Program-made: the position numbers and the translations under genes
In this document: positions 1 through 64,000 of the stretch, one piece after another
How the letters are laid out: the number at the start of each line of letters is the position of its first letter
How positions within the stretch are numbered: position 1 is the first letter of the stretch
Virus record (IMG/VR): IMGVR_UViG_3300009034_000021
Span: 1-64,000 of that record
Source of the DNA: an uncultured virus (IMG/VR IMGVR_UViG_3300009034_000021)
Taxonomy: Duplodnaviria > Heunggongvirae > Uroviricota > Caudoviricetes
DNA: 64,000 nt
Strand: one strand, 5' to 3'
Notes under the pieces: generated by a model
The model's database searches: none
What the model was told of the DNA's origin: nothing
Seen by the model: the letters and a program-made list of their open reading frames with translations, nothing else

Positions 1-110
1 CTAAGATCAACGTAACGAATCATATACGGAAAGGAGTCTATAATGAAAAAGTCAAATCCTATTCACGGGGCGGTGGCAAGGTTCTACTGGCTGTCTTCTC
101 AGCAATCCTG

Positions 111-470
111 TTGTTGGTACTCGTCGTCTCTCCCGCCCTGGCCGACAATGGCGAGGCCATCCCATCCTTCGACGAGGCGCTGATCTACGCCAGTAGCAAA
201 GCAGGCATTCCCATCATAGCCGGTTTTGTCATCTCGCTATTGCTGGACTACTGGAAAGATTACGCCGGTCTGACCACGGCACAAAAACGTGCTTTGTATG
301 CTGGTTTTTGTCTGGTTATACCGGTCAGTGCGGCTACGTTGCGCGGTGCACTGGGTTACACGCCGTGGACATTTGATCCGCTGTATTGGCACGCGCTGTG
401 GTGTGGTGTGGCGGCGGCTATCGCCGGAACGCTGATGCATCTGAAAGTCAGACGTGCGGCAAATCAATAA
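111..470 (+). CDS. Membrane protein (3-4 TM, holin-like); true start probably ATG 43 via a 1-nt shift in an A5 run
   Basis: Hydrophobic segments. AAGGAG + ATG at 43 is out of frame by -1 with a signal-peptide-like upstream extension. Confidence 0.55.
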   Translation: MLVLVVSPALADNGEAIPSFDEALIYASSKAGIPIIAGFVISLLLDYWKDYAGLTTAQKRALYAGFCLVIPVSAATLRGALGYTPWTFDPLYWHALWCGVAAAIAGTLMHLKVRRAANQ

Positions 471-724
471 TGACCGAAACTGTCATCACTTTTGACGGCC
501 ATGAAGGTAGTCGTCTTGCCTGTCCGGTCATCAACGTCTGGAATGATTACGATGACCGCTGGGGCAAAGGCATCGCCTTTGGCGTGAAACATGGTAGCAC
601 TGGTGTTCTATTAGAGCGAAAAGGTGATGCCTGCAAGGTGCGCGCCGGGGATAAAGTCGGCTGGCTGACGTTTTACTTCATCAAGGAGCTGAAGCAGGAA
701 TGGCAAGCCGAGAGAGAAACATAG
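470..724 (+). CDS. Small SH3b-like protein
   Basis: TAATG stop/start coupling at 468-472. The ...KVRAGDKVGWL pattern is typical of SH3-like domains. Confidence 0.5.
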   Translation: MTETVITFDGHEGSRLACPVINVWNDYDDRWGKGIAFGVKHGSTGVLLERKGDACKVRAGDKVGWLTFYFIKELKQEWQAERET

Positions 725-793
725 TCGTGGATATTCGCCTTGGCGGATTAGCCAATGTATACGGGGAATAGGTTGAAAACTGAAGTGGAAGAA

Positions 794-1052
794 CTTTCAA
801 TGCTAAGATCTGATTTTAGACAGTTGCAACCAAAGTTTTCTTGCGCGTTTTCGCCACCGCCATTGTCCTTTCAATGCTAAGATCTGATTTTAGACAGTTG
901 CAACCCGCAATGCAACGCGATGCACAGATAGACTGATAATCGCTTTCAATGCTAAGATCTGATTTTAGACAGTTGCAACCCGCTCGGATTTAAAACAAAG
1001 TTCGTTGACTCTTCACTTTCAATGCTAAGATCTGATTTTAGACAGTTGCAAC
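794..1052 (+). CRISPR. CRISPR array: 4 identical 37-nt repeats CTTTCAATGCTAAGATCTGATTTTAGACAGTTGCAAC and 3 spacers (37, 38, 36 nt)
   Basis: Exact repeats at 794-830, 868-904, 943-979 and 1016-1052; unique spacers at 831-867, 905-942 and 980-1015. Confidence 0.97.
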
Positions 1053-1079
1053 CCGAACTCAAACCACAAGTTCTTGGCA

Positions 1080-1120
1080 TTGACGCAACTGGAGCCGCTG
1101 GATATGGTATAACCCATATC
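1080..1120 (+). promoter_or_regulatory. Candidate sigma70 promoter between the array and the anti-repeat, overlapped by a 7-bp inverted repeat
   Basis: TTGACG(1080-85)-17 bp-TATGGT(1103-08), or alternatively TGG-TATAAC. Palindrome GATATGG-tataac-CCATATC at 1101-1120. Confidence 0.5.
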
Positions 1121-1167
1121 GCGAGTGGTCGCAAATCGTTTTTTGTACAAAAATACGGCAGATTTGC

Positions 1168-1460
1168 GAAATCGAAATCTTAGCATTGAGAGCAGCCTCA
1201 GTCACCAGCAGAGTTTGCCGCCTGCTGATGGGACTACGTTGCGAGGTAAAGTTAAAATACATTACCAAGACCAAATGGTCGCGATATGTGACGCACTCCG
1301 GGGTGCTCCCTCAGCTCCGGACTCTGCAACTGATAGTGGCAGACAATTGCGAAAAAGCACGAAACGCGCTATCAGACGTGCTGGCCTCGTGACATTGGCG
1401 AGGGGGACCATTACGGCGCACATGCCGGTCAAGCACTCCTTGACAATTCGTGTGCAAAAG
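1168..1460 (+). ncRNA. omegaRNA/HEARO-like scaffold beginning with an anti-repeat (tracrRNA-like)
   Basis: 1177-1192 ATCTTAGCATTGAGAG pairs with repeat nt 1-16 (one U-G). It is followed by omegaRNA-type blocks AGCCTCAG..GACTACGTTG, CACTCCGGGGTGCTCCCTCAGCTCCGGACTCTG and ACATTGGCGAGGGGACCATTAC, directly upstream of iscB. Confidence 0.85.
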
Positions 1461-1467
1461 GAACGAA

Positions 1468-2760
1468 ATGGTTTATGTACTGCATCAGGACAATTCACCA
1501 TTGATGCCGACCAGTCCAGCGAAAGCAAGGCATTTACTGAGAGACAGTAAAGCAAAGTTGGTGAACGTGGAGCCATTTACAATCCAGTTGATGGTTCCGA
1601 GCAGTAAGCATGTTCAGCCTGTGATCGTTGGTGTAGATCCAGGCGCAAGTAAAGCCGGCTTTGCAGCAATCGGCAACGGAAAAGTGCTTTATCAAGGTGA
1701 GGTCGCCCTGCGTACAGATATTTGCTACAGAGGCAAGGACGGCAATTACAAGGGCAGAATGCCAACGAGGGCTATGTATCGTCGAAACCGCCGTGGTCGC
1801 AAATGTCGCTATCGTGCACCAAGATACAAAAATCGTGCAGCCAGCAGACGGAAGGGTAGACTTCCGCCGAGTATTCAAAGTCGGAGCGATACCACCGTCA
1901 AAGTTGCCAAGTATATTGCTGGTTTTTTGCCGGTGAGCGAGATAATAATGGAGGTAGCCAACTTTGACACGCAGGCGATGCGAGCGGGCCACAAATTGCC
2001 GAATTGGGCTTATCAACGTGGCGAATTATATGGCCAGGAAAATGTCAAGATGTACGTTCGGGCTAGAGACAAATACACTTGCCAATATTGTGGCGAGGTT
2101 ATGCCAAAGCGATTGGAAGTAGATCACATCATTCCTCGTGCAAAAGGCGGGACATTGACGCCTGATAATTTGGTGACATCCTGCCACGATTGCAATCAAA
2201 GAAAGGGCAATAGAACTGCTGAGGAATTCGGTTATCCTAAGATACAGCAGAAAGTCAAAAAGTCTTTAAAGGCCGCTGCTCATACACAAGCAGGCAAGAA
2301 TGCAACATTACGGGGACTTGCCAAAATAGCACCTGTAATGTTGACCTATGGATACATTACTAAACTCAATAGAATAAAAATGAGGCTACCAAAAACTCAC
2401 TTTTATGACGCGGTGGTCGTTGCAGCACGAGGGAAGCCCACGAAATCTTTGGGCTGGTATGAAAAGATGAAAGCAGTATCGCGAGGACAAAGACAGCAGT
2501 ACAAAGCCAATCCATCTAAAGGCCATGTTTTCAGAAAGGCTAGACTGCCTTACGAAGTTTTTGGCTTTCGTATGTGGGACAAAGTTCAATTGCCTAATGG
2601 TATTATTTGTTTTATAGGAGCAAGACGTCAGTCTGGTAGCTTTAGAGTTAAGGATATTGATGGGCACGGGATTGGAAATATTACGTACAAGAAACTCAAG
2701 TTAGTTGAAAGGGCTAAAACGCTGCTGAAAATCACAGAAAGGTTGGCAAATGACTACTAG
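1468..2760 (+). CDS. iscB: IscB RNA-guided endonuclease (PLMP, RuvC-I/II/III, bridge helix, HNH)
   Basis: N-terminal SPLMPT, RuvC-I VGVDPG, Arg-rich helix RRNRRGRKCRYR, RuvC-II MEVANFD, HNH CQYCG..EVDHIIP..NLVTSCHDCN, RuvC-III THFYDA. SD AAGGA before ATG 1468. Confidence 0.95.
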   Translation: MVYVLHQDNSPLMPTSPAKARHLLRDSKAKLVNVEPFTIQLMVPSSKHVQPVIVGVDPGASKAGFAAIGNGKVLYQGEVALRTDICYRGKDGNYKGRMPTRAMYRRNRRGRKCRYRAPRYKNRAASRRKGRLPPSIQSRSDTTVKVAKYIAGFLPVSEIIMEVANFDTQAMRAGHKLPNWAYQRGELYGQENVKMYVRARDKYTCQYCGEVMPKRLEVDHIIPRAKGGTLTPDNLVTSCHDCNQRKGNRTAEEFGYPKIQQKVKKSLKAAAHTQAGKNATLRGLAKIAPVMLTYGYITKLNRIKMRLPKTHFYDAVVVAARGKPTKSLGWYEKMKAVSRGQRQQYKANPSKGHVFRKARLPYEVFGFRMWDKVQLPNGIICFIGARRQSGSFRVKDIDGHGIGNITYKKLKLVERAKTLLKITERLANDY

Positions 2761-3904
2761 ACATAAAGTCGGCTGGCATGTCGGAAATGAAAATATCCCG
2801 TTCGCCAAAGGTCAAAAGTCGGTTGTTCGTGCCGTCCCACCGGCTGCGCTGACTTTCATCACCGGTGAAGGATTCCAGCCTGATCACATGCGCTGGGTTC
2901 TGAATGAAGTCAACCCCGACTGTCATTTTTTCTTTAGACCATATTTTGTCCCCAGCAACAAACCACTTGACTATCAGAATTATCTCAATGCAGTTGAAAG
3001 CCTCATCGCCCAGCCGACGTGGGACTTCATCCCTGAACCACAGCGCCACCTACAAATCTTCAACGAACAAAATATGCCGCGTGATTCTCAATGGGAGGGC
3101 TTTGGCGCTTTCGCAGACGATATGAGGCGGTTCAACGATTGGTTCTGTCGTGGCTATGACCAGCTCAAGGCCGTCAACCCGACTTTCAAAATAGGCTGGA
3201 CGCCTCTCACGCCTGGCAACCGTGATGTATACTTTGAGGGCGATCCTGAGGATGTACCCTACTACATGCATGGGTCCGAAGCGGCTAACCCCAATGCGAC
3301 CTCTAGAGACATTCAGCGGGCCATCAAGTCTGGCCCATGCTACGAGTCGCTGATGAAAGCCGACGAGTACCTGGCCCATATTTACGTCGTTAACGACGCC
3401 GGACACCAAATCTACCAGCCTTGGGGCGGGCTGCGATGGCACGAGTACGAAAAGTACCTGCCCAAACCGATGGACATCTGGATAACCGAACTCGGCATCC
3501 AACACGGCTCGTGGGGCGCATGGTTTAACTTACTCAATCGGTATCCGCAGGTCAAGGGTACGTCCATCTGGCGCTTGGGCCACGAAATCAAATCGGCGGC
3601 AAACCCGGCGGTGCAGGAGATACACAATTATCTGGAGGGCTCACCCCCCACTCCGGAGCCTGCACCGCCGGCCACTTCTGTTGAAGAGCAAATCAGGGAT
3701 TCAGCCTGGCGTAGAGTCGGCGTTCGTTATAACCCTGAGGCGGCCTTTGCCCTCTACGCCAGGCTAGAACAACTCGGCGCACCTCTGTCCGATGAATATG
3801 ACGAGACCATAGACGACACGACGTTTCGTATCCAACCGTTCGTCGGCGGCGTCGTCGTGGCTGAGGTGGGCCAGTGGGACAAGGTCAGTCATCTGGAATG
3901 GTAA
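2750..3904 (+). CDS. Glycoside hydrolase-like TIM barrel with a C-terminal LGFP-like cell-surface binding repeat (endolysin candidate)
   Basis: Clan GH-A-like IFNEQN and IWITELG motifs; Pro-rich linker; LGAPLSDE..QPFVGGVV repeat. Confidence 0.55.
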   Translation: MTTRHKVGWHVGNENIPFAKGQKSVVRAVPPAALTFITGEGFQPDHMRWVLNEVNPDCHFFFRPYFVPSNKPLDYQNYLNAVESLIAQPTWDFIPEPQRHLQIFNEQNMPRDSQWEGFGAFADDMRRFNDWFCRGYDQLKAVNPTFKIGWTPLTPGNRDVYFEGDPEDVPYYMHGSEAANPNATSRDIQRAIKSGPCYESLMKADEYLAHIYVVNDAGHQIYQPWGGLRWHEYEKYLPKPMDIWITELGIQHGSWGAWFNLLNRYPQVKGTSIWRLGHEIKSAANPAVQEIHNYLEGSPPTPEPAPPATSVEEQIRDSAWRRVGVRYNPEAAFALYARLEQLGAPLSDEYDETIDDTTFRIQPFVGGVVVAEVGQWDKVSHLEW

Positions 3905-4380
3905 ACCAAGATCTGCCAACAAATGCCAATGAAATACTGGCTAGCGCCACGCCAGATCAAATTAAGTGGGTAGTGGCTCGTTTGACTAGCAAAACGGATC
4001 GAGAGGCTGCTAAATCAATTGGTGTTCATCCATCTACTGTCAGCAAGTGGCCCAACAAAGCTAAGCTTTATGAGGCTGTTAGTATTCTACTCCGTGAGCC
4101 AGTTGAGACCGCCTTAAAAATTTTGCAAGAGGCAGCGATAGATGCAGCCAACGTTTTGGTGGATGAATTAGGGCACAAAAACAAACTACGTGCCGCTGAT
4201 AGCATCTTAGATCGAATTGGTCTGCGAGGAGTGCAAAAACAAGAAATCAGCGGGCCTGGTGGTGGACCCCTCGTGATAGGAAACGTCACCCTCAATGACA
4301 AACAACGCGCTGAGGCCGTCCAGCAACTACTCGGCCAATTTCCTGAAATCGCTGCTGGAGGCTTACCTGAAACCGAATAA
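3898..4380 (+). CDS. terS: Terminase small subunit
   Basis: HTH (DREAAKSIGVHPSTVSKW), C-terminal KQEISGPGGGPL, immediately upstream of TerL. Confidence 0.75.
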   Translation: MVNQDLPTNANEILASATPDQIKWVVARLTSKTDREAAKSIGVHPSTVSKWPNKAKLYEAVSILLREPVETALKILQEAAIDAANVLVDELGHKNKLRAADSILDRIGLRGVQKQEISGPGGGPLVIGNVTLNDKQRAEAVQQLLGQFPEIAAGGLPETE

Positions 4381-6910
4381 TGCATTGTGGCTTCCTTTGC
4401 CGGGACCACAATTGGATGCACTCGTTTCGCCGGCCGATGAACTATTTTTCGGCGGAAGTGCCGGCGGGGGCAAACTCCTGAGCGTCGATGCCGTGGTCTG
4501 GACCCCATTTGGCCCTAAGCGTCATGGCGAGTTAGCGGTTGGTGATCAGGTGTGTAATCCTGATGGCAGCATTGCTCGTGTAATCACAGTGAGCCATTAT
4601 CGGAATGTGCCTCTATATCGGGTGACTTGCATAGATGGTGCTTCTGTATTGGCCGGAGCCAATCATAATTGGTTGGTGAAGATTGCCAGCGTGCGATTCA
4701 AGGCTCAACGTAGGATGTTCAACAATGAATCTAATTCGTTTGATGATCCTATAATACGAGCACGGGTAATGACGACCGCTCAACTCAAAGAATGTGTTGA
4801 TCGCGCTTATGAAGCTCAGCGGCAGGGCAAGCGACCTTATTGGCCTTTGCTTCCATTGACTCAGCCGGTCACCATGACAGTGAGCCATCGTTACCCTGAT
4901 GGGGTGTGGCCGATTGATCCCTATGTGCTTGGTGTTATTTTGGGTGATGGGCATATTGTAAAAAAGGTAAGTTTGACCACGTCCGATTTGTCAATCTCGG
5001 ATGCATTTACACGGGAAATGCATCGGTTAGGCGCGAGGGTTGTGCGTGATGATAGAGAAGGCAATGCAGCTTGGCAACTCAGGGTCAATGGTGCCACTGG
5101 AGTTGTACGGGCCCTACAGAAGTTAGATTTACAAGGTTGCCGTTCAGAATCCAAGTTTGTTCCTGAATCCTATAAGCGTGCCTCGGTGGACATGCGATGG
5201 GCGATGTTACAGGGTTTAATGGATACAGATGGCACCGCCGATTTCCGTGGACATTGTTCATTCTGTAGTGTGTCAAACAAGCTCGCGCTAGATGTCCAGT
5301 GGTTGGCTCGCAGTCTTGGATTTAAGGCTACTTTGTTTGAGAAAGAACCATTTTATCTCGGCGATGATGGACGCAGAATACATTGTCAATTGGCATATCA
5401 AGTTTATATCCAAGGAAAGGATACGGCGCGTTTGTTCAGACTGGAGCGCAAAAGTTCTCGTTGTCGTCCGTATAATGGTGGTTTCAGTCAGCCAATGCGT
5501 CGTGTGGTTGGAGTGGAGCTTGAGGATGAAAGCAATGCAGTATGCATTGGAGTTGATCATCCCAATGGACTTTATCTTACCGATGATTTTATCGTCACTC
5601 ATAACACTGACCTTTTGTTAGGCACGGCGATGCTGGCCCATAAGAAATCGATCATCTTCCGTCGTGAGCACGCCCAACTTACCGGCGTGGATAGTATTAT
5701 TGAGCGCAGTCGGGAATTGCTCAATGACGTGGCACGGTTCAACGGTCAAACTAATATATGGCGGGATATTCCCGGCGGCCGGATGCTAGAGTTTGGGGGT
5801 GTTCAACGCGAGCACGACACGAACAAATACAAGGGTAAATCGCACGATCTCAAAGCCTTTGATGAGGTTTCCGAATTTACTGAGTCTCAGTACCGGTTCT
5901 TAATTGGCTGGGCCAGGACGACGGACCCAAATCAACGTGTTCGGGTCATCGCCACGGGCAATCCACCTACCCACGTTAGAGGAGAATGGGTAATAAAATA
6001 CTGGGGCCCTTGGTTAGACAGCCAACACCCTCACCCAGCACGGCCTGGTGAACTGCGCTGGTTCGCTATGATAGACGGCGCAGACGTGGAGGTTGAGAAT
6101 GGCGAGCCATTTCAGCATAATGGTGAAATCATTAAGCCCAAAAGTCGGTCGTTCATACCAGCGAAATTGAGTGATAATCCCTATCTAGCGAATACCGACT
6201 ATGCCACCGTACTTCAGAACCTGCCTGAGCCGCTGCGTTCACAGTTGCTCTATGGCGATTTCAATGTCGGGGTAACAGACGACCCATGGCAGGTGATACC
6301 GACCGAATGGGTCAGACTGGCCTTTGAGCGATGGAAACAGCGAAAAAAACCAGATGTGCCACTTGCCGCCATTGGCGCCGACATAGCACGTGGCGGAAAA
6401 GACCAACTGGTTATCAGCGAGCGATATGATAACTGGTTCGCGCCATTAAAAAAGTATCCTGGCAAATCTGTCCTGGATGGGCCAGCAGCGGCGGCCCTAG
6501 TCGTCAAAATTCCAGGCAGCGCCGGCGCGTGCATCAACGTAGACGTGATAGGCATTGGTTCATCGGCCTACGATTCGTTAGCCAGCCAAAATTCAAACGT
6601 CGTGGCTCTCAACTTTTCTGAGGCGACGACAGCCAGGGATAGAAGTGGCCGGCTGAAAATGCGCAATGTCAGGGCCGAGGCATATTGGGGGATGCGCGAG
6701 GCATTAGACCCTGAGCTAGGCGACGACTTGGCTTTGGCGCCCGACAACGAACTCTTGGCCGACTTGACGGCGCCGAGATGGAAGTTAACGACGTCAGGTA
6801 TACTAATTGAAGAGAAAAAGGCCATTGCCGAACGGTTGGGCCGTTCGCCTGATTGTGGCGACGCGGTCGTCATGGCGCGCATGGGACAGAGGGGAGTATT
6901 TTTTGGCTAA
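4295..6910 (+). CDS. terL: Terminase large subunit containing an intein
   Basis: Walker A GGSAGGGK/T split by the intein, Walker B AFDEVSE, ATGNP coupling motif, nuclease GADIARGG..D, C-terminal RSPDCGDA. Confidence 0.93.
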   Translation: MTNNALRPSSNYSANFLKSLLEAYLKPNNALWLPLPGPQLDALVSPADELFFGGSAGGGKLLSVDAVVWTPFGPKRHGELAVGDQVCNPDGSIARVITVSHYRNVPLYRVTCIDGASVLAGANHNWLVKIASVRFKAQRRMFNNESNSFDDPIIRARVMTTAQLKECVDRAYEAQRQGKRPYWPLLPLTQPVTMTVSHRYPDGVWPIDPYVLGVILGDGHIVKKVSLTTSDLSISDAFTREMHRLGARVVRDDREGNAAWQLRVNGATGVVRALQKLDLQGCRSESKFVPESYKRASVDMRWAMLQGLMDTDGTADFRGHCSFCSVSNKLALDVQWLARSLGFKATLFEKEPFYLGDDGRRIHCQLAYQVYIQGKDTARLFRLERKSSRCRPYNGGFSQPMRRVVGVELEDESNAVCIGVDHPNGLYLTDDFIVTHNTDLLLGTAMLAHKKSIIFRREHAQLTGVDSIIERSRELLNDVARFNGQTNIWRDIPGGRMLEFGGVQREHDTNKYKGKSHDLKAFDEVSEFTESQYRFLIGWARTTDPNQRVRVIATGNPPTHVRGEWVIKYWGPWLDSQHPHPARPGELRWFAMIDGADVEVENGEPFQHNGEIIKPKSRSFIPAKLSDNPYLANTDYATVLQNLPEPLRSQLLYGDFNVGVTDDPWQVIPTEWVRLAFERWKQRKKPDVPLAAIGADIARGGKDQLVISERYDNWFAPLKKYPGKSVLDGPAAAALVVKIPGSAGACINVDVIGIGSSAYDSLASQNSNVVALNFSEATTARDRSGRLKMRNVRAEAYWGMREALDPELGDDLALAPDNELLADLTAPRWKLTTSGILIEEKKAIAERLGRSPDCGDAVVMARMGQRGVFFG
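4475..5605 (+). mobile_element. Intein (377 aa) with LAGLIDADG homing endonuclease, class 3-like
   Basis: Inserted between P-loop K and T. Block B HNW, block C LGVILGDG, block E LQGLMDTDG, block F VCIGVD, C-terminal VTHN/T. Confidence 0.92.
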
Positions 6911-7086
6911 GCGAATTCTGTTGTCAATCTCAGCATTGCCATTCTATAGCCTCGGCTGGCTGGTAGGACAGGTTATCAAACTGTGTCATTGGATACGTGA
7001 TGCATTTCGGGCTGGGTATATAAAGACGAAAAGGACTGGGCACATGGCCAATTTTCAGGTGGACGATGGCCACGAACAGGTAAATT

Positions 7087-8667
7087 ATGATCGTTGACGA
7101 GATTAAGGCAATTCAGAAACGCGAGTCATCTCAGCTCTGGCATGGCTACCCGGCCAAGGCCGCCCCGTTCTCTTGGCCCACCTGGAGAGAGGGTCGCCCG
7201 CAATGGAAACTCATAGACTACCAGGCCTACGTTGAGGAAGGTTTCAACCTCAACAGCCTAGTCTATGAGAGTATCATGTACAAAGTGCGGGCACTGCAAC
7301 AGGTGCTACTGCGGGCCTACAAAGGAAGCATGGAGCATCCTGAGTTGCTGGATGTCGATCATCCATTGGCGAAACTCATAGCGCGGCCTAATCCACATCA
7401 AAGTTTCGTTGAATTCCAGGGCCAATCAATCGTCTACTTGAATCTATCAGGCAACAACTATCTTTTGATGGACAGGCCGAAAAGTGGCGGTTTGCCAGAG
7501 GCGATGTACAGTTTACGACCAGATAGGGTGTTTGTTGTACCTGGGAAGCAAAAACGCGGTCAGGCCGGACTCAGAGGCTATCTATACGTCCCAGAAGGGA
7601 AATCGGCGTGGTCGGGCTGGGATGCGCGTCGGCGGGTGGACGCGTTACGAGAAGGTGAGGCCGTACCGATTGCTCCACAAGACATAATGCATACCAAGTT
7701 GCCCAACCCCGGCGATCCGCTGGAAGGCCTGGGCGACGGTTTGCCACCTCTCTCGCCCAGCGCGCGTTCGGTAGACGTGGATAACAAAGTGACACATTTT
7801 CTCAAGTTGTTCTTCGATAAAGGCGTCATCGTACCTGGCCTGTTACAATTTGAATCACCCCTGACCGATCCTATCATGTCCAGGGTTCGCGAGCGCTGGA
7901 AGGAAATTTACGGTGGCTACGAAAGCTGGGCTGAGGAGATTGGTATACTTGACCAGGGCGGAAGTTACAAACGTATTGGGTTGACTTTCGAGGAGATGGG
8001 CTTTGGACAACTGGACGAACGCAACGAATCCCGTGTGTTGGGCCCGTTCGGTATACCGCCGATTTTGGTAGGGACTCGTATTGGCCTGGCTCATGCTACT
8101 TATTCCAATTATCAGATAGCTCGTCTGGCTTGCTGGGAAGACACCCTTGTGCCAGAAGTGATGTTGTTTGAGGTGGATTATCAATATTATCTCCAGGGCG
8201 ACGATGGAGAGTTCGTGGCCTATGACTACAGCAAAGTCCCAGCGTTCAGGGAAATCCGCAACGCGGCCTGGGAGCGGGCGAGCGGTGGCGTGAGTGGTGG
8301 ATGGGTGACGGTAAACGAAGGACGTGCAGAGGCAGGCTTGCCAGCAGTAGAAGGTGGCGATGTATTCTTGCGTGGTGTGACGGTGATACCTGAGCCGGCG
8401 GAAACGCAGGAATTTGCCGAACCAACGACGGAACGAACCGAAGAAGGCGCAGCGGAAGCCGAGGCCGATGAACGTAAAGCATGGCAACAGATAAAGGCTG
8501 GGGATAATGGGTCTGACAGCCAGACAAAAGCAACGATTCCTAACGGGCTTCGACCGCCGAGCGTTGGGCTGGGAGAAGGCGTTCGCCAGAGCAATGGAGA
8601 AGGCGATGTTGGCCAACAAGCGGGCGTTGCTGAAATTGTTGCGGGCGGCCAAGTCGTTCAAAGCTGA
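7087..8667 (+). CDS. Phage portal protein (HK97-like)
   Basis: Follows TerL. RPNP..S, YLNLSGNNY, LRPDRV, FGIPPILVG and TVNEGRAEAGLP motifs. Confidence 0.9.
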   Translation: MIVDEIKAIQKRESSQLWHGYPAKAAPFSWPTWREGRPQWKLIDYQAYVEEGFNLNSLVYESIMYKVRALQQVLLRAYKGSMEHPELLDVDHPLAKLIARPNPHQSFVEFQGQSIVYLNLSGNNYLLMDRPKSGGLPEAMYSLRPDRVFVVPGKQKRGQAGLRGYLYVPEGKSAWSGWDARRRVDALREGEAVPIAPQDIMHTKLPNPGDPLEGLGDGLPPLSPSARSVDVDNKVTHFLKLFFDKGVIVPGLLQFESPLTDPIMSRVRERWKEIYGGYESWAEEIGILDQGGSYKRIGLTFEEMGFGQLDERNESRVLGPFGIPPILVGTRIGLAHATYSNYQIARLACWEDTLVPEVMLFEVDYQYYLQGDDGEFVAYDYSKVPAFREIRNAAWERASGGVSGGWVTVNEGRAEAGLPAVEGGDVFLRGVTVIPEPAETQEFAEPTTERTEEGAAEAEADERKAWQQIKAGDNGSDSQTKATIPNGLRPPSVGLGEGVRQSNGEGDVGQQAGVAEIVAGGQVVQS

Positions 8668-10285
8668 AGTCAGTTGGTCAAAAGTCGAGCGTGATTGGGA
8701 TGAATACTGGACTCAATTCGCCGGCGAGGAATGGCGAAGGGCATTCATGCCAGTGCTACGAGGGATAATCACGGCACAGGATGAAAGCATCAACACTACG
8801 TTTGGGATAGAGTTTAACGTAAGGAACCTGTTCAGCGAGGCATACCTGCACGATACCGACTTTGGCTATTGGTTTGAGAATTACGTAGATACATTTTCTA
8901 AACCAGTACTAGAGACGACAAAGAAAGACCTGCGGGACTTGCTGTTGCAAGCACAACAGAACGGCTGGACGATTGAGCAGATGCGAGAACAACTTGACCT
9001 GAATTGGGACAAGTATCTCGATCCAAAATTCACGTTGGAAGGTCGTGGGTTGACCGAAGAAGAACGGGATTGGTTCGAGGAACGCAATCCACGTTACCGT
9101 AAAGACTTGATAGCGCGTGACCAAACGATGCGGGCCAGCAACACGGGTGGGTATTATCTCTATCGCGCCTGGGGCGCGCCGATGAAAGAATGGCTGGCGA
9201 CGGGAGACGCTCGCACGAGAGATACACATTTGGCAGCATGGCAGATGTACAGCGAGGGAGGCAATCCGGGACCGATCCCGATGGAGATACCGTTCAAGGT
9301 CGGCGGGTTCAGTTTGATGTACCCTGGCGATCCGTCTGGGCCGCCGCAGGAGTCAATCCAGTGCCGGTGTACGACGCTGCCATTCTATCCTGAGTTTGCG
9401 GGGACGGAAGAGGAGGTGGCACAGGCGCGGGCGGGGATGGAGGCGGAGATTGGGCGGCGGGAGGGGGAACAAAGGAGGCACAGGAGAGGAGAACCTTGGC
9501 GTGGAGTAGCAGGACAAATACCAGTAGGGGAAGATCATACTACTGAGTTCATGGAAAAGTGGTTTACGGAAGGATTAGAAATAACACAGAATTGGCGCGA
9601 TGCCCCAATTAGCGCCCAGGGACGTGCCAAAGATGAGTTAGTCAGGGCGATTTCCGAGCGAAGCGGCATACCATATGAGAGCGTGAACAAAATTATTAGA
9701 CAGTGGGCACAGACCTCCAATGACGATGACATGCGATCCTTGGCGATGCAAAAAGCAGCAGTGGAACACTTTGGAGTTCCACTATCTGATTTTTCAAAAG
9801 GCAAAATTGATCTCATTTTACAAAAGGTGAATGATTCGTTGGGATATGGTGTTACTTTTGAAGAATTATATGAATTGGGGATTGAGCAACAACGTATACG
9901 TCCTAGATACTCTCCTTTGATGGAAAATGAGCAATTAAAAACAGTTTTGGGAGCAATGTACGAGAATACCCAAGAACGATTAGCGGCAGCGGGATTTGGG
10001 CCAGGAACTACTATCAGAATGAGGCGGGGCGTATACTTGCCAACGGAGGTTACGAAGGATTGGGAAGTAGGAGATACTGTACCTATCGAGGGCAACGCGA
10101 TTGAAAGCTGGTCAATAGGCCCAGATATTTCGGCGCGTTTTGGTGGCACGATTTTTGAAATGGACGTGCCGGTGGAGATGATCGTCGGCTCGGCGCGCTC
10201 TGGCTATGGTTGCTTAACTGAGGGGGAATTTGTCATCCTGGGCAGCACGCCGAGTGAGGCAAAATTACTGAGAGTTGGAAAATGA
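8507..10285 (+). CDS. MuF/SPP1 gp7-like minor head protein with a C-terminal ADP-ribosyltransferase-like domain
   Basis: MuF motifs KEWLATGDARTRDTH and YPGDPSGPPQESIQCRC; C-terminal R-G / S-W-S / E-x-E triad. Confidence 0.85.
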   Translation: MGLTARQKQRFLTGFDRRALGWEKAFARAMEKAMLANKRALLKLLRAAKSFKAEVSWSKVERDWDEYWTQFAGEEWRRAFMPVLRGIITAQDESINTTFGIEFNVRNLFSEAYLHDTDFGYWFENYVDTFSKPVLETTKKDLRDLLLQAQQNGWTIEQMREQLDLNWDKYLDPKFTLEGRGLTEEERDWFEERNPRYRKDLIARDQTMRASNTGGYYLYRAWGAPMKEWLATGDARTRDTHLAAWQMYSEGGNPGPIPMEIPFKVGGFSLMYPGDPSGPPQESIQCRCTTLPFYPEFAGTEEEVAQARAGMEAEIGRREGEQRRHRRGEPWRGVAGQIPVGEDHTTEFMEKWFTEGLEITQNWRDAPISAQGRAKDELVRAISERSGIPYESVNKIIRQWAQTSNDDDMRSLAMQKAAVEHFGVPLSDFSKGKIDLILQKVNDSLGYGVTFEELYELGIEQQRIRPRYSPLMENEQLKTVLGAMYENTQERLAAAGFGPGTTIRMRRGVYLPTEVTKDWEVGDTVPIEGNAIESWSIGPDISARFGGTIFEMDVPVEMIVGSARSGYGCLTEGEFVILGSTPSEAKLLRVGK

Positions 10286-10431
10286 CAAAACACAAAAAAG
10301 TTGTCAACATCGGCGACACAGACAAAAATGCCGATTGGATCAAAACGCCAAAAAACCGTGAAAGCGAACGGCGAATACACGAAGAATTGGAGAAGCAATA
10401 TCGTGAGCGGAAGGATAAAAAAGGGTGCTAG
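10282..10431 (+). CDS. 49-aa charged ORF translationally coupled to MuF-ART (below ORF track cutoff)
   Basis: ATGA overlap with the MuF stop; MTKHKKVVNIGDTDKNADWIK... Confidence 0.5.
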   Translation: MTKHKKVVNIGDTDKNADWIKTPKNRESERRIHEELEKQYRERKDKKGC

Positions 10432-10568
10432 CCAATGCCCTACCCACAACTCTCTGTGGATGGGGCCAAATCCAGACTTGCGCGCAGCACAGGCGGCTAT
10501 TGGGACACTTGGTGGCGATCTGATCGAATTTGACGAAATAGAATACGTCGAGGGATGGATATATTAGA

Positions 10569-10697
10569 ATGGAAGAGATATTGAATGAGATCGAGGATTT
10601 GATACTTTCTGTCGATCCTTTGGATGTAATTATAGTACTGTTATTCATTACATTCGCCGTCGTTCTTTCAGTCGTTTTGTTGAATTTTCTACATTAA
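10569..10697 (+). CDS. 42-aa single-TM protein
   Basis: ATG 10569 to TAA 10697, with a hydrophobic C-terminal half. Confidence 0.35.
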   Translation: MEEILNEIEDLILSVDPLDVIIVLLFITFAVVLSVVLLNFLH

Positions 10698-10751
10698 GCA
10701 TAATTGCAAAGTAGCTATATTGTGGTAAAATTACGTTAGGAGACGAAAGAC

Positions 10752-11066
10752 ATGGCCGAGTATAAGGATTTTTTGATCATCCTGGGAATTGCAGCCAAGA
10801 CTCAATGGCCTGAAATAAAATGGGATTCATTGCGGATTGTTGAAACCCAGCGGAGAGATGTGGATTTGCCTGTGACAAAGATAACGCCAGCGATTGGGGA
10901 ATTAGTAGATTGGTTGCCTCAAGAGAAAGAAGAATGGCCTGAATTTGAACGTGAGCGAATACATTTGAAGAGACTCAATATAGGCAAATTTTCTTGTTAT
11001 GTTGGCTACGCAGAAAAAAATAATGTCCTGTTGATAAATGAATATTGGGCTTCTATGAGGAAATGA
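10752..11066 (+). CDS. Hypothetical protein
   Basis: SD AGGAG; candidate promoter TTGCAA-16-TAAAAT at 10704-10731. Confidence 0.6.
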   Translation: MAEYKDFLIILGIAAKTQWPEIKWDSLRIVETQRRDVDLPVTKITPAIGELVDWLPQEKEEWPEFERERIHLKRLNIGKFSCYVGYAEKNNVLLINEYWASMRK

Positions 11067-11067
11067 C

Positions 11068-11556
11068 ATGAAAAAGATTGAATATTTTTGCAATTGGTGC
11101 GGAGAACAGGTCGCAGAAGAAGAGTGTATAATCGCATCCATCACGTTTGGAAAAGCGAAGGACGCTCCCGCTTTGCGGCTATCCGAACAGAAACTTGCAT
11201 TGCATTTGCATAAAGAATGCGTGGATGAGTTCCTGCTTGCCATCCGTCGGCAGTTAGCAATATCCGTAACAGAAAAGATCACCAAACGTATAAAAGCCAT
11301 AAGCGAAGAGCATACTGTTTCTTCCCAGGTGAGGCAGCCATTGGACACGAAAGAAGTTTGGATTGTCGCTAATGGTGGTTATGACTATCTCAATCTGGAA
11401 CTTTTGCAGATATGTTCCGCCGAGGAAATAGCAAAGCAGTTCTTGACTGAATACAATGCAGCTCACCCCAAACCATTCCCCTGGAATCAGCGGGGTTATG
11501 TCAAAATAGAACTAGATAAGCCATTTAAATTCCCAGATGAGCCGGCTCAGGAGTAA
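11068..11556 (+). CDS. Hypothetical protein with CxxC/HxxC Zn-binding motifs
   Basis: YFCNWCG ... LHKEC. Confidence 0.55.
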   Translation: MKKIEYFCNWCGEQVAEEECIIASITFGKAKDAPALRLSEQKLALHLHKECVDEFLLAIRRQLAISVTEKITKRIKAISEEHTVSSQVRQPLDTKEVWIVANGGYDYLNLELLQICSAEEIAKQFLTEYNAAHPKPFPWNQRGYVKIELDKPFKFPDEPAQE

Positions 11557-11708
11557 TGTTGGAAGAGAAAATTGAACAGCCTACTCCACAAGTGAAACGA
11601 TTGTTGATAACCATTCGCCAGGCACTTATCATGGTGCTAGGTGCGATTGAGAATTTTCTGGGAATGGAGCGAAGCATCACGCCAAAACGAAAGCGAGACA
11701 AGCACTAA
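11556..11708 (+). CDS. 50-aa phage protein
   Basis: TAATG coupling; MLEEKIEQPTPQVKRLLITIRQALIMVLGAIENFLGMERSITPKRKR. Confidence 0.5.
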   Translation: MLEEKIEQPTPQVKRLLITIRQALIMVLGAIENFLGMERSITPKRKRDKH

Positions 11709-11741
11709 TCTAACAACCTTATAGCAGCCACCGGTTCAGCC

Positions 11742-11798
11742 AGCGGCATTTTTCTGGACAGCGTAACACCGTCCAAAAAAGTGCCGCTTTTTTATTTT
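11742..11798 (+). terminator. Intrinsic terminator-like hairpin
   Basis: AGCGGCATTTTTCTGGAC / GTCCAAAAAAGTGCCGCT stem followed by TTTTTATTTT. Confidence 0.65.
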
Positions 11799-14700
11799 AT
11801 GATGGAAATTGCCAAAATTACACCGGAATCTATACGAGAGGAGAGCAACGAGGCTCTATTGAACTTGCATCGTCATTTGCATGGTTTATGGTCTCAGCAC
11901 TTCGCTGATGGCGAGAGGACTACAAACGGTCTGACGAAAGAAGACTTAGTTAATGCCCATGTATTCGTGCGTGATGATATGGCACGACGGAAGATGCAAC
12001 ATGCAAGCGAACCACGAAATGGTTTGGATAAAGCGACACGTGAATTGAGCCGTAAGGGACTGGACGACGTGCTGAGCGAATCGGCAGAGGACACAATACT
12101 TGTCCCGGCCATCGTCACCATCACCGGTTCGGTGGGCGAGGGGCGCGAGAAGGCAGAAGACCTCGATGTACTGATACGGGCTGACCGGATCGAACAGGCA
12201 GGGAATCCCGGCTTTTTGATACGGGCAGAGGATATCGAGTTGCCAGTGCGAAAGCGATTTGATCCTGAGAAGACTGGGCTTGAAGTTCATTGGAATACAA
12301 ATCCGCAGGGTCCGCACGCGGATTATCTGCACATGGCCGATCTGGTATTACGGTGGCGGAGCCCGGTGGAACAAGTTTCGGTCAAGGCTGGCCGCCGTGT
12401 GCGTCAGGTGCGATTGGCACAGATACAAGGATTATTAACACGACTCAAGGATTTAGAACAAGAGATCGAAGGTTTTCTAGAGTGGGCCGAATATCGCGAT
12501 GTGCCGTTGATTACAGTCGTAGACGGACATTACATCCAACGTGAGGGAAAGCAGACACCGCTTGTACCGACAGAGTTCAAGCCAGCGATAGACGAGAAAT
12601 GTGTCTGTCCGGAATGTAAACACGAAAGTGGGCCGGCGGAAGGCAAAACTTGCATTGAGACGAAATGTCCAGAGTGTGGAGCATTGATGAAAGCCAAGGA
12701 GCCCACAGCGGTAGAGCCGGCGAAAGCAGCCGAGATAAAAGTCGTCGCTCCCGGCAAGCGATACTCAGTAATGAAGCCAAGCATGACAGGCGTGACGGAG
12801 TATTTTTCAACGGATGAACTGTGGGGCTGGACGCAAAAGAAATTGGAAGGCGATCATGCGCTATTGGGCAGTCCGAAGATAGACGGTTTTAGGGCAGTCA
12901 TCTCAAAGGATGGCGACACCTCAGTGTGGTTTGAAGATAGCAAAGAAACGAAGACGCCGCCAGGTATGCCTGAGTTGACGGGGCCGTCGTTCGTGATCGA
13001 GGGTGAATTCACGGCAAAACGCGGCGATAAATGGTTGGCCCGGACACAACTGGCCGGCGTCGTAGCAGGAAAGACGGAAGCGAGGCCACATTTTTGGCTA
13101 TACGACCTGCTTTATCACGATGGTGAGGACGTCAGCCAACGACCTTTCACCGAACGCCTGACTCTATTGAAAAAACTCAAATTGCCAGAACGCCACTTTA
13201 CGGTACTGGCTCAGCGTTCGGTACGCGGGCAACGAGACTTAGGGGCAGTGGGTAAATGGGCTGCTGGCCGGCCGCTATCAGAAGGACTGTTTCTGCGGGT
13301 TGCTGATGCAAAGTATGCATTTGGATCCAGTGACAGTTGCGCCAAACTCAAGACGGTGGCGGAACTAAAAGTCCAAGTCATTGATTCAGAGCGCAAGAAA
13401 AACGGAATCGTGTACCACGTTGGCCTTCGCGAGCCAGGCAAGTTCAGCAATGTGGCTGGAGAACTACTGGACTTGGGTAACACGTTCGTCGGCCCAGATC
13501 AGAGAGTAAAGGCCGGCGATACACTGAACGTTGTCTGTGAGGAATTAGTCATCGGCAGCAAGGACAGTAGACCAATTCTGCTCTGGGGCAAACCGACTGT
13601 GCAGGGCCCTGATAAATCACGACCGGCGTATACGACTGAACAGGCTATCAGCCTGGCACGGCGAAAGCACATCCTCAAAGAGGAGATAGCCACATCAGAA
13701 ACAAAAGCGGCAAAGTTGGAGGAGACACGAGGAGAACGGGCTGGGCGATCCTGGAAAGATAACTGGGCTAAATTAGTGATAAAGGGTGAAGGTAAATTCA
13801 TCCTGCACGGGCATTTTCCGGCCCTGACGGAAGAAGAATCAAAGTGGGACCTTCAAAAGTTGCTGGCGGCCAACAAGCAATATCATACTGATTTGAGGAA
13901 CGAGGCGCCGAGGCCGAATGGAGCATGGGGTTTCACGAACTATGAGGGGCGTGGCAGTAAGGTAGGGCCAAAGAGTACGCGGTTGTACAAAATGCCATCA
14001 AACAAACCGATGCGCGGTAGTTTTAAATTAGAACAGCCTCGCGCCTGGTTAACACATGCCAAGAACAAGCCAGAAGTGCACGAAGACGTCGGAGTCACAG
14101 GGAAGGACTGTGCAAAATTTTTTGCTTTGGACTGGGGACGTTACAAATTGACTTTCGCACGCGAGCATGCCTTCGAGATAATTTACGACGGCGCAAAAGG
14201 CGTGATGAACGGACGATATCAGATCAATTACGTCCCCGTAGGAGATGAGCGCGCATGGATGATATCACGGCCAGAAACGCAGGATGAGATTTACGCCGAC
14301 GAACACAAACTCGACACAGTACGCGATGACGTAAGGAGAAAAGGCCAGCAATGGTTGTTCTGGCGTGAGTCGTTGGGTGCTCCGCTACAGAAAATAAATG
14401 TGCGGAGTAGCAAGGAGAGCAAAATGCATGAAATGAATTTGAACGGTGAACTCACTGAGTTGGAGCTTCTGGATTTAGGCAGAACGGTGAAAGCCGCAGC
14501 CACACTCAGGTCTGCGCTGGAGGCGGCGTTAAAACGAATCGATAAAGAAGATGCCGAAGGCGCGATTGGACGGTTGCGGGCTGCGTTAGACAAAGTTAAT
14601 GATTACGGCTATGGCTATGGCTCACCGACCGGCGAGAAGGCAGTCAGTGCGAGTGCGATCAAAAAAGAGTTGAATCGTTGCATCGCTGGACTGGAGGATG

Positions 14701-15485
14701 ACGAACCTGACTATGGTAAAGCAAAAACCGTCCTTCAGAAATTGTTGGGTCGGCTGGGTTATGGCTCGTCTGATAAGGCGACTTCAGTAGATGCACTGAA
14801 GAAACAACTTATGCAGGTCATAGGTGAACTCAATCGTGACGAGCCGGATATGGAAAAAGTGGCCAGTGCTCTGCAAGGAGCCTTGGGCAAACTTGGCAAA
14901 AGTGAAGCGAAGGCAGCCGAATTAACAGCGGTAAAGATGCTGCGTGAGGAAAATGGCGGTGCGGTAGTCGGCGGGCACCTGTTGTTGTGGGGTAGCCCAG
15001 GGCAGAAGGACCTAGACGGCGACTACTTTACGCCGGAAACCAATCTGTGGCTTGATGAATACAAGTCAGTGCCGGCGATGTTTCATCACGGGCTTGATGC
15101 GAAAATCGGCCTGACGGCCATCGGCAGACGGCTTAAGGCAGCCAAAGATGACATTGGCGTATGGGTCGAAGATTGGTTGGATAAAAGCCACAAATACTGG
15201 GCTTTCGTCGAGAAGCTGTTAAAAGCCGGAGCATTGTATTATTCACCCGGATCGGCGCCACATTTGGTAGAACGGGAAACGGATGGGCGGCTAAAATCTT
15301 TCGCCGTGGTAGACGACACCCTGACACCCATCCCGTGCCAATATCGATTACGTCCCGTATCCGAAATCCAGGCGTCCTACAAGGCGGTTGGATTGGAGTT
15401 GCCAGATGTAGCGTTGGACAAAGGTGGACTGAAAGAAGAAATCGAAAAAACCGAGTCGGAACTGAAACGACTCATGGAGGTGTAA
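11799..15485 (+). CDS. Head polyprotein: nucleotidyltransferase-like + Zn ribbon + ATP-dependent ligase + LigD-like 3'-phosphoesterase + helical repeats + prohead protease
   Basis: ITGS..EDLDVL; CVCPEC..CPECG; ligase motifs PKIDGFR, IEGEF, LYDLL, EGLFLR, AKLK; FILHGH..HTDLRNE; C-terminal DLDGDYF..FHHG..YSPGS protease-like domain directly before the MCP. Confidence 0.8.
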   Translation: MMEIAKITPESIREESNEALLNLHRHLHGLWSQHFADGERTTNGLTKEDLVNAHVFVRDDMARRKMQHASEPRNGLDKATRELSRKGLDDVLSESAEDTILVPAIVTITGSVGEGREKAEDLDVLIRADRIEQAGNPGFLIRAEDIELPVRKRFDPEKTGLEVHWNTNPQGPHADYLHMADLVLRWRSPVEQVSVKAGRRVRQVRLAQIQGLLTRLKDLEQEIEGFLEWAEYRDVPLITVVDGHYIQREGKQTPLVPTEFKPAIDEKCVCPECKHESGPAEGKTCIETKCPECGALMKAKEPTAVEPAKAAEIKVVAPGKRYSVMKPSMTGVTEYFSTDELWGWTQKKLEGDHALLGSPKIDGFRAVISKDGDTSVWFEDSKETKTPPGMPELTGPSFVIEGEFTAKRGDKWLARTQLAGVVAGKTEARPHFWLYDLLYHDGEDVSQRPFTERLTLLKKLKLPERHFTVLAQRSVRGQRDLGAVGKWAAGRPLSEGLFLRVADAKYAFGSSDSCAKLKTVAELKVQVIDSERKKNGIVYHVGLREPGKFSNVAGELLDLGNTFVGPDQRVKAGDTLNVVCEELVIGSKDSRPILLWGKPTVQGPDKSRPAYTTEQAISLARRKHILKEEIATSETKAAKLEETRGERAGRSWKDNWAKLVIKGEGKFILHGHFPALTEEESKWDLQKLLAANKQYHTDLRNEAPRPNGAWGFTNYEGRGSKVGPKSTRLYKMPSNKPMRGSFKLEQPRAWLTHAKNKPEVHEDVGVTGKDCAKFFALDWGRYKLTFAREHAFEIIYDGAKGVMNGRYQINYVPVGDERAWMISRPETQDEIYADEHKLDTVRDDVRRKGQQWLFWRESLGAPLQKINVRSSKESKMHEMNLNGELTELELLDLGRTVKAAATLRSALEAALKRIDKEDAEGAIGRLRAALDKVNDYGYGYGSPTGEKAVSASAIKKELNRCIAGLEDDEPDYGKAKTVLQKLLGRLGYGSSDKATSVDALKKQLMQVIGELNRDEPDMEKVASALQGALGKLGKSEAKAAELTAVKMLREENGGAVVGGHLLLWGSPGQKDLDGDYFTPETNLWLDEYKSVPAMFHHGLDAKIGLTAIGRRLKAAKDDIGVWVEDWLDKSHKYWAFVEKLLKAGALYYSPGSAPHLVERETDGRLKSFAVVDDTLTPIPCQYRLRPVSEIQASYKAVGLELPDVALDKGGLKEEIEKTESELKRLMEV

Positions 15486-15486
15486 T

Positions 15487-16770
15487 ATGAACTGGAAAGA
15501 AATGTTGGCACAAGCCAACAAACTGATGGAGGAGGTCAAGGCAGTTGATGTGGCCGAGGCGTCCGCCGAAGAGCTAGAGCAAATCGGGGAGAAACATGCC
15601 GAGGCAAAGGCTTTGATGGCGAAAGCCGGACAGCTTAAGGAAATTGAACAGACTGCGCTTGAACTCCAGCAAACAGTAGAGGCAGAACAGCAAGGTGATT
15701 CACCGGTTGAGGGCAGCGAGTTCAAAACCTGGGGCGATTTCCTGTTTGCTACGTGGCTTTGGACGGCGCATCAGAAACGTGATCCACGTCTCAAAGTTTT
15801 CAAGGACGATGCACCGTCGAGTAAACCAGAAGTCAAAGACATGGTAGAGAGCACCGGCGCGGCGGGTGGATTCCTCGTGCCTGTGGAGTTCCTGGCCGAG
15901 CTTCAGGCGGCTATGGCTGAAAACGCTATCGTCAGACCACGAGCGACCATCCTGCCGATGCGACGCAGGCAACTTGATGTGCCGGTGCTTGACCAGACCG
16001 GGACCACGGCTGGCATACCTCATTGGTTCGGCGGAATGCAGTTTTACTGGGCTGAGGAAGCGCACGAAAAGACATTGAGCGATCCGACGTTCCGCAAAAT
16101 CTCGCTGGTGGCACACAAGATGATCGGCTACACGCGAGCCAGTGATGAATTGCTGGATGATTCGGCCATCAGCCTGGAGGCGTTTCTGAGTGGACCGCTT
16201 GGTTTTGCTGGCGGTGCGACGTGGATGGAAGACTACGCTTTCTTGCAAGGCACCGGTGCCGGGCAGCCGCTCGGCGTCATTCCCGCTACGGCCACGATCA
16301 ATGTCGCCCGTGCGACGGCGGGCACGATCACTTACGCAGACATTTGCAACATGTTAATGAATTTCCTGCCGACCGGTAAAGGTGTGTGGGTCATCAGCCA
16401 AAGTGCGCTGAGTACTGTGGTGCAAATCTCTGGCCCAGCGGGAAATCCTAGTTACGTCTGGCAGCCAAACGCACGGGAAAAGACTCCCGCTTATCTATTT
16501 GGCTATCCTGTCATCTGGTCGGAAAAGTCACCGGCTATGGGTACCGCTGGCGACATCCTGCTAGCCGACTTTCAGTATTATCTTATCGGGGATCGCCAGG
16601 CGACGACAGTAGAATCGACCAAATTCGACCGCTGGCGATATGACGAGACTAGCTGGCGCATGGTGCACCGCGTGGATGGCCAACCGTGGTTAAGCCAACC
16701 CCTAACCTATCAGGACGGCGCGACGCAAGTGAGTCCATTCGTCATTCTGGCCGGTGCCGGGGCGAGCTAA
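15487..16770 (+). CDS. Major capsid protein (HK97 fold, with N-terminal delta domain)
   Basis: Coiled-coil N-terminus; GGFLVP, WAEEA, SDELLDDS, FLQGTGAGQPLG, LFGYPV, LADFQYY, RVDGQP. Confidence 0.95.
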   Translation: MNWKEMLAQANKLMEEVKAVDVAEASAEELEQIGEKHAEAKALMAKAGQLKEIEQTALELQQTVEAEQQGDSPVEGSEFKTWGDFLFATWLWTAHQKRDPRLKVFKDDAPSSKPEVKDMVESTGAAGGFLVPVEFLAELQAAMAENAIVRPRATILPMRRRQLDVPVLDQTGTTAGIPHWFGGMQFYWAEEAHEKTLSDPTFRKISLVAHKMIGYTRASDELLDDSAISLEAFLSGPLGFAGGATWMEDYAFLQGTGAGQPLGVIPATATINVARATAGTITYADICNMLMNFLPTGKGVWVISQSALSTVVQISGPAGNPSYVWQPNAREKTPAYLFGYPVIWSEKSPAMGTAGDILLADFQYYLIGDRQATTVESTKFDRWRYDETSWRMVHRVDGQPWLSQPLTYQDGATQVSPFVILAGAGAS

Positions 16771-16782
16771 GGAGGATAAACC

Positions 16783-17214
16783 ATGAGTAGCTTTACACAG
16801 GCGTTTTATGAAGTTGAGTGGATTGGCATCGTCATCAACTTCGCCGCTCAAGGCAGCCAGAATAGCAACTGGTACGATATGGAAGAATTTCATCGTGCTA
16901 CCGCTATTCTGATGACCGGAGCAGTTGGTGCCGGTGAGGATGTGCGTATAGCCATCTACACTGCGACCGATGGCGCGGGCACGAGCCGGACGCTGGTCAA
17001 GCAGATGACAGCCGCCCAGGCGGTGAACGGCAATGACGATCTGGCGATTGTCGAGCTGCGGACTGAAGAAATGGCAGGCGCGCTGGTCAATGCTAAATTC
17101 ATACGGATCGAGGCAACTGCGACGCTGACGCCAGAGTATGGCGTGCTGTTACTGCGGCGCGTGCCGAGATTCCCACCGGTTGACGTAACGCATATCGACC
17201 GACTGATTGCGTGA
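16783..17214 (+). CDS. Putative capsid decoration/structural protein
   Basis: Directly after the MCP, SD AGGAGG, beta-rich. Confidence 0.6.
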   Translation: MSSFTQAFYEVEWIGIVINFAAQGSQNSNWYDMEEFHRATAILMTGAVGAGEDVRIAIYTATDGAGTSRTLVKQMTAAQAVNGNDDLAIVELRTEEMAGALVNAKFIRIEATATLTPEYGVLLLRRVPRFPPVDVTHIDRLIA

Positions 17215-17264
17215 TAGACATGGAGGGACTTGGATAACTCTATCCAAGTCCCTCCGACCACCTA

Positions 17265-18074
17265 ATGAGTCGCTGGATACGTCTCAAGTCAATGCAATTC
17301 ATACGCCGGAAACGATACCAGGCCGGCGAGTGGATTTGCGTTGGCAATCAATTAGCTGAAAAGTTGATCAGTCAGGGAGAGGCTGATAGTGGGCCGACGA
17401 TGACGGCGGAAATCGCTGACGATGCTGGAGTCGTGTACGTGGTGTATGGAGATAGAGCAGTTAAAGAGGCCAGAGACTCAGTAAAATCGATAAAAGGATT
17501 GCATCCCAGTTTGCCTGTCGTCATCGTATCAGACGATGATCCAGGCATCAAAGAGACGCAATTTGTCTATCACGAGGACACCGATCCCGGAGCGCGGGCG
17601 GCGAAACTGGCGACATACGAACTTTCACCGTTTGAACGAACACTGTACCTCGACGCTGACACGGTGGCGATATCATCTCTGGCCGGTGGATTTAACCTGC
17701 TGCAAAACTTTGACGTGGCCTTGGCAATCGATCTCACGACAGCGGCGCAGGGTGTGTTGGCTGGAATGCTCACGTACACAGAAGAGGAAAGGTCGGCAAC
17801 GAGAGAGGTGTTGCCAACACCACATCTGACACAATATGCCTGCGGTGCGATTTTCTTTCGTAAAAGTGACGAAACGGCAAAGTTATTTCAGGCCTGGCGT
17901 GCTGAATGGTTGCGCTTTCGGTGGCGCGATCAGGGTGCCTTTCTGCGGGCACTTTATCGGACACCGATACGGCATGTAGCGTTGCCAATCGAATGGAATG
18001 TCTCAGGACGACGGCGCAAGGCGATGGTGATACATCACCGTTGGGGTACGGCACGGAGGCCGGGGCAAGGATGA
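17265..18074 (+). CDS. GT-A glycosyltransferase (GT8-like) with a small N-terminal phage domain
   Basis: TLYLDADT DxD motif, DQGAF, LPIEWN. Confidence 0.8.
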   Translation: MSRWIRLKSMQFIRRKRYQAGEWICVGNQLAEKLISQGEADSGPTMTAEIADDAGVVYVVYGDRAVKEARDSVKSIKGLHPSLPVVIVSDDDPGIKETQFVYHEDTDPGARAAKLATYELSPFERTLYLDADTVAISSLAGGFNLLQNFDVALAIDLTTAAQGVLAGMLTYTEEERSATREVLPTPHLTQYACGAIFFRKSDETAKLFQAWRAEWLRFRWRDQGAFLRALYRTPIRHVALPIEWNVSGRRRKAMVIHHRWGTARRPGQG

Positions 18075-18718
18075 CACGAGGTGTGGTGTACGTTGCCTAT
18101 GGCGAAAATGCGAAACGAGAGGCTAAAATATCAGCGCAATCTCTCAAGGGGCAATGTGATCTGCCGGTATTCGTAGTAGATGAAACGGTATTGCCGGGTG
18201 AATTTTTCGGCGTACCGGCCGAGGGGCATCGCGCCGGCAAGAGAGTATTCTTGCCTGGCCTGGTCAAGCCAAAGTTATGGGAACTAACACCTTTTGAACA
18301 TACGCTATATCTCGACGCCGATACACGAGTCATGGCAGACCCATCGCCGTTGTTCAAATTACTAGAAGCGGGCTGGGATATGGGACTGGCACCTGGTCAG
18401 GCAGCCAGATTCGTGAGAGAGACGAATTTTGGCCCAAGAGAACGTGGGATCACTGTTTCAGAACTCGGCACAGGACTTTTGCACTATTATAATTCTGGAG
18501 TCATCCTATGGACCAAAAACGACAAAATGAGGGCCTTCTTTGATAGATGGGGCGGGGAGTGGCAACGGTTCCGCAATTGGGACGAACAGATGGCCTTGAT
18601 GCGAGCGTTATGGAAAACCAGTGTTAAGTTCGTCACATTGGCACAATGCTGGAACCAACGAGGAGAACAGGACGGAGCATTGATATATCACCCAACAGGA
18701 AGCCACCGAACGTGGTAG
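18071..18718 (+). CDS. GT-A glycosyltransferase (GT8-like), paralog of the upstream gene
   Basis: GVVYVAYG, TLYLDADT, YNSGV, DEQMAL; ATGA coupling at 18071. Confidence 0.8.
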   Translation: MTRGVVYVAYGENAKREAKISAQSLKGQCDLPVFVVDETVLPGEFFGVPAEGHRAGKRVFLPGLVKPKLWELTPFEHTLYLDADTRVMADPSPLFKLLEAGWDMGLAPGQAARFVRETNFGPRERGITVSELGTGLLHYYNSGVILWTKNDKMRAFFDRWGGEWQRFRNWDEQMALMRALWKTSVKFVTLAQCWNQRGEQDGALIYHPTGSHRTW

Positions 18719-18760
18719 AATATTGTCTCATTGTAATGCTCCAGCAACTATATCAACGTC

Positions 18761-19402
18761 ATGCTTGGAGAGATAATGGACAACGATACACCTCAGTTAT
18801 ACGATGAAGGCGAAGAGCAATGGAAGACCAAGTTGCACCTCGGCTGCGGCAATATCTATTTGATAGGCTACGAGAATATCGACGTAGTCGGTGTTCTGGC
18901 CGATGAGCGTCCTGATTTAGTAGAGGCGAACAGGACGAATATCAAGAGTTATTACGGGCGGCGGACGGCATACACCGATATTCACCATATTGTGCCAAGG
19001 GCAGGTTATGTCGTAGACCGGCGAATGTGCATGACAAATCTTGGGAATGAGATTGGTTCAGTCAACAAAATTGTGTGTATTCAGGCATTAGAACATCTAC
19101 AACCTAATGATGGTGTAAGAGCGCTGACGCATTGGCATGATCTACTCAAACAGGATGGAATATTGATGATATCTGTCCCTGACACGTCTGAGACCGTGGA
19201 AATGTTGCTCGACGAATGCACTAGGGATTTCGCTATCCAACACCTGGCTGGGACACGAACGGATCAACATAGTTATCACCGTAATCATTTTACACGGCTA
19301 TGTTTGTCCGCTCTTTTAACGTTGCATGGTTATGGAGAAATTGAATTCTTGTCAAACTTTCATCGTTATCCAGCCATTGTGGTAAGGGCGAAAAGATTAT
19401 AG
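18761..19402 (+). CDS. Class I SAM-dependent methyltransferase
   Basis: KLHLGCG, ALEHL, LKQDGILMISVPD. Confidence 0.8.
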   Translation: MLGEIMDNDTPQLYDEGEEQWKTKLHLGCGNIYLIGYENIDVVGVLADERPDLVEANRTNIKSYYGRRTAYTDIHHIVPRAGYVVDRRMCMTNLGNEIGSVNKIVCIQALEHLQPNDGVRALTHWHDLLKQDGILMISVPDTSETVEMLLDECTRDFAIQHLAGTRTDQHSYHRNHFTRLCLSALLTLHGYGEIEFLSNFHRYPAIVVRAKRL

Positions 19403-19439
19403 TAGACAAGACTATTTTTGAAAGGAGTGATAAGATACA

Positions 19440-21110
19440 TTGTCCAAAATAGCCGGTTTTACGCTGACTAAGACACCTCACCAACCCCAAGCTCCACTGT
19501 GGTTGATCAAATATCCTCATGTGACGACTAAACATCTCAATTGTAACGAATGGTCATTATTTTTATGGGGTTGCGGAGACTTGACACAATTTATTTCCGA
19601 TAACACGATCATCGTCGGCTACTCAGATATTGATATGGCGACGTTGGATGTGTACCCGTTGCAAAATCGAGGATTGATCATCAGGCTAGACGAACATGCT
19701 ACAATCACGAACGATGCATTGGGAATGATGCAGGTATTCTACGGTAGCAAGGACGGTGTGCCGTGGATTTCCACGTGCGAGGAATCGGTTATTCGGGGAT
19801 TGGGCAGAGTAACATTGGGGCCAGGGCGACTGGCCGGATATCTAATGTTACAAAGCACCTCCGCTTCGTTGACACTATGGAGTGAAATCGATAAACTTTA
19901 TGCTAACTCTTTACTGAGTATTTCGCCTGATGGCAATTTCCGGCAAAGTTTTCAGGAACCACTGAATTTCACGCCGATGAAAAAGGATTACGTCACGCAA
20001 ATGGCGAGCGTGTTGCGCGAGACAGTGCATCACTACACTGATCCGCTGGACGATGTGATCCTGATGTTGTCTCATGGCCATGATTCTCGACTCATTCTGT
20101 GCAACATGCTGAGGCCAGAACGGGTGCATGCTAGAACTTTCCCCTTGTCGCATCCGGCAGGACGAGCCCACGACGTCGTCATCGCGAAAGAATCGGCGCG
20201 ACTGGCTGGAGTGACGGATCACAAGGTTATTGATCTAGGACAGAACCAACTGCGTGATTGTACACGGCCAGCGACGGAATTTTATGGTACACCGTTGGGC
20301 GCGGTGCAGATTTACCTCTACGACGTATGCGAACGAGTAGGGCGCGAAAACCCATCGTGGCCTATCATAACGGGATTGAACGGTGACGAACACGCAGGTA
20401 TCGCGTTGTTTCGTTCTCGTAACAAATTACGCCAGGAAAGTGATCCGGCCGATCGGTTCGTATCCGGCTGCTATTCTTGGGTCAAATCGTGGCTACCAAG
20501 AGACCTGGATGCCGGCCTGACGTTTGACTGGCGCGGCGCATTGAAACCGATACGCGAAATCTGGACGCATATTTGGCAAAATACTGAGGGTGATGATCTA
20601 ACGAGGCACGCACATCTGATTCATACCCGCAATAGAGGCAATCAGTATATAACCTACGCCTGGCAGGGATGTGACTTGTATGGTGGGCTTGTGGGCCCCA
20701 TCTATAACGACCGACATTATGTTGAATTCATGCTGTCCTTGCCACACGAGGTATTGAACGAGGGCACGTTCGATTTTGAGGTTCCGATGGCCGGCACGAT
20801 ACGTGAGGTACGGACGGGGCAGGTTGAACTCTTTCAACGATATTTCCCAGAACATTATCCTTATGCCGGACTACCACTCGACGCCTTCGATTGGGCGAAC
20901 CGGCTTGATCCGGACGCATTAGCGAAAGCAAAGGGAGCCGCATTGTGGCCGTTGGTTCCTAATGGATCAAAACCAAGTCATGGGTTTTTTAATGCAGCGA
21001 AGTTCAAGGAACTCTATCGCAAGGCGGTAAATGGTGACATGCGGAGTTATTATCTGCTTAACTCAGTGCAACCGTTGGCATGGGCGATTGAAAAGGGATA
21101 TGTCCAGTGA
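19440..21110 (+). CDS. Asparagine synthetase-like amidotransferase
   Basis: NDALG..VFY, LSHGHDSR (PP-loop-like), ITGLNGDE. Confidence 0.7.
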   Translation: MSKIAGFTLTKTPHQPQAPLWLIKYPHVTTKHLNCNEWSLFLWGCGDLTQFISDNTIIVGYSDIDMATLDVYPLQNRGLIIRLDEHATITNDALGMMQVFYGSKDGVPWISTCEESVIRGLGRVTLGPGRLAGYLMLQSTSASLTLWSEIDKLYANSLLSISPDGNFRQSFQEPLNFTPMKKDYVTQMASVLRETVHHYTDPLDDVILMLSHGHDSRLILCNMLRPERVHARTFPLSHPAGRAHDVVIAKESARLAGVTDHKVIDLGQNQLRDCTRPATEFYGTPLGAVQIYLYDVCERVGRENPSWPIITGLNGDEHAGIALFRSRNKLRQESDPADRFVSGCYSWVKSWLPRDLDAGLTFDWRGALKPIREIWTHIWQNTEGDDLTRHAHLIHTRNRGNQYITYAWQGCDLYGGLVGPIYNDRHYVEFMLSLPHEVLNEGTFDFEVPMAGTIREVRTGQVELFQRYFPEHYPYAGLPLDAFDWANRLDPDALAKAKGAALWPLVPNGSKPSHGFFNAAKFKELYRKAVNGDMRSYYLLNSVQPLAWAIEKGYVQ

Positions 21111-21814
21111 AAGACCATCAAACGAAGGCCGAATTTGAGCGTATTTATTTCTATCACATACGTAAAGCCGGTGGACAAAGTATCTATCATGCCATCTTGG
21201 AAAAATTATGTGGAGTTGATTCGTTCACGATTGAAAATTGGTTGACACGGGCGAACATAATGTTCTGCGATGGAAAACCTATCATAGGTTGGGACGATAA
21301 ACAGATTAATCGTGGCGATTTTTATTTTGCCTTTTCGCATCACGCGATGCACGAGTTGTTGCCTATGCCTGATGATACCTTTGCCTTTACTTGCTTTAGA
21401 GATCCGGTCCCGCGAGTCGTCTCACACTATCGCATGTTGAAGAGCTTTCGGGAGATGGAAATACGGGGTGACGTGCTGAAAGCAGAAGCCCAGTGGGCAA
21501 AAGACAATTTTAGTGAGTTTTTAGACAATTTACCCCAGCGACACCTGATGAATCAATTGTGGATGTTCTCGGCAGAGTACGATCCGGAAGAAGCATTAGA
21601 AAATGCCAGCAAACTCTCGTACTTCTTTTTCCTAGACAAGTTCAGCGTTGGACTATCTAAACTATCGAATCTCATCGGAATAGAACTCGAAGAAAAGCAC
21701 ATCATGGTGTCCACGTCTGAATTCGCCATGAAGCCAGAGGAAGGCGAACGTTTACAAGAGTTGTTAATTCCTGAATACCAGTTTTACGAAGGATTGCAGG
21801 AACTATGGAAGTAA
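21107..21814 (+). CDS. Sulfotransferase family protein
   Basis: 5'-PSB FYHIRKAGGQS and 3'-PB FRDPVPRVVSHY. Confidence 0.85.
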   Translation: MKDHQTKAEFERIYFYHIRKAGGQSIYHAILEKLCGVDSFTIENWLTRANIMFCDGKPIIGWDDKQINRGDFYFAFSHHAMHELLPMPDDTFAFTCFRDPVPRVVSHYRMLKSFREMEIRGDVLKAEAQWAKDNFSEFLDNLPQRHLMNQLWMFSAEYDPEEALENASKLSYFFFLDKFSVGLSKLSNLIGIELEEKHIMVSTSEFAMKPEEGERLQELLIPEYQFYEGLQELWK

Positions 21815-22449
21815 TCATCTTTGGTTCGGACAAGTACTTACGCGTCTTGATGCCAACGTTCACGACGTTCTATCGTCGTTTTTGGCCTGATAATCCGTGG
21901 CCAACGAGAGTAGTAAGCCAAACGGTGATCGTGGATGAGTTTCCGACCATCACGACTGGGCCTGATGAGAATTTTTCGCAGCAGGTACTCCGCTGGGCAG
22001 TGAAACAGAGAGACGAACCGTTTTTAATGTTACTGGACGATTACTTCTTGACTGAGCCAGTCAAAACCGACGTGTTAGTACATTGCTATAACGAGATGAT
22101 AGCTCACCCCGATATTGCACACATCAACGTCAAAGTGATCGGGAGCGCACCTTGGAATCAGCGATACGACGACTATCTAGGTGAGTTTGACAAAGAGGAG
22201 TGCAACTGGCTTTTTCAGAATCAGGCGGGCCTGTGGCGGCCTCAATTGTTGCGCAGTGTGACACGAGCAGACGAGGATGGCTGGCGCATGGAGAGAGATG
22301 GCAGCCAACGAGCAAAGACGTATCCCGGTCGGTTTTTGACAGTCTATGAAGACGCGATTGAATATGTCAACTATATGGCGCGTGCGGCGCCACGCAAGGA
22401 AGGTGTGGAGTGGCTGGAGAGGAACGGAATGGACCCGATCTATCCATAG
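21805..22449 (+). CDS. Putative glycosyltransferase (GT-A-like)
   Basis: MLLDDYFL, QAGLWR; context in the glycan cluster. Confidence 0.55.
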   Translation: MEVIIFGSDKYLRVLMPTFTTFYRRFWPDNPWPTRVVSQTVIVDEFPTITTGPDENFSQQVLRWAVKQRDEPFLMLLDDYFLTEPVKTDVLVHCYNEMIAHPDIAHINVKVIGSAPWNQRYDDYLGEFDKEECNWLFQNQAGLWRPQLLRSVTRADEDGWRMERDGSQRAKTYPGRFLTVYEDAIEYVNYMARAAPRKEGVEWLERNGMDPIYP

Positions 22450-23126
22450 TATTCGGAACATACAATCGAGTAAAGGTATTAGAGCAAGCCATAGAGATGG
22501 CCCGCAGTTCAGCGCATCCATTGAAAGTAGAGTTTATCATCGCTGATGGCGGGAGCACTGACGGAACGTTGGAATACCTACGCCGACAGCCTGACGTAAT
22601 TCTCATCGAGCAAGGCGGATTGTATGGAGCTTGCCAAGCAATGAACGAATGTTGCCGTTTGCCAAGTGCCGAGTTTGTGTGTCATCTGAATGACGACGCG
22701 CTGTGCATGGGAGACTGCCTCTACCAGGCACACAAATATCTAGTTGAACATCACGATGTAGGCCAGGTGGCATTGGCATTTAGAGACGTAGGCGCAAGCG
22801 ATCCGCGCTATCGGACGGGAATGATTTTAGATCGATATTACGCTAACTTTGGCATCACGCGACGTTGGTTGGGTGATTACGTCCAGTGGTTCAGCGGAGG
22901 TTATCTGACATACTCATGCGACCAGGAATTGTCCTTCAAAATCTGGGAATTGGGCTACGAGGTCGTGTTCTTGGGCGGTTGTCGAGTAGAACATCTGCGG
23001 GTGCAAGATAAACTGAGGGAGACGTGGAGAGACGATCACGGCGAACCTACGAAATTTCTAAATCGGTGGCGGGATAAAACGAAACATTTTCCCTGTTCGC
23101 CGACGGTGAGAGAGAAGGATCTGTGA
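22410..23126 (+). CDS. Glycosyltransferase family 2
   Basis: SIVFGTYNR, IIADGGSTDGT, HLNDD, CDQEL. Confidence 0.88.
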   Translation: MAGEERNGPDLSIVFGTYNRVKVLEQAIEMARSSAHPLKVEFIIADGGSTDGTLEYLRRQPDVILIEQGGLYGACQAMNECCRLPSAEFVCHLNDDALCMGDCLYQAHKYLVEHHDVGQVALAFRDVGASDPRYRTGMILDRYYANFGITRRWLGDYVQWFSGGYLTYSCDQELSFKIWELGYEVVFLGGCRVEHLRVQDKLRETWRDDHGEPTKFLNRWRDKTKHFPCSPTVREKDL

Positions 23127-23842
23127 TGCATCCCGATCGGGCAGAGTTCAAATTTTATGCGATGTATATTCAAAAGAATATGGTAGTCATCGACGCCGGC
23201 GCGTTCACGGGGCAAATGACTCACTTTTTCACTAGGTTGGCCAGTCACGTTCACGCGTTTGAGCCAGACCCGCGCTCGTTCAAACAACTGAAAGCCACAT
23301 TTGAATTGCATCCCCGTGGTAACGCGCACCTGCATCAGAAAGCGTTGGGCGATAAAATCGGAGAGGCAGAATTGCATCTGTTCGATGATCGCCATGCGGC
23401 ATGGTCTACACTGGCCAATCGACCAATAGAACCTGGAGGCGTAGACGTCGCCGTAGAGCGAACACTAGTTGTGCCCACAACGACAGTAGATGAATACTGC
23501 AAAGAACAAGGTATCAATTGTGTGGGGCTACTCAAAGTGGACGCCGAAGGTGCAGAGTTGCCGATATTGTATGGAGCACGAGGACTGATGGAAAAGAGCC
23601 AAGTCTTGTGCTGTGTTTTTGAGTATGGACGAACGTGGTGGGATATGGGATACACGCCTGACGAGATGGAAAAGTATTTGATAGAACAAAAGTTTGAGAT
23701 CATGAACATTTTGCACGATCAGCCAGTATTTCCAGGTCGTGAGGGGCCCAAACAATCAAAGTATGCTATCATGGTTGCGGCACACGAGAGTGTGGCCGAT
23801 AGAGTAAAAGGTATCATTCAAGCCGTGGCGAGGTGGGGCTGA
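23123..23842 (+). CDS. FkbM family methyltransferase
   Basis: IDAGAFTG, VHAFEPDP, LKVDAEGAE. Confidence 0.88.
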   Translation: MMHPDRAEFKFYAMYIQKNMVVIDAGAFTGQMTHFFTRLASHVHAFEPDPRSFKQLKATFELHPRGNAHLHQKALGDKIGEAELHLFDDRHAAWSTLANRPIEPGGVDVAVERTLVVPTTTVDEYCKEQGINCVGLLKVDAEGAELPILYGARGLMEKSQVLCCVFEYGRTWWDMGYTPDEMEKYLIEQKFEIMNILHDQPVFPGREGPKQSKYAIMVAAHESVADRVKGIIQAVARWG

Positions 23843-24552
23843 TGCAAATTGTGGTGATGACTAGCGATCAATGTGCAGCTAATGTATTCCTTATTTTTGC
23901 CAAGGCGTTCCACCACCATTGGCCTGATTGTCCTTGGCCGATCGTAGCCGTAGGCGAAACGGTCTCAGCGACTGATTTTCCAACGACGTTGCAGGGCATA
24001 AGTCCTCCAGAGTTGACAGTTGTGGATAGATTGGGTCGATATCTTGGCACATACGGTGGCGAGACGATCATGGTGTTGTTAGACGATCAAATATTTTATG
24101 CTCACCCAATAAATACCCCAGTTCTGAAGCGCGCACATCAGGTTTTGCTCGACGATAAAAGCATTGGTGCGACGTTGCTCAGCAGCAACCGCGAACCAGA
24201 TAAATTTTATGATGGTTTTCTGGGTGAGTTTGTCGGCGTGAGTAGACTGTCAATTTTTGACGTGGGTTTATGGCGCACGCCAGCCCTACGCCGATGGATA
24301 GAAAAACGGACGTGGCCTCGTGTACTGGGCACGTATCATTCACCGTTAGTCTATGTCGATTTAATAACGAGCGGGATGGTATCTGGGGCAGGCATCGTCG
24401 GCCTGGAGGCACATCATTCCGTAGTGTTAGAATTGATGGACGAACTAGTCCATTTGTTTGGCATCAAAGAGATAGCAGATCTGAAAATCCAGGATTCGCC
24501 CGATGTTAGGCGGACACTGGCCGATTTAATAGAAAGGTATGGGACAACGTGA
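23833..24552 (+). CDS. Putative glycosyltransferase, paralog of 21805-22449
   Basis: WPDCPWP, MVLLDDQIF and GLWR shared with the 21805 ORF. Confidence 0.5.
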   Translation: MGLMQIVVMTSDQCAANVFLIFAKAFHHHWPDCPWPIVAVGETVSATDFPTTLQGISPPELTVVDRLGRYLGTYGGETIMVLLDDQIFYAHPINTPVLKRAHQVLLDDKSIGATLLSSNREPDKFYDGFLGEFVGVSRLSIFDVGLWRTPALRRWIEKRTWPRVLGTYHSPLVYVDLITSGMVSGAGIVGLEAHHSVVLELMDELVHLFGIKEIADLKIQDSPDVRRTLADLIERYGTT

Positions 24553-25709
24553 GTGAATGGATTCAACTGTTGGCCCCTAAATGGGTGGGCCGGAAACGAC
24601 ACGAGAAAGGCGAGTGGATTAAGGTGGGTAATCAAATAGCCGAGAAATGGATAGCTGAGGGTGCAGCGCGTTATGGTAGACTGGCACAGGTTCAATCAAC
24701 CCCTGCCCAACTGAGGACATCGAGAATGATGGGTATGCCATCTGTGCCTCTGTTCGGGACCAAAACACGAAAACTTGTCGAACGAGCTAAATCGGCGTCA
24801 ATACATGCAGGACTCAAAGTGGCGTTTGGGATGATAGTGTTCAATGGAGACCACATCCTATCGGGCATACTAGAATCAGTATATCCCTGGGCGTCACAGA
24901 TATGCATCGCCGAGGGGCCGACCAAATTTCATGCTGACCGGTTGAAAGTTTCAACCTCGACCGATAAGACAGTGGAAATCATCCGGAACTTTCCCGACCC
25001 AGAAGAGAAAATTTCGTTGGTACAGGGTGCGTGGCCTAATAAACTGGCGATGTGCAATGCATGGATTAAATCAGTGAGGCCGGATACAGATTACGTGTGG
25101 CAGATCGATAGTGACGAAATGTACAAACAAGAAAATATCCAGCAGGTGTTGTCATTGTTAGGACCGGAGGGTTATGACTCAGTGGCATTTCGATTCCGTT
25201 CGTTCTATGGCGGTTTCGAACGGCACATGATAGGTTGGGAAGAGGCACAGGAAACACACAGAATTCAGCGATTTTATCCAGGTGCGGTATGGGCTAGCCA
25301 TCGGCCCCCAACTATCAATGCGCCTGACGGTAAACCGTGGCGGACTAAGAATCACCTTACCCATTGGGAAATAGACGCGGCGGTGGGAATCAGAATATTC
25401 CACTATTCGTTCGTATTCCCCAGTCAAGTAAAGATGAAGTATTTGTATTACAATGACTTGACTAAAGGCAACATGATTAGCGATGGATATAAGTCCATCT
25501 ATCTTCCCTGGACACGTGGTGACGACCAGAAAAAGGCTGAGATCGAGCGAAAGTTTAAAGGCGTCCATCACCTGACGCGCGGCCCAGGCGGGCAGTGTGT
25601 GTGTCACACAGTAAAATATTATGGTAAACATCCACAATGGATTGAACAACACCGTCAAGAACTGGAAGTACGGATAAAGGATGAACTCAGGGCAGCAAAT
25701 GGTAACTAA
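24549..25709 (+). CDS. GT2-like glycosyltransferase with a small N-terminal phage domain
   Basis: MIVFNG, IAEG, STDKT, WQIDSDE. Confidence 0.7.
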   Translation: MSEWIQLLAPKWVGRKRHEKGEWIKVGNQIAEKWIAEGAARYGRLAQVQSTPAQLRTSRMMGMPSVPLFGTKTRKLVERAKSASIHAGLKVAFGMIVFNGDHILSGILESVYPWASQICIAEGPTKFHADRLKVSTSTDKTVEIIRNFPDPEEKISLVQGAWPNKLAMCNAWIKSVRPDTDYVWQIDSDEMYKQENIQQVLSLLGPEGYDSVAFRFRSFYGGFERHMIGWEEAQETHRIQRFYPGAVWASHRPPTINAPDGKPWRTKNHLTHWEIDAAVGIRIFHYSFVFPSQVKMKYLYYNDLTKGNMISDGYKSIYLPWTRGDDQKKAEIERKFKGVHHLTRGPGGQCVCHTVKYYGKHPQWIEQHRQELEVRIKDELRAANGN

Positions 25710-26349
25710 TGGTTATCGAAACGCCAGGCTCGGGCAGCGTATGGCAAACGCTGTAATCCGGGAGATAACGAGCATCAAACAAGCCGGCGTCCAGCGAACA
25801 CATCAAATAGTGCTAGAAGCAATCAAAATGATACTAAATTGCGATCATCTGAGCTTGCTGGACGTAGGCTGTGGAGTAGGGTTGTACCGTGAGGTACTGA
25901 GACAATACGACTCGTTCGTTGATTACGAAGGCGCAGACTTTAATGAGACTATGATCGCTCGTGCACAAGGGCTATTTCCTGAGACAAAGTTTCATCTCGC
26001 CGATGCCCGTCTTTTGCCTTTTGACGATGACAGTTATGACGTGGTTTTGGCTGGCGCGATTTTAGAACATATCAAGGAATGGCGGCGGGCGTTGGACGAA
26101 ATCTGCCGAGTGGCAGAGAAACATTTAATCTTGCATCGGACGCTATTAATAGCGCCCGACGAACCAACGAGAACGGAAAGGCAGATAGCGTTCGGTGAGG
26201 CAATATGGCGTGTATACATCGACAAGCGAGAATTAATTCATTGCCTGGCGCGCCGCAATTTCGTTGTCAGCGATGAGTGGTTCGTTGCCAAAGACGGGAA
26301 CAAAGGCGCACAATGGACATTTCTATGTAGGAGAACCAATGCAACATAA
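25681..26349 (+). CDS. Class I SAM-dependent methyltransferase
   Basis: LLDVGCGVG, ADARLLPFDDDSYDVV, ILEHI. Confidence 0.85.
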   Translation: MNSGQQMVTNGYRNARLGQRMANAVIREITSIKQAGVQRTHQIVLEAIKMILNCDHLSLLDVGCGVGLYREVLRQYDSFVDYEGADFNETMIARAQGLFPETKFHLADARLLPFDDDSYDVVLAGAILEHIKEWRRALDEICRVAEKHLILHRTLLIAPDEPTRTERQIAFGEAIWRVYIDKRELIHCLARRNFVVSDEWFVAKDGNKGAQWTFLCRRTNAT

Positions 26350-27232
26350 TATCGCCATGATAAGTGATTACGGATATCTCACACGGACCTTGTTACTCTA
26401 TGAGTCTATTTGTCGTCACGAACCAACAGCCCACGTACACTTGTTAGCATTAGACGATAAAACCTTTCATGTTGGCCAATCAATAGGGCAGAGCAATCTG
26501 ACGGTTACTCCACTCAGTAAAGTGGAAACGGCTGAATTGACGGCCGCGCGTCAGGGCCGGAATTGGGTCGAATGGGTGTGGCTATTTCAACCGGCGTTTC
26601 CCTTACATCTGATGAAAAAGTATGATATCGGCCATATTTTCTGGATGGATGGCGATATGTGGTTGTTTGACAGCCTCAAAGAGATGTTCGACGAGATAGG
26701 CAGTGCTGACGTGGCAGTCTCGCCGCACAGGTTCCCGCCACTCCGCGCAGGTAGCGTCAACACGGTAAGCATCTACAATGGCGGAGCGACATATTTTCGC
26801 AACACTGAACGGGGGCGTGCGTGCTGCCAGAAGTGGTTAGCTGATTGTATCGAGTGGGACTATTGGTGGAGTCAGCCTAAACCAGGGCCGAAACGAGGGC
26901 AGAAAGGCGGCACACAAGGATATTTAGATTCCTGGCCAGAAGAATGGGGCGCACACGTGGTGCAACATCTAGGATGCAACTTGGCACCGTGGAATCAGGA
27001 TCATCCCAATTATCACTATGAATTCAACAATGGAAAAATTACGGTAAATGGTCAGCCACTCCTTTTCTATCATTTTCAGGATTTCAAACCTGAACGAGAT
27101 ATGTTAGCTGGACCAGGGATCGTTCCCTTCGTGGTGGAGTATATTTATAGACCTTACGTCGTAGCCTATACGTTGAAACAAAAATTATGGCGACCGACAG
27201 AGAAGGCCAAGGATGTTAAACGGAAAGCGTGA
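26339..27232 (+). CDS. Putative glycosyltransferase (GT-A)
   Basis: WMDGDMW, YNGG, QGYLDSWP, NLAPWN, LFYHF. Confidence 0.7.
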   Translation: MQHNIAMISDYGYLTRTLLLYESICRHEPTAHVHLLALDDKTFHVGQSIGQSNLTVTPLSKVETAELTAARQGRNWVEWVWLFQPAFPLHLMKKYDIGHIFWMDGDMWLFDSLKEMFDEIGSADVAVSPHRFPPLRAGSVNTVSIYNGGATYFRNTERGRACCQKWLADCIEWDYWWSQPKPGPKRGQKGGTQGYLDSWPEEWGAHVVQHLGCNLAPWNQDHPNYHYEFNNGKITVNGQPLLFYHFQDFKPERDMLAGPGIVPFVVEYIYRPYVVAYTLKQKLWRPTEKAKDVKRKA

Positions 27233-27364
27233 ATTGCGACTGATTTAGAGAGGGAATCAGATTTTTGATCTTCAGGGATACGGCCCGTATTGAGTCGTGT
27301 CCCTTCAAATTCATGACATCAGATGAGGCAAAGTTATGTCATCAATTACTGAGTAAGGAAAATA

Positions 27365-28393
27365 ATGACAATGAATGATTGGCGAGATAAATCTGTCTTA
27401 GTAACCGGTGGTTGTTCGTTTATCGGATCGCATCTGGTGGATGCGCTAGTAGATCGGGGCGCGCGGGTGCGCATCGTAGATAATCTATCCAGTGGCCGGC
27501 TGGAAAATATCTCGCGTCATCTGACGGGAGAGACAGTCGAGTTTATCCAGGCTGACCTACGCGAGCCAGGGATAGCATGGGATGCAGCGCATGGAATTGA
27601 GTTGGTATTTCATCTCGCAGCGATTCATGGCGGGCGGGGATATGTAGATTTGCATCAGGCGGGGCCGGCTATGAACTTGCTTATAGGCGGTTTAGTTTTT
27701 CGGGAAGCCTGCTTAGCGGGGATAGATAAGATAGTTTTCGCTTCGTCGGGATGTGTCTATCCGAATTTTTTACAGAGTAATCCCAATGAAGAAATTTATC
27801 TTACTGAGGATTTAGTAAAACCACCTTATGATGCCGACAATATGTATGGTTGGGCGAAATTGATGAACGAGCTAACACTAAGAGCTTATTGTAAAGAATA
27901 TGGGATAAAAGGTGCATCGTGTCGGTTGTTCACAGTCTATGGTCAGCGCGGAGTAGAGAACCATGCAGTAACCGCGTTCATCGCCCGCGCCTTCGTCAAA
28001 CAAGACCCATTCGAAGTGTGGGGCGATGGTACACAGGTGCGCAATTGGACACACGTATCTGATATCGTGCGCGGAATGATCCTGGCAGCAGAGAGAATAG
28101 ACGACGGATCGGCAGTAAATCTGGGCACGACAGAACGGATCACAGTGCGCGCCGCAGTGGAAGAGGTATTGCGGTACACTGGGCATAAGGCAGAGTTAAA
28201 ATTCTTGCCTAATATGCCGGTGGGTCCGGTCAATCGGGTGGCCGACAACCGACTGGCAGAAGATCTGCTGGGTTGGGAACCCAGAGTACAGTTTGTTGAT
28301 GGACTTCACGACATGATCGACTGGTACTTTACCACAAAGGATCGCGAACAGGTCAAAATGGTGCTGAAGAGTGGAAGACTGACAGAGAGATAA
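27365..28393 (+). CDS. NAD-dependent nucleotide-sugar epimerase/dehydratase (extended SDR)
   Basis: VTGGCSFIGS, ASSGCVY, YGWAK (YxxxK), WGDGTQVR. Confidence 0.92.
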   Translation: MTMNDWRDKSVLVTGGCSFIGSHLVDALVDRGARVRIVDNLSSGRLENISRHLTGETVEFIQADLREPGIAWDAAHGIELVFHLAAIHGGRGYVDLHQAGPAMNLLIGGLVFREACLAGIDKIVFASSGCVYPNFLQSNPNEEIYLTEDLVKPPYDADNMYGWAKLMNELTLRAYCKEYGIKGASCRLFTVYGQRGVENHAVTAFIARAFVKQDPFEVWGDGTQVRNWTHVSDIVRGMILAAERIDDGSAVNLGTTERITVRAAVEEVLRYTGHKAELKFLPNMPVGPVNRVADNRLAEDLLGWEPRVQFVDGLHDMIDWYFTTKDREQVKMVLKSGRLTER

Positions 28394-29145
28394 TGAAGCT
28401 GGTTCTCATCTGCACACCAACGTGGAATAAGGCTCACTTTCTACGAAATACGTTATATAGCCTCCAGGTGACGGCTGATAAAGAATTATACCGGCACGTC
28501 GTGGTCATCAATGGTGGCAACGATGATACCAAACGAGTATGCCGTGATTATGGCCTAGAGTGGATTCATAACCTGGATAATGTCGGCATAGCACAATCGT
28601 TGAATCAGTGCCTGGCATTACTCATGCCAGGGCAACGGTTCATGAAATTGGACGACGATCTGACATTTTTTGACACAGGTTGGCTTGAGGCAATGTTACA
28701 AATACTGGACAATAACGAGGGTATTGGTGGCGTGGCCGTGCCGAGACTGGGACGTGAGGCCGATCAGTTGTGCAAGTCAATTGATGCAAAGTCAGAGCCA
28801 TGGGTTGTAGATTCAGGAGAACTATGGTGGACGAATTGCGCATTATATCGCTGGAAGGCAATACAGGCATTGGGAAGCTTTTGGCAGCCAGGACTGTACG
28901 GCTACGAGGACATACTGACCGGAGTGCGACTGCGAAAGTTGGGCTGGCGAACGGTGTACCTGGCATCATACCGTGTGCGGCATGAAGGAAGCTGGAAAGG
29001 AAAGCGCGAGACTAGGGAATATAGGGAATGGAAAGCAACGACGCGAACGAGAAACATCCAGCCGATCATAGCACAATTCAAGAGTGGGGCGCGTAAGGCA
29101 TATATACCACTGGAGACAACGAATGTGGGTACGGTTCAAAGATAA
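28393..29145 (+). CDS. Glycosyltransferase family 2
   Basis: TPTWN, NVGIAQSLN, KLDDD, YGYED. Confidence 0.85.
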   Translation: MKLVLICTPTWNKAHFLRNTLYSLQVTADKELYRHVVVINGGNDDTKRVCRDYGLEWIHNLDNVGIAQSLNQCLALLMPGQRFMKLDDDLTFFDTGWLEAMLQILDNNEGIGGVAVPRLGREADQLCKSIDAKSEPWVVDSGELWWTNCALYRWKAIQALGSFWQPGLYGYEDILTGVRLRKLGWRTVYLASYRVRHEGSWKGKRETREYREWKATTRTRNIQPIIAQFKSGARKAYIPLETTNVGTVQR

Positions 29146-29683
29146 AAAGATGATAGACGGCAGAACTTATTATGCTGGAGATTGGGCGGACGTTGAGAAC
29201 GCATTGGCCCGACAGTGGATCGTCTCAGGACTGGTGGTGGTGGCTAATCTAGAGAAGGCAATGCCAATTGGTGGAGAAGCGGGGATAGTAGTAATAGGGA
29301 ATATAGATAAAGCAAAACAGTTACGAAAATTCTATCCCAAACTAAAGATTACGACCAGCGAATGGTTGGCATTGTCCTATGAGCGAACTTTGATATGGAG
29401 ACCAAACTTTCACTTCAAAACCGAATTATTGGCAACAGGATTTGATTTACTGGAAAGGTGGTCTGTGGCGGCACCTCTCGCCACCGGTGATGACCCTACA
29501 GTTATAACCTACGATACAAACCTAATGTTCATTGACCGCAAACCAGACACATTGAGACTAATTGAGGAAACATTATCGAAAATGGAAAATGAAATGGATG
29601 AACGAACAGCGTTCAATAAAACATTGCGAGAAATTGGAATCACGGCACTGGGGCTGCCTGAGGTCTGGATTCGCGGCCCGTGA
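29123..29683 (+). CDS. Small N-terminal phage domain fused to a degenerate GT-like domain
   Basis: MWVRF..YYAGDW..LARQWI..G; YERTL, YDTNLMF and LPEVW echo the GT8-like paralogs but the DxD is missing. Confidence 0.55.
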   Translation: MWVRFKDKKMIDGRTYYAGDWADVENALARQWIVSGLVVVANLEKAMPIGGEAGIVVIGNIDKAKQLRKFYPKLKITTSEWLALSYERTLIWRPNFHFKTELLATGFDLLERWSVAAPLATGDDPTVITYDTNLMFIDRKPDTLRLIEETLSKMENEMDERTAFNKTLREIGITALGLPEVWIRGP

Positions 29684-29695
29684 AAGGAGAGTAAC

Positions 29696-31144
29696 ATGAC
29701 CGATCTGGTGTTGACACAAGGTGAAGGCGTGCCGGCTTCAATGCGGACAAGATATAAGGATATGGAAGACGGAACACACGCGATCGTGATTTTTGACGGC
29801 AGCGTTGAACTCGCAGGTGGCACTGAAAGTGTGGTCGTCGTCTCTGTGCCGACCGACCCGTTCGGGACTAACGCCGACGATATGGTCGATGCTGGAGACG
29901 CTGGCAGTATCCAGGCCAAATTGCGCCGGCTGACTGCTGATTTAGGAATCGCTACGGTCACACTCGGCGATGTCAAGACCATACTGGAAGTCCTCGGAGA
30001 CGTGACCGAGGATAACGAGATACGAGTGGACATTATCGCGCCTCTACCTGCCGGAGATAACACCTTGGGTGAGATCGGCATAACCGATCTAGACAGTGGG
30101 CATGATTTGTATATCGGTCGCGATGGCTCGGCCCAAGTCGGCTTGAAGGAAACCATATTGGACAAGTGTGAGTCCCTCGCAGGCTGGACGGGCTCAACTG
30201 ACGTAACCAATTTGACACTCAGCACAGATCATAGAGGTTGTGGTGAATATAGCATCCAATTCGATAAATCTGGCACCACGCAGGCGTTCGCGCTGTTGCA
30301 AAAGGTGCCAGACGACCTGTCTGTTGATGCGAGAGGTCATTTGACACACAGTTACATAAACTATTACTTGTATTTGTCGAAGCTGACCGGTATAACAACA
30401 GTGTATTTCGCGCTGGGCACGGATCCGAATAATTATTGGTATTGGCAGACACCGGTGGATGAGTTGCAGGTTGGTTGGAATCATCTACACCATCCACTCA
30501 GTGGCATAGATGGGGTAGAGGGAGACGGGTGTAATCTTTCCAATGTTGAATGGATCGCACTCTACGTTGGGTTTTGGGGACCGAACACTACATTGAGTAA
30601 CATTCGATTGGACGACGTGCGACTGATCCGGACGATGGGTGTCAACGTAAGTGACCCTCACGCCAAGGGATACGCGACTGTGGTCAGGGTATCCGACGAC
30701 GTGCGGCGAATACCAGTCGTACCAGTTATCTCGGCTGGGACTGCCTATGCCAGCGGCGATGCTCTTGGGGGAAAGCTAATGTTCGGCGACGCCGTCCGGC
30801 AAGACATAAAAACAGGCAGGATAACCAAAGTTGTCGTGATAGATAATGCCAAGCAATTAGCACCTCTTGATTTAGTGTTGTTTGATCGAACGTTCACATC
30901 GGCGGCGGATAATGCGCCATTCGATCCAACTGACGCCGACATGCAAAACTGCATAGGGCATCTGAGTGTGGCGGCTGCCGATTATGCCAGTTTCGTGAAT
31001 AATAGTATAGCAACTGTGGATAACATCAGTTTTGGATACACACTGGACGGAACGACACTCTACGGCCAGATGGTAGTTAGAGGAACGCCAACTTATGTGG
31101 CGACGGATGACCTGACGATCATCCTCACAGTAGAACGAGATTAG
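29696..31144 (+). CDS. Virion structural protein with a putative carbohydrate-binding domain
   Basis: Acidic, beta-rich; W..GWN..LDDVRL jelly-roll-like segment; located before the head-tail genes. Confidence 0.55.
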   Translation: MTDLVLTQGEGVPASMRTRYKDMEDGTHAIVIFDGSVELAGGTESVVVVSVPTDPFGTNADDMVDAGDAGSIQAKLRRLTADLGIATVTLGDVKTILEVLGDVTEDNEIRVDIIAPLPAGDNTLGEIGITDLDSGHDLYIGRDGSAQVGLKETILDKCESLAGWTGSTDVTNLTLSTDHRGCGEYSIQFDKSGTTQAFALLQKVPDDLSVDARGHLTHSYINYYLYLSKLTGITTVYFALGTDPNNYWYWQTPVDELQVGWNHLHHPLSGIDGVEGDGCNLSNVEWIALYVGFWGPNTTLSNIRLDDVRLIRTMGVNVSDPHAKGYATVVRVSDDVRRIPVVPVISAGTAYASGDALGGKLMFGDAVRQDIKTGRITKVVVIDNAKQLAPLDLVLFDRTFTSAADNAPFDPTDADMQNCIGHLSVAAADYASFVNNSIATVDNISFGYTLDGTTLYGQMVVRGTPTYVATDDLTIILTVERD

Positions 31145-31148
31145 CCCA

Positions 31149-31847
31149 ATGGCGTATGCAACCTTAGCTCAAGTCAAAGCAGCGATGCAAAAAACGAACA
31201 CAGATGGTGATGTAGTAATAACACGGATACTCGACGCTGCAACGCGGTCAATTGACCGATTCTGCAATCGGCTTGATGATGGATTTATAGCGGATTTGAC
31301 GGCAAGCGCAAGATACTACAGCGGCGATGGACGGTCGTTTTTACTGATTGACGAGTGCGTAGCGATCACGGAAGTAGCCGTGAAGGACTCAGCAAGTGAC
31401 ACAGATTACACCGCCTGGACCACACCGACTACAATGATGGCCGGTGACGGGGACTGGTTGCCTTTCAGTGGCGATCCTAAAGCGCCGAACTTTAACGATC
31501 TGCCTTACGATTCGCTGATGATAGACCCCAACGGGGACTATGCCACTTTCACGAGTGGTTTATACGCTGGCCGGCGGGGATTCAGGCCAACGCAAAGCTA
31601 CGGGCGCAGTGTGCCGACGGTGAGGACCACCGCAAGATGGGGATTTAGCATAGCCGTACCAGACGACATCCAGGAAGCGTGCATCATGCAGAGTATAATC
31701 TGGTACAAAAGGCAACAAGGTGCCATGGCGAGCGCATTGGCAAGTCCAGAGTTGGGGGTGATTGAGTTATATAGAACACTTGACCCGGCGGTAGAGTTGA
31801 TTTTACGAATGGGACGATATATCAAGCCGGCGACGGGACGGAGATAA
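31149..31847 (+). CDS. Head-tail connector (gp6/gp15-like)
   Basis: MAYATLAQVK, IDRFCNR, WG...VPDDIQEAC. Confidence 0.8.
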   Translation: MAYATLAQVKAAMQKTNTDGDVVITRILDAATRSIDRFCNRLDDGFIADLTASARYYSGDGRSFLLIDECVAITEVAVKDSASDTDYTAWTTPTTMMAGDGDWLPFSGDPKAPNFNDLPYDSLMIDPNGDYATFTSGLYAGRRGFRPTQSYGRSVPTVRTTARWGFSIAVPDDIQEACIMQSIIWYKRQQGAMASALASPELGVIELYRTLDPAVELILRMGRYIKPATGRR

Positions 31848-32321
31848 ATGGCTGATGTAGAGGGACTAAAAGAAGTACAAATCAAGATGGAACAAGTCGC
31901 CAGGGACATACAGGGAAATATCTTCCGTGGGGGCATGGCAAAGGCGACTTTGCTGGTACAACGCGATGCTAAGAGAAATGCGCCGGTGGACCGCGGGCCG
32001 CTGCGGGCCTCAATCACGCCAGAGATAATATCAGGACCAACTGTGGTACAGGGGATCGTGGGAAGCAATTTGAAATATGCGCCGTATCAGGAATTAGGCA
32101 CGAGACCATTTTGGCCACCCTGGCGTCCGATATATGAGTGGGCATTGCGGAAAGTGAGAGGAAACAGACAAGCAGCCGGGGCACTAGCGCACCGGGCACG
32201 AATCAGCATTGCCACACGAGGAATTCAAGCAAAGCGGTTCCTGCAGCGGGCATTAGAAGACAATGCAGAAAAGGTTTATCAAATTTTGGGCGATGTGGTA
32301 GGAAAGATCGTAGAGAAATAA
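31848..32321 (+). CDS. HK97 gp10-like tail completion protein
   Basis: APVDRGPLRASI, YAPYQELGT, FLQRAL. Confidence 0.85.
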   Translation: MADVEGLKEVQIKMEQVARDIQGNIFRGGMAKATLLVQRDAKRNAPVDRGPLRASITPEIISGPTVVQGIVGSNLKYAPYQELGTRPFWPPWRPIYEWALRKVRGNRQAAGALAHRARISIATRGIQAKRFLQRALEDNAEKVYQILGDVVGKIVEK

Positions 32322-32322
32322 C

Positions 32323-32787
32323 ATGGCAATCGTAACAGTCGGTACAATCTGTGATGCAGTAGCAGCCACGCTCTCGACGACGACAGGGCTAGAGCGAACG
32401 CAAAGCTACGATCAACTGACAGAGGGAATGAACACGCTGCCGACGCTACAGGTTTATCCTGAGCGATGGGAAGTTGACACGGCGACTGAGACGGACCGGA
32501 CGACGTTCATAGACATAACGACGGGTATACCGGGAGTGCGACAGACAGAATTGGTGTTGCATCTCGATCTATATGTCAGGCAACGATCACAGTTGGAAGA
32601 AGATTGGGGCGAGGCAGTAGACCTGGCAAGTAGATTGGGCGACAAGTTGGATGAGGAAGGACCCTGCCCACATCTAGGAAATGCAGCAATCCGGTCATTT
32701 CATTGGGTGGCACAGAGGGTAGTGTTCGCATACGCCCAGACAGAGTACACGGGGTTTCGGTTCACGTTAACCCTGCGAATATTCTAA
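32323..32787 (+). CDS. Putative tail terminator/minor tail protein
   Basis: Synteny between the gp10-like and tail tube genes. Confidence 0.6.
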   Translation: MAIVTVGTICDAVAATLSTTTGLERTQSYDQLTEGMNTLPTLQVYPERWEVDTATETDRTTFIDITTGIPGVRQTELVLHLDLYVRQRSQLEEDWGEAVDLASRLGDKLDEEGPCPHLGNAAIRSFHWVAQRVVFAYAQTEYTGFRFTLTLRIF

Positions 32788-32799
32788 GGAGGTTGAAGA

Positions 32800-33141
32800 A
32801 TGATTTACAGAGTACTGAAGGCCCTAGACACAGGCCATGAACCAGGCGACGTCGTTCCAGGCGATCTCTTCTATTCAGATCAGATCAGGCAAATTCTAAT
32901 GAATAAGAAAGCTATCGCGCCTGTCAGTGCGCCACCGATGGAGGAACTCCCTGGCTGGAGCTTGCGGGCTGAACGATTTGGCAGGGTAAACATAGACACT
33001 ATCAAATTCCTTGAAATGGATGATCAGTCATTAGCCGAAGCGATTGGAAGCAAACCTCGCGTGGTCGCTAAATGGCGCGAGGAGTTAAAGGGTTGGCTTG
33101 GGATCGATAGTCAAGTTAAACCGTGTAATGGATGCAGATAA
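32800..33141 (+). CDS. Phage morphogenesis protein (small N-terminal domain + HhH-like segment)
   Basis: MIYRVLK..HEPGDVV; LPGW; strong SD. Confidence 0.5.
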   Translation: MIYRVLKALDTGHEPGDVVPGDLFYSDQIRQILMNKKAIAPVSAPPMEELPGWSLRAERFGRVNIDTIKFLEMDDQSLAEAIGSKPRVVAKWREELKGWLGIDSQVKPCNGCR

Positions 33142-33153
33142 GGAGGGCAGAAA

Positions 33154-33618
33154 ATGCCACAAACAACGGGCAGCGTACCATTAGCATGTGGACTGCTGGA
33201 GGTATCTAGCGGTGCTTGCACGTCATGGACGGACATCGGCGGATCGAGTAGCGTTCTGGGCCCACCATCTCAGACGCGGATGAGCGGTGAGGCGTACACG
33301 TTCGACGGTGACATCGCGATCATCCAGGGCGGAAAGAAAGAACCGCTCGAATTGGTATTCAGCATCGTCTATACTGAGACGGCTGGTGAGGCGTTTGAAT
33401 ACGTGCGGGCACTGTTTGATGCCGTAGGGTGTGGGGCACACATGTGCGTCCGGTGGTCACCGGACGGTGGCGATGTAGGCGACTTTCGATTCAGCACGAA
33501 TCTGGGCATATTAACGAGTTTCACCTACCCGCCGATGGATGCAGGCGCGGGCGGGCCGATCATGGCCGGATTCACGCTGAAAGTGGCCGAGATCGTGATA
33601 ACGACTATCACATCATAG
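33154..33618 (+). CDS. Major tail (tube) protein
   Basis: WTDIGG, VRWSP.G; 154 aa; upstream of the tail chaperones. Confidence 0.7.
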   Translation: MPQTTGSVPLACGLLEVSSGACTSWTDIGGSSSVLGPPSQTRMSGEAYTFDGDIAIIQGGKKEPLELVFSIVYTETAGEAFEYVRALFDAVGCGAHMCVRWSPDGGDVGDFRFSTNLGILTSFTYPPMDAGAGGPIMAGFTLKVAEIVITTITS

Positions 33619-33632
33619 TAAAGGAAAAAAGT

Positions 33633-34207
33633 ATGCCAGAACGCAAAGCCGGGCGGCGAGTGCCGACGCCGGACACTCAAGGGCCAAACTCGTGGATTCT
33701 GTTGCGATCAATGACGGTGGGCGAAGTGATCGGATTGCAAAAGGAACGTGAGCAAACGCTGGCCAAAGAAAAGTGGTGGCAGCGGTTGTTCAATCGGTTC
33801 AAGAGACGAGAGACTAGATCGCAATCTGAAATCTATCAGGCGTTCACTCGCCGTGTGATAGGATATGTCGCCGATTGGAATTGGGTAGATGACACTGGGC
33901 AATCGTTGCCCAATCCGCGAGAGCATCCTGAAGTCGTGGAACTGCTGACGGATACTGAGCTAAACGAATTACTTGGTATCATCTATGGCGGCGGCGAAAC
34001 CGACGACGTAAAAAACTGAGAGAGCGGCTGGCCGTTTACCTGCATGTGGGAACCGGTCAGCCGCCGTGGGAATACGTGGTATTGAGGTTATGTCGGGACA
34101 TATACCACTGCCGGCCATCAGAGTTATATGAAGAAAACTGGGCAGAGGTGCTGACTCATTTGGCGTGTCTGGATATTGAGGCGCAAGCGCGACAATTTCC
34201 AAGGTAG
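33633..34207 (+). CDS. Tail assembly chaperones G/GT (G ends at 34019; a -1 frameshift extends to 34207)
   Basis: ADWNWVDD motif. Slippery A AAA AAC at 34010-34016 before the TGA. The -1 frame encodes ..LCRDIYHCRPSEL.. Confidence 0.8.
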
Positions 34208-34210
34208 AAT

Positions 34211-36859
34211 ATGGCTAAACGGTATTTAGTCGAAGTCGTGATCGGTGCTAAGGACAAATTATCGTCCGTGCTGGAAAGCGCGCGCAAAGGCGCGCTAGAA
34301 CGCTTTGGGCACAAGATAACCGACTTGGTTCAACAATTGCCACAGATGGCAGTTGAAATGGTCAAACTCGGCGCTGCTGTGGAACGGCAACAAGGCGCGC
34401 TTGATAGTCTGGCTGCGTCGGTTGGAACGTCAGGCTCGGCGATAGTCAGTGCGATTCAAAACGCGAGTAGTTTCACCATAGATCGCATGACGGCGATGGG
34501 TGCGGCGAGTAAGGCAATGATGCTGGACGTTGCGAAATCGCCGGAAGAGTTTGAGCGGCTGACAAAGGTCGCAGTGCGACTGGGTCAGGCGATGGGCCTG
34601 AACGCAGCGCGGTCAATAGATGACTTTGTGACAGCCGCCGGTCGCCAGAGCGTCATGATCGCTGACAACCTAGGTCTGACAGTCAAAGCCGGAGAAGCCT
34701 ACGATACATATGCGCTAAAACTAGGCAAGACAGCCGAGGCATTGACCGCAGCAGAGAAAAAACAGGCGTTCCTGACCGCTATGTTGGATGCAGGCGAAAT
34801 CAAGACGGCAGCTATGGGTAAGGCGACGGATAGCCTGGCGATGGATATTGAGAGGCTGGAGGCGAAATTCAAGGACGCCAAAGTTGCCTTGGGACTGTGG
34901 ATGGCAGAGATAGCCATAGCCATCGTTCGCATGAACGAACTAGCTCCACTGACCGAAGAACTCCACGAGCAAATAATTGGAACCAGCGATTCATACGCCG
35001 AATATCGGAGGCAGATGGCGGAAACCAATGTACATCTTGAGAAAATGAACCGTGGCACTGAGACCTTTAGTGATTTGTTGCCTGGGACTATAGAGAAAAT
35101 TGAAGAGGAATCTGAAGCTCTAACCGAATTAGAGTTCGTGACACGTAAGCAAAACGAGATAACCCAGGATACGATCCGGGTGATGGAGGAAATGCGAGCC
35201 GGGACCTGGAGACAAATGCAGGCACTGGAGGATGCAAAGACGGCGACGTATGAACTAACGGTGCCGCTGGAAGAGCTGCTGCAAATATCGCCGACCCTGG
35301 CTCAGGCCATGGATATGGTGGGCGAGGCTGCGGAACATGAGCGTGGTGAGATGACACAGTTAGCGAGGGAGACGGAAGCAGCGGCACTGGCACAGGTAAA
35401 TCTGGCAGAGAAGATGACCGACGTAACGGCCACGGAAGTTGCCAAAATTGCCATAGGCGAACTGCGCGAGGCGAGGGACGCAGACAGAATATCGACTGAC
35501 GAGTATGTGGCAGCGGTGACGCGAATACAACTAGCCTATGGACTCGCGACCGAGGAGGGCATCAGATTAGCCGGCAGCTTGAGCAGAATAACTGAGGAAT
35601 TCGCCGAAGGGACATTAGGTGAATACGCGTTTGATGCATCGTTACAAGCGATCATGGCCGACCTGCCACCGACGACCGCTGAGTTAGACGAAATGGCGAG
35701 GGCGGAGGACGAAGCGGCGAGGGAAGCCAATCGATTAGCAGAAGAAGCCTATAACGCAGCGGCGGCCACAGGTGATGAATTCGCAGCTATGGTGGGTGAT
35801 GCCACGGCAGAGACCGACATATTCGCATTGGCACTGTTTGAATCGGCCGATGCAGCAGGAGCAGATGCTGAAATGCTAGCAAGCCTAGCAGGGACATTAG
35901 GTATCTACACTGATACTGAGATAGAAGCAGCATTGGCGACAATGGCCCTCCAAAATGCCATCGCAGCGTTGGGCGACGCGATAGTTGCTGGCGAGATGAC
36001 GATGGAAGAAGCAATAGCCGGCATGAGAGAATTGATAGACACAATGCCCCAGGGCGCGGCTGCCTTTGAGCATACCGCTGGGGCAGTGCATCACGGCTCA
36101 CAGGTAGATAGAGAAGCAGCCAAGGCCAAACGTGAGATGGAAAAAGCAATGCGTGACGCGGCCAGGGCAGCCGAGGCTGAGGCCAGAGAATTGGAGCGGC
36201 TGGCAGCGTTGACGGGTGACTACCTCGTCAAGGCATTAGGAGATGCAGAAGAAGGCACAGACAAATGGAGTCTGGCATTATTTGAGGCGGCGGACGCGAT
36301 AGGCATGGAAGCTGAACAGCTTGCGTTATTGGCCGGCGCCTTAGACCTGTACACAGAAGAACAGGTGGAGGCAGCCTTAGCAGCAGCAGCCCTCGAGGTC
36401 AGAATAGACGAACTGGCAACTCTAATGGCCGAGGGAATGGGCATAGATGAAGCGATAGAGAAATTCAATGAATTTCGTGAGACGCTGGGTTTGTTTGAAG
36501 CAGAAGCAGCATTGGACATAGCTGGAATCACGGCGGAGATCGCCGCCCTAACCACCCAGTACAATACCCTGTTGGCTGGCGGAGCTGCCCCCGGTACACT
36601 GGCTGCGTTGATGGCACAAATTGCAGCATTACAAGCAATGATTACACCGGCGCAGTTCGGATTCAGCGGTATGGTAGGGCCAGGATTCGGAGGGGCGCGA
36701 ATGTTTCTGGCAGGTGAGAGAGGGCCAGAATTTGTGCAGATAATGCCAACTGGAGGTGGGCGGGCGACGCACAACAATTTCAACATGACCGTGAACACGC
36801 GGGCAACGACCGCGAGCGTGAGAAGGGACTTTGAGACGATGCGGGCGTTGGTAGGATGA
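34211..36859 (+). CDS. Tape measure protein
   Basis: Ala/Glu-rich helical 882 aa; IADNLG; C-terminal AGERGPEFV; follows the chaperones. Confidence 0.88.
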   Translation: MAKRYLVEVVIGAKDKLSSVLESARKGALERFGHKITDLVQQLPQMAVEMVKLGAAVERQQGALDSLAASVGTSGSAIVSAIQNASSFTIDRMTAMGAASKAMMLDVAKSPEEFERLTKVAVRLGQAMGLNAARSIDDFVTAAGRQSVMIADNLGLTVKAGEAYDTYALKLGKTAEALTAAEKKQAFLTAMLDAGEIKTAAMGKATDSLAMDIERLEAKFKDAKVALGLWMAEIAIAIVRMNELAPLTEELHEQIIGTSDSYAEYRRQMAETNVHLEKMNRGTETFSDLLPGTIEKIEEESEALTELEFVTRKQNEITQDTIRVMEEMRAGTWRQMQALEDAKTATYELTVPLEELLQISPTLAQAMDMVGEAAEHERGEMTQLARETEAAALAQVNLAEKMTDVTATEVAKIAIGELREARDADRISTDEYVAAVTRIQLAYGLATEEGIRLAGSLSRITEEFAEGTLGEYAFDASLQAIMADLPPTTAELDEMARAEDEAAREANRLAEEAYNAAAATGDEFAAMVGDATAETDIFALALFESADAAGADAEMLASLAGTLGIYTDTEIEAALATMALQNAIAALGDAIVAGEMTMEEAIAGMRELIDTMPQGAAAFEHTAGAVHHGSQVDREAAKAKREMEKAMRDAARAAEAEARELERLAALTGDYLVKALGDAEEGTDKWSLALFEAADAIGMEAEQLALLAGALDLYTEEQVEAALAAAALEVRIDELATLMAEGMGIDEAIEKFNEFRETLGLFEAEAALDIAGITAEIAALTTQYNTLLAGGAAPGTLAALMAQIAALQAMITPAQFGFSGMVGPGFGGARMFLAGERGPEFVQIMPTGGGRATHNNFNMTVNTRATTASVRRDFETMRALVG

Positions 36860-36930
36860 CAAATTTCCTCAATTTCCTTTCTTCCTCTGTTATGCTATAA
36901 TAGATAAAATACTGAAAGGAGATAAAGGAA

Positions 36931-39483
36931 ATGAAAACACGAAAAGTTTTGATGATCGTCGTTTTGCTGCTGACGGTGACAGGGTTGGCAGCAGGACAAA
37001 GCACGGACAGTATAAGCGAATGGCGAACCTATCTCCCGTTCGTAGCGAGGGAAAGAAGTATGAGTGATTGGAAAATCATAGTCCCAGAAGGGGCACAAAA
37101 CTACGTAGAGAATCCGAGTGGTGAGACCACAGGTAACTTTACCCAGTTGCCCGGAACTGTGGTAGCGAGGTCAACTACGTACAGTTTCTTCGGTCTGTAT
37201 TCATATCGAGTGCAATGCAATGCGAATAACGAGGGCATTTCTCTCACATTGTCGGCATTGCCCAACGATATTGCCTATGTGACCATGCGCGTTCGTGGCA
37301 CATTGCCCGCAGCCTGGGACTGGAGTTTGGACAATGCTACGTATCGGACGCCGACGCTAATTGAGAGCATTGACGCTGATTGGGATCTGTACGGCGTGGC
37401 GTTTCCAGCGATAGAGGCGGTTGGCTCCGTAGCATTGTATATCCGGCAGAACGGCGCGGGGAGTGGTGACTTTTATGTCGATGCTATCCAGGTCGAGTCA
37501 GGAAACGCATACTGGACGACGTATGTTGATGGCGATCAGGATGGCTGCGAATGGTTAGGCGCAGAACATGCTAGCGCAAGCCAACGTTCGGCACAGAGTA
37601 GGGCCGGTGGACGGGTGCGGGATTTGCAGGATGATTATGGTTTTCAAATTGGCTACATGATTGATACTGGCTTGCCACCGATCAATCTGGCGGTTGACTC
37701 CTATGCACTTTTGCCTGGCGGCGAACTAAACGCTATCAAAGTACAAAGCCGCACCTTCACTCTGACCGGCATCCTGCAAGGATCGAGTGTGGCGAACTTA
37801 CACGCCAATCGTCAAGCACTTTTAGACGTACTCAAGCCCGGCGCGGTACCAGGCGATCAGCCAGTGCGCTTCCGTTATACCGGCGCGGCGGTACAAAAGC
37901 AAATAGCGGCGCATTACGAAGGCGGGCTAGAGACCTCCATTGACGCACGGCTAATGTGCTGGGAAAGATTGGCGATTCGGTTCTTGGCGGACGATCCGTT
38001 CTGGTATGAGATCGGCGAATCGGCAATAGAACTTGACGTTCAAGATGCCATAGCCAATACAGATTATCTCCTAGGCCGCAGAAATGGCGCATGGTCTAAT
38101 CTAGGAGCAGTCGGCGGTGGCACTGTCTATGCACTAGCCTGGGGGCCGGATAAGAACCTATATATTGGCGGAAGTTTTACAGCGGTTGGTGCCTGGGGAA
38201 GCAGAATTGTTGGCTGGAATCCTCGAACCGGAGCATGGTTTACGTTGAACAGCGGGGCGACGGGCGGCACTGTATACGCATTGGCTTTCTTGCCTGATGG
38301 CACGCTGGTAGCTGGCGGTTCATTTGCTGCGATGGATAATGGCGCAGGGGCAGTGCCGAACACAGATGGCATCGCAGCCTGGGACGGCACGAACTGGAGT
38401 GCGATGGGTACCGGTACTGATGGCGGCGGTACGGTTCATGCGCTGGCCGTCGAACCGACAGGCGATCTCCTGGCTGGCGGCGATTTTCCAACGATGTCTG
38501 GCGTGGCTAACACGATACGCGTCGCCCGGTGGAATGGAGCAGTCTGGGCACCATTGGCAACCGGAGTAGACAATACTGTACGGACTATCGCTGTCCGCAA
38601 TTTTGATGGGATGATCTATATCGGCGGTGACTTTAATGTGACGGCCAGTTATATCGCGTACTGGGACACCGTAGGTCTGGCATGGACTACATTGGGCAGC
38701 AGCGGCGCGAACAATACAGTGATGGCGCTGGAAGTTGATCAGGCAACCGGCGATCTCTATGTCGGCGGTGGTTTCACCACATTAGACGGCGTGGCGAATC
38801 TCAGAATTGCTAGATGGAACGAAACAGCCTACGAACAACTTGGCGCAAATGGATTAGAAGCAAATGTGCGGGCACTGAAGATGGCACCTGATGGTTTGCT
38901 GTACATCGGCGGCGAATTCCGAGACGCAGGTGATATGGTAGCGTGCGACTCGTGGGTCAAGTGGAATAGTAGTAGTTGGGCACCGTTAGATGTATACCGG
39001 GCTGCGTGGCCATTGATTTGTTATGCCATCGAGATTTGCGAACAGGATCCGGTAGTCTCCCAAAATTATGATGTATACCTGGGCTTTGATGTGGGTGGCG
39101 TGGTCACGACCGAACATGCTGGAGATGTAACGGCAACGAACGACGGCACACAGAGCGCATTTCCACGCCTCGTAGTCGAACGAGATGGCGTGGCTGGCGC
39201 CAGACTGATTTCGTTGCGAAATGAACGGGCAGGTACAGAATTGCTGTTTGATTACGCACTCAAGGACGGCGAAAAGCTAACCGTCGATCTGACACCAAGC
39301 GCAAAGTCTATTGAGTCTAATTTCTACGGCGCATTTATGAGCATGATTCTGCCTGACTCAGACTTTGGTCAGTTTGCACTTCTGCCAGGAACTAACGTGA
39401 TCAGTTGTTTTGCACTACAGACGGCCGGTACATCCACGACAGGATTTCTGATCTGGAAAGATACCTTTTGGTCAAGTGACTAA
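36931..39483 (+). CDS. Distal tail (Dit-like) protein with a beta-propeller insertion; virion form probably starts at ATG 37060
   Basis: RFLADDPFWY, repeated VYALA..LYIGG.F..W blades, C-terminal LLPGTNVI. The upstream in-frame 43 aa look like a signal peptide. Confidence 0.75.
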   Translation: MKTRKVLMIVVLLLTVTGLAAGQSTDSISEWRTYLPFVARERSMSDWKIIVPEGAQNYVENPSGETTGNFTQLPGTVVARSTTYSFFGLYSYRVQCNANNEGISLTLSALPNDIAYVTMRVRGTLPAAWDWSLDNATYRTPTLIESIDADWDLYGVAFPAIEAVGSVALYIRQNGAGSGDFYVDAIQVESGNAYWTTYVDGDQDGCEWLGAEHASASQRSAQSRAGGRVRDLQDDYGFQIGYMIDTGLPPINLAVDSYALLPGGELNAIKVQSRTFTLTGILQGSSVANLHANRQALLDVLKPGAVPGDQPVRFRYTGAAVQKQIAAHYEGGLETSIDARLMCWERLAIRFLADDPFWYEIGESAIELDVQDAIANTDYLLGRRNGAWSNLGAVGGGTVYALAWGPDKNLYIGGSFTAVGAWGSRIVGWNPRTGAWFTLNSGATGGTVYALAFLPDGTLVAGGSFAAMDNGAGAVPNTDGIAAWDGTNWSAMGTGTDGGGTVHALAVEPTGDLLAGGDFPTMSGVANTIRVARWNGAVWAPLATGVDNTVRTIAVRNFDGMIYIGGDFNVTASYIAYWDTVGLAWTTLGSSGANNTVMALEVDQATGDLYVGGGFTTLDGVANLRIARWNETAYEQLGANGLEANVRALKMAPDGLLYIGGEFRDAGDMVACDSWVKWNSSSWAPLDVYRAAWPLICYAIEICEQDPVVSQNYDVYLGFDVGGVVTTEHAGDVTATNDGTQSAFPRLVVERDGVAGARLISLRNERAGTELLFDYALKDGEKLTVDLTPSAKSIESNFYGAFMSMILPDSDFGQFALLPGTNVISCFALQTAGTSTTGFLIWKDTFWSSD

Positions 39484-40607
39484 TGGCAGGAACTTACGAA
39501 CTTTGGCTAACAACCGATGCAGGAGCAAGAATCGCATTGTTGGACAATGCATTATGGTTCACGGCGACGCGGGTAGTAAATGACGCAGGATGGTTTCAGC
39601 TAGGGCTGCCTGAGTCATTTGATATGACGCTAATCAAACCAGATCGAATGGTACAGATCTGGCGTGCATCAAAAGGTGGCCGCCTAAGTCTATGGCGGTC
39701 CTATTTTGTCCGTAAATGGCATTGGGAGACTTTGGGCAGCACAGAACTGCTGACACTATCCGGGCCCGACGCGAACGATCTGCTGCGTCGGCGGATTGTG
39801 GCGAACTATGCAAGTTTGGCACAGTCACGAAAAGTGACTATGGCCGCCGATGATATGATGAAGGAGATCGTTGACGAGCAGATGGTCAACGACGCCTCCA
39901 ACCCAGCATCGACTTATGGCTCGCGCGATTACGCGAACCTGACGGTGCAAGCAGATCTGACACTCGGGCCACTTCTCACAAAGTCATTCTCGTGGCAGAA
40001 AGTCAACACGTTGTTAAAAAGCATCTCTGAGGCAGCGAGAGAGGCAGGAACAGAGATATTCTTTGATATCGCAGTATCATCAGTCGGTTCAGACAGTATC
40101 AATTTCGAGTTTCGGACGTATACGGGACAACCAGGGCGGGATAGGACTGAGCTAGGCATAGTATTCGATCAAGCACGGGGGAATTTAGAAAATCCGTCCT
40201 TAGAATATGACTATAGCGAAGAAGTTAATTATGTTTACGCCGCAGGGCAGGGTCAACAAGATCAGCGAGAGACGACGCAGGTCTACGATACGGCGCGCAT
40301 CGGAACGAGCATCTGGAATCGTTGTGAGGGATTCGCCGATGCGCGCCAGCAGGGTGAATTAGGTTTAACAAATGGTGTACGCGAAGAAGGGCGGGCGAGA
40401 CTGGAAGAAGGCCGGCCACAACGTAGATTTGGCGGACAGCCGGTGGACACAGAAGGAACACGGTTCGGGCGCGATTGGGATCATGGGGACAAAGTACGAG
40501 CACGCTATCGAGGAGAGGAATTTGACTGTATCATCCGGACGACGAACATCCACGTAGACGAAATGGGGCATGAAACAATCACGGCCCGATTGGAGTACAG
40601 GGAATGA
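39483..40607 (+). CDS. Minor tail/baseplate hub protein (Gp37-like)
   Basis: NYVYAAGQGQ, FGRDWDHGDKV; follows Dit. Confidence 0.75.
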   Translation: MAGTYELWLTTDAGARIALLDNALWFTATRVVNDAGWFQLGLPESFDMTLIKPDRMVQIWRASKGGRLSLWRSYFVRKWHWETLGSTELLTLSGPDANDLLRRRIVANYASLAQSRKVTMAADDMMKEIVDEQMVNDASNPASTYGSRDYANLTVQADLTLGPLLTKSFSWQKVNTLLKSISEAAREAGTEIFFDIAVSSVGSDSINFEFRTYTGQPGRDRTELGIVFDQARGNLENPSLEYDYSEEVNYVYAAGQGQQDQRETTQVYDTARIGTSIWNRCEGFADARQQGELGLTNGVREEGRARLEEGRPQRRFGGQPVDTEGTRFGRDWDHGDKVRARYRGEEFDCIIRTTNIHVDEMGHETITARLEYRE

Positions 40608-43423
40608 GCGATGTCGAAACAGGATTGATCCTAGAAGTTGAAAAACTAAAAACGTTCGTCGAGATCATGCGCACGCAGGAATTCACCATCCTACAAATGG
40701 CCGCCGGCGCGCCGGTGCATATAGCGGGCGAGGGTACATTATATTGGGACATAACACTAGATAATCTGTGGATCAACAACTGCGGTGCTGGCGGTGCAGG
40801 TTCGTGGACATTGATCGGTGGCGGTGCCCCTCCAGTGTTTCACAACATTCTGTCGGCGACACATACCGATACCATAGCTGCCGTGGTCGTGCGGGGTGAC
40901 GTGATAACGGGTCAGGCCGGACCTGCCTGGGCGAGGGTGGCCCATCCTGGAGTCGCAGGACAATATCTCAGAGCTAACGCGGCTGACCCTGGCTGGTCGG
41001 CTATACAACTGGCTGATCTGCCTGCACATAATTTGCTAAGCGCAACTCATGGTGATACTGTGGTACAGGCGCCATCTGTGGGTAGCCTCGTCTATGGCGA
41101 CAATACTCCAAACTGGAATGAACTTGTCCATCCTGGAGCGGCCGGATATGCTTTCACAACGACCTTAACTCAGGTAGTGTGGGATCAAACACCTGCCTGG
41201 ACGGGATTGCACACGTTCGGCGCAGGCTGGGACCTGACCGGTGGCACAGGCGATCTCAATGGACTGGATTTGATAATAGACGCTGACGGCGATACGTATT
41301 TGCACGCAGCGGGTGACGATCATGTTGAGTTTGTCTTGGCGACAGCATCTGGGCAATTGGACATCAACATCAACGGTGCCGATGATTTTACCTTTACAGC
41401 CAACGACTTTGGTGTGTTGGCTGGTAGCCACATTACTATGGCAGACGACACGTGGATTGGCCTGGGTGCAGGTGCGGGCAGAATAGCCTTTGATTCCACG
41501 CCGGCACCAGATACGCTATTTGTCTACGATGCGAACCTAGATGTGCAACATCACGGCGCGATTGGCGCAGCAGCAGCGATTGCAGCGAACGAGGTATTGG
41601 AGGTAGGTGAGGTTTTCACAGATACGGCAGGTGACGTCTACGGCATCTATACCTTGCTGGAGGCCGAACCTGGCTCTTACTTTACGTCTAACTTCCACGC
41701 AATCTTTGGTCATGCGCGGATGGATACCGCCCAAGGCGGACTGGGGATTCTAGTCGGTGTAGAAGGTTTTGCCAGTGTAGATAATGCCATAAACGGCTCG
41801 CCAGACAGCATCATAGGTGGTTATTTTTATACCGATGCAGAGGACGGCGGGCCAGTCTCGGGTATCGGTGTTTGGATTTACACGCCAGCGGTTGACAATG
41901 GTTCGTTGGGTGGTGGTTATGGTATTCGCATCGACGAAGGTACGGTCGGCGCAGGTTTCATCACTACGCTTTATGGAATTTACATTGATTCAATAACCGC
42001 CGGCAATACTAACTGGTCTATCTATACCAACGCTGGCGACATACATTTTGGCGACGACGTGGAACTGGATGACGGCGTAGGCGATAGTCCACAACTCAGG
42101 TTCATAGGTGGTAGCAACAACGATACAGTCTATGTGTTCTTAGACGATAACGCCGTGGCCAACGACAGCGACTTGGTGATAAGATTGTGTGCTGCCGATA
42201 CCGGCTCGCAAATGCAGATTCAAGACAGTGGCAGTAACGTCGTGGCTTATGTAGACGCCGACGGTAACGCCGATTTTGACGGACATGGCGCCGTTGGCGG
42301 GGCAGCAGGCGTTTTGGCTGACACGATACTAAACGTCCGAGAGGTTACAGTCGTCAACGCCGGCACATTTTACGGCACTATTTCGGCTGTTGAAGCAGAG
42401 CCTACCGATACTTTCACTACCACGTATTACGGCGTCTGGGGACAGGCCAGGCTTGACACAGCAGAGACGCAAACCTCAGGAGCATTGATCGGTGTGGCGG
42501 GCGTGGCCAACGTAGGCAATACTATCGCTGCCTCTCCAAGTGCATTACGCGGAGGTCTTTTTTACGCCGACGCAGAGGATTCTACTCTATGCACAACTGC
42601 CGAAGGCATTCTCGCTTATACGCCTTACGTAGACGCGGGCGCTCTCACGACAGGATATGGTGTTCGTATTCTTGAAGGCACCATCGGTGGCGGCTCGGCG
42701 GCTAACTTGTACGGACTTTACGTTGGCACGATAGACGCGGCCACGACGCTGAATTATTCTATCTTTACCAATGGTGGCGAGGTTTATCACAGGAATAGCG
42801 TGGCTGACGGCGGGGCGATAGTATACCTTTATCGCGATCAAGGTACAGTAAATCAGCCAGCGTTCTATCTGCTTCTGGATAATGCAAGTGATGACGAGGC
42901 GGCGGTGTACATAAGACACGACGGCACGGGCGACCTGATGCAATTGTACGACGGCGCCGTCCAGGTGGTAGACATAGACAACACCGGTCATGTTTTATTG
43001 AACTCTAGCACCGGCACAACGGGCAACACATTATACGTCTATCGTAACCTGGCGTCTGGTTCAACGAACGCGGCAGTCGTGTACTTCTACAATGACAATG
43101 CTGGAGACGATCAGCGAGTGCTGCAGATCGTCCAGGACGCCGTAGCAATTGCACTCGACGTGAACACGAACAGCACAGAGGAAGCAGCGTATTTCAATCG
43201 AGATGTGGACGCCTCTCTGCGGCCGGTGGTGACGATAGTCCAAGATCACACAAGCGGAGCACAACCCTGTTTACTCTTACAACAAGACGACATAAGTGAA
43301 GGCTTTATTGAATTCGGTGGGAGCGATAGAGGAGTGATAACGGAAAGTACCGACTCATTGGCCAGCGTCAGAGTTGAACTCAACGGCACGATTTATCGGC
43401 TGGCCCTTTACGTAGACGCGTGA
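40604..43423 (+). CDS. Tail fiber/receptor-binding protein with internal duplications
   Basis: Gly/Ala/Asp-rich beta protein of 939 aa; duplicated ~165-aa module; C-terminal RVELNGTIYRLALY. Confidence 0.75.
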   Translation: MSDVETGLILEVEKLKTFVEIMRTQEFTILQMAAGAPVHIAGEGTLYWDITLDNLWINNCGAGGAGSWTLIGGGAPPVFHNILSATHTDTIAAVVVRGDVITGQAGPAWARVAHPGVAGQYLRANAADPGWSAIQLADLPAHNLLSATHGDTVVQAPSVGSLVYGDNTPNWNELVHPGAAGYAFTTTLTQVVWDQTPAWTGLHTFGAGWDLTGGTGDLNGLDLIIDADGDTYLHAAGDDHVEFVLATASGQLDININGADDFTFTANDFGVLAGSHITMADDTWIGLGAGAGRIAFDSTPAPDTLFVYDANLDVQHHGAIGAAAAIAANEVLEVGEVFTDTAGDVYGIYTLLEAEPGSYFTSNFHAIFGHARMDTAQGGLGILVGVEGFASVDNAINGSPDSIIGGYFYTDAEDGGPVSGIGVWIYTPAVDNGSLGGGYGIRIDEGTVGAGFITTLYGIYIDSITAGNTNWSIYTNAGDIHFGDDVELDDGVGDSPQLRFIGGSNNDTVYVFLDDNAVANDSDLVIRLCAADTGSQMQIQDSGSNVVAYVDADGNADFDGHGAVGGAAGVLADTILNVREVTVVNAGTFYGTISAVEAEPTDTFTTTYYGVWGQARLDTAETQTSGALIGVAGVANVGNTIAASPSALRGGLFYADAEDSTLCTTAEGILAYTPYVDAGALTTGYGVRILEGTIGGGSAANLYGLYVGTIDAATTLNYSIFTNGGEVYHRNSVADGGAIVYLYRDQGTVNQPAFYLLLDNASDDEAAVYIRHDGTGDLMQLYDGAVQVVDIDNTGHVLLNSSTGTTGNTLYVYRNLASGSTNAAVVYFYNDNAGDDQRVLQIVQDAVAIALDVNTNSTEEAAYFNRDVDASLRPVVTIVQDHTSGAQPCLLLQQDDISEGFIEFGGSDRGVITESTDSLASVRVELNGTIYRLALYVDA

Positions 43424-43659
43424 GAAAGAACGATATGAAGGACTTGGAGATACCAGATACAATTAAGGTACAAATATTACAAAATAAACTTCAGGTATGG
43501 CATAACACCTACGTCTCGGCGGAGATTGACGCCAAGATCGCACAGGCGTTAGGTGATAATAAAATGCTGAATCAAGCGAAGGACAACATGAAACGTGCAC
43601 TACAAGCAGCAAACGTAGTATCGGATATGCTGGAGCAATTAGACCAATGTCCAGACTGA
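43420..43659 (+). CDS. Small helical protein (possible fiber chaperone)
   Basis: Coupled to the fiber stop; helical. Confidence 0.5.
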   Translation: MRKNDMKDLEIPDTIKVQILQNKLQVWHNTYVSAEIDAKIAQALGDNKMLNQAKDNMKRALQAANVVSDMLEQLDQCPD

Positions 43660-44903
43660 TATTCTGTATCGCGTTGTTGCTCGCGGCATGTACCCCGACA
43701 CCTATTCCGCCTCCAGTGCCAATTCCACCAGTGACTTATTATGTAGACGCCATCAACGGTGATGATAGCAATGCCGGACTTAGTGAGACTCAGGCATGGC
43801 AAACGCTTGCCAAGGTGTCGGCGGAATTTCTCGCTGGGACGTTCGGGCCAGGTGACTCAATTCTGTTCAAGCGCGATGAGACTTGGATTCTGAACGAGAC
43901 CGGCGATCAATTACGCATCAGAGGTTCATCAGGTGCGGAAGGCGAGCATATTTATCTAGGTGTTTATGGCATAGGGGCAGACCCCATCATTGACGCTAAT
44001 GGCAATAGTTTTCAATGTATCCGTCATGAATCGTGGGATGCAATAGCCGATTATATCACCGTAGAAAATATCGAGGTGACTGGATCGCACAACACACCGG
44101 CTATACGTATCGCCAACGTGCATCACTGGACATTACATGGTTTGTATGTACACGACGTAACCAGGGACCCGGCTAACCACACCGCTGGAATTCGCATCAA
44201 GAACGATTGCGAATGGATTTGGATAGACTGGTGTATGATAGACGAGATAGAAGGTGAAGGTATCTATATTGGCACGTCCAACATCGGCGATAGTACAAGT
44301 CAAGTGATAGTGAGTAATTGTAGTATCACAAATTGTGATTACGAAGGCATTGACATAAAGGCAGTGACTTCGAACGTCACGGTGCGCGACTGCACTGTAG
44401 AGAATACAGGCAGAACCACCGGCGATCCGACTCAAATATCAGTGGGTGGACGGTACAATACTATATATCAATGTCAGGTGCTCGGCGCGACGGGAAAACA
44501 GGCCATCTATCTCGGCCGGTATACTGAACTACCAGCCAGCGGTGGGAGTTATTGTCGGGTTGAACGATGTCTTATCAAGGGTGCGACAGGAATACATGGT
44601 GGGATTTTTATCAATGGTGTAGATAATGAGATTATCGACAATACAATCACAGACTGTTCTTATGCGATCTATGGCGCATCTGACCCTGGCGGCGGGCACG
44701 TGATTGAAAACAACACCTTTTACAACTATGACAACGAGGCAATCCACATATACTTGGCTTCCAGGTACATGTTTGACTACAACGAATATCGCGACGGTGC
44801 AGCGGGTGTGTGGTTTGAGAACGGAGCAATCAGAAATTTTGACTACGTGCAAGAGGTATTAGGTCAAGAACAACATGGACTTGTGCTAGAACGGAAGGAC
44901 TAG
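43647..44903 (+). CDS. Lipoprotein with a right-handed parallel beta-helix (pectin lyase-like)
   Basis: Lipobox LLAAC, Pro-rich linker, TYYVDAINGDDSNAG..AWQTL, PGDSILFKR, PbH1-like repeats. Confidence 0.75.
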   Translation: MSRLIFCIALLLAACTPTPIPPPVPIPPVTYYVDAINGDDSNAGLSETQAWQTLAKVSAEFLAGTFGPGDSILFKRDETWILNETGDQLRIRGSSGAEGEHIYLGVYGIGADPIIDANGNSFQCIRHESWDAIADYITVENIEVTGSHNTPAIRIANVHHWTLHGLYVHDVTRDPANHTAGIRIKNDCEWIWIDWCMIDEIEGEGIYIGTSNIGDSTSQVIVSNCSITNCDYEGIDIKAVTSNVTVRDCTVENTGRTTGDPTQISVGGRYNTIYQCQVLGATGKQAIYLGRYTELPASGGSYCRVERCLIKGATGIHGGIFINGVDNEIIDNTITDCSYAIYGASDPGGGHVIENNTFYNYDNEAIHIYLASRYMFDYNEYRDGAAGVWFENGAIRNFDYVQEVLGQEQHGLVLERKD

Positions 44904-44908
44904 ATTAG

Positions 44909-45226
44909 ATGGAAGTGAACGCGGTAACACTGAAATCCATTACCGATATCGGCGCACTGGTTCTACTGTTCTTGGTGTTGGTTGGTGGATGGAAAATACT
45001 CAAGCCGGCCATTGATGGCTGGCTGGAGCAGTATCAGCAATTATTGAATGTGGTCTTTGAATTGACGACGGCACTGGCGCTGATCAATACCAATCTAGAA
45101 CAAACTATCAAAGCACAAGAGGAAATGACAAATAGACTGAACAACCATGAGGAAAAGGCAGTAAGCCGACACAAAGAAGTCATGCGCGGGTTAAAAGGGA
45201 AGTTAGGTTATGATATTGCTGATTGA
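44909..45226 (+). CDS. Holin-like membrane protein (1 TM + coiled coil)
   Basis: N-terminal TM; at the end of the late operon. Confidence 0.55.
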   Translation: MEVNAVTLKSITDIGALVLLFLVLVGGWKILKPAIDGWLEQYQQLLNVVFELTTALALINTNLEQTIKAQEEMTNRLNNHEEKAVSRHKEVMRGLKGKLGYDIAD

Positions 45227-45473
45227 ATTGACATTGGCTTTTGCCACTGGCCTGCTGGGGCACGAATTGAGACCGGTGTTGAAGAGAGACTTTGAAGCAG
45301 GCTGGTTCGCTATCGCTTGTTATGTGACTGGCGTGATGATAGCGTTGCCGTTCGTGCTGCTGCTGTTCAGAGATTCCCGTCGTGGTTCGACGGACGTGAT
45401 CGTGTCCTATTTGTTGGCTTTTTTAGGTGTAGGCGGAGGGGTAGTTGTAGGGCATTATTTGAAGCCGGATTAG
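45210..45473 (+). CDS. Small 3-TM membrane protein (holin-like)
   Basis: Three hydrophobic segments in 87 aa. Confidence 0.55.
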   Translation: MILLIELTLAFATGLLGHELRPVLKRDFEAGWFAIACYVTGVMIALPFVLLLFRDSRRGSTDVIVSYLLAFLGVGGGVVVGHYLKPD

Positions 45474-45492
45474 ATGGGTGAGAGGACTCAGT

Positions 45493-45536
45493 AAAAAGAA
45501 AAACCGCCCGCGATGGATTGAGGCGGTTTTCGCTTT
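45493..45536. terminator. Bidirectional terminator at the convergence of the two arms
   Basis: AAAACCGCC..GGCGGTTTT hairpin flanked by A- and T-rich tracts. Confidence 0.7.
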
Positions 45537-45575
45537 GGCAAATTGATTATAACGAATATGACCGGTATCAGGGCT

Positions 45576-45833
45576 TTATAGTATGGGCAGGTCTTCTCCT
45601 TCTGCTCTGGCCCACCCGTGTGGGACGTGGGCCAGAGCTCTCAGAGCGTCAATGTGTTCAGCGGTTAACTCCGAGATATAGAACGGGATGCCCTTTTCTA
45701 GAGCAACGTTTTTGTAAACGATGCCCCCCCCTGTTCCGGCTACGGTGAAATAGGCTCTGTTCAACCAATGGCCGGGATTCGTATTTCCCTGGCCGATCCC
45801 TTCCCTGTCTCCTAAACTATCGTATCGCGTCAT
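45576..45833 (-). CDS. Hypothetical early protein
   Basis: ORF with SD; last gene in the small-gene operon. Confidence 0.5.
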   Translation of the reverse strand: MTRYDSLGDREGIGQGNTNPGHWLNRAYFTVAGTGGGIVYKNVALEKGIPFYISELTAEHIDALRALAHVPHGWARAEGEDLPIL

Positions 45834-45864
45834 TGTCTTCTTCTTCCTTTCGTTGTATAGTTAG

Positions 45865-46218
45865 TTAGTCCCAATATACCTCAAGGCCAGCGGCCTCAAG
45901 GACTTCCTTTGCCTCTGCCCATTTCCCACCGTTGCGTTCGTCGGCAAGCAGCTTCGCCCGCCGGTAGGCATCAAACTGCTCTTGCGTCAGATTTTGAGCA
46001 CTGCCACCAATGCTGATGGCGTACTGGACGAGGCGGACGGCTCCGCCTGTCTCGGTGAAGCCGCGCAAGCCCTTACCATGCTTGGCTTGCGGAACCTCAC
46101 CAACTTCGGCTATCTCGGCCAGCGCGCGCCGCAGGAATTCCTCACGGCTGAGTGAGCCTTTGATGGCATCGATCTGTGCTAAGACTTCTTCAGGGATGTT
46201 GCGAATTGTGATGTTCAT
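45865..46218 (-). CDS. Ribbon-helix-helix DNA-binding protein
   Basis: MNITIRNIPEEVLAQID..SLSREEFLRRAL; SD GGAGGTG. Confidence 0.75.
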   Translation of the reverse strand: MNITIRNIPEEVLAQIDAIKGSLSREEFLRRALAEIAEVGEVPQAKHGKGLRGFTETGGAVRLVQYAISIGGSAQNLTQEQFDAYRRAKLLADERNGGKWAEAKEVLEAAGLEVYWD

Positions 46219-47345
46219 TCTATTATCACCTCCGATTGTTTCCGTTTCACCTTCGCCTTGCCTGCGTCGGTGGTGAAGACGCCATATTCTTGAACATAGT
46301 TGGATGCCGGTCCAGTTCGCCTGACCTCCACCTGGCTCTCTCTAAGGCCCATCTCTCTGGCCCATCGTGCGCAGGCTAGGGCATTATTTACTGCTCCATG
46401 ACCATCGCAAGTGTAAACCAGATGTTTCTTTTTCTCTGTCATTACACATGCCTCCCTATGACTAGTCCTGCAAAGTCGTCGCCGTCAACTGCCTGGTCCA
46501 CAAGCAACTGGGCGTACTTTATCCCAGCCGCGCCAGACAGTTCCAACTCATCAGCGATTCTGAGCATGGCGCCGGCCACACAGTTTGCAGCCTCTTCCCT
46601 AGTCAGCAAACCTTCGCGAACGTGGTTGGCGGCCCTGTCAACCGCGTCTTGCTTTGCTGCTTCTGCTTGCTTGAGTTTTGCTGCGTGCTGCTTCATTTTG
46701 CTGTTCATCGCTTCTCCTTTAGGTATTGCTCAATATCTTTTTCGGTAACTTTCTTGCCGATTAAGTCACAAATTCGTTTAATTTCCTTCACCGTGAGTGC
46801 CATGATTTCTCCTTTATGCTGCTGCTAAAATCTCACCCAATCGGTCGGGCAGGATGCCTTTTTCAAAAGCCTGTTTCGCTAGTGGCAGAATCGCTTCTCT
46901 GTTTGTGATTTCCTCTCCTAGAAGCGATTCGGCCTTGGCGAAGACTTGTCGTGCGTAGGCCCTAAAACTAGCTTCTGCTTCTGACTCTGCTATATTTTCC
47001 AGTCTGTCTGCAACTTGCTTGAGTGCCATCTTGTCCTCTCTAAATTGATGTTGGCCCACCAGTCGCCGTCTCCCGCAACGAGCGGGCGCGAGCCAGTCTT
47101 TGTTGTGCATCAGAACTTTGTTCTTCCTTCGCGGCCAGCCGAGCAAAAAGTTGAGCTTCCTTGTCACGACTCGGTTGGAGCTTTCTCAACTCTTTCATCG
47201 CTTCCACGTGACTCTGGCCTTCCTTGCGAGCCACCACGTAGTCAATATATGCATTCATTTCGCGCTTGCTGTCAAAATTGGCTGCCAGTGCAAATGCTGG
47301 AGATTCTGGATTTTCCTGGTAAAGTTTTTCAAATTTGTCGTTCAT
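46215..47345 (-). other. Run of small hypothetical early genes (46215-46442, 46442-46708, 46814-47029, 47040-47345)
   Basis: Tightly packed short ORFs with SD sites downstream of a consensus promoter. Confidence 0.6.
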
Positions 47346-47388
47346 TTCTCTCTCCTTGTGCTATCATCTGTGCTATCAAACTAACACC

Positions 47389-47417
47389 ATGATACCACAT
47401 TTGCTATCGCCTGTCAA
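47389..47417 (-). promoter_or_regulatory. Strong sigma70 promoter with three GATAGCA direct repeats
   Basis: TTGACA-17-TATCAT with a TG extension. TGCTATC (+ strand) at 47359-65, 47371-77 and 47402-08. Confidence 0.8.
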
Positions 47418-47670
47418 GCAAACAGGCGAAAATTGTCAAAATTACATGGTATTATTGTCAATATAAACAGGGTAAATGTTACGTCAACAGGCGAGGGTTT
47501 TTACTTTTTACTGAGTTTTCGGTTCGCCATCGCTGTGGCTATAATACCAATATTTACCACATTTGTCACAGCGTAGCGCGTGGGTGTTGCCGTCGGCATT
47601 TACCATAATGCCTTTAGGGCAGTACGGGCAGGCGTCGCCTTGCTTAAGTGAGGTTGACATTTATATTTCC

Positions 47671-48708
47671 TTAGAATTCCCTTTTCAAGATCGCTGACCT
47701 AAAATCCTTGTTATCCAGTCGCTTAAATAGGTAAGGTGATAGTTCAGCGTAGTTTTTGTTTACCCACAGGGCAAACTTTTTTCTTGGCTCTTTTGGCGCG
47801 TCAGCGAAGGCCAGTTCAACCTTATCGGTGATGTTGGTGATTCTTGCCTCTATTTCGTCACGCCACGTGTAAATCTGCTCCAAGAATTCATCTGGTATAC
47901 TTGCTATCACTTCATCAAATGAATTCAGAGCAATTGCCTCAAGTACTCGTTTAAAGCTAGCGTTTGTGACAAGTCTATGTATTTCTGTATACCTGTCGCC
48001 TTTGATCTTGAACCGTTGTCCGTCTGCAAAGTATAATACCCATCCTTCTTTGGATGCGTCTAAGTTCTGAGCCAGCGACAAGCAATCATTAGTGTTCAGT
48101 TGATAGATTTTGGGAAGGAGAAAGTCATGTCTCACAGCGACTTCTTCAAGTTCGCCATACGGCAGATATGCGCCAGATTCAATGTGTCTGACTGCAAGCA
48201 AGATCAGTTCTTGCATATCGCCATAATCAACTACAATTCTATTATCAGGGTAGACAATTTCCCACAATGGGGTATAACCAATCGGAAAGTCGCCAAGGTT
48301 ATGCCAAGACAACTGTTTAGTCGCCCACAATGCCTGCTCGCTCGTGAAACTTCCACGAGTAGCGACTTTCCAGGTGCCGTTGTGAAAGAAGCCGATACCC
48401 AAGCTGCCGTCTAGCTTCTCTGTCACTTCTCGTAATTGGGCATCAGTCGTTCTATCCCTTTCGCCCCAATTAAAGAACTTATCAAAGGGACGCGCAACCA
48501 CGCTCCCGTTCTCAGAATTGAGAATCAGGCCACGACTGACACGCTCAAACCAGTTCCACCGATTCTCAAATTGGGCATGTTGGCTGTAATTGAACAATAC
48601 AAGCCCGTCGTGATATACGGTACGCACGTCACCGTATTGTTTCCAGTTGGTAAACTTTTGCCTTACTAGTTTTGACAATTGTGATATGTTTTCAATCATT
48701 TCTGCCAT
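47671..48708 (-). CDS. T4 Rnl1-like RNA ligase
   Basis: RGLIL, ARPFDKFFN, TEKLDGSLG, EIVYPDNRIVVDY, EGWVL, FKIK. Confidence 0.9.
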   Translation of the reverse strand: MAEMIENISQLSKLVRQKFTNWKQYGDVRTVYHDGLVLFNYSQHAQFENRWNWFERVSRGLILNSENGSVVARPFDKFFNWGERDRTTDAQLREVTEKLDGSLGIGFFHNGTWKVATRGSFTSEQALWATKQLSWHNLGDFPIGYTPLWEIVYPDNRIVVDYGDMQELILLAVRHIESGAYLPYGELEEVAVRHDFLLPKIYQLNTNDCLSLAQNLDASKEGWVLYFADGQRFKIKGDRYTEIHRLVTNASFKRVLEAIALNSFDEVIASIPDEFLEQIYTWRDEIEARITNITDKVELAFADAPKEPRKKFALWVNKNYAELSPYLFKRLDNKDFRSAILKREF

Positions 48709-48729
48709 GACTGTACCCCTATTCTCATA

Positions 48730-49945
48730 TTATATCCCTGCATCAGTATAACATCGCATCTCAACACCGGCCTGATACTCGTCTGGATAGTTCTCTTTAA
48801 GCCATGCCTCGGCCTCGTCATCGTCTGTAAAATACAATGTCCTGGTCAGACGACGGCCGTCCTGGTAGAACCTATAGGCGTGATGGAATGGCCCTATGAC
48901 TGTGCCACGAACGTATTCTATCACTGCCATATCTTTCCACAATTACTGCATTTCCAACCCCAGACTTTGAGGCCGTTGACTTCAACTTTGGTCTGTACAA
49001 TTCTCGTGCTTTTACATTCTGGACATCTCATCCTTCACAAACCTCTCCAAATTGCAATTCCTCTGGTGCAACAGCCGTCACTTTGCCGCTGGCCAGGCGA
49101 ACGGCCATCGTATTGAAAAAATTGAACGGCACGAAACCAAGTATCTGGACGTGCTCTCCGGTGAATAAAGTAGCCTGTCGGCCAGCGTCACAATGAGTAG
49201 TATCGACTCTGATTCGTAAACCTGATAGTCCTTTGAAATCGGTCAGATTTATGTCAGATTTTTGCTCTAATGGTACAACTTTCCTACGCATGGTTTTCTC
49301 TCCTTATTCTATTGAATCACATTCTACTTCTTCGACATAACACCAAGGACACGGTTCATCAAAATTTTCTAATTCGCACCCACAATGTTCACAGAGATGC
49401 ATCAAGCCTTCTCCTATATCAGCCTGAGCCCAAAAGCCTGGATTCTTCTTTTCCCATTCTTGGGCCATATCGAGTTGTCCCATGGCGTACATCCAGCAAG
49501 GCGCGGTTGCGCAGTATCCCTGCCCGACTTCCATGTCGTCTATCATAAATTGTCCGCAAACCTTGCAGCGGCTCATTTAATCCTTCTCCTTTTTGATAAA
49601 GTCTTCCAATATATCCTTCGATACACAACCTAATTCAGTCACCCAGCCATCTGGTGTAATCATATAAACACAACTTTTGCCGAAATCATGTAGAATGGCT
49701 ATTCTGACAGGATGACATGGTGCATTATCCTCATCAAAGAGTTCCATTAGGGTGATGAATTCCCCACTTGGTCCCATGCTGCCAATCTTCCCTGCGATAA
49801 TTGGGAGATGACAGTCATCGTTGAGCCAAGTCGGAATTTGTACACCTGTGAGGTATTTATCCTTGAGAAGCAATACCGATTTGAGTTTCTCTAGACACTT
49901 TTTGCAGTGGATATACTCTGTTATAAAAGAACTCCGTTCGCTCAT
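48730..49945 (-). other. Small hypothetical genes (48730-48942, 49028-49291, 49304-49576 Cys-rich, 49577-49945)
   Basis: Co-oriented short ORFs with SD sites. Confidence 0.55.
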
Positions 49946-50057
49946 TATGCCTTTCCTACCTTTCTTTTTCTGCGGCTGATAATTTTATATCTGCCAACGT
50001 TACAGCGGGCCCGTAGCTTTCTTCTCATAGTCGTCGATCATGATCTGCCCGCAGATT

Positions 50058-50501
50058 TTACAGCGGCTCATAGTCCCTCCTATACATTTTTCCATTTACT
50101 GAGTTCTCAGTAATGACCTCTATTTTTATACCTTTGCCGACCGCATTCCATTCTTTTGCCGTTTCGTGCCCGACTTCTATAAGCACATTATTTGCCTTCA
50201 TCCATTCTATCGTCTCAGTATCGCCGGCGCAATCCGCTACTAGGAATTGCTCCCACTTGCCGCCTTCCGGCCTGACGAACCATACCTTGCCGATAGCATC
50301 GCAACTCAAAACGGCGATATAACCACTCACACCATCGGGCAGGTCGGCGGGCAACTGGCCCCAGCCCTGACGGTTCGCGACGACGTGCTCCATGACATTA
50401 GGCGCGTACTGGGAGGCGATGCCGAACTGGATTGGCACGATACCGGATTGTATTACTGCAATAGCGACGATAGCAATTTTAGCTATGTTAATCAACTCCA
50501 T
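50058..50501 (-). CDS. Secreted DPBB/RlpA-like protein
   Basis: N-terminal hydrophobic stretch; GIASQY, YIAV, FLVADC, IEVG. Confidence 0.5.
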   Translation of the reverse strand: MELINIAKIAIVAIAVIQSGIVPIQFGIASQYAPNVMEHVVANRQGWGQLPADLPDGVSGYIAVLSCDAIGKVWFVRPEGGKWEQFLVADCAGDTETIEWMKANNVLIEVGHETAKEWNAVGKGIKIEVITENSVNGKMYRRDYEPL

Positions 50502-50535
50502 TTCCAGTATAGGAATAATCTCAGTTTTTCACGTA

Positions 50536-50844
50536 CTAGCACACCAACCTCCATTCTAGTTCAGTTCCTTCCTCGATCCGCCTTACAAACCCGTCCCTAT
50601 TCAGACTATTGAGCAAATAAAACGTCTCGCCTGCCCTCCAGCCAAATCGCTCGGCGATTATCCGAGACGGCGCACCGCCGTTTTCGGCCAGGAAAGCCAA
50701 AATGCGACATTTGTCCTCTCGTCGGCCATTGCTGCCCAGTGCCAGCCGATACGGACAGCGTGGGTCGTGTTCGTTACAACCGTGCGGCACGGGACAGCTA
50801 AAACAGAGACGTTCGAGATCGGTTAGTTCAGTGTTTATGTCCAT
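50536..50844 (-). CDS. Cys-cluster + winged HTH protein
   Basis: CFSCPVPHGC..C; ILAFL..IAERFG..LNSL..GFV. Confidence 0.55.
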   Translation of the reverse strand: MDINTELTDLERLCFSCPVPHGCNEHDPRCPYRLALGSNGRREDKCRILAFLAENGGAPSRIIAERFGWRAGETFYLLNSLNRDGFVRRIEEGTELEWRLVC

Positions 50845-51214
50845 ATCGTATTTAGACGATCCTCGTGTCGCCCTTGGTCACACGATATGTCACCCATCCA
50901 TCGGTGATGGTCACATGTGCCTTTGGCCCAAAAGTTAACGTTCGGGCTACTCGGGCGGCCCTCGCGGTCAGTTTGTCGAATTTTTCTAATTTGATGTGCT
51001 TCGTCTGGCGTCGTCTTTCGTTAGTCACTTTTACTATGATTGCCACCCATTATGCTCCTTCATACCTGCTATTGTAAGCTATCCTGGCCTTACCGGTGAT
51101 GACTTGCACAGTTTCCTTCAAAGTGAACTGTCGTCTGGCAAACCAGTACAGAGCCTCGCAGATTTCTATGATTCTCAAGAATCCAACTAATATCTTTTTC
51201 ATTTCGTCGCTTTC

Positions 51215-53065
51215 TCAATTCACAAAATATAATTCCGACTTGCTCCTCGTCAGTGCAACATACTCAATATTACGTTCCTGCTGCCGTTCCCAGGTCGCTC
51301 TCGCCTTCGGGTGCGGCATCAGGTCGGGCCGCAGGACAAACACACGATCCGCCTCGCCGCCCTTCGCCTTATGCACGCTGGAGAACGTCACGCCCTCGGC
51401 GTCATCGCTGAAAACTTGACTGACTTTGCGCTCCAGTTGGGCGACAGTGCTGCAACCGTCTGACAAGGCGACAATGGTTTCAACCCTATCTCGCAGCGAT
51501 TGTGCTCTCATGCTCTTGCCCAGCCGGTTGAGCTTGCGGACTTCTTTCTTACTATATTCCATCAGGGCGTCAAGCGTATCGGCCAGGCTGTAGACACGTC
51601 GTTTCTTTTGCACTTTCTTGACCAGGTCCATCAAGCCCTTGCCGATGTCTCTGCCGAGGATGACGGCCTTGACGCCACGTCGGATAAGACTAAAGGCTGG
51701 CTCAATTAACGGTGCGTTGCATCGGCAGAGCACCAAGTCATTGACCTGCACTATATTCAGGAATTCATAGCTGGAGATGTCCTTGATTGTGCCTTCTTGT
51801 GCCCAGTCAGCCGCCTCAATGTGCGGCACGAGCCGCTGGGCTAGTGCAACATGAGACGTTGGGCAACGGTAGGATATACTGAGTGGTAACACTGTGGCGT
51901 CTAGCGCCGCAATGATATTCGGCATCGCGTCCACGTCGGCACCACGAAAGCCGTAAATTGACTGGAATTCATCACCCACGGCGATTATCCTGCCGTCATC
52001 TTTGATAGACCTTAGTGCCATTGCAATCTGTGCCTTGTTTAAGTCTTGGCACTCATCAACGAATAAAAAGTCAAATTTTTCACAAGGCGCGATGCCTGTC
52101 GCCGAGAAGAATATCATGTCGTCGTAGTCTATGACTTCAGTCTGTTCAATGGACTTTTCGTAGACTAGTTTGACTAAGTGGTGGATCGTATCAGTATTGC
52201 CGTTAGTCTCAATATTCCACCGGTCGGCGATCCACTCCAAGTTCTCTGGCATCGGCTTTCGCAGGGTCGCCTTGCATAAGCTAACCAGATGTGAGATTGA
52301 CTGGCCGTTCGTCTGCAAGGTGTCATAAACCTGATAGTCTCCTCCCGCAATTTCTGCGGCGGTATCGGCGATGATATGCCACAGTTTGCGTGGTTCAACC
52401 TCAACTTTGCCGAGCGCGCTGCGGATGTTGCCATATCCCAGGCTGTGCAAAGTTGAAACATGCACATGCTCTGGCGCACGCTTCGCGAGCTCTTTGGCAA
52501 TGTGGCGATTGAAAGCCACGAATGCTACCTTGTCGTCTGGCGAAGTGAACTTGAGTCCTTCAACGAGAGCAGTGGTTTTTCCAGACCCAGCAACGGCTTT
52601 GATGACACCATGTCCTGTGCCAGACTTGATGAATTCAAAGATAGCCTTTTGGTATTTTGAGGGCGTGAACACTTTCGATGCTGCCGGCGCAACTTGAGTC
52701 TTGCTACCATTCTTGCCATCTTCCAGCGCCAGTCGCCACAATTTCCTCAACTTGCCGGTCATCCTGTCCTGCCAGCCTGGCTTGCGTGTCGTCCAGGCAT
52801 CCAGCTTGCCCAAGGCGAACCACTTATCAACCTTGCGATAGTGATACTCCACCCACAGCCTGATGCTGTCCTTGCCAGTGCTGGCGGACTTGTCATTGCG
52901 CCTGACTGAACTGCGGATCATGATCCGCTTGTTCGTCTCAGGTATTGGGATGCGATAGGCATGCTCGCCTTGCACAAGACCAGTATATTTCCATAATGGC
53001 TCGCCGGTCTCTTTGTGGGTGGGTAGTGCTTGTTCAAACTGTTCTCTCGTAAAAGTTTCTATCAT
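51215..53065 (-). CDS. SF1 (UvrD/Rep-like) DNA helicase with an N-terminal extra domain
   Basis: AVAGSGKTT, FVDECQD, AVGDEFQSIYGFRG, SYRC, SVHKAKGGE, YVALTR. Confidence 0.92.
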   Translation of the reverse strand: MIETFTREQFEQALPTHKETGEPLWKYTGLVQGEHAYRIPIPETNKRIMIRSSVRRNDKSASTGKDSIRLWVEYHYRKVDKWFALGKLDAWTTRKPGWQDRMTGKLRKLWRLALEDGKNGSKTQVAPAASKVFTPSKYQKAIFEFIKSGTGHGVIKAVAGSGKTTALVEGLKFTSPDDKVAFVAFNRHIAKELAKRAPEHVHVSTLHSLGYGNIRSALGKVEVEPRKLWHIIADTAAEIAGGDYQVYDTLQTNGQSISHLVSLCKATLRKPMPENLEWIADRWNIETNGNTDTIHHLVKLVYEKSIEQTEVIDYDDMIFFSATGIAPCEKFDFLFVDECQDLNKAQIAMALRSIKDDGRIIAVGDEFQSIYGFRGADVDAMPNIIAALDATVLPLSISYRCPTSHVALAQRLVPHIEAADWAQEGTIKDISSYEFLNIVQVNDLVLCRCNAPLIEPAFSLIRRGVKAVILGRDIGKGLMDLVKKVQKKRRVYSLADTLDALMEYSKKEVRKLNRLGKSMRAQSLRDRVETIVALSDGCSTVAQLERKVSQVFSDDAEGVTFSSVHKAKGGEADRVFVLRPDLMPHPKARATWERQQERNIEYVALTRSKSELYFVN

Positions 53066-53706
53066 GGCTTCTCCTCTGGTCGGCGGCCCCGATCCGTCGG
53101 CGGGCGAGGTCTGCCAGCTCTGGCACAATCTCAAAGAAAGGCAGATGGGGATGACTCAATATTTTGCAGACAATAGCGATTGCGCTATCGTTGTGGATAA
53201 TCAAATTTATAAGCCTTTGCTGAGCTTTTGAGTTTTTTGAGTTCATTGTAGTCCTTCAATCGATCTTTGTTGAGCCAGAAATATACTTGTCCTTCAGCCG
53301 TCGCTGTTCAGCCGACTTCTCGGCATTACTAGCGTCTGGATTCTGTAAGTACCACAAACTCCACTCTCGCCAGGCGTCTGGATGCTGGCTGATACACCAT
53401 GGCCTCTCGTGCGATTCGTGTTTTGGCGTGTATTTCATTACTGCCATTTGAATTGAAACCCTTTCTAACAGTCTGCCAGCCAGTTCCGAAGGCAGGCGAG
53501 GTTATAACATCACCTCAACCAGTCCGCGATCTTTATTCCCAGAGAAATGCTCAGTATGATCACTAATATCAAGGACAGCATTGCTTTTATCTCCCTTCTA
53601 GTTGGGCTACGATTTTTAACCCCAGAAAGATACCCAGAACAAGTACTGCTGTTATTGTGGCTAATCCGGCGATTTGCATTGTCTAACTCCTTTCTTGTTC
53701 TTGACT

Positions 53707-53748
53707 ATGGTGTATATAGATTATACACCATTTTCACAGTTTTGTCAA
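53707..53748 (-). promoter_or_regulatory. Consensus sigma70 promoter with an operator palindrome over the -10
   Basis: TTGACA-17-TATAAT. ATGGTGTATA-n5-TATACACCAT at 53707-53731. Confidence 0.85.
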
Positions 53749-54040
53749 GGGTGAGTTTTGGAATTCAGATACTCTCTAGTCCAGAATACAGTCGTTAAAA
53801 ATCAATGTAATATAGCCGCCTTCGTCCTCGCCGGCGAAAGGCGATCCGCTCAAACGCAGTAATCTACATAGTTTATATCCTTCGACTCTAAAGTGACACC
53901 CTGCCAAATCTGAGAGTAACTTTACTAAGAGAAAACTGTCTATTACGCCAGAAATTTTATAGTGTCCACTATCCAGTATCTCCGGTGGCCAATGGACCCG
54001 ACAAACGTATTTTCCATTGTAGGTGGTCAAGTCTTTTAAT

Positions 54041-54625
54041 TCAATTGTCATTGACGATCTCCAATAACGGATACTTTCCACACGGCCTAAACACCTCTGG
54101 ACACCTCTTGCCACGCCACTCACAACTCGCCTGACAAAACTGGCCGACGATCTTGAGAAAGGGGTCGTCACTACTCATCAATTCGGTCTTGATCGCCAGA
54201 ACAACTTCTCTGGTCTCCGGTGTAGCGCACTCGCACAACCGCACTTCCATCATACTGAGTAATGCTTCAAGGTTGAGCCTGTCGCGCGCATTGATGAGCG
54301 CGTCTTGAGGTGTTTTGCGCCTGTCGTATCCCACCGGACTGATGCTATCAGGTCTCTGCGAACGGATGAACCAGTTGTGTCCTATATGGTGACGCACGAG
54401 TTGCACGTGGACATAATAAGGCAGTCCTATCACGTCTATTTGCAACCTTACTGATCGGATTATACTGTGACGGCTGGTGAGAGCTTTTATCAGGAACGTC
54501 TCAGTTAAAGGAAATGGAGCTATTCCTTGTGTAAAAGCAGCGTCGCTGGAGATGTTGTCCCAGTCGTCTAAAAGTTGGATGTGGATTTTAGGTGACATTA
54601 TGCTCCTTGGTTTCGCTGTTTGCAA
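54041..54625 (-). CDS. thyX: FAD-dependent thymidylate synthase-like (short phage ThyX/Thy1)
   Basis: RHSIIR, QLVRHH..RSQR, NLEAL..RLC..A..E, C-terminal Cys cluster. Confidence 0.65.
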   Translation of the reverse strand: MQTAKPRSIMSPKIHIQLLDDWDNISSDAAFTQGIAPFPLTETFLIKALTSRHSIIRSVRLQIDVIGLPYYVHVQLVRHHIGHNWFIRSQRPDSISPVGYDRRKTPQDALINARDRLNLEALLSMMEVRLCECATPETREVVLAIKTELMSSDDPFLKIVGQFCQASCEWRGKRCPEVFRPCGKYPLLEIVNDN

Positions 54626-54657
54626 GGGTGGATTTTGGGCTAGTTATTTGATTTGTC

Positions 54658-55431
54658 TTATTCTTGTTCAGTTTCTCGCTCACACCACAAGCTAACTCCT
54701 CCCTTATCAAACCATTTTACATCCACTACTGTGGTATACTTTTCTTCATATAGACTTTTAAGGTACAAAGCAAATTTGTCAAAAGCAACAACCTCTGTGA
54801 AAATCTGTCTATCCCTGGCCCGTCTTGAGAGCCAGGCTTTTAACTGAGGTTGCCAGTTCCCTATATCGGAATTGCTGTACAATAACATTTCCTTGAATGG
54901 TATGTGGCAAATTGCTCTTTTGTCGTCGCCAGATTCTTCTACTCGATAGTTTCTTACTATTGCCTTTAATCTTTCAGTTTTGATTATGATTCCAACCTCG
55001 CCCCTGAATTCTTGACCGTCAAGCCAAATTATCCACCAGTCTGATTCTGTAGTAGCGAGACCCGATGGTTTTCCGCTACAACTTATTTCGATAGCCAACC
55101 TTCCAGTTTTACTAACTTCGTAATCTCGTTTAAATTCATATTTCCCTTTTGGAAAACTTTCGGCCTCTTGGCCATTTAGCAAATCTAAGTCCCATTCTTT
55201 GCCTGTGTCTTTGTGCCCAAAGAGTTCGGCTGTTTTGATTTCTGGCCTTGGTCGGGAATCATAGGCATACTTTAATATTTCTTCTTTAGCTAAAAGGTTT
55301 CGTTCTGTGCCAGGCTCTTTGTCAAGAGAATCAAAAATATACTTGAGCAAGACTAATTTAGCTTTTGAGGAGAGGTCATTAGTCAGTTTCTTGATAGAGC
55401 GAATAGCGACGATTTCAGGAACTTTACTCAA
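54658..55431 (-). CDS. PD-(D/E)xK nuclease-like protein
   Basis: WDL..YEFKRD..TGRLAIE..GKPSG..T.SDWW. Confidence 0.6.
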   Translation of the reverse strand: MSKVPEIVAIRSIKKLTNDLSSKAKLVLLKYIFDSLDKEPGTERNLLAKEEILKYAYDSRPRPEIKTAELFGHKDTGKEWDLDLLNGQEAESFPKGKYEFKRDYEVSKTGRLAIEISCSGKPSGLATTESDWWIIWLDGQEFRGEVGIIIKTERLKAIVRNYRVEESGDDKRAICHIPFKEMLLYSNSDIGNWQPQLKAWLSRRARDRQIFTEVVAFDKFALYLKSLYEEKYTTVVDVKWFDKGGVSLWCERETEQE

Positions 55432-56791
55432 TTGATACTCTTTTCATGGTGATAGCGCAAGCCTTAGATTGTAAATCAAAACCAATCCAACTTCTATTAG
55501 CTTCTATGGCTGCCTCAGCGGTCGTGCCGCTGCCGATAAAAGGGTCACAAACTATACCGTCCGGCGAACACGACGTTACAATTATTCGCTTAATGAGGTC
55601 AAGTGGCAGTTGGTTAGGCCAAGATGTTTTACTTTCGGAAACGTTCTTGACTAAGTTGTATTCCCACCAATCGTATGGGGTTGTTCCCTCTTTGCCCAGA
55701 TGCGCAACCCTCTTATCATTGGGATTTTTGTAAGGTTGTAAGTCCGCTTCGCCTTCAAAGAAAGCAGGCTTGTTGCCTCGTATGTAATAAAGAATAGTTC
55801 TATGCGAACGTCGCCAATTATCATTGGTTTGCCCGGTGTTTGACGGGTAGACCCATGAAAGCCAACGCTGGAAAGTGAAAAGTCCGTCGAGTTGCTGTTT
55901 CCACTGTGCTGCTACCTCTGGGTAGTGCATCAGGTAAAACGCACCACCAGGTTTTAGAACGCGGTATGCTCCCCAGAACCAATGCACGCACCAAGAAAGA
56001 TATTCGCTTTCTTCTTTTTTGTCCTTGAATCCCTCGCCGTAGTTCTTGCTTAGATTGTATGGTGGGTCAGCGAACACCAAATCAATGCTTGCCTCTGGCA
56101 GACCCATGAATCCTTCGAGGCAATCGACTTGATGAACTTTATTTAGTTCATAGACGCCAAGCGTGGGAATAGGTGGTGTCTTTGACTCGTCACTGGAAAT
56201 TTCTTGATTTTCTTCCTCGTCGATTTTTTGTTTTTCTTCTTCGTCACTGTCGGCTTCTGCTTCTTCGGCTTTCTCAGTTTCTTGGATTTCTTTTTTGGGT
56301 CGTTCTATGGTGCGAGGATATTCTCTGCCATCCTTTCCGATAAAGATTTTAACGATTCTAATTTGAAGACGTTCCTCAAGTTTTCTTCTGATTCTTTTGA
56401 CTGTATCCTGATGAACTCCTAAATCTACAGAAATCCAGTTATTAGTCCTTTCAAAATGCAGTTTCAGGAATTTTTCTATAACGCCTTGTCTCTCCTTGCG
56501 TGTGAGAGGCAGGCCATGTTTCAAATTGGCAAGCAAAGCGTACTCCTCGGCTTGCTCCAGAGTACCAAACCTGGCTTCAACTTCTATCTCCTCCAACTTC
56601 AGAATCTCGGCAGCACGATAGCGATGCCAGCCATCTACTAACAAGTAATTACTTTTGTCTGGTATCTTAAAGACTACGATTGGTGGTAGTTGGTCAAAGC
56701 AATCTGCATAACCTTTCGCAATTTCAACATCGGTTTTAGTTCTTGGGCTTAGTTTACTATCTCTTTCAATCTGCTTCAATCTCAGCTTCAT
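55424..56791 (-). CDS. ParB-like domain fused to a beta-class N4/N6 DNA methyltransferase
   Basis: LPPIVV..LVDGWHR (ParB); DPPYN precedes DPFIGSGTT. Confidence 0.9.
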   Translation of the reverse strand: MKLRLKQIERDSKLSPRTKTDVEIAKGYADCFDQLPPIVVFKIPDKSNYLLVDGWHRYRAAEILKLEEIEVEARFGTLEQAEEYALLANLKHGLPLTRKERQGVIEKFLKLHFERTNNWISVDLGVHQDTVKRIRRKLEERLQIRIVKIFIGKDGREYPRTIERPKKEIQETEKAEEAEADSDEEEKQKIDEEENQEISSDESKTPPIPTLGVYELNKVHQVDCLEGFMGLPEASIDLVFADPPYNLSKNYGEGFKDKKEESEYLSWCVHWFWGAYRVLKPGGAFYLMHYPEVAAQWKQQLDGLFTFQRWLSWVYPSNTGQTNDNWRRSHRTILYYIRGNKPAFFEGEADLQPYKNPNDKRVAHLGKEGTTPYDWWEYNLVKNVSESKTSWPNQLPLDLIKRIIVTSCSPDGIVCDPFIGSGTTAEAAIEANRSWIGFDLQSKACAITMKRVSIE

Positions 56792-56825
56792 TACAATCTC
56801 CTAGTCTGTGTTGTGCTTCTCTTAG

Positions 56826-56904
56826 TTAATAGTTAATTAATTAATCACTAGATATATAGTCTTTGGCTCCTATATAATCAGGTTTCTAATTAATTAACTA
56901 TTAA
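56826..56904. repeat. AT-rich 18-bp perfect inverted repeat
   Basis: TTAATAGTTAATTAATTA (56826-43) / TAATTAATTAACTATTAA (56887-904). Confidence 0.85.
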
Positions 56905-57469
56905 TTAACTTCCAGTAGCCGCGTCTCGCGTTGCCGGAATATCCTTTCCGGCTGGCTATATTTTTCATCAAATTCCAGTCGTCTTCACTGGTCACAATGC
57001 CTTTGACTTCTGCTGCCTGTCTGATACTGTCCACTTCAACTTCCATGCCGCCGGCCAGTGTATAGCCGATCCAGTCCTCCATAACCTTGCTTTTTGCTCT
57101 GGGTGTGGGTAGCTGAAGCTGATAATTCTCAAGAAAGCTTTCGTGGTCTATCTCGTTTTCTTCACAGAACTGTTTGAATTCTTCTAGGGTGCTTTGTTCG
57201 TAGATGTACTCAAGTTGTCCCTTTTCAATGACTCTGGCTTGCTTCTCCAGCCATTTTCTAGATATTGCAAAAGCTCGTTTATCTATCTTGCCCTCTAATT
57301 CTTTGGAGTTGGCAAGTAAATTCAAACCCTCCCTGAAGATGCGGTTTATTGCTTTTGTCCTGGAGTCTCCTAGTGCCGCCCAAACTTTGATGAATTTTTC
57401 ATCAGTTGCAAGTACTTCTTCTGGGCCGCCTTTGATGTAAGCAGGATAGACACGCAGCATCTCGGCCAT
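56894..57469 (-). CDS. Hypothetical protein (possible C-terminal wHTH)
   Basis: 191-aa ORF with SD AGGAG, preceded by a structured leader. Confidence 0.6.
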   Translation of the reverse strand: MAEMLRVYPAYIKGGPEEVLATDEKFIKVWAALGDSRTKAINRIFREGLNLLANSKELEGKIDKRAFAISRKWLEKQARVIEKGQLEYIYEQSTLEEFKQFCEENEIDHESFLENYQLQLPTPRAKSKVMEDWIGYTLAGGMEVEVDSIRQAAEVKGIVTSEDDWNLMKNIASRKGYSGNARRGYWKLINS

Positions 57470-57490
57470 ACTAGTCTCCTAAAACGCAAA

Positions 57491-57630
57491 ACGTCTCTTG
57501 GTGACGGCCCCTCCGGTTGGCAAGAAGGGGGCTGGCGAACCCCTGACGAGAAAAGGGGTCGTCACCAAGAGACGTCTTTTAATAAAGTGAGTATTGTGCT
57601 GTGTTATCAATTTGCCAACCTTTCTCGTCA
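57491..57630 (-). ncRNA. C4/CI-like structured leader RNA
   Basis: 22-bp stem 57491-512/57554-575. Loop sequences are complementary to 57612-57630. Confidence 0.55.
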
Positions 57631-57699
57631 ATCTTATTTATTAAGCAACGGGTGCGCCATTCCCGCCGCCACGGGCCTGGGCCCGCCGAGGTTATTCTA

Positions 57700-57984
57700 T
57701 CACGAATCGCCTATCCTGTCAACCTGGCCGTCATACCCTGAGCTCGCCTGGTCTCTCACGACAATCGGCAGATATATGCTTAATCTCACCGGTGGCATCA
57801 ATGTTCTCACAGGCACAACCGTCACCGGAACCGTAGGCATCGCCGTAGGCCAAACTCTCGTCTCGCCTGTGGGCCAAGTTTTCGTCGGCCAAGGTGTGGG
57901 TTCGTTTGCTAACACATTGCTAAGACCTAAGATACACGTTACAAACGTAATTAACAACAGCAACCTAAATTTCTTACACAGCAT
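57700..57984 (-). CDS. Secreted Pro/Thr-rich protein with a YLPIV motif
   Basis: Signal peptide, PT repeats, SIYLPIVVR. Confidence 0.6.
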   Translation of the reverse strand: MLCKKFRLLLLITFVTCILGLSNVLANEPTPWPTKTWPTGETRVWPTAMPTVPVTVVPVRTLMPPVRLSIYLPIVVRDQASSGYDGQVDRIGDS

Positions 57985-58003
57985 TTTTATCCTCTACTTA
58001 AAT

Positions 58004-59439
58004 TCAATCTAGTGCAGCCGCTTCGCCGAATTCCTTGACGAATTTCTCTACCATCTTGGTTAGCTCTGCATACGATACATCCTTGCTGTTGCGCGAAACA
58101 GGAAAGTGAAAGTCCCAATCACAAAATGACGCCAGGATCGCGTTTAGGCTGCCCTTTGCGCGCTCCCATTCCATGTAGCGTGTTGCTAAAATTATCTGTC
58201 TGTTCGTCGTCATCGTTATTCCTTTGTCTAGTCGTCTTCGGACGGTATCGGCCATTCGTGTCCTGCTAAGCTCGCCACTTCAACTCCGCATTCTGGGCAA
58301 ACATGCTTAAACACCTTGCCGGTGGTCGAGCTTTCAACAGGATTCATCTTCGTGCCACATTTCGGACAAATCTCGTCTTTAGACATTTTTGCGACCTTTC
58401 CAAGTCATTTTGGCTTTTTCCCGTAGCCGCCCTTCGGCGTCGTCTGTTTGATTGGTTTTGACCCACCCTTCGGTTTTCTTTTCGTCACGTTGCCTTCTCC
58501 TTTCTCAATGATGCGCCGAGTGCGCATGCCGTTTTGATCTCACGACATGACGGCGCGAATGTTTTGGCCTGGTGCGCTTGAATTTGCTAGAATGTCGCCG
58601 TTGCTTCGCTCGCTTGCGCCGAGCTATAGCCGTCCTGACTGCAAATTTGATTGCTGGCTTGTCAATACTTCGCCCGTGTCGTCCGGTCGCGCCCGGAAAC
58701 TCACTATATGCCATGCTCATCTGGACCTCCTTCGCTTGAATAGGCTATCAAGGTTGGGCAAGATGTGTTCCTCCCGTTTGAGTGCTCCACATTTCGTACA
58801 TATGTACTGCCGCTTTTGTATGGCACTAGAGGCGGATACCTTTCGTATTACAGTATCAGTCTCAGCCTTGCAATTTCTACAGTACATGATTTTCCTCATG
58901 ACTTAAAGCCGCCAGGCGGTCTGCAAGTTGGTAAAAATAGTGTTCGTACAGCACAATCGTTGCTTCGGATATCGTACCCTTTTCATTGCTTTCTAATCTG
59001 TCAGCCAATGCATTGAAACTCAGTTGGCGCAGTCTGTCACTGGCCTCCAGGACGACGTTACTATTACTCATGGCTTACCTTTTCCTCCCTGTGCCATACA
59101 CGTTTCATTGTACTCCTCCGTAATATGACGTGATAGGTATGCTGCCTTCAACTCATCAGGATAGTTAGCATTAAACTCTTCTAATGAATATTCATCGCAA
59201 TCTGTTTCAATAATTAAAATACGCCTAGCGCCGTAACAGTACGATTGCCATTCCTCGATCTCTGGATAATCTTCTCTCATTGCTCTATCAAGTTCTTCAT
59301 CGCAACCCATTTTTATTGCACGATTGCAATCGCAGGCACCGTTACCTTCCGCCCACCAAAATGGCGAAAAACTTGAATCAAACATTCTTTTATTTCCTGT
59401 TTGTGTATCAAGTAATGTGACTTTCATTTTGCCTTTCAA
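58004..59439 (-). other. Small hypothetical genes (58004-58255, 58505-58720, 58717-58899 Zn ribbon, 58877-59071, 59068-59439)
   Basis: Co-oriented, overlapping short ORFs. Confidence 0.5.
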
Positions 59440-59700
59440 GGTTTCGTGTGTCCATTAGGCAGTTAATCCTCCTCCACGCCACCGCAGCCCATTTTGCTTT
59501 CCCAGACTACCGTCAAGCTGGCTATCCCACCCTTGCTTTACTCCAGCCCCGTGAGTATCCCGTCACGAGTAGTCCAGGAGTTTCTTGTTTAAGAAACAGG
59601 GCTGAGGAGTAGAAGACCACAGCCAAGTACACATATTGTCAATAGCAGAAGTATTAGAAATGTTTTCATTGAGCTTGCGCCTTCTAGTAATTATGTCAGA

Positions 59701-59815
59701 ACTGCGGGCCGGCTACCCCACCCTGCCGGCTCCCTTTCGCTACTCGTGAGATTATTCGCCAGGTCGGCAGTTCCTGGCGCGCCCACACCCTGGCGTCTGC
59801 CAACGCCACCGCAGT
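59701..59815 (-). ncRNA. tRNA-like structured RNA (non-canonical)
   Basis: Acceptor ACTGCGG/CCGCAGT, D-arm GCG-TTGGCAGA-CGC, T-like stem GCCGG/CCGGC; no normal anticodon arm. Confidence 0.5.
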
Positions 59816-59820
59816 CTGTC

Positions 59821-60315
59821 TCACTTTTTCTTGCTGCCAGTATCCTGCCGTGTTCCCAACACTTGCTCCACGGCTGACAAGGCTGTCAAAAAACCCTTCC
59901 TGAAGATGGCAACGCCAGGATGGTCAGGGAAATTATCCGCCAAGTCTTTGTTGGCTTTATCAATACCATTGAGCACACTTTGTATGTCTTCCCGTGAGTG
60001 AACTTCGGATCGAACCTTGGTCCGTTTCATGGCTGTCTTTCTCCTTTTCTAGTATTATTTGAATGGGCAACTCTTGATGTACACGTCGGCAGAATCAACG
60101 CCCCATTCTGTCACGGTCCCCGAGTGGCCCGAACACCCGTGCATCCGCAAGTCGGAGGGAGTGACCCACTCGTATCTATCGCAATAGAACCACGACTTGC
60201 GAATTTTGATGTGGTAGCACTTCTCTTGTGGGTCACCACATCCAAGTAGTAGGAATGCTAAAATTAAGATCAATAGCAAGATGAACCATGGAGAACGTAG
60301 AGTTTGCTTGGTCAT
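59821..60315 (-). other. Two small genes (59821-60030 hypothetical; 60055-60315 lipoprotein)
   Basis: Lipobox LLLGC in the second ORF. Confidence 0.55.
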
Positions 60316-60326
60316 ATCATCTCCTT

Positions 60327-61631
60327 TCAGTTTATGGAGCCGCGGGCGGGCGGCGTCGGGGCAAGATCACCACAGCGGTCAATCTCGTAGCTGTCAAAGA
60401 TATTGTCATCAGTATCTACTGCGTCCAGACGCAGCCGGCAGTCATCAATTTTTATCTCTAAGAAGTGATTGAGGTCGTCATTGAAAAAGAGTGTAAACCA
60501 ATCACCGAAGGCTGAGAGCAGAGGACCTCCGCCTCCGCCCGTGACATAATAAACTACACCTCCGTCCTGGAGGGTGGTGCAGGTGTTGTTGAGGATAGGA
60601 CAGGTTCGCTCATAATGGTGATCGTGTCCATTGAAAACGACATCCACACTATAAGTTTCGAAGATTGGCACCAGGTGGGTCTGTATCTCACTCGTGCTGC
60701 CACTATGGCTGCCGGAACTGTAGGCTGGATGATGGAAGAGGACAAACTTCCAGGGCTGTGTGCTGGCTTGCAGATCGTTCACCAGCCAGTTGTACTGAGT
60801 GCTGCCGGTGCCATAGTCCTGGTTTGTGTCTAATGCCACAAAATGAGCGTTCCCCCAGTCGAAGGAATAGTACTCCTCTTTGTGGCCAAAAGGCGCATTA
60901 CCCGGCAGGTAGTAGACGTCAGTGTAGCCCTGGTATCCACAGCTACCGCCACCCAATTCATGGTTCCCCACGCTGGGATAGAAGGCGGTATCGCCCATGA
61001 TTTGCTGGTAAAGCTGAAAATAAGCCCAGGTATATTGATCCCATGAACTGTCGCTACCAGAGCAATTGCCGCCCTTGTCTACGATGTCGCCGGTATGAAG
61101 AGCCAGGTCAAAACTGTGTTGTTCTATCTCGGCCGCCATGTTCTGGGCACCTGGGCTTGGTGGCAAGCTGACATCATAAGGCCGGCTATCACCCAGGACG
61201 ACAAAGGCGAGCTGTGTTGCTGTGGAATCAGATGCGGTGGTAAAGGCGATCTCCGGCCAAGGCGTTACATCGTTATCATCAATGTGTACCCTGTAATAAT
61301 AAGTGGTCTCTGCCATCAGACCACTGATAGTGGCCGAGTGCCAATGCTTGCCATCGTAGGTGTTGCCAGTGGCGATGGCTACATTACTATAGCTTCGGTC
61401 GAGGCCGTAGTGTATTTTACCAGTCCCTATGTTTTCTGTGGCCCAAGAGATAACCACCGAAGTAGTGGTAGTTTCGCCGATGTACGGATGGACTAGCAGG
61501 CTAGATGAAATTGAATCTTGCTGTACTAAAGGCAAGAACGTTGAATATTCGAATTCGGATTCCTGAGCATAGATCAGAGTCACACATATCAGGACCCCAA
61601 CTAATGATACAAACAGCAATATGTATTTCAT
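60327..61631 (-). CDS. Secreted purple acid phosphatase-like metallophosphoesterase with an FN3 domain
   Basis: Signal peptide, FLPLV, LMAETTYYYRV, VLGDSR, TGDIV, VGNHE, FHHP, NGHDH. Confidence 0.9.
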   Translation of the reverse strand: MKYILLFVSLVGVLICVTLIYAQESEFEYSTFLPLVQQDSISSSLLVHPYIGETTTTSVVISWATENIGTGKIHYGLDRSYSNVAIATGNTYDGKHWHSATISGLMAETTYYYRVHIDDNDVTPWPEIAFTTASDSTATQLAFVVLGDSRPYDVSLPPSPGAQNMAAEIEQHSFDLALHTGDIVDKGGNCSGSDSSWDQYTWAYFQLYQQIMGDTAFYPSVGNHELGGGSCGYQGYTDVYYLPGNAPFGHKEEYYSFDWGNAHFVALDTNQDYGTGSTQYNWLVNDLQASTQPWKFVLFHHPAYSSGSHSGSTSEIQTHLVPIFETYSVDVVFNGHDHHYERTCPILNNTCTTLQDGGVVYYVTGGGGGPLLSAFGDWFTLFFNDDLNHFLEIKIDDCRLRLDAVDTDDNIFDSYEIDRCGDLAPTPPARGSIN

Positions 61632-61654
61632 TACTACTTCTTTCTATCAATCAA

Positions 61655-61816
61655 GACTGCGGGCAGGTCTCTCACCTGCTCCCACGTTGGCCCTTCGTGG
61701 CGTCATGGCCATGACGCCACCATGGGGTTTGACGGACAGCGCGAGGCATATCCGTAGTGGGTCTACCAGTCCAGCGTGTCCATTAAGCGGTTAATCCACT
61801 CCGCGCCGCCGCAGTC
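61655..61816 (-). ncRNA. tRNA-like structured RNA (non-canonical)
   Basis: Acceptor GACTGCGG/CCGCAGTC, T-arm GCAGG-TGAGAGA-CCTGC, internal perfect 24-bp palindrome at 61697-61720. Confidence 0.55.
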
Positions 61817-61820
61817 CTGT

Positions 61821-62165
61821 TTATCCTTGTTCTTCAACGCGCCCTCTTGCCCATCTGACCCACCGTTTGCGCTCCATCGGCTCCTCTTCTATGTCAAATG
61901 AACAGAGCCAACAGAAAAGTATACCATCGATTTCTCTCGTCATTATGGGCCAATCCTCTTTGCATCGAGGACAAAAGCCTAAGTCAATTACCTCTGTCTC
62001 TGTCACAATATCCTCCATATTGTCGTAGTCCTGCTTATGTGGTCGGTGTACCGGTCGCCGCCAGCCCCACCTGCCGTACCACCCGTTACCGATCATCCAG
62101 TGGCTCAGGAATTGTGTCCATCCCGGACGACGCCACGTCAATTCGTGGCCTGGCTTGAACCACAC
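61821..62165 (-). CDS. Hypothetical Trp-rich protein with a Zn ribbon
   Basis: CPRC..CWLC. Confidence 0.5.
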   Translation of the reverse strand: MWFKPGHELTWRRPGWTQFLSHWMIGNGWYGRWGWRRPVHRPHKQDYDNMEDIVTETEVIDLGFCPRCKEDWPIMTREIDGILFCWLCSFDIEEEPMERKRWVRWARGRVEEQG

Positions 62166-62704
62166 TATATTTTTCTCAAAACCATTCCTGCCTCTTCTGG
62201 CGTTCTTGGTCCTTTTTTTCTATTACAGAGAGCACAAGCTGGTACAATATTATCGGCAGTATACCCGCCGCCTTGTGTAACGGGTATCACGTGTTCTTGT
62301 TGTAATGAGCTTACTGTTCCACAATAAGCGCATCTATAGTTATATTGTCGGAGAATCTTTTGCCACTCTATATCCGTCAGGGTTGCTGGCAGGGCTGCTT
62401 TCCGCGCACGGCGGCGTTCGGCCCTGGCCCGATCTGCAGCCTTATATCTTTCTGGATCCCGATCTTTATACCTATAATATTTTTCCCTACGCCGAACTAG
62501 AGAAAGTGGGTGTGCAGCATCATAGGTTTTTTGGTAAGTCCTTCTTTCCTCCCGATGTGTTTCTCTGTATATCCGCCAAGTCGTAGGATAAGTGTAATGT
62601 TTCCTGCATTTCTTGCAAGCATACTGCAATCCATCTCTGCGAGTTTTATCTTTATGAAATTCACTTTCGTCCAGAACTCTTTTACATTTTGTGCACTGCT
62701 TCAT
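62165..62704 (-). CDS. HNH endonuclease with an N-terminal Zn finger
   Basis: KQCTKC..CKKC; CAYCG..QEHVIP..NIVPACALCN. Confidence 0.9.
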   Translation of the reverse strand: MKQCTKCKRVLDESEFHKDKTRRDGLQYACKKCRKHYTYPTTWRIYRETHREERRTYQKTYDAAHPLSLVRRREKYYRYKDRDPERYKAADRARAERRRARKAALPATLTDIEWQKILRQYNYRCAYCGTVSSLQQEHVIPVTQGGGYTADNIVPACALCNRKKGPRTPEEAGMVLRKI

Positions 62705-62710
62705 GACAAA

Positions 62711-62848
62711 ACGCCCCTATCATGGCTGCTAAGGTGTCAGACTAAGCAGGGCGATCCTTTCTCGACCGCACATGATAAGGGCGCTTCGTCCACAATATTC
62801 ATTGTGATCCTATAAAAACAAACCGCCCCTTTGTGCTTAGTCTGACAC
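62711..62848 (-). ncRNA. C4-like structured leader upstream of HNH
   Basis: Stem 62712-724/62771-783. The loop 15-mer at 62734-748 is perfectly complementary to 62834-848. Confidence 0.5.
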
Positions 62849-62906
62849 TCCAATTATAGCGGTTTTCGCAGCTTTGTCAATTCAGCACCTTGACACACAT
62901 CGGCTG

Positions 62907-63959
62907 TTAAGTTATTTTGCGCCAATGTGTAACTCCGTCTTTGGTCGTGAACCACTTGGCAAAGAGAGGTTGCACTTTCCAGCGCCAGCCTGTGAATATT
63001 GCCAGTGCTGGCACTGTAGAACCGGTGACCAGCACCAAAAATAGGCCGGTAGGCTTCGGTAATTTTTCTTTTACGGAAATCCACTTCGTTTCTTCAGGCA
63101 TGTTGATTTTTCTCATTCCGTGAGTTGTGGCCTGGCTTGAGAATCTGACTTGCCAGTAAACCATCCATCATAGGAAATCCACTTACCACGAAACCACCAG
63201 CCGCGCTCGGTTGCATAGTCCCCGTGGCCCAGATATGTTCTCAGTTCATCTCGAATGGCTATTTTGTCCAATAACCAAAGATGGAATCGCTGCCACCTAT
63301 TCATAACCATGTCCATCTCTCATCCCACCAGGCAGGATGACTGAAAAGTGCATATGCCTGGGTGGTAACGATTGGTTTTCGTCTAAGTCTCTGCAATAGA
63401 CGTTTGATAGCTTTAATTACGTTAGCCATCGTTTTGTGCAGTCCGATAGGTTAACAAAACCTTATCGCAATGAGGGCACTTGAATTCAATTCGGTAGTCG
63501 CCGTCTTCGGTCTTCGTGGACGACCGAACAGCGCTCACTACCTTTTCGCACTGCCTACAAACACAAAAGTGTTTCATTTCTACTCCGCCGCCATCTCGTG
63601 GCCACAGTCGAGACATACGTATTTCGCCGTGCGTTTACCTGCGCTTACGACGGTTCGCTTGTTGATGTTCGTTGACTTGCACTTCGTGCACTTTACCATC
63701 TCTCGTCTTTCTCCGATTCTGTCACAAGGCGTTTGTAGACAACCCAGAAAGACGAGAGATTGACTTCTGTCGTCCAAACGGAAATCCGCCCTGGCACGAC
63801 ACGATCACGAGCATCGGTTGCCGTGTCTTTGATCCGGACAGATGCGCCCGTTTCCCTGATCGCCTGCTCAAGTAAAGGACGTTTTGCAGAAGGATAATTG
63901 CCGACACAGTGGTCTTTCGTGAGTAGGTATTCGTTCTTCTTAGCTTTTTCCTTATCCAT
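62907..63959 (-). other. Small hypothetical genes (DUF551-like 62907-~63101, 63113-63316, Zn-ribbon ORFs 63422-63700, 63693-63959)
   Basis: WISVKEKLP..VTHW (DUF551-like); CxxC pairs. Confidence 0.5.
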
Positions 63960-64000
63960 CTTCTACTTATCACCTTTCCATTTTTACTGAGCTTAGGGCG

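Follow-up and report, generated by a model that had tools for sequence, protein, structure and literature searches.

A probable CRISPR-associated IscB system with a multi-spacer array on a complete tailed phage

A complete tailed phage (Caudoviricetes) of ~71 kb carries a short CRISPR-like array, an anti-repeat, an omegaRNA scaffold and an iscB gene, all in one block and on one strand, and we consider it quite probable that this locus is a phage-borne CRISPR-associated IscB system. The arrangement is conserved in two close relatives of the protein, in which, as here, each repeat pairs most stably with its own anti-repeat. The features (Table 1) lie in a window of 64,000 nt, i.e., positions 1-64,000 of the 71,298-bp IMG/VR record IMGVR_UViG_3300009034_000021 (uncultured Caudoviricetes).

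Table 1 Features of the iscB locus and its surroundings (positions in the window)
Feature	Position	Strand	Description
Upstream flanking gene, 85 aa	467..724	+	Intact; left edge of the intergenic slot holding the module
S0	757..793	+	Sequence 5' of repeat 1, assigned by position alone
Repeat R1	794-830	+	37 nt; R1 to R4 are exact copies
Spacer S1	831-867	+	37 nt
Repeat R2	868-904	+	37 nt
Spacer S2	905-942	+	38 nt
Repeat R3	943-979	+	37 nt
Spacer S3	980-1015	+	36 nt
Repeat R4	1016-1052	+	37 nt
Linker	1053..1124	+	No conservation in the alignment of three loci
Nested hairpin	1129..1169	+	Outer stem of 8-9 bp round a 5-bp inner hairpin; directly 5' of the anti-repeat
Anti-repeat	1168-1192	+	1177-1192 pairs with repeat nt 1-16; 1169-1174 with repeat nt 18-23
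omegaRNA (HEARO-type) scaffold	1179..1467	+	Without a 5' P1 strand of its own; reaches the iscB ribosome-binding site
iscB, 430 aa	1468..2760	+	Intact ORF; ATG behind AAGGA
Downstream flanking gene, 384 aa	2750..3904	+	Intact; full length against 10 homologues, same N-terminal HKVGW
Small and large terminase subunit genes	3874-6910		Downstream of the 384-aa gene

Array, anti-repeat, scaffold and IscB protein

The original prediction, made from the letters of the sequence, had described four identical 37-nt repeats, a 25-nt anti-repeat ~115 nt past the array, an omegaRNA-type scaffold and an intact IscB of ~430 aa with RuvC and HNH motifs, and had argued from a wobble pair that the RNA is read from the plus strand; every one of these elements was recovered in the present analysis. 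The array comprises more than two repeats with unique spacers, on the same strand as the adjoining iscB, and the repeat has no further copies anywhere in the 71,298-bp record. S0 would be a fourth guide only if transcription begins upstream of it. A promoter scan found no promoter-like site upstream of the array in the window, and in L010, a close relative, an 11/12 match to the sigma-70 consensus lies ~40 nt ahead of the first repeat. The scan returned five sites (2.8 ± 1.7 expected from shuffles), among them a bare consensus match in the linker (TTGACG, 17 nt, TATGGT at 1080-1108) from which a tracr-like RNA of its own might be transcribed. The locus was not found in any run recorded as RNA; in DNA run X1 (marine sediment metagenome), a 3244-nt contig matches 1125-1173 with five differences and a 237-nt contig has three differences over 1207-1443.

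Complementary to the repeat and joined to the omegaRNA core, the anti-repeat follows the last repeat (end 1052) after a gap of 115 nt and directly precedes the conserved CAGCCTCAG core, at the place where canonical relatives hold the 3' strand of stem P1. No other plus-strand site in the 64-kb window matches with two or fewer mismatches, and shuffles lead one to expect 0.03. Its main segment forms 16 pairs with the repeat, one of which is a U.G wobble available in plus-strand RNA only, and in the minimum-free-energy fold the second segment adds a weaker extension of the duplex. Cognate pairing is the most stable in all three loci compared (the window, L010 and L009): the repeat of the window reaches -27.1 kcal/mol with its own anti-repeat vs -22.2 and -23.0 with the others, that of L010 -34.0 vs -25.3 and -27.9, and that of L009 -18.4 vs -9.1 and -13.0, with shuffled anti-repeats at -9.9 ± 2.8 and -15.9 ± 3.4. 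Plus-strand RNA is favoured both in the window (-27.1 vs -24.3) and in L010 (-34.0 vs -22.3). The proposed structure pairs 90.7% of cells in the three-locus alignment, vs 36-53% after a shift of the 3' partners by 1-3 columns; two of its pairs change on both sides, a covariation that on three sequences does not separate from chance (214 of 500 shuffles reach the observed values). A further pairing, of the 3' end of the repeat with scaffold positions 1314-1321, was considered and dropped, as by eye it is not kept in L010.

The scaffold, which we take to be of HEARO type, matches the Rfam family HEARO (RF02033) at 1179-1414 on the plus strand (35.6 bits, E 4e-5). Lacking the 5' stem, the match does not reach the family's gathering score of 83: the first hairpin of the match has 10 nt instead of 48, and those 10 nt are the anti-repeat. 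The corresponding scores are 40.3 bits in L010 and 30.8 bits in L009, and 74.5-95.7 bits in canonical relatives, the lowest of which (L013, 74.5) also lies under the cut-off. In the canonical loci L013-L015, stem P1 consists of GTCAAC, two hairpins and GTTGAC, followed by CAGCCTCAGCC; the window has the same core, with the anti-repeat replacing the 3' strand of canonical P1. Across 1016-1470 the window, L010 and L009 share 81% mean column identity, the scaffold columns from ~1180 on being mostly invariant, and the fold of 996-1420 has a z-score of -4.2. The outer stem of the nested hairpin is invariant in all three loci and the inner stem shows one compensatory change; a pattern built on this conserved hairpin had no match in IMG/VR.

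The 430-aa protein is, on its sequence, firmly an IscB: an N-terminal PLMP motif (SPLMPT at residues 10-15) precedes a RuvC domain that is interrupted by an arginine-rich bridge (RRXRR) and by an inserted HNH domain, and the C-terminal domain is rich in beta structure. Pfam assigns RRXRR to residues 2-185 (1.6e-52) and HNH to residues 205-249 (1.4e-16), and solved IscBs match at E 1e-30 to 3e-43, TbaIscB, HfmIscB and OgeuIscB being the best. YnpsCas9 and other Cas9 chains align over the HNH and RuvC core only, and 430 aa leave no room for a REC lobe. Across 32 relatives, residues D57, E162, D219-H220, N243, H311 and D314, which we take from the IscB literature to be those of the RuvC and HNH catalytic sites, either never vary or show at least 90% conservation. 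Mean pLDDT in an AlphaFold model of the protein is 63.

The ends of the repeat lend themselves to a second reading. On the minus strand it begins GTTGCAAC and finishes ATTGAAAG, L010 keeping both ends and L009 the GTTGCAAC end (its other end is cut by the contig edge), and such an end is reminiscent of the 8-nt handle found in many repeats of types I and III. The array might accordingly be read in that direction by a class 1 CRISPR-Cas system of the host, independently of IscB. A phage mini-array that borrows host Cas proteins would follow a known strategy (PMC11656645), but the repeat matches no Rfam CRISPR-DR family at E ≤ 1, and its class-1-like pattern is absent from four genomes reached via the loci and from 401 genomes of one phylum, a guessed host. 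Moreover, the CTTTCAAT end is accounted for by pairing with the anti-repeat, and array and scaffold always adjoin on the same strand, with wobble pairs that favour plus-strand RNA. Service to a host class 1 system is therefore extremely improbable.

For the CRISPR-associated IscB system that we favour, the following mechanism can be envisaged. The array would be transcribed on the plus strand, which would place every spacer 5' of a repeat, and repeat nt 1-16 to 1-23 would anneal to the anti-repeat, the 5'-terminal part of a tracrRNA-like omegaRNA. This repeat:anti-repeat duplex would rebuild stem P1, which is intramolecular in canonical omegaRNAs. IscB would bind the two-part RNA, ~16-20 nt of repeat-proximal spacer would find DNA beside a TAM, and the target would then be cut by the RuvC and HNH sites. 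An in-cis duplex between the last repeat and the anti-repeat, closing a 124-nt loop, is also conceivable and would yield a natural single guide.

Relatives and the origin of the array

The IscB belongs to a lineage of ~78 sequence clusters, one subclade of which has arrays in all four loci with upstream DNA. Among the loci that a search of 185,579 representative prokaryote genomes returned, the lineage has no relative of more than 41% identity, and no IscB relative above 38% was found in IMG/VR or above 37% in GenBank phages. Two IscB sequences (P0002 and P0003) reach 82-84% identity, and four proteins (P0121-P0124) are 74-87% identical to the product of the downstream flanking gene. Two close relatives with sequenced surroundings, L010 and L009 (70% and 72% amino acid identity to the IscB of the window), retain array, hairpin, anti-repeat and scaffold with different spacers: L010 has three copies of a related 37-nt repeat, sharing both ends with that of the window, plus a truncated one, and L009 has one copy cut by the contig end. 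The sister subclade L013-L015 has an intact omegaRNA with an intramolecular P1, and full-scoring HEARO RNAs were present at eight of the nine viral IscB loci tested, including that of Ralstonia phage Heva. Our array detector also flagged L087, L114 and L147, at sites that are not upstream of iscB.

In L012 and L068 the last repeat is itself the 5' end of a full-length omegaRNA (HEARO 86 and 127 bits), and in L010 a truncated repeat is still joined to the scaffold. As far as can be read from these loci, close relatives show a graded series that runs from an intact omegaRNA (L013-L015) through an array that continues directly into the omegaRNA (L012, as well as L010 with its truncated repeat) to an array with a separate, apparently free-standing tracr-like scaffold (the window and L009). 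Since the last repeat is the omegaRNA 5' end in L012 and L068, these arrays evidently arose by its duplication, and one may ask whether the array is nothing but the by-product of a tandem duplication of the guide and the P1 5' strand, its copies unused and at most the last unit guiding IscB. The contiguity seen in L012, L068 and L010 speaks for it. Yet the four repeats are identical while the spacers between them are unrelated and uniform in length, and the arrangement is kept at 70-72% protein identity with other spacers, each repeat fitting its own anti-repeat best. Further, the scaffold of the window has no adjoining 5' strand in cis and therefore needs a repeat supplied from elsewhere. We hold an idle by-product to be highly improbable, and the preferred reading remains an array that supplies guides to IscB.

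Phage setting and possible roles of the module

The carrier is a complete phage (CheckV 100%) on whose record no terminal repeats were found and whose PHROGs and Pfam matches include terminase subunits, Mu-F-like head morphogenesis, capsid, tape-measure and tail proteins. No tRNA genes were found on it, and the best relatives of its capsid (at most 33% identity) come from scattered hosts. The 85-aa protein upstream of the module belongs to a small conserved family (94 matches at E ≤ 1e-3), with homologues of ~85 aa aligning over query residues 4-83 and the C-terminal motif kept; the 384-aa protein downstream is probably a cell-wall hydrolase, as its relatives are fused to Amidase_2, PKD or M23 domains. 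Two exact copies of a 15-nt sequence (651-665 and 2763-2777) lie on either side of the module and raised the idea that an insertion had split a gene, which was rejected: both copies are native coding sequence, because the upstream and downstream proteins are full-length members of their families.

The location in a phage without tnpA and the overlap of the iscB stop with the next gene, both of which had been proposed beforehand, were borne out: the stop at 2758-2760 lies beyond the ATG of the next gene at 2750, and no Y1_Tnp match occurs among the 93 ORFs scanned on the 71-kb record. Judged by its genes, and with both flanking genes intact, the module does not qualify as an IS200/IS605 transposon. 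The same 93 ORFs gave no match (Pfam E ≤ 1e-4) to Cas1, Cas2, Cas4, Cas6, Y1 transposase or integrase. Spacer acquisition without Cas1-Cas2 is a point that we count against the main reading. Having neither tnpA nor an adaptation module, the locus would therefore hold three to four guides that stay fixed or change slowly.

Targets of the spacers were sought in the whole phage, ~180 fetched loci, GenBank phages and IMG/VR, and the search was confined to these collections. S1-S3 gave only 14-17 nt chance matches in the phage and the fetched loci, blastn against GenBank phages (E ≤ 10) returned only 77-79% identity over 46-55 nt at E 1-4, and IMG/VR held no exact match to the 3' 22-23 nt of S1, S2 or S3. 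As these searches gave no target, we can only propose what the module does, be it in conflicts among phages or other elements, in homing, or in attack on the host. The module would most likely be used against DNA met in the cell, e.g., competing phages or other mobile elements, and less likely against host loci.

Homing deserves separate consideration. A selfish module might carry guides that match conserved sites in related phages lacking it, so that in a doubly infected cell the rival genome would be cut by IscB and, on repair, acquire the module together with its neighbours (RNA-guided homing or marker exclusion), much as phage protein homing endonucleases do. The position of the module between two intact genes and beside the terminase genes is suggestive of such a life, as is the LAGLIDADG intein in the large terminase gene of the same phage. 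The module also changes contexts, L010 sharing nothing but IscB with the phage of the window and L014 having its IscB relative directly before the small terminase subunit, and canonical IscB and TnpB have been described as homing or retention nucleases (PMC10734277 and PMC13565253). However, no related phage with an empty site was obtained, the flanking gene has relatives in IMG/VR at no more than 35-42% identity and these lack IscB, no spacer matches any fetched sequence, and several unrelated spacers exceed the need of a single homing site. We consider homing unlikely, if less so than any other alternative weighed here, and continue to favour a multi-guide system directed at competing DNA.

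A broader scenario may be added, though we think it rather improbable. Phages and mobile elements, and not cells, would be where IscB repeatedly splits its omegaRNA into an array and a tracr-like scaffold, one lineage preserving the steps, and the class-1-like opposite-strand ends of the repeat might allow the host to insert new spacers through Cas1-Cas2, or its Cas proteins to use the array from the other strand, making the array a dual-use one.

Comparison with known systems

The design of array, anti-repeat and IscB is already published. Altae-Tran et al. 2021 (Science 374:57; as cited in PMC12660989 and PMC10734277) described CRISPR-associated IscB with an array upstream and an anti-repeat, and PMC9755519 makes mention of viral genomes with HEARO/IscB nucleases. 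Accordingly, the original prediction stands in its anatomy and strand logic (repeats, anti-repeat, scaffold and IscB), the design is not new, and the locus is a different branch of a known kind. The further proposal of a domesticated, multiplexed nuclease aimed at competing elements or the host is a hypothesis for which none of the spacers supplied a protospacer. What appears to be new is that a phage carries the system and that the locus belongs to a wider lineage with arrays, with the proviso that the supplements of Altae-Tran 2021 may list the clade or phage sources.

The origin of the Cas9 crRNA:tracrRNA pair from an IscB omegaRNA has been inferred from few loci only, and the window with its relatives provides a natural comparison set at 57-72% protein identity (intact P1, contiguous array, split scaffold). 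As the proteins are closely matched, it becomes possible to test how the split affects activity, the processing of the RNA and the choice of guide. Placing the system in a defined complete phage turns the natural role of CRISPR-associated IscBs into a concrete question on phage competition or homing, and a compact 430-aa protein from a lineage of this breadth (~78 clusters) is a source of small nucleases with possibly different TAMs.

The nearest described system is DelIscB, an engineered CRISPR-associated IscB of 457 aa from an aquatic metagenome (accessible parts of PMC12660989), whose ncRNA for 16-nt guides consists by eye of repeat, ~80 nt, anti-repeat and a CAGACTAAG core (supplement), and for which the authors state that processing into crRNA and tracrRNA was not shown (discussion). 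Both are small IscBs without a REC lobe, with an upstream same-strand array, a long stretch after the last repeat and an anti-repeat directly before the omegaRNA core, and no cas1 or cas2 was found in the phage record here. They differ in that the DelIscB N-terminus is by eye only about one-third identical to that of the window IscB, the repeat and anti-repeat sequences are unrelated, and the carrier here is a complete phage. Canonical OMEGA IscB of IS200/IS605 (OgeuIscB, PDB 7UTN/7XHT; RF02033) shares the protein family and the scaffold core; it uses one guide with an intramolecular P1, whereas in the window the P1 5' strand would come from the array repeats and no tnpA was found.

Type II Cas9, including the compact Cas9d (PMC9755519), has in common with our system the spacer 5' of the repeat in the mature guide, the repeat:anti-repeat duplex and the RuvC and HNH domains. 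Unlike Cas9, the window system has neither a REC lobe (430 aa) nor cas1, cas2 or csn2, its RNA scaffold exceeds a typical tracrRNA several-fold in size, and processing by RNase III is an assumption. Phage-encoded CRISPR systems and mini-arrays resemble it in being phage arrays without an adaptation module, but here the effector adjoins the array, and the word IscB is absent from the accessible sections of PMC11656645. Finally, the TranC systems (TnpB-to-Cas12 intermediates, preprint 10.64898/2026.03.27.714800) offer a parallel in which a transposon nuclease likewise has an omegaRNA functionally split into tracrRNA and crRNA, one of them, CauTranC9, being reported from a phage genome with superinfection exclusion as its proposed role (10.64898/2026.03.27.714800); TranC belongs to the TnpB/Cas12 lineage, whereas the locus described here belongs to that of IscB and Cas9.

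An intact IscB module in a complete phage genome

The IMG/VR record from which the window is taken (its first 64 kb) is 71,298 bp long, 100% complete by CheckV and, judged by its genes, that of a tailed phage. By PHROGs and Pfam matches it encodes both the small and the large terminase subunit, Mu-F-like head-morphogenesis and HK97-type capsid proteins, a tape measure, minor tail proteins, a helicase, a methyltransferase and an RNA ligase. In the large terminase (871 aa), LAGLIDADG homing-endonuclease domains (aa 297-378) mark an intein-like insert that interrupts the protein and is flanked on both sides by terminase matches. The capsid-to-tail gap holds a run of sugar- or modification-type genes (methyltransferases, an asparagine-synthase-like protein, a sulfotransferase, three family-2 glycosyltransferases and an NAD-dependent epimerase) with a possible role in glycosylating the virion or altering the surface of the host. 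Within the head module, a protein of 1234 aa has an ATP-dependent DNA ligase domain (aa 365-524), unusual in both place and size, and a second HNH/endonuclease VII-like gene is free-standing.

Features of the IscB module and other loci in the window
Feature	Position	Strand	Remarks
15-nt direct repeat	651-665 and 2763-2777		exact; brackets the module
Four identical 37-nt repeats	794-1052	+	unique spacers of 37, 38 and 36 nt between them
Anti-repeat	1168-1192	+	115 nt beyond the last repeat; last 16 nt complementary to repeat nt 1-16
HEARO scaffold match	1179-1414	+	Rfam, 35.6 bits, E 4e-5; below the gathering score of 83
iscB, 430 aa	1468-2760	+	AAGGA in front
Large terminase with intein-like insert	4295-6910
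Protein with DNA ligase domain	11781-15485
Sugar-/modification-type gene run	18761-29145
HNH/endonuclease VII-like gene, 179 aa	62165-62704	-

The locus is real and intact: every checkable particular of the original prediction, i.e., a four-repeat array, a downstream anti-repeat, an omegaRNA-type scaffold and an intact IscB, was borne out. The protein carries the Pfam domains RRXRR (1.6e-52) and HNH (1.4e-16), matches the solved TbaIscB, HfmIscB and OgeuIscB at E 3e-43 to 1e-30, and has its RuvC and HNH motifs intact as claimed, the aligned residues being invariant or nearly so in 32 relatives; the assignment of catalytic positions follows the IscB literature. None of the 93 other scanned ORFs matches Cas1, Cas2, Cas4, Cas6, a Y1 transposase or an integrase at Pfam E<=1e-4, and the 37-nt repeat has no further copy anywhere in the record.

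The module sits between two intact genes, one upstream for a protein of 85 aa whose small family is conserved (94 matches) and one downstream for a protein of 384 aa, complete when compared with 10 homologues, whose relatives are fused to amidase, PKD or M23 domains; the iscB stop does overlap the start of the next gene. Both copies of the bracketing 15-nt repeat encode (D/H)KVGW within intact, conserved genes. We rejected the splitting of a gene by module insertion, as these repeats are native coding sequence of both genes, and the bracketing is more probably chance or microhomology than the scar of an insertion.

A candidate two-part guide RNA

The anti-repeat match is unique on the window's plus strand at <=2 mismatches (0.03 expected), and the minimum-free-energy fold of 996-1420 contains the duplex (z = -4.2 vs shuffles) and lengthens it by pairing 1169-1174 with repeat nt 18-23. 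Each repeat ends in 10 nt (CAGTTGCAAC; 821-830 in the first copy) that include the palindrome GTTGCAAC, lie outside the duplex and are invariant in the window and in L010 and L009, two relatives that share the window's split layout of array, anti-repeat and scaffold. The covariance-model check against HEARO, the Rfam omegaRNA model (RF02033), located the scaffold, but the score stays under the gathering score because the model's first 48-nt hairpin is cut to 10 nt; in the Rfam alignment these 10 nt are the anti-repeat. Canonical relatives have a first stem, P1, formed by GTCAAC, two hairpins and GTTGAC, followed directly by the conserved CAGCCTCAGCC core. In the window the anti-repeat holds the P1 3'-strand position before the same core with no adjoining 5' strand, which the array repeats would supply.

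Pairing energies make each repeat's own anti-repeat its best partner in all three loci: -27.1 kcal/mol in the window (-22.2 and -23.0 with the other two), -34.0 in L010 (-25.3 and -27.9) and -18.4 for the 5'-truncated repeat of L009 (-9.1 and -13.0), with shuffled anti-repeats reaching -9.9 ± 2.8 (window) and -15.9 ± 3.4 (L010). The predicted preference for plus-strand RNA was upheld, with one position a U.G wobble in that strand only and minus-strand pairing poorer at -24.3 in the window and -22.3 in L010. Use of the array by a host class 1 system, which would read it from the opposite strand, is less likely. In a three-sequence alignment the proposed structure pairs 90.7% of cells, vs 36-53% with the partners slid; two pairs change on both sides. 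With n=3 sequences the shuffle control does not discriminate, as 214/500 shuffles reach the observed values.

From the anti-repeat position, the cognate pairing and the plus-strand preference we infer a two-part guide RNA, in which array RNA read from the plus strand, each spacer lying 5' of its repeat, would pair with a tracr-like omegaRNA, and the spacer end adjoining the repeat would guide IscB. Near the scaffold a promoter-like sequence occurs just once (1080-1108) and is a consensus match only; a near-perfect promoter precedes the L010 array.

Relatives and the origin of the array

Close relatives of the window IscB (~70 cluster representatives, 55-86% identity) are metagenomic without exception; identity did not exceed 41% in the loci returned for 185,579 representative prokaryote genomes, 38% in IMG/VR or 37% in GenBank phages. 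Seven close loci (L009-L015) were fetched. L010 (70% identity) contains a 37-nt repeat in triplicate, both ends shared with the window's, plus an anti-repeat and a 40-bit HEARO match; at 5655-5669 a truncated fourth repeat (first 11 nt) is fused straight to a conserved hairpin, and because of this junction the L010 scaffold retains a cis P1 strand, with a 66-nt last spacer. L009 (72%), which begins within such a repeat, shares hairpin, anti-repeat and scaffold with L010, and in L012 (61%) an unrelated repeat of 28 nt occurs four times. L013-L015 (57-62%) lack an array within the upstream stretch checked (548 to 1100 nt) and score 74.5-95.7 bits against HEARO, L013 (74.5) itself falling below the cut-off of 83; L011 as fetched has no upstream DNA.

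Among 172 fetched IscB loci of all distances, only L010, L012 and the distant L068 had an array that the repeat detector placed immediately before iscB (three further flags lay elsewhere in loci), thus array association is rare overall yet concentrated in the window's subclade. In a quick maximum-likelihood tree of 85 rows (relatives P0001-P0072 of at least 380 aa, six outgroup picks and seven locus translations; SH-aLRT support), the window lineage is a single 78-row clade (support 100), with the three array-less loci inside a 34-row subclade (96) and all four array-bearing loci in its 40-row sister (99); the three split-layout loci straddle the deepest fork of a 28-row clade (93).

The arrays of L012 (4-330) and L068 (676-1060) run into a full-length omegaRNA whose 5' end is their last repeat (in L012 the P1 5' strand of a full-scoring omegaRNA), which points to tandem duplication of guide plus P1 5' strand as the likely origin of such arrays. 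That the window array is itself a leftover duplication we consider less likely.

IscB is the sole gene common to L010 and this phage, and L010 carries a TnpB (OrfB_IS605) gene at 9318-10499, 2 kb downstream of iscB. Directly after iscB, L013 has a ParA-like protein and L014 (no array, full HEARO) a small terminase subunit (1842-2312, phrog_4102, 7.7e-27), a second link of the lineage to phage packaging genes. No tnpA was seen in the short flanks of L010, L013 and L014.

Function and published systems

No spacer had a protospacer in the phage itself, in ~180 fetched loci, in GenBank phages or, by exact 22-23-mers, in IMG/VR. The module most likely serves to cut DNA met by the phage in the cell, for instance from a competing phage or another mobile element. 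A serious alternative is RNA-guided homing or marker exclusion, given that the module adjoins terminase genes and moves from context to context and that the same phage carries an intein. For a TnpB-derived TranC system in a phage genome, superinfection exclusion has been proposed (2026 preprint 10.64898/2026.03.27.714800).

HEARO nucleases in viral genomes are mentioned in PMC9755519, and 8/9 viral IscB loci tested have a full HEARO RNA upstream. Ralstonia phage Heva gp19 (NC_054960.1; L183 2182-3910), annotated just as HNH endonuclease, is an IscB with 33% identity to the window's, preceded by a full HEARO omegaRNA (120 bits); the gene also occurs in phages Adzire, Simangalove, Claudette and others. 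A literature search outside Altae-Tran et al. 2021 and its supplements found no paper describing a CRISPR-associated IscB in a phage.

The design of array, anti-repeat and IscB is already published. According to PMC12660989, Altae-Tran et al. 2021 first characterised DelIscB, a CRISPR-associated IscB of aquatic-metagenome origin; it has an ncRNA upstream of its ORF with repeats, spacers and anti-repeat, and is active with 16-nt guides. The authors of PMC12660989 state that crRNA and tracrRNA processing remains to be shown. Its printed ncRNA order (repeat, ~80 nt, anti-repeat, scaffold core) is that of the window; the protein, by eye, is on a different branch. A review (PMC10734277) has IscB joining CRISPR independently in several small branches. 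To this published picture we add a complete phage as carrier, an array-rich subclade in a lineage without a >41% relative among loci returned from representative cellular genomes, and, in close relatives, a graded series that leads from the one-piece omegaRNA to an array with a tracr-like scaffold.

Follow-up and report, generated by a model that had tools for sequence, protein, structure and literature searches.

The window analysed here is a stretch of 64,000 nt, the first part of an IMG/VR virus record of 71,298 nt, rated complete by CheckV. Terminase, portal, capsid, tape measure and tail proteins were annotated by Pfam and PHROGs scans and mark the record as a tailed phage. Adjoining the packaging genes of this complete 71-kb phage lies a locus composed of a short CRISPR array, a non-coding RNA and a gene for the nuclease IscB. 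The features, with coordinates in the window, are the following:

43-470 and 470-724, plus strand: open reading frames upstream of the array
742-793, plus strand: region before the first repeat, a weak remnant of the promoter found before the arrays of relatives
794-1052, plus strand: CRISPR array of four identical 37-nt repeats and three spacers
794-830, 868-904, 943-979 and 1016-1052, plus strand: repeats R1 to R4
831-867 (37 nt), 905-942 (38 nt) and 980-1015 (36 nt): spacers
1053-1128, plus strand: gap between the array and a tracrRNA-like RNA, with a promoter-like site inside
1129-1169, plus strand: conserved hairpin, the 5' end of the tracrRNA-like RNA (alignment A2)
1158-1192, plus strand: anti-repeat, complementary to almost the whole repeat
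1179-1414, plus strand: omega-RNA or HEARO scaffold (Rfam RF02033), joined to the anti-repeat
1468-2760, plus strand: IscB, 430 aa (Pfam and PDB matches)
3874-4377: small terminase
4295-6907: large terminase
7087-8664: portal
15487-16767: HK97-type capsid protein
34211-36856: tape measure protein

The array contains four copies of the 37-nt repeat CTTTCAATGCTAAGATCTGATTTTAGACAGTTGCAAC, which agree with 0 mismatches, separated by differing spacers. Dinucleotide shuffles (n=100) did not yield a repeat match in any case, and no further copy of the repeat was found in the 71,298-nt record. The reverse complement of the repeat, GTTGCAACTGTCTAAAATCAGATCTTAGCATTGAAAG, begins with GTTGCAAC and ends with ATTGAAAG (it may also be written GTTGCAAC...CATTGAAAG). 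An earlier note on this DNA had described identical repeats, spacers of 36-38 nt and just these ends of the reverse complement, and the sequence bears out all three; position 1167, where that finding was drawn to end, falls inside the anti-repeat (1158-1192). The repeat at the 794 end, R1, is the odd one, and differs from the others in its flanking bases only: the three nucleotides after the repeat are CCG for R2 to R4 and CAA for R1, and in the related locus L009 the first repeat is preceded by C instead of A. The odd R1 would weakly fit a trailer at the 794 end and is too thin a sign to decide the polarity of the array. The spacers of the window and its relatives do not match the phage itself or the relatives' loci examined. 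Likewise, no protospacers were found in the relatives' loci, or in PLSDB and INPHARED, which were searched by way of longer queries.

The gene at 1468-2760 codes for a protein that matches the Pfam families RRXRR (PF14239, 1.6e-52, residues 2-185) and HNH (PF01844, 1.4e-16, residues 205-249), as well as the PDB entries of TbaIscB (2.6e-43), HfmIscB (5.5e-40) and OgeuIscB (1e-30). It combines the traits by which IscB proteins are recognized, i.e., an RRXRR/PLMP region, a RuvC domain split by HNH, a length of about 400-500 aa and a scaffold upstream on the same strand. This scaffold matches the HEARO model RF02033 along its entire length (model positions 1-211 of 211) with 35.6 bits and an E-value of 4.2e-05, a score that does not reach the gathering score of 83, and it aligns with ten related 5' UTRs (alignment A2) at a mean column identity of 60%. 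The anti-repeat at its 5' end has a core of 16 bp, in which 1177-1192 pairs with repeat positions 1-16, and extensions of 7 bp and 4 bp. The predicted cofold of repeat and anti-repeat amounts to -30.7 kcal/mol, compared with -14.3 +/- 2.6 for 200 shuffled repeats, the best of which reached -21.1. An array beside the gene and an anti-repeat within the non-coding RNA are the marks of a CRISPR-associated IscB. Of the marks of a type II system, the locus has a 430-aa IscB in place of a Cas9 with a REC lobe, and Cas1 and Cas2 are absent from the 71-kb record. The layout, a spacer followed by a repeat whose 5' part pairs with the 5' end of a trans RNA, follows the order known from Cas9 systems.

A protein search with IscB retrieved dozens of relatives of 56-84% identity, all of them metagenomic, and a metagenome scan covered 80 of 483 loci, among which 11 had at least 57% IscB identity. 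Relatives in IMG/VR reach 37-38% identity at most and lack arrays. Three to four repeats of the window's family are present in L009 (82% identity), L011 (70%) and L012 (67%), with the conserved ends CTTTCAATG and GTTGCAAC/T on either side of a differing middle. The contig of L010 begins inside a repeat of the same family, L013 has the same type of tracrRNA on a contig that is cut upstream, and in L014 the sequence before the gene is just 37 nt long. L016, L017, L018 and L057 (57-63% identity) have no array and a one-piece omega-RNA; L018 and L057 sit among ordinary chromosomal genes. Finally, L015 (61%) features a different array with a 30-nt repeat, spacers of 32-33 nt and an anti-repeat directly after the last repeat. 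In a tree of 20 IscBs the array loci together with L013 and L014 form one subclade (7 of the 20 rows, support 81/99), which adjoins L015 and the array-less group of L016-L018 (97/94), found in chromosomal contexts; all of these fall within a clade supported at 100/100. Since one IscB subclade holds the array loci of this family, we conclude that its members owe the array to a single gain, followed by inheritance with the gene.

Within this subclade, anti-repeat and scaffold are conserved together with the array. The anti-repeat covaries with the repeat: in L011, the repeat reaches -38.0 on its own tracr region, whereas the four other tracr regions give -22.9 to -30.5. The cognate duplexes of L009 and L012 are just 2.4-2.7 standard deviations better than those of shuffled repeats, and another of the five tracr regions binds these repeats more strongly, a weak preference that is explained by the first 9 nt being identical everywhere.

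Two of the relatives indicate the direction of transcription. In L011 a plus-strand promoter with a TG element (TTGACA-17-TACAAT, 11/12 positions) ends 44 nt before the first repeat, and in L012 a perfect one (TTGACA-17-TATAAT with TG, 12/12) ends 32 nt before it. In the window, the counterpart of this promoter is degenerate and no promoter was found at the scan threshold in 742-793; the motif ATAGGTTGAAAAC after the -10 position is common to the window and L011, as judged by eye. The pre-crRNA is probably transcribed from 742-793 or by read-through from the upstream plus-strand reading frames (43-470 and 470-724). On the strength of the anti-repeat, the HEARO match, the direction of the gene and the plus-strand promoters before the arrays of two relatives, the plus strand is likely the one that is read by IscB, opposite to the polarity that a class 1 array would have. 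This supports the earlier note in its view that IscB uses the other strand. RNA runs on record did not include any that contained the locus. One DNA run, in which 5% of the sampled words were present, yielded four small pieces, none of which covers the array.

The stretch between the array and the scaffold is occupied by elements of the plus strand: a promoter-like site, the conserved hairpin and the start of the anti-repeat. The promoter-like site, TTGACG (1080-1085) and TATGGT (1103-1108) at a distance of 17 nt, has 9/12 positions, which is chance level in the scan; by eye, TGgTATAAC lies at 1105-1113, and L009 has kept its TGGTAT. Some 76-80 nt, counted by eye, separate the last repeat from the hairpin in five of five loci. 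The hairpin itself, formed by TCGCAAATC (1129-1137) and GATTTGCGA (1161-1169), is conserved in the window, L009, L010, L011 and L012, and the contig of L013, which begins inside it, keeps the 3' strand. In predicted duplexes this 3' strand can alternatively pair with the repeat end GTTGCAA. The same region, 1053-1167, had been proposed as a leader, an assignment for which no support was obtained: the region is filled by plus-strand RNA elements, and 1053-1130, with a G+C content of 51%, is not AT-rich and is alike in the window and L009 only. We also considered 1053-1088 as a fourth, ancestral spacer common to the window and L009, and rejected it, because the stretch carries the promoter-like TTGACG or TTGATA, which otherwise explains the conservation.

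We regard the locus, with a probability of roughly 0.8, as the source of guide RNAs for a CRISPR-associated IscB that the phage encodes, judging from sequence and predicted RNA pairing. Accordingly worded as a mechanism, the array would be transcribed on the plus strand, the same strand as IscB, and a tracrRNA-like RNA would be made downstream, whose 5' part (1158-1192) is the putative anti-repeat and whose body corresponds to the omega-RNA scaffold (1179-1414). Each repeat of the pre-crRNA would pair with the anti-repeat, and the duplex may then be a substrate for a host RNase III, in the manner of type II systems. The resulting crRNA would consist of the 3' part of a spacer and the 5' part of the following repeat, and together with scaffold and IscB it would cut matching DNA beside a TAM. 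If a single transcript runs through, cis pairing of the last repeat is conceivable as well and would provide a built-in single guide. Array-guided DNA cutting by this IscB would most likely be directed at rival mobile elements. The array presumably arrived with IscB in the one subclade and was kept at three to four repeats.

A locus of this kind is not without precedent, since CRISPR-associated IscB was reportedly described by Altae-Tran et al. 2021 (Science 374:57). The closest parallel is DelIscB (PMC12660989), which uses a 16-nt guide and the TAM NAC and whose ncRNA combines spacers and repeats with an anti-repeat. DelIscB resembles the locus studied here in the small protein (457 aa, compared with 430 aa here), in spacers and repeats upstream and an anti-repeat joined to the scaffold, and in having no adaptation genes beside the locus; in contrast, clade and repeat differ, and the window locus resides in a complete 71-kb tailed phage. 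The repeat of DelIscB starts with GTTGTAGCC and pairs with the anti-repeat at that end (PMC12660989, supplement file 2). Compared with DelIscB the window array is turned round, because DelIscB pairs at its GTTGTAGCC start, whereas the GTTG end of the window's repeat is the far end. The motifs CTTTCAATG, CATTGAAAG and GTTGCAAC do not occur in the sequence tables of PMC12660989.

With canonical OMEGA IscB (RF02033), the locus shares the protein family and the RNA scaffold, and the sister loci L016-L018 and L057 represent the one-piece form. It differs from these in that the first RNA stem is split into array repeat and anti-repeat, and therefore several guides are usable. With type II CRISPR-Cas9 it has in common a spacer followed by a repeat that pairs with the anti-repeat at the 5' end of a trans RNA, and a nuclease gene downstream, whereas a protein of Cas9 size with a REC lobe, cas1, cas2 and csn2 are missing and the spacers measure 36-38 nt. 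HEARO nucleases have been reported in viral contigs (over 16% of contigs; PMC9755519). The kind of locus is already published; here it belongs to a new clade and sits in a phage, and the repeat has class-1-type ends on the strand that is not read by IscB. In a full-text search of the literature, no paper was found in which the arrays of IscB are connected with repeats of class 1 or with adaptation in trans.

The phage itself encodes no evident machinery for the acquisition of spacers. Cas families were found neither among 82 ORFs of the whole record (Pfam scan) nor among 60 ORFs (PHROGs scan), nor in the Pfam scan of IscB, and a six-frame search for Cas1 (PF01867) gave 0 matches in the record, although it did detect Cas1 in 7 of 14 control genomes. 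The whole 71-kb record is devoid of cas1, cas2, cas4 and cas6, which confirms that adaptation genes are absent, as the earlier note had stated for the window; in L011, cas genes are likewise lacking within 5 kb. A host among the Chloroflexota had also been suggested. This is not supported by the capsid, the nearest named relatives of which (60-61% identity) are MAGs labelled Gammaproteobacteria and Phycisphaerae, i.e., two different phyla. Against isolated phages, capsid and portal show at most 38% identity, spread over many hosts, and this comparison revealed no close isolated phage. For the ORF downstream of IscB, the relative that was found has that one gene in common and no synteny.

The arrays of the subclade appear to turn over. 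Within each array the repeat copies are identical (4/4, 4/4, 3/3 and 3/3), and between loci 23-31 of 37-38 positions agree. None of the ten spacers of the window, L009, L011 and L012 is common to different loci by BLAST, so that spacer content is not invariant across relatives; invariance had been named in the earlier note as a refuting outcome. Spacer lengths range from 27 to 38 nt across loci, and no spacer is duplicated within or between arrays. Homogenized repeats and unshared spacers together indicate that the units are made anew, and since the phage carries no adaptation gene, by a mechanism that is not phage-encoded: either something acting in trans or recombinational exchange. One spacer pair, window 905-942 and L011 4516-4551, shows a weak likeness, with an end-to-end alignment score of 24 compared with a null maximum of 18.5 on average and 22.1 at the 95th percentile (74 comparisons, 200 shuffles). 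This pair would weakly fit a slow rather than a fast turnover.

The resemblance to class 1 arrays is seen on the minus strand only, where the repeat has about 37 nt, a 5' end of the form GTTxxAAC, a 3' end of the form ATTGAAA(C/G) and spacers in the range of 35-40 nt. The exact 5' 8-mer GTTGCAAC opens CRISPR16 of A. variabilis, which belongs to the DR5 / type I-D family with 37-nt repeats, and ATTGAAAG closes CRISPR18 of the same species and family (Table 4, PMC4916379); class 1 repeats of S. solfataricus and P. furiosus also end with ATTGAAAG (tables, PMC3890593). In a set of 401 Cyanobacteriota genomes, long arrays of the form GTTGCAAC...GGGATTGAAAC are present, with 89 copies in genome G040, and the exact 5' 8-mer occurs in 37-nt arrays of G040, G046, G112 and G311. 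The start-to-start spacing of the cyanobacterial arrays is 68-83 nt, corresponding to spacers of 31-46 nt, a range that includes the 36-38 nt of the window. In G040 and G046 a conserved leader is located at the GTTG end and a shortened last repeat at the far end. The type of these cyanobacterial reference arrays rests on PMC4916379, because no Cas protein was detected among 30 proteins flanking two of them. That 37-nt repeats with such ends and spacers are found in type I-D arrays, as the earlier note had maintained, is borne out by the published families and the cyanobacterial arrays alike.

The likeness goes no further than the terminal 8-mers, the length of 37 nt and spacers of similar size. 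Across the whole repeat, 28 of 37 positions agree with the repeat of G040, whereas 500 shuffles average 20.1 and never exceed 26, but in the middle 21 nt only 13 match, where shuffles give 10.8 +/- 1.6 on average and 16 at most. The designation as a class 1-type array thus stands for ends, length and spacer size, and fails for the middle of the repeat, which is at shuffle level. The repeat RNA of the minus strand does not form a stable hairpin (-3.6 kcal/mol). A class 1 array would be identified by class 1 cas genes linked to it or by an identical repeat in an array of the host; neither was found in the phage or in the collections searched. The comparison of the repeat with host arrays, proposed in advance as a check, did not reveal such an array among the genomes, plasmids and virus contigs searched. 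In the 401 Cyanobacteriota genomes, no array with both ends occurs among the matches listed; those of G040, G046, G112, G311, G257 and G124 have another middle and end with GATTGAAAC or GATTGAAAA. In 401 genomes of Planctomycetota, 11 single matches with at most one mismatch and no array were found. The exact repeat has 0 matches in IMG/VR, where both repeat ends with a gap of 19-21 nt occur as 66 single matches and not as an array, and the same search in contigs of prokaryote genomes gave at least 120 single chance matches. BLAST searches of PLSDB with the array and of INPHARED with 700-1470 returned short chance matches only.

Both repeat ends also find an explanation in the helper RNA. For the 5' end, CTTTCAATG, the partner is CATTGAGAG in the anti-repeat, located directly before CAGCC, and at the same place the array-less sister group (L016-L018, L057) has GGTTGAC, which pairs with GTCAAC at the start of the omega-RNA. 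The cores TCAA and TTGA are common to both groups (by eye, alignment A2). The partner available to the 3' end GTTGCAA is TTTGCGA (1163-1169), a motif that forms the 3' strand of the hairpin in the free tracrRNA and that corresponds in the alignment to CTTGCGA in the second hairpin of the sister group. L011, moreover, has a short stretch from the start of a repeat, CTTTCAATGCC, that runs straight into the hairpin (ACAGTCGCAAATCG), similar to a cis-closed omega-RNA. Repeat and anti-repeat hence look like the first stem of the omega-RNA split in two, bearing in mind that these homologies consist of cores of 4-6 nt read by eye. The pairing with the helper RNA either accounts for the repeat ends without an integrase, or it accounts for the adoption of a class 1 repeat in antisense.

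These two options correspond to two origins of the array. The repeat may have arisen from the omega-RNA by tandem duplication of a guide and the 5' strand of the first stem, in which case the class 1 look would be due to convergence and new units would form by recombination or slippage, not by Cas1-Cas2. We hold this for a tentative possibility. It agrees with the position of the anti-repeat where the array-less group has GGTTGAC, with the common cores, the alignment and pairing of TTTGCGA, the fused repeat start of L011 and the varying spacer lengths; the shortness of the cores weakens it, an exact 37-nt unit with both canonical 8-mers is left unexplained, and slippage would copy spacers too, none of which is duplicated. 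Alternatively, a class 1 array of a host (type I-D or similar) was captured, which is possible; that, in addition, host Cas1-Cas2(-Cas4) extends it in trans at a leader on the 1053 side, in GTTGCAAC...ATTGAAAG orientation with IscB reading the other strand, appears rather unlikely to us. The shared 5' 8-mer and 3' end, the repeat length, the spacing and the whole-repeat identity above the shuffle maximum speak for capture, and so do the orientation turned round relative to DelIscB, homogenized repeats with differing spacers in the absence of a phage adaptation gene and, weakly, the odd R1. Against it stand the middle of the repeat at shuffle level, the missing minus-strand hairpin, the alternative explanation of both ends by conserved helper-RNA elements and the failure to find an array with both ends in the collections searched. 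Moreover, the putative leader is neither AT-rich nor conserved beyond L009 and holds plus-strand RNA elements, and cas genes are lacking within 5 kb of L011.

Archaeal viruses carry mini-arrays that lack cas genes and resemble class 1 arrays of their hosts. A precedent among phages is cyanophage N-1, which shares with the window a small array (4-5 repeats), the lack of cas1 and cas2, ends of the GTT...ATTGAAA type and a 37-nt repeat; its repeat matches host arrays over the full length, and host Cas proteins are the presumed users (PMC4916379), whereas in the window only the ends match, the effector is phage-encoded and the other strand is read. In favour of capture, N-1 shows that a cas-less phage array can resemble that of its host, and it likewise lends itself to a further reading, in which the array mainly serves a class 1 effector of the host: crRNAs of the minus strand would be loaded into Cascade or a type III complex, a use that has been suggested for phage arrays lacking cas genes, and the link to IscB would be secondary. 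This reading is highly improbable. The minus-strand repeat does end with ATTGAAAG, and a promoter-like site (9/12) runs on the minus strand from 1062 to 1035, but such sites are at chance level (2 found, 1.3 expected), and none lies beside the array in the relatives with strong plus-strand promoters (L011, L012). The conservation of anti-repeat and scaffold with the array across the subclade and the lack of a stable hairpin for Cas6 also argue against it. If minus-strand crRNAs were made, their 8-nt 5' handle would be AUUGAAAG.

The locus bears on the origin of Cas9 from IscB, which is still argued mainly from single loci. The subclade allows a direct comparison between sister lineages of 57-84% protein identity, array-less ones and others that bear an array and a split stem, one of the latter in a complete phage. 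Furthermore, the question of who adds the spacers can be tested on a compact and defined locus without adaptation genes nearby. If the repeat ends reflect the integrase of a host class 1 system, they would explain how a nuclease with a fixed guide becomes adaptive; if not, the locus would still be a compact, natural IscB of the crRNA/tracrRNA type with a repeat unlike that of DelIscB. In its most far-reaching form, which we consider improbable, an IscB subclade, some members of which are phage-borne, would live off the class 1 adaptation of hosts: Cas1-Cas2(-Cas4) would renew the mini-array in GTTGCAAC...ATTGAAAG orientation and IscB would read the antisense transcript, a use that would have been made possible by the likeness between the universal ATTGAAAG handle, read in antisense, and the 5' strand of the first stem of the omega-RNA (TCAA/TTGA core). 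Were this reading true, it would provide a route from a one-guide transposon nuclease to an adaptive system that has no adaptation gene of its own.

One spacer of the window's array (905-942) can be aligned over its full length with a spacer at 4516-4551 of L011, a metagenomic locus that encodes an IscB relative and carries an array of the same repeat family. About 23 of 36 positions match, with 3 gaps, and the alignment score slightly exceeds the 95th percentile obtained with shuffled controls. The two spacers could reflect homologous targets or an old common spacer.

At 4656-4680 of L011, a short repeat start (CTTTCAATGCC), located 67 nt past the last full repeat and out of register, is joined directly to the conserved tracr hairpin. 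This arrangement resembles an omega-RNA that is closed in cis where the array ends. The CRISPR-associated IscB of this locus is followed, 2 kb downstream, by a TnpB-like gene (8318-9496; OrfB_IS605 plus a Cas12f1-like TNB domain).

Within the window itself, several further genes stand out:

4295-6907: large terminase (871 aa), whose terminase parts are separated by a LAGLIDADG homing-endonuclease domain (residues 297-378)
11781-15482: 1234-aa protein, encoded between head-morphogenesis and capsid genes
18761-29142: run of genes for a methyltransferase, a glycosyltransferase, a sulfotransferase-like protein, an asparagine-synthase-like protein and an NAD-dependent epimerase
55424-56791, minus strand: N6/N4 DNA methylase fused to a ParB-like domain
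62168-62704, minus strand: stand-alone HNH endonuclease, the second HNH gene

The LAGLIDADG domain probably represents either an intein or an endonuclease insertion. Residues 365-524 of the 1234-aa protein form an ATP-dependent DNA ligase domain, outside of which the protein has no family match, and the gene run lies inside the structural module, flanked by capsid genes on one side and connector genes on the other.

A different array type is found in L015, a metagenomic locus whose IscB (537-1784) is 61% identical to that of the window. Unlike the window's array, the L015 array (1-300) comprises four repeats of 30 nt each with the 3' end GGGGGAAAC, separated by spacers of 32-33 nt. The anti-repeat begins only about 10 nt past the final repeat, and the final unit resembles a built-in single guide. 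The L015 array would be a second, independent gain of an array within the 100/100-supported IscB clade that includes the window's IscB.

Follow-up and report, generated by a model that had tools for sequence, protein, structure and literature searches.

Does an uncultured phage load DNA end-repair enzymes into its head by joining them to its prohead protease? The question is raised by a gene in the head module of a 71,298-bp phage genome, of which a stretch of 64,000 nucleotides (the window) was analysed. Since the protease is the tail end of a protein with predicted ligase, 3'-phosphoesterase (PE) and nucleotidyltransferase (NTase) domains, the phage probably does load such a kit into the head via the fusion. 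All head-module features described below are on the + strand.

An intact gene between the portal and capsid genes

The head-module polyprotein is encoded by one intact ORF, from ATG 11802 to the stop codon ending at 15485 (11802..15485, 1227 aa). According to the ORF list and to relatives, it comprises in this order an NTase-like module, a Zn ribbon, a ligase, a PE, a linker and a protease. Upstream of the gene are the portal/MuF genes, and downstream is the major capsid gene. The portal gene (7087..8667; PF04860, E 1.3e-43) is the upstream marker of the head module. The major capsid gene (15487..16770; PF05065, E 2.4e-46; phrog_10) begins 2 nt past the polyprotein stop, with its ribosome-binding site (RBS) located within the 3' end of the polyprotein gene; its product belongs to the HK97 fold family and has a 126-residue N-terminal extension before the Pfam domain. 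An earlier note on this DNA had described a single ORF in the head-protease position, which the intact frame and the portal-to-capsid slot bear out. Nevertheless, the start proposed there, 11799, is one codon early, as the relatives P0002, P0005 and P0006 begin at the residue matching ATG 11802, and as a related contig from run X1 differs at positions 11800-11801 such that ATG 11799 is lost and ATG 11802 is intact. The longest form of the ORF begins at GTG 11781, the first possible start (11781..15485, 1234 aa); in our residue numbering, M8 corresponds to ATG 11802.

The reading frame is intact in independent contigs from three runs and two studies. The X1 contig, of 39,023 nt, bridges positions 11703-15600 with 321 substitutions relative to the window, and its only gaps, at 11723 and 11788, are both upstream of the ORF; the indels of contigs X2 and X3 preserve the frame. 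P0002 and P0003, which are 95% and 88% identical to the polyprotein, are likewise encoded by one ORF each, on contigs other than that of the window. Although relatives have two genes at the junction, an assembly or sequencing artefact merging two genes is hardly conceivable given these data, and this explanation is refuted as far as the contigs show: no stop or frameshift, which the earlier note had named as a reason to reject the fusion, separates the ligase from the protease in them. Identities per domain range between 0.90 and 0.98 with P0002 and between 0.82 and 0.93 with P0003, the cargo domains being conserved like the protease. The nucleotide changes relative to X1 are mostly silent (P0002 likewise comes from a contig of 39,023 nt), and on sequence comparison the gene is under purifying selection.

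Ligase and phosphoesterase domains

The ATP-dependent ligase (12756..13700, residues 326-640) is composed of an adenylation domain and an OB-like C-terminal part. Its PF01068 match covers residues 365-524 and exceeds the cut-off (38.3 bits versus 26.2, E 1.4e-9), and 7/7 relatives match as well. Motif I reads K366IDGFR, with K366 at nt 12876. K366, D368, G369, R371, E407, E409, D442, E501, G502, K522 and K524 are invariant in the seven relatives, and we take these conserved residues to represent also motifs III, IIIa, IV and V, in agreement with the ligase described in the earlier note. The region matches phrog_114, and with the family profile E values as low as 6e-21 were obtained for PDB DNA ligases. 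Matches to the NCBIfam ligase models are all far under their cut-offs, one alignment reaching residue 571. In the C-terminal part, PF04679 gave no match at E up to 1; visual inspection alone pointed to an OB fold and to motif VI, including a WGKPT..DKS segment.

The following domain (13701..14405, residues 641-875) is, according to its predicted fold and to hhalign, a LigD-type 3'-phosphoesterase beta-barrel that carries a helical insert of ~20 aa and extra N- and C-terminal elements. With the predicted model (pLDDT 92.5), LigD PE entries take all of the top seven Foldseek places (E 2.5e-5 to 4e-3). VIA gave Z values of 12.5, 12.2, 10.9, 10.9, 9.9 and 8.8 for six PE entries and 3.4 for the next one, the best match having an rmsd of 2.4 over 121 residues. 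The hhalign comparison with eight genuine LigD_N sequences reached 95.1% (E 3.1e-8). The residues of the H676xH678 (nt 13806) and H702xD704xR706 (nt 13884-13898) motifs are invariant in 7/7 aligned relatives, and hhalign aligns H678, H702, D704 and R706 with the H..HxDxR of genuine PE domains. Pfam PF13298 (LigD_N) gave no match with the polyprotein itself at E up to 1, and weak matches in 7/32 relatives (best E 0.0011). The EDHPxxY segment of LigD, whose His and Tyr we take to be at the phosphate, is set by hhalign against a low-confidence stretch without matching residues. Domain parsing by predicted structure, as advised in the earlier note, confirmed the PE barrel fold; the LigD-like segment proposed there is borne out, with only LigD PE structures matching and the catalytic residues in place.

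N-terminal module and Zn ribbon

The N-terminal module (11802..12395, residues 8-205) consists of a helical hairpin and a Pol-beta-like minimal NTase-like domain identified by its motif. The active-site motif of the Pol-beta superfamily NTases (PF01909), hG[GS]x9-13Dh[DE]h, is present in the polyprotein, with G116-S117 at nt 12126 and D127-x-D129 at nt 12159-12167. The columns of G116, S117, D127 and D129 are invariant in 32/32 aligned relatives, and in the predicted model these residues lie on a strand, GS-helix, DxD-strand unit. ESM Atlas look-alikes of the domain carry PF01909. A search of the polyprotein itself with Pfam NTP_transf_2 gave no match, and six of the 32 relatives have weak ones (best E 0.012). 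The hhalign match reached 77.7% (E 1.9e-5), but across 26 columns only. Foldseek returned no match at E <=0.001, with MntA, HEPN-MNT and HI0073 at E 0.46-0.86, and the VIA lists for the domain were filled by the N-terminal helical hairpin. Thus, the invariant GS..DxD motif on which the earlier proposal of a Pol-beta-like enzyme was based is there, but no clear whole-domain profile or fold match accompanies it. That the module is an NTase is plausible.

A long helix and a four-Cys Zn ribbon, delineated by eye and in the predicted model, follow (12396..12755). The four Cys residues (C276PEC279 ... C296PEC299, nt 12606-12677) were confirmed by eye where the earlier note had reported a Zn ribbon. 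This element, with a pLDDT of 66-82 in the model, was spotted by eye only in P0001-P0003 (3/7 aligned); its site holds a metallo-beta-lactamase-fold insert or nothing in relatives (Lactamase_B_2 in 3/7).

Protease, linker and internal start

The only prohead protease recognised in the phage is formed by the last ~190 residues. Profiles delimit an HK97 gp4-like (S78-type) serine protease domain and a C-terminal tail (14901..15485). H1103, S1155 and H1161 are invariant in 34/34 relatives. The score of the polyprotein with Pfam S78 (PF04586) is 16.7 bits versus a cut-off of 21; 4/34 relatives match, and the protease homologue of locus L003 passes the cut-off with 21.8 bits. The hhalign comparison with HK97 gp4 and three others reached 83.1% (E 8.9e-6) over 97 columns, which span the His segment and end just before the Ser. 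The identity of the C-terminal domain as an HK97 gp4-like protease, as anticipated in the earlier note, is thus supported at the profile level.

The protease is preceded by a 165-aa helical linker (14406..14900, residues 876-1040) with three GYG/LGK-ended repeats. Stand-alone protease proteins have this linker at their N terminus, and it may be scaffold-like. The sequence there contains an internal RBS, AAGGAG, followed by a 6-nt spacer and an in-frame ATG coding for M882 (14412..14426). Among 217 internal in-frame ATGs, counted over the 22 genome ORFs of at least 300 aa, M882 is the only one with AAGGAG 5-9 nt upstream. The stand-alone homologue P0024 begins at the residue equivalent to M882, and L003 and L004 show a stop codon, an RBS and an ATG at the position of this junction. 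The RBS and M882 are the retained start of a formerly separate protease gene.

No Shine-Dalgarno sequence was found at the full-length start. Just before it, a hairpin (11742-11788) and a U-run that abuts the start codon (11742..11798 in all) were identified from folding energy (-25.9 kcal/mol, z -3.59; 0/200 shuffles fold as well). As predicted, this element is terminator-like or an attenuator; it is absent from a separate hairpin scan because its loop exceeds 8 nt. Since the protease RBS and M882 are retained, two products are probably made from the gene, a short protease and a rarer cargo-protease.

Distribution and origin of the fusion

The PE domain was found in 113 of the 155 proteins examined. 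Seventy of the 113 have a C-terminal XkdF-type protease, three a polyprotein-type protease and 40 neither, some of the latter being fragments. The architecture that the earlier note had suggested searching for elsewhere is therefore not a one-off, as 73/113 PE-bearing relatives have a head protease, of one of two families, at the C terminus. The XkdF Pfam PF14550 was confirmed in 14/32 relatives. The predicted NTase-ligase-PE core is widespread, and 17/113 PE-bearing proteins have the NTase and PE without the ligase. Using residues 1-1049 as a tblastn query against 50,697 deposited phage records, we obtained no match at E 1e-5, and hence no cultured carrier was found.

In 7/7 loci with readable flanks (L003, L004, L005/L013, L006, L007 and L008), the portal gene lies upstream of the gene, and the protease/capsid gene lies downstream of it or is fused to it. 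The nearest relatives that are not identical (L003/L004, probably P0020/P0024) encode the cargo separately, in an adjacent gene and another frame. In L005/L013, it is the capsid protein to which the protease is joined, and the cargo stands apart. Thus, the cargo need not be fused covalently. P0008 likewise joins a protease to a capsid protein. On this comparison, two neighbouring genes, which relatives still have as separate ones, were recently fused in frame to give the polyprotein gene.

Protease-clade relatives carry 2H/LigT phosphoesterase domains instead (PF13563 in 4/34, PF02834 in 3/34) and match PHROG 'RNA ligase' families. We also detected RNA_ligase PF09414 in 2/32 relatives, and weak DNA-glycosylase-type matches (Pyr_excise in 5/32, UDG in 1/32).

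Comparison with known systems

The polyprotein shares with the bacterial/archaeal LigD/NHEJ PEs (PDB 3P43, 3P4H, 3N9B, 3N9D, 5DMP, 2LJ6) the PE barrel and the His..HxDxR residues, and with LigD the presence of a ligase, a PE and a nucleotide-adding module in one protein. Unlike LigD, it has no AEP primase-polymerase domain, the Pol-beta-like minimal NTase motif being in its place, and its domain order is NT-LIG-PE. Its PE has the ~20-aa insert, the EDHPxxY segment is unmatched, and the Pfam LigD_N cut-off is not reached. In addition, it has a protease fused to it, and its gene is part of a phage head module. Ku (PF02735) was not found in the 71,298-bp genome. Of the 'complete' LigD-like kit announced in the earlier note, the ligase and PE are confirmed, but with neither an AEP domain nor Ku the set is not a complete LigD.

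HK97 gp4 (PF04586, S78) resembles the C-terminal part in being encoded directly upstream of the capsid gene, in the profile match and conserved His/Ser/His residues, and in being directly preceded by a hairpin, which is annotated for HK97 too. Unlike gp4, the polyprotein is under the Pfam cut-off and has, ahead of its protease, the 165-aa linker of repeats and an N-terminal extension of 870 aa with the enzymes. Duda et al. reportedly found in 2013 that the C-terminal part of gp4 can carry foreign proteins into capsids. The C and Nu3 genes of lambda are nested head genes: initiation at an internal codon in the same frame gives a shorter protein with the same C terminus. In comparison, the internal start of the polyprotein is deduced from sequence only, and it is the long form that carries enzymes.

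Polyvalent phage proteins, in which an assemblin-like peptidase is always C-terminal, were described in 2017 by Iyer, Burroughs, Anand, de Souza and Aravind (PMC5512222), whose main text predicts their packaging in the virion and delivery with the DNA. Like them, the polyprotein combines many enzyme domains in one polypeptide with a virion-gene context and a C-terminal head-processing peptidase; the features that define the group (at least two enzyme domains, a C-terminal peptidase and a virion-gene context) are all present. In contrast, its cargo is an end-healing/sealing set, where that main text describes methylase, ART, peptidase and RNase sets. In the main text, 'DNA ligase' and 'LigD' occur 0 times each, and 'ligase' three times, for RNA ligases or in references. 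We found no ligase/PE/NTase cargo on a head protease in print; the supplement of PMC5512222 could list such architectures. The general polyvalent idea is already published, and what is new is the two-gene fusion origin and the retained internal protease start in this phage. P1 Dar and the T4 internal proteins with a capsid-targeting sequence, which travel in the head, enter along with the DNA and guard it against host nucleases, are precedents for large anti-restriction proteins delivered by the capsid (PMC9024508). In the passages of that paper that concern them, their targeting signals are short and N-terminal, and they act by blocking or modifying; unlike the polyprotein, none described there is a ligase/phosphoesterase or protease-fused.

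Possible functions of the polyprotein

Our preferred reading, whose chances we regard as evenly balanced, is that of a capsid-targeted cargo polyprotein whose first ~870 residues would be a co-injected end-healing/sealing set. The linker-protease made from M882 would be plentiful, and the full-length form, made from the SD-less start just behind the hairpin, scarce. The protease part would enter the procapsid like other prohead proteases, pulling the enzymes inside, and cleavage within linkers would release them. They would then remain in the head and exit with the DNA. On entry, the PE would first strip 3'-phosphate or ribonucleotide blocks, the NTase would add a nucleotide, and the ligase, possibly pre-adenylated, would then seal phage ends or nicks, or reseal nuclease cuts. 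The earlier note had likewise proposed co-injection to seal or circularise the genome, or to repair restriction or CRISPR cuts. Apart from the polyprotein, the phage genome showed no DNA ligase, and neither a DNA polymerase nor Ku was seen in it. Against the cargo model count the 26-column NTase match, the unmatched EDHPxxY segment, the 40/113 PE-bearing proteins without a protease, the cargo encoded apart from the protease in L003/L004 and L005/L013, the lack of a tblastn match among the deposited phage records, and the fact that no cleavage sites were identified. A more elaborate version, which we put forward tentatively, is that of a Ku-independent LigD-like end-joining kit in the head, with its dose set by a Gag-Pol-like two-start gene and with a pre-adenylated ligase that would seal the ends of the incoming genome, or nuclease cuts in it, within seconds of entry, prior to the expression of any phage gene. 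In such a scheme, the strong internal start would yield the protease, and the weak upstream start behind the hairpin the cargo-protease. If true, the factors for counter-defence and genome establishment that virions deliver would gain a new class, one common in uncultured sediment phages.

Alternatively, though this is rather improbable, the protein might be a late cytoplasmic DNA-maturation enzyme that is co-expressed with the head genes and cleans or seals nicks, gaps and ends of replicated DNA before or during packaging. The separate cargo and protease of L003/L004 and the cargo located apart from the protease-capsid fusion of L005/L013 are in keeping with such a role, as are the 40/113 PE-bearing proteins without a protease domain, the internal start, which would yield protease without cargo, and the lack of another DNA ligase in the phage. 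Nevertheless, a C-terminal head protease in 73/113 proteins, from two families, is hard to explain by co-expression alone, and the protease is always C-terminal, as in the virion-associated polyvalent proteins of the PMC5512222 main text. For a late enzyme, the fusion would be a recent accident, tolerated or undone by cleavage, and nothing would be delivered to the next host.

Unlikely, in our view, is a kit for repairing RNA (tRNA) ends, whether packaged or not, directed at cuts by host anticodon or acceptor-stem nucleases, which would heal 2',3'-cyclic or 3'-phosphate ends and re-extend or reseal the RNAs. The phage has a T4 Rnl1-like RNA ligase (47671-48708), no polynucleotide kinase-phosphatase being seen in it, and the 2H/LigT domains and PHROG 'RNA ligase' families of the protease-clade relatives, the 17/113 NTase-PE proteins without a ligase and PF09414 in 2/32 relatives all point towards RNA. 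However, the sole structural relatives of the PE are NHEJ phosphoesterases, the ligase profile matches DNA ligases, the weak glycosylase-type matches of relatives are of a DNA type, and a 5'-kinase is absent. Very improbable is that decayed enzymes have been retained as a bulk internal-head or scaffold protein devoid of catalysis: the unmatched EDHPxxY segment of the PE would fit, but all catalytic residues tested are invariant, the ligase is above its Pfam cut-off, and the changes relative to X1 are mostly silent.

Reading frame and neighbouring genes

The 71,298-bp IMG/VR record that opens with the 64-kb window was rated complete by CheckV. On the + strand of the window, the genes are ordered terminase large subunit (with a LAGLIDADG insert), portal, MuF, a long ORF and major capsid, the last starting 2 nt beyond the stop of the long ORF. 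The longest reading of this ORF begins at GTG 11781, from which residues are numbered here, and codes for 1234 aa. An earlier note placed the start at 11799. We abandoned this start, since the residue encoded by ATG 11802 is the first one in relatives and, in a related contig, altered bases 11800-11801 destroy ATG 11799 and keep ATG 11802. The gene was thus taken to be 11802-15485 (+), coding for a polyprotein of 1227 aa. No second protease candidate was found among the Pfam and PHROG matches between the portal and capsid genes.

To look for a stop or a frameshift between ligase and protease, we compared 11700-15600 with Logan contigs from sediment metagenomes (three runs, two studies). A 39,023-nt contig covers this stretch entirely, with 321 substitutions and with gaps at 11723 and 11788 only, both upstream of the polyprotein gene. 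In the two remaining runs, the indels are a one-codon deletion near 12725-12729 and a +1/-1 pair at 13556/13559 whose members compensate each other. Furthermore, the architecture of the window polyprotein recurs end to end on other contigs, in P0002 (95% identical, 1227 aa) and P0003 (88% identical, 1232 aa). Thus, the single ORF described in the earlier note is intact as far as contigs can show, with no break separating ligase and protease.

The cargo, i.e. the NTase-like (NT), ligase and phosphoesterase (PE) domains, is as conserved as the protease. Identities of NT, ligase, PE and protease are 0.93, 0.93, 0.97 and 0.96 to P0002, and 0.85, 0.92, 0.92 and 0.93 to P0003, respectively. Given 321 nucleotide differences (11703-15600) for an amino acid difference of ~5%, most changes are silent, and the polyprotein enzymes are under constraint.

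Two genes upstream have features of their own. The terminase large subunit (4295-6910, +) has terminase PHROG matches on both sides of a LAGLIDADG/homing-endonuclease segment (residues 297-378), an interruption that looks intein-like. The ORF of the MuF head protein (PF04233; 8507-10285, +), as called, overlaps the end of the portal gene. The C-terminal stretch of this protein has a weak likeness to DRAT ADP-ribosyltransferase (E 0.0019, under cut-off), and the protein is a candidate for a second effector delivered from the head.

Predicted domains of the polyprotein

The ATP-dependent ligase, with its active Lys encoded at nt 12876, was readily recovered. PF01068 matches residues 365-524 with 38.3 bits (cut-off 26.2), phrog_114 also matches the domain, and the family profile matches PDB DNA ligases with E values down to 6e-21. 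K366 and the other ligase residues tested are invariant in 7/7 relatives. No profile confirms the candidate OB part of the ligase.

The proposed LigD-like phosphoesterase segment is borne out by structural comparisons. The AlphaFold2 model of residues 641-875 has a pLDDT of 92.5, and LigD 3'-phosphoesterase entries take the top seven places among its Foldseek matches in the PDB (E 2.5e-5 to 4e-3). VIA placed six PE entries at Z 12.5, 12.2, 10.9, 10.9, 9.9 and 8.8, the next chain being at 3.4. With hhalign, 112 family segments were matched to eight genuine LigD_N sequences, from genomes of the same phylum as the metagenome-assembled genome (MAG) that carries one of the related loci, at 95.1% and E 3.1e-8. 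LigD_N is present in 23/61 genomes tallied, including G039, which is flagged as unpublished and from which no sequence was used. The alignment pairs H678 and H702-x-D704-x-R706 with the H..HxDxR residues of LigD, and it shows no counterpart in the PE family of the EDHPxxY segment of LigD. The Pfam LigD_N profile has no match in the window protein and weak matches, which do not reach the cut-off, in 7/32 relatives. A single-sequence search of the PDB with the whole protein or the PE segment gave nothing relevant, and the only BFVD match of the PE model at E <=0.001 is an unnamed 827-aa protein. Based on model and alignments, we assign the domain to the PE fold as a divergent representative that has retained its metal site.

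For residues ~95-205, the assignment as a Pol-beta-like NTase is plausible but not proven. The GS..DxD motif (G116-S117 and D127-x-D129) is invariant in 32/32 proteins, and in the model (pLDDT 74) these residues sit on a strand, helix, strand unit. Pfam gave weak matches in 6/32 relatives, PF01909 clusters are found among the ESM Atlas neighbours, and hhalign matched nine genuine PF01909 sequences at 77.7% and E 1.9e-5, across just 26 columns. Foldseek returned no match at E <=0.001. In two VIA searches, matches to the helical hairpin at the N terminus took up the lists (Z <=7.4), and we draw no statement on the NT fold from these searches. The Zn ribbon (CPEC..CPEC) is found in the window protein, P0002 and P0003 only; other relatives have a metallo-beta-lactamase-fold insert or nothing at its position.

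The C-terminal domain (residues 1041-1234) is probably an HK97-type protease as the note had it, although its Pfam S78 score of 16.7 bits lies under the cut-off of 21. S78 matches 4/34 relatives, and the homologue at locus L003 reaches 21.8 bits. In hhalign, the family matches HK97 gp4 and three genomic S78 proteins at 83.1% and E 8.9e-6 over 97 columns, and H1103, S1155 and H1161 are invariant in 34/34. This clade of 34 proteins (alignment A2, with P0124, P0126 and P0155 among others) includes members with a 2H/LigT-type phosphoesterase N-terminal to the protease (PF13563 in 4/34, PF02834 in 3/34); nucleic-acid or nucleotide enzymes of at least two kinds thus occur in the clade. In P0008, the protease is fused to a capsid protein. 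A combined alignment of PE, linker and protease (A4) was dropped because its PE rows were misaligned.

Distribution and genetic environment of the relatives

A HMMER search of 1.84 billion cluster representatives collected 3254 proteins at E <=0.001, 221 of them at E <=1e-30. Domains were mapped in 155 proteins, namely the query, seven from the first relative search and the rest from the best 150 of the HMMER matches. Of these 155 proteins, 113 have a PE domain. As the note had asked, the architecture was sought in other phages, and a head protease does close many of these proteins: 70 of the 113 PE-bearing proteins end in an XkdF-type protease (PF14550, confirmed by Pfam in 14/32 scanned) and three in the protease type of the window, while the 40 with neither include some contig-end fragments. 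NT and PE occur without a ligase in 17/113.

The scan of genome contigs gave one locus, in a Chloroflexota MAG, and that of viral contigs gave ten. Wherever flanks are readable, the cargo gene follows a portal or portal-MuF gene and precedes, or is fused to, a protease or capsid gene. The order is portal, cargo, protease and capsid in L003 and L004, the nearest non-identical loci; terminase, portal, cargo and a protease-capsid fusion in L005 and L013; and portal followed by cargo fused to XkdF in L006, L007 and L008. In L003, a nucleoside 2-deoxyribosyltransferase-like gene (7074-7520; PF15891, E 3.9e-15) lies between the portal and cargo genes.

Among 50,697 deposited phage records, tblastn with the whole protein matched residues 1050-1208 only, in 183 records that are all Salinibacter ruber phages; none matched the NT-ligase-PE core. 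Megablast of 7000-20000 against the deposited phage collection gave no match. In cultured phages of S. ruber M8, the protease clade follows a 650-aa extension and closes an 846-aa protein encoded just upstream of the capsid gene (L001:4321-6861, Salinibacter phage 15_1). Neither Pfam nor PHROG matches this protein. A TnpB/Cas12f-like ORF (PF07282; L001:1517-3169) is found near that gene.

Probable fusion origin and internal start

In L003 and L004, the cargo gene codes for 881 aa, ending ...GGAGGGATAA, and a protease gene of 367 aa starts 2 nt past it in another frame. At the matching point of the window (14412-14426), AAGGAG is followed after 6 nt by an ATG (M882), in frame and with no intervening stop. 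P0024, a stand-alone homologue (60% identical), has its first residue exactly at the M882 position, and the cargo fragment P0020 ends just ahead of it. From these junctions, we infer that the polyprotein gene is a recent in-frame fusion.

The former start signal has been kept. The 22 ORFs of >=300 aa in the genome contain 217 internal in-frame ATGs, and M882 alone among these has AAGGAG 5-9 nt upstream, a motif that also precedes the best-equipped genes of the phage. The full-length start has no SD and lies 10 nt downstream of a hairpin (-25.9 kcal/mol, z -3.59) with a U-run. The gene probably yields two products, with the linker-protease being plentiful and the cargo-protease scarcer. The region upstream (11557-11798, +) contains, after a 162-aa ORF, an ORF of ~50 codons with its own AGGAG, then the hairpin and U-run. 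In HK97, too, a terminator is annotated between the portal gene and the protease gene.

Possible roles of the cargo

Like LigD, the window polyprotein joins a ligase, a 3'-phosphoesterase and a module that would add nucleotides. Unlike LigD, it has no AEP polymerase, and the genome has no Ku. The LigD-like end-repair kit of the earlier note holds for ligase and PE, with a plausible NTase. Neither a second DNA ligase nor a DNA polymerase was found in the 71,298-bp genome, and no polynucleotide kinase-phosphatase was recognised in it.

The architecture and its conservation, the synteny, the recurring protease fusion, the fusion origin and the internal RBS are best read as those of a head-delivered cargo. 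The cargo would be encapsidated through its protease part, proteolysis would free the enzymes from the polyprotein, and these would be ejected from the head and then act on DNA ends. Inspection of the linkers and of the N-terminal part of the capsid protein for cleavage sites gave no defensible shared motif. The unfused relatives keep alive another reading, in which the protein is a late cytoplasmic enzyme rather than packaged cargo. A role on RNA or small nucleotides is also possible, in line with the 2H-phosphoesterase fusions in the protease clade and the NT-PE forms devoid of ligase. A separate T4 Rnl1-like RNA ligase (47671-48708, -; phrog_562 E 3.7e-70; PF09511) is a weak argument for RNA being sealed by another enzyme than the polyprotein.

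A large RRXRR+HNH endonuclease is encoded just upstream of the terminase region (1450-2760, +). HNH proteins beside the terminase accompany cohesive-end packaging in HK97-like phages. If the same link applies here, such packaging would fit a need for end sealing.

The polyprotein fits the class of polyvalent head proteins defined in 2017. For such proteins with a terminal assemblin-like peptidase, packaging into the virion and delivery along with the DNA were already predicted in general terms (PMC5512222), and P1 Dar and the T4 internal proteins are precedents of head-delivered protective proteins (PMC9024508). The passages of PMC5512222 and PMC7824862 do not describe a ligase-PE cargo. In the literature open to search (subscription journals and supplements lying outside it), we found no paper in which a ligase or LigD-type PE is joined to a head protease or carried inside virions. 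New from the window's copy are its origin by fusion and its internal start. To our knowledge, known virion-delivered proteins block, modify or transcribe. If the ligase-phosphoesterase set is delivered, phages can supply the infected cell with DNA end repair of their own, which bears on how, in slow-growing hosts, phage genomes become circular and withstand cutting by restriction or CRISPR systems. With 221 representatives at E <=1e-30, this is a large family, yet its core matches none of the 50,697 records, so that an entire class of such cargo has escaped study. Pairs with and without the fusion, together with the internal start, offer a concrete handle on cargo loading and dosing, and the protease tail could act as a natural tag to load enzymes into HK97-type capsids.

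CRISPR spacers and other genome features

Contigs of 85-88 nt with a repeat-spacer-repeat structure were found in X1, one of the sediment runs. Their spacers match 12375-12408 and 13131-13162, in the polyprotein gene, and 15559-15591, in the capsid gene. Some organism in that sample has thus taken up spacers that target this phage or one closely related to it. The repeat, of 27-28 nt, is presumably type I-E-like. Arrays within three mismatches of it are present in 15/401 genomes, all from the phylum of the MAG (Chloroflexota), with no exact match; as only this phylum was searched, we name no host.

Between the head and tail genes, a cluster of ~10 kb (18761-29145, +) codes for three family-2 glycosyltransferases, FkbM-type and other SAM methyltransferases, a sulfotransferase-like protein, an asparagine-synthase-like protein and an NAD-dependent sugar epimerase/dehydratase. 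Its predicted content is that of an unusual glycan or modification cluster within the structural module. Lastly, the gene at 55424-56791 (-) codes for a ParB-like N-terminal domain fused to an N6/N4 DNA methyltransferase.
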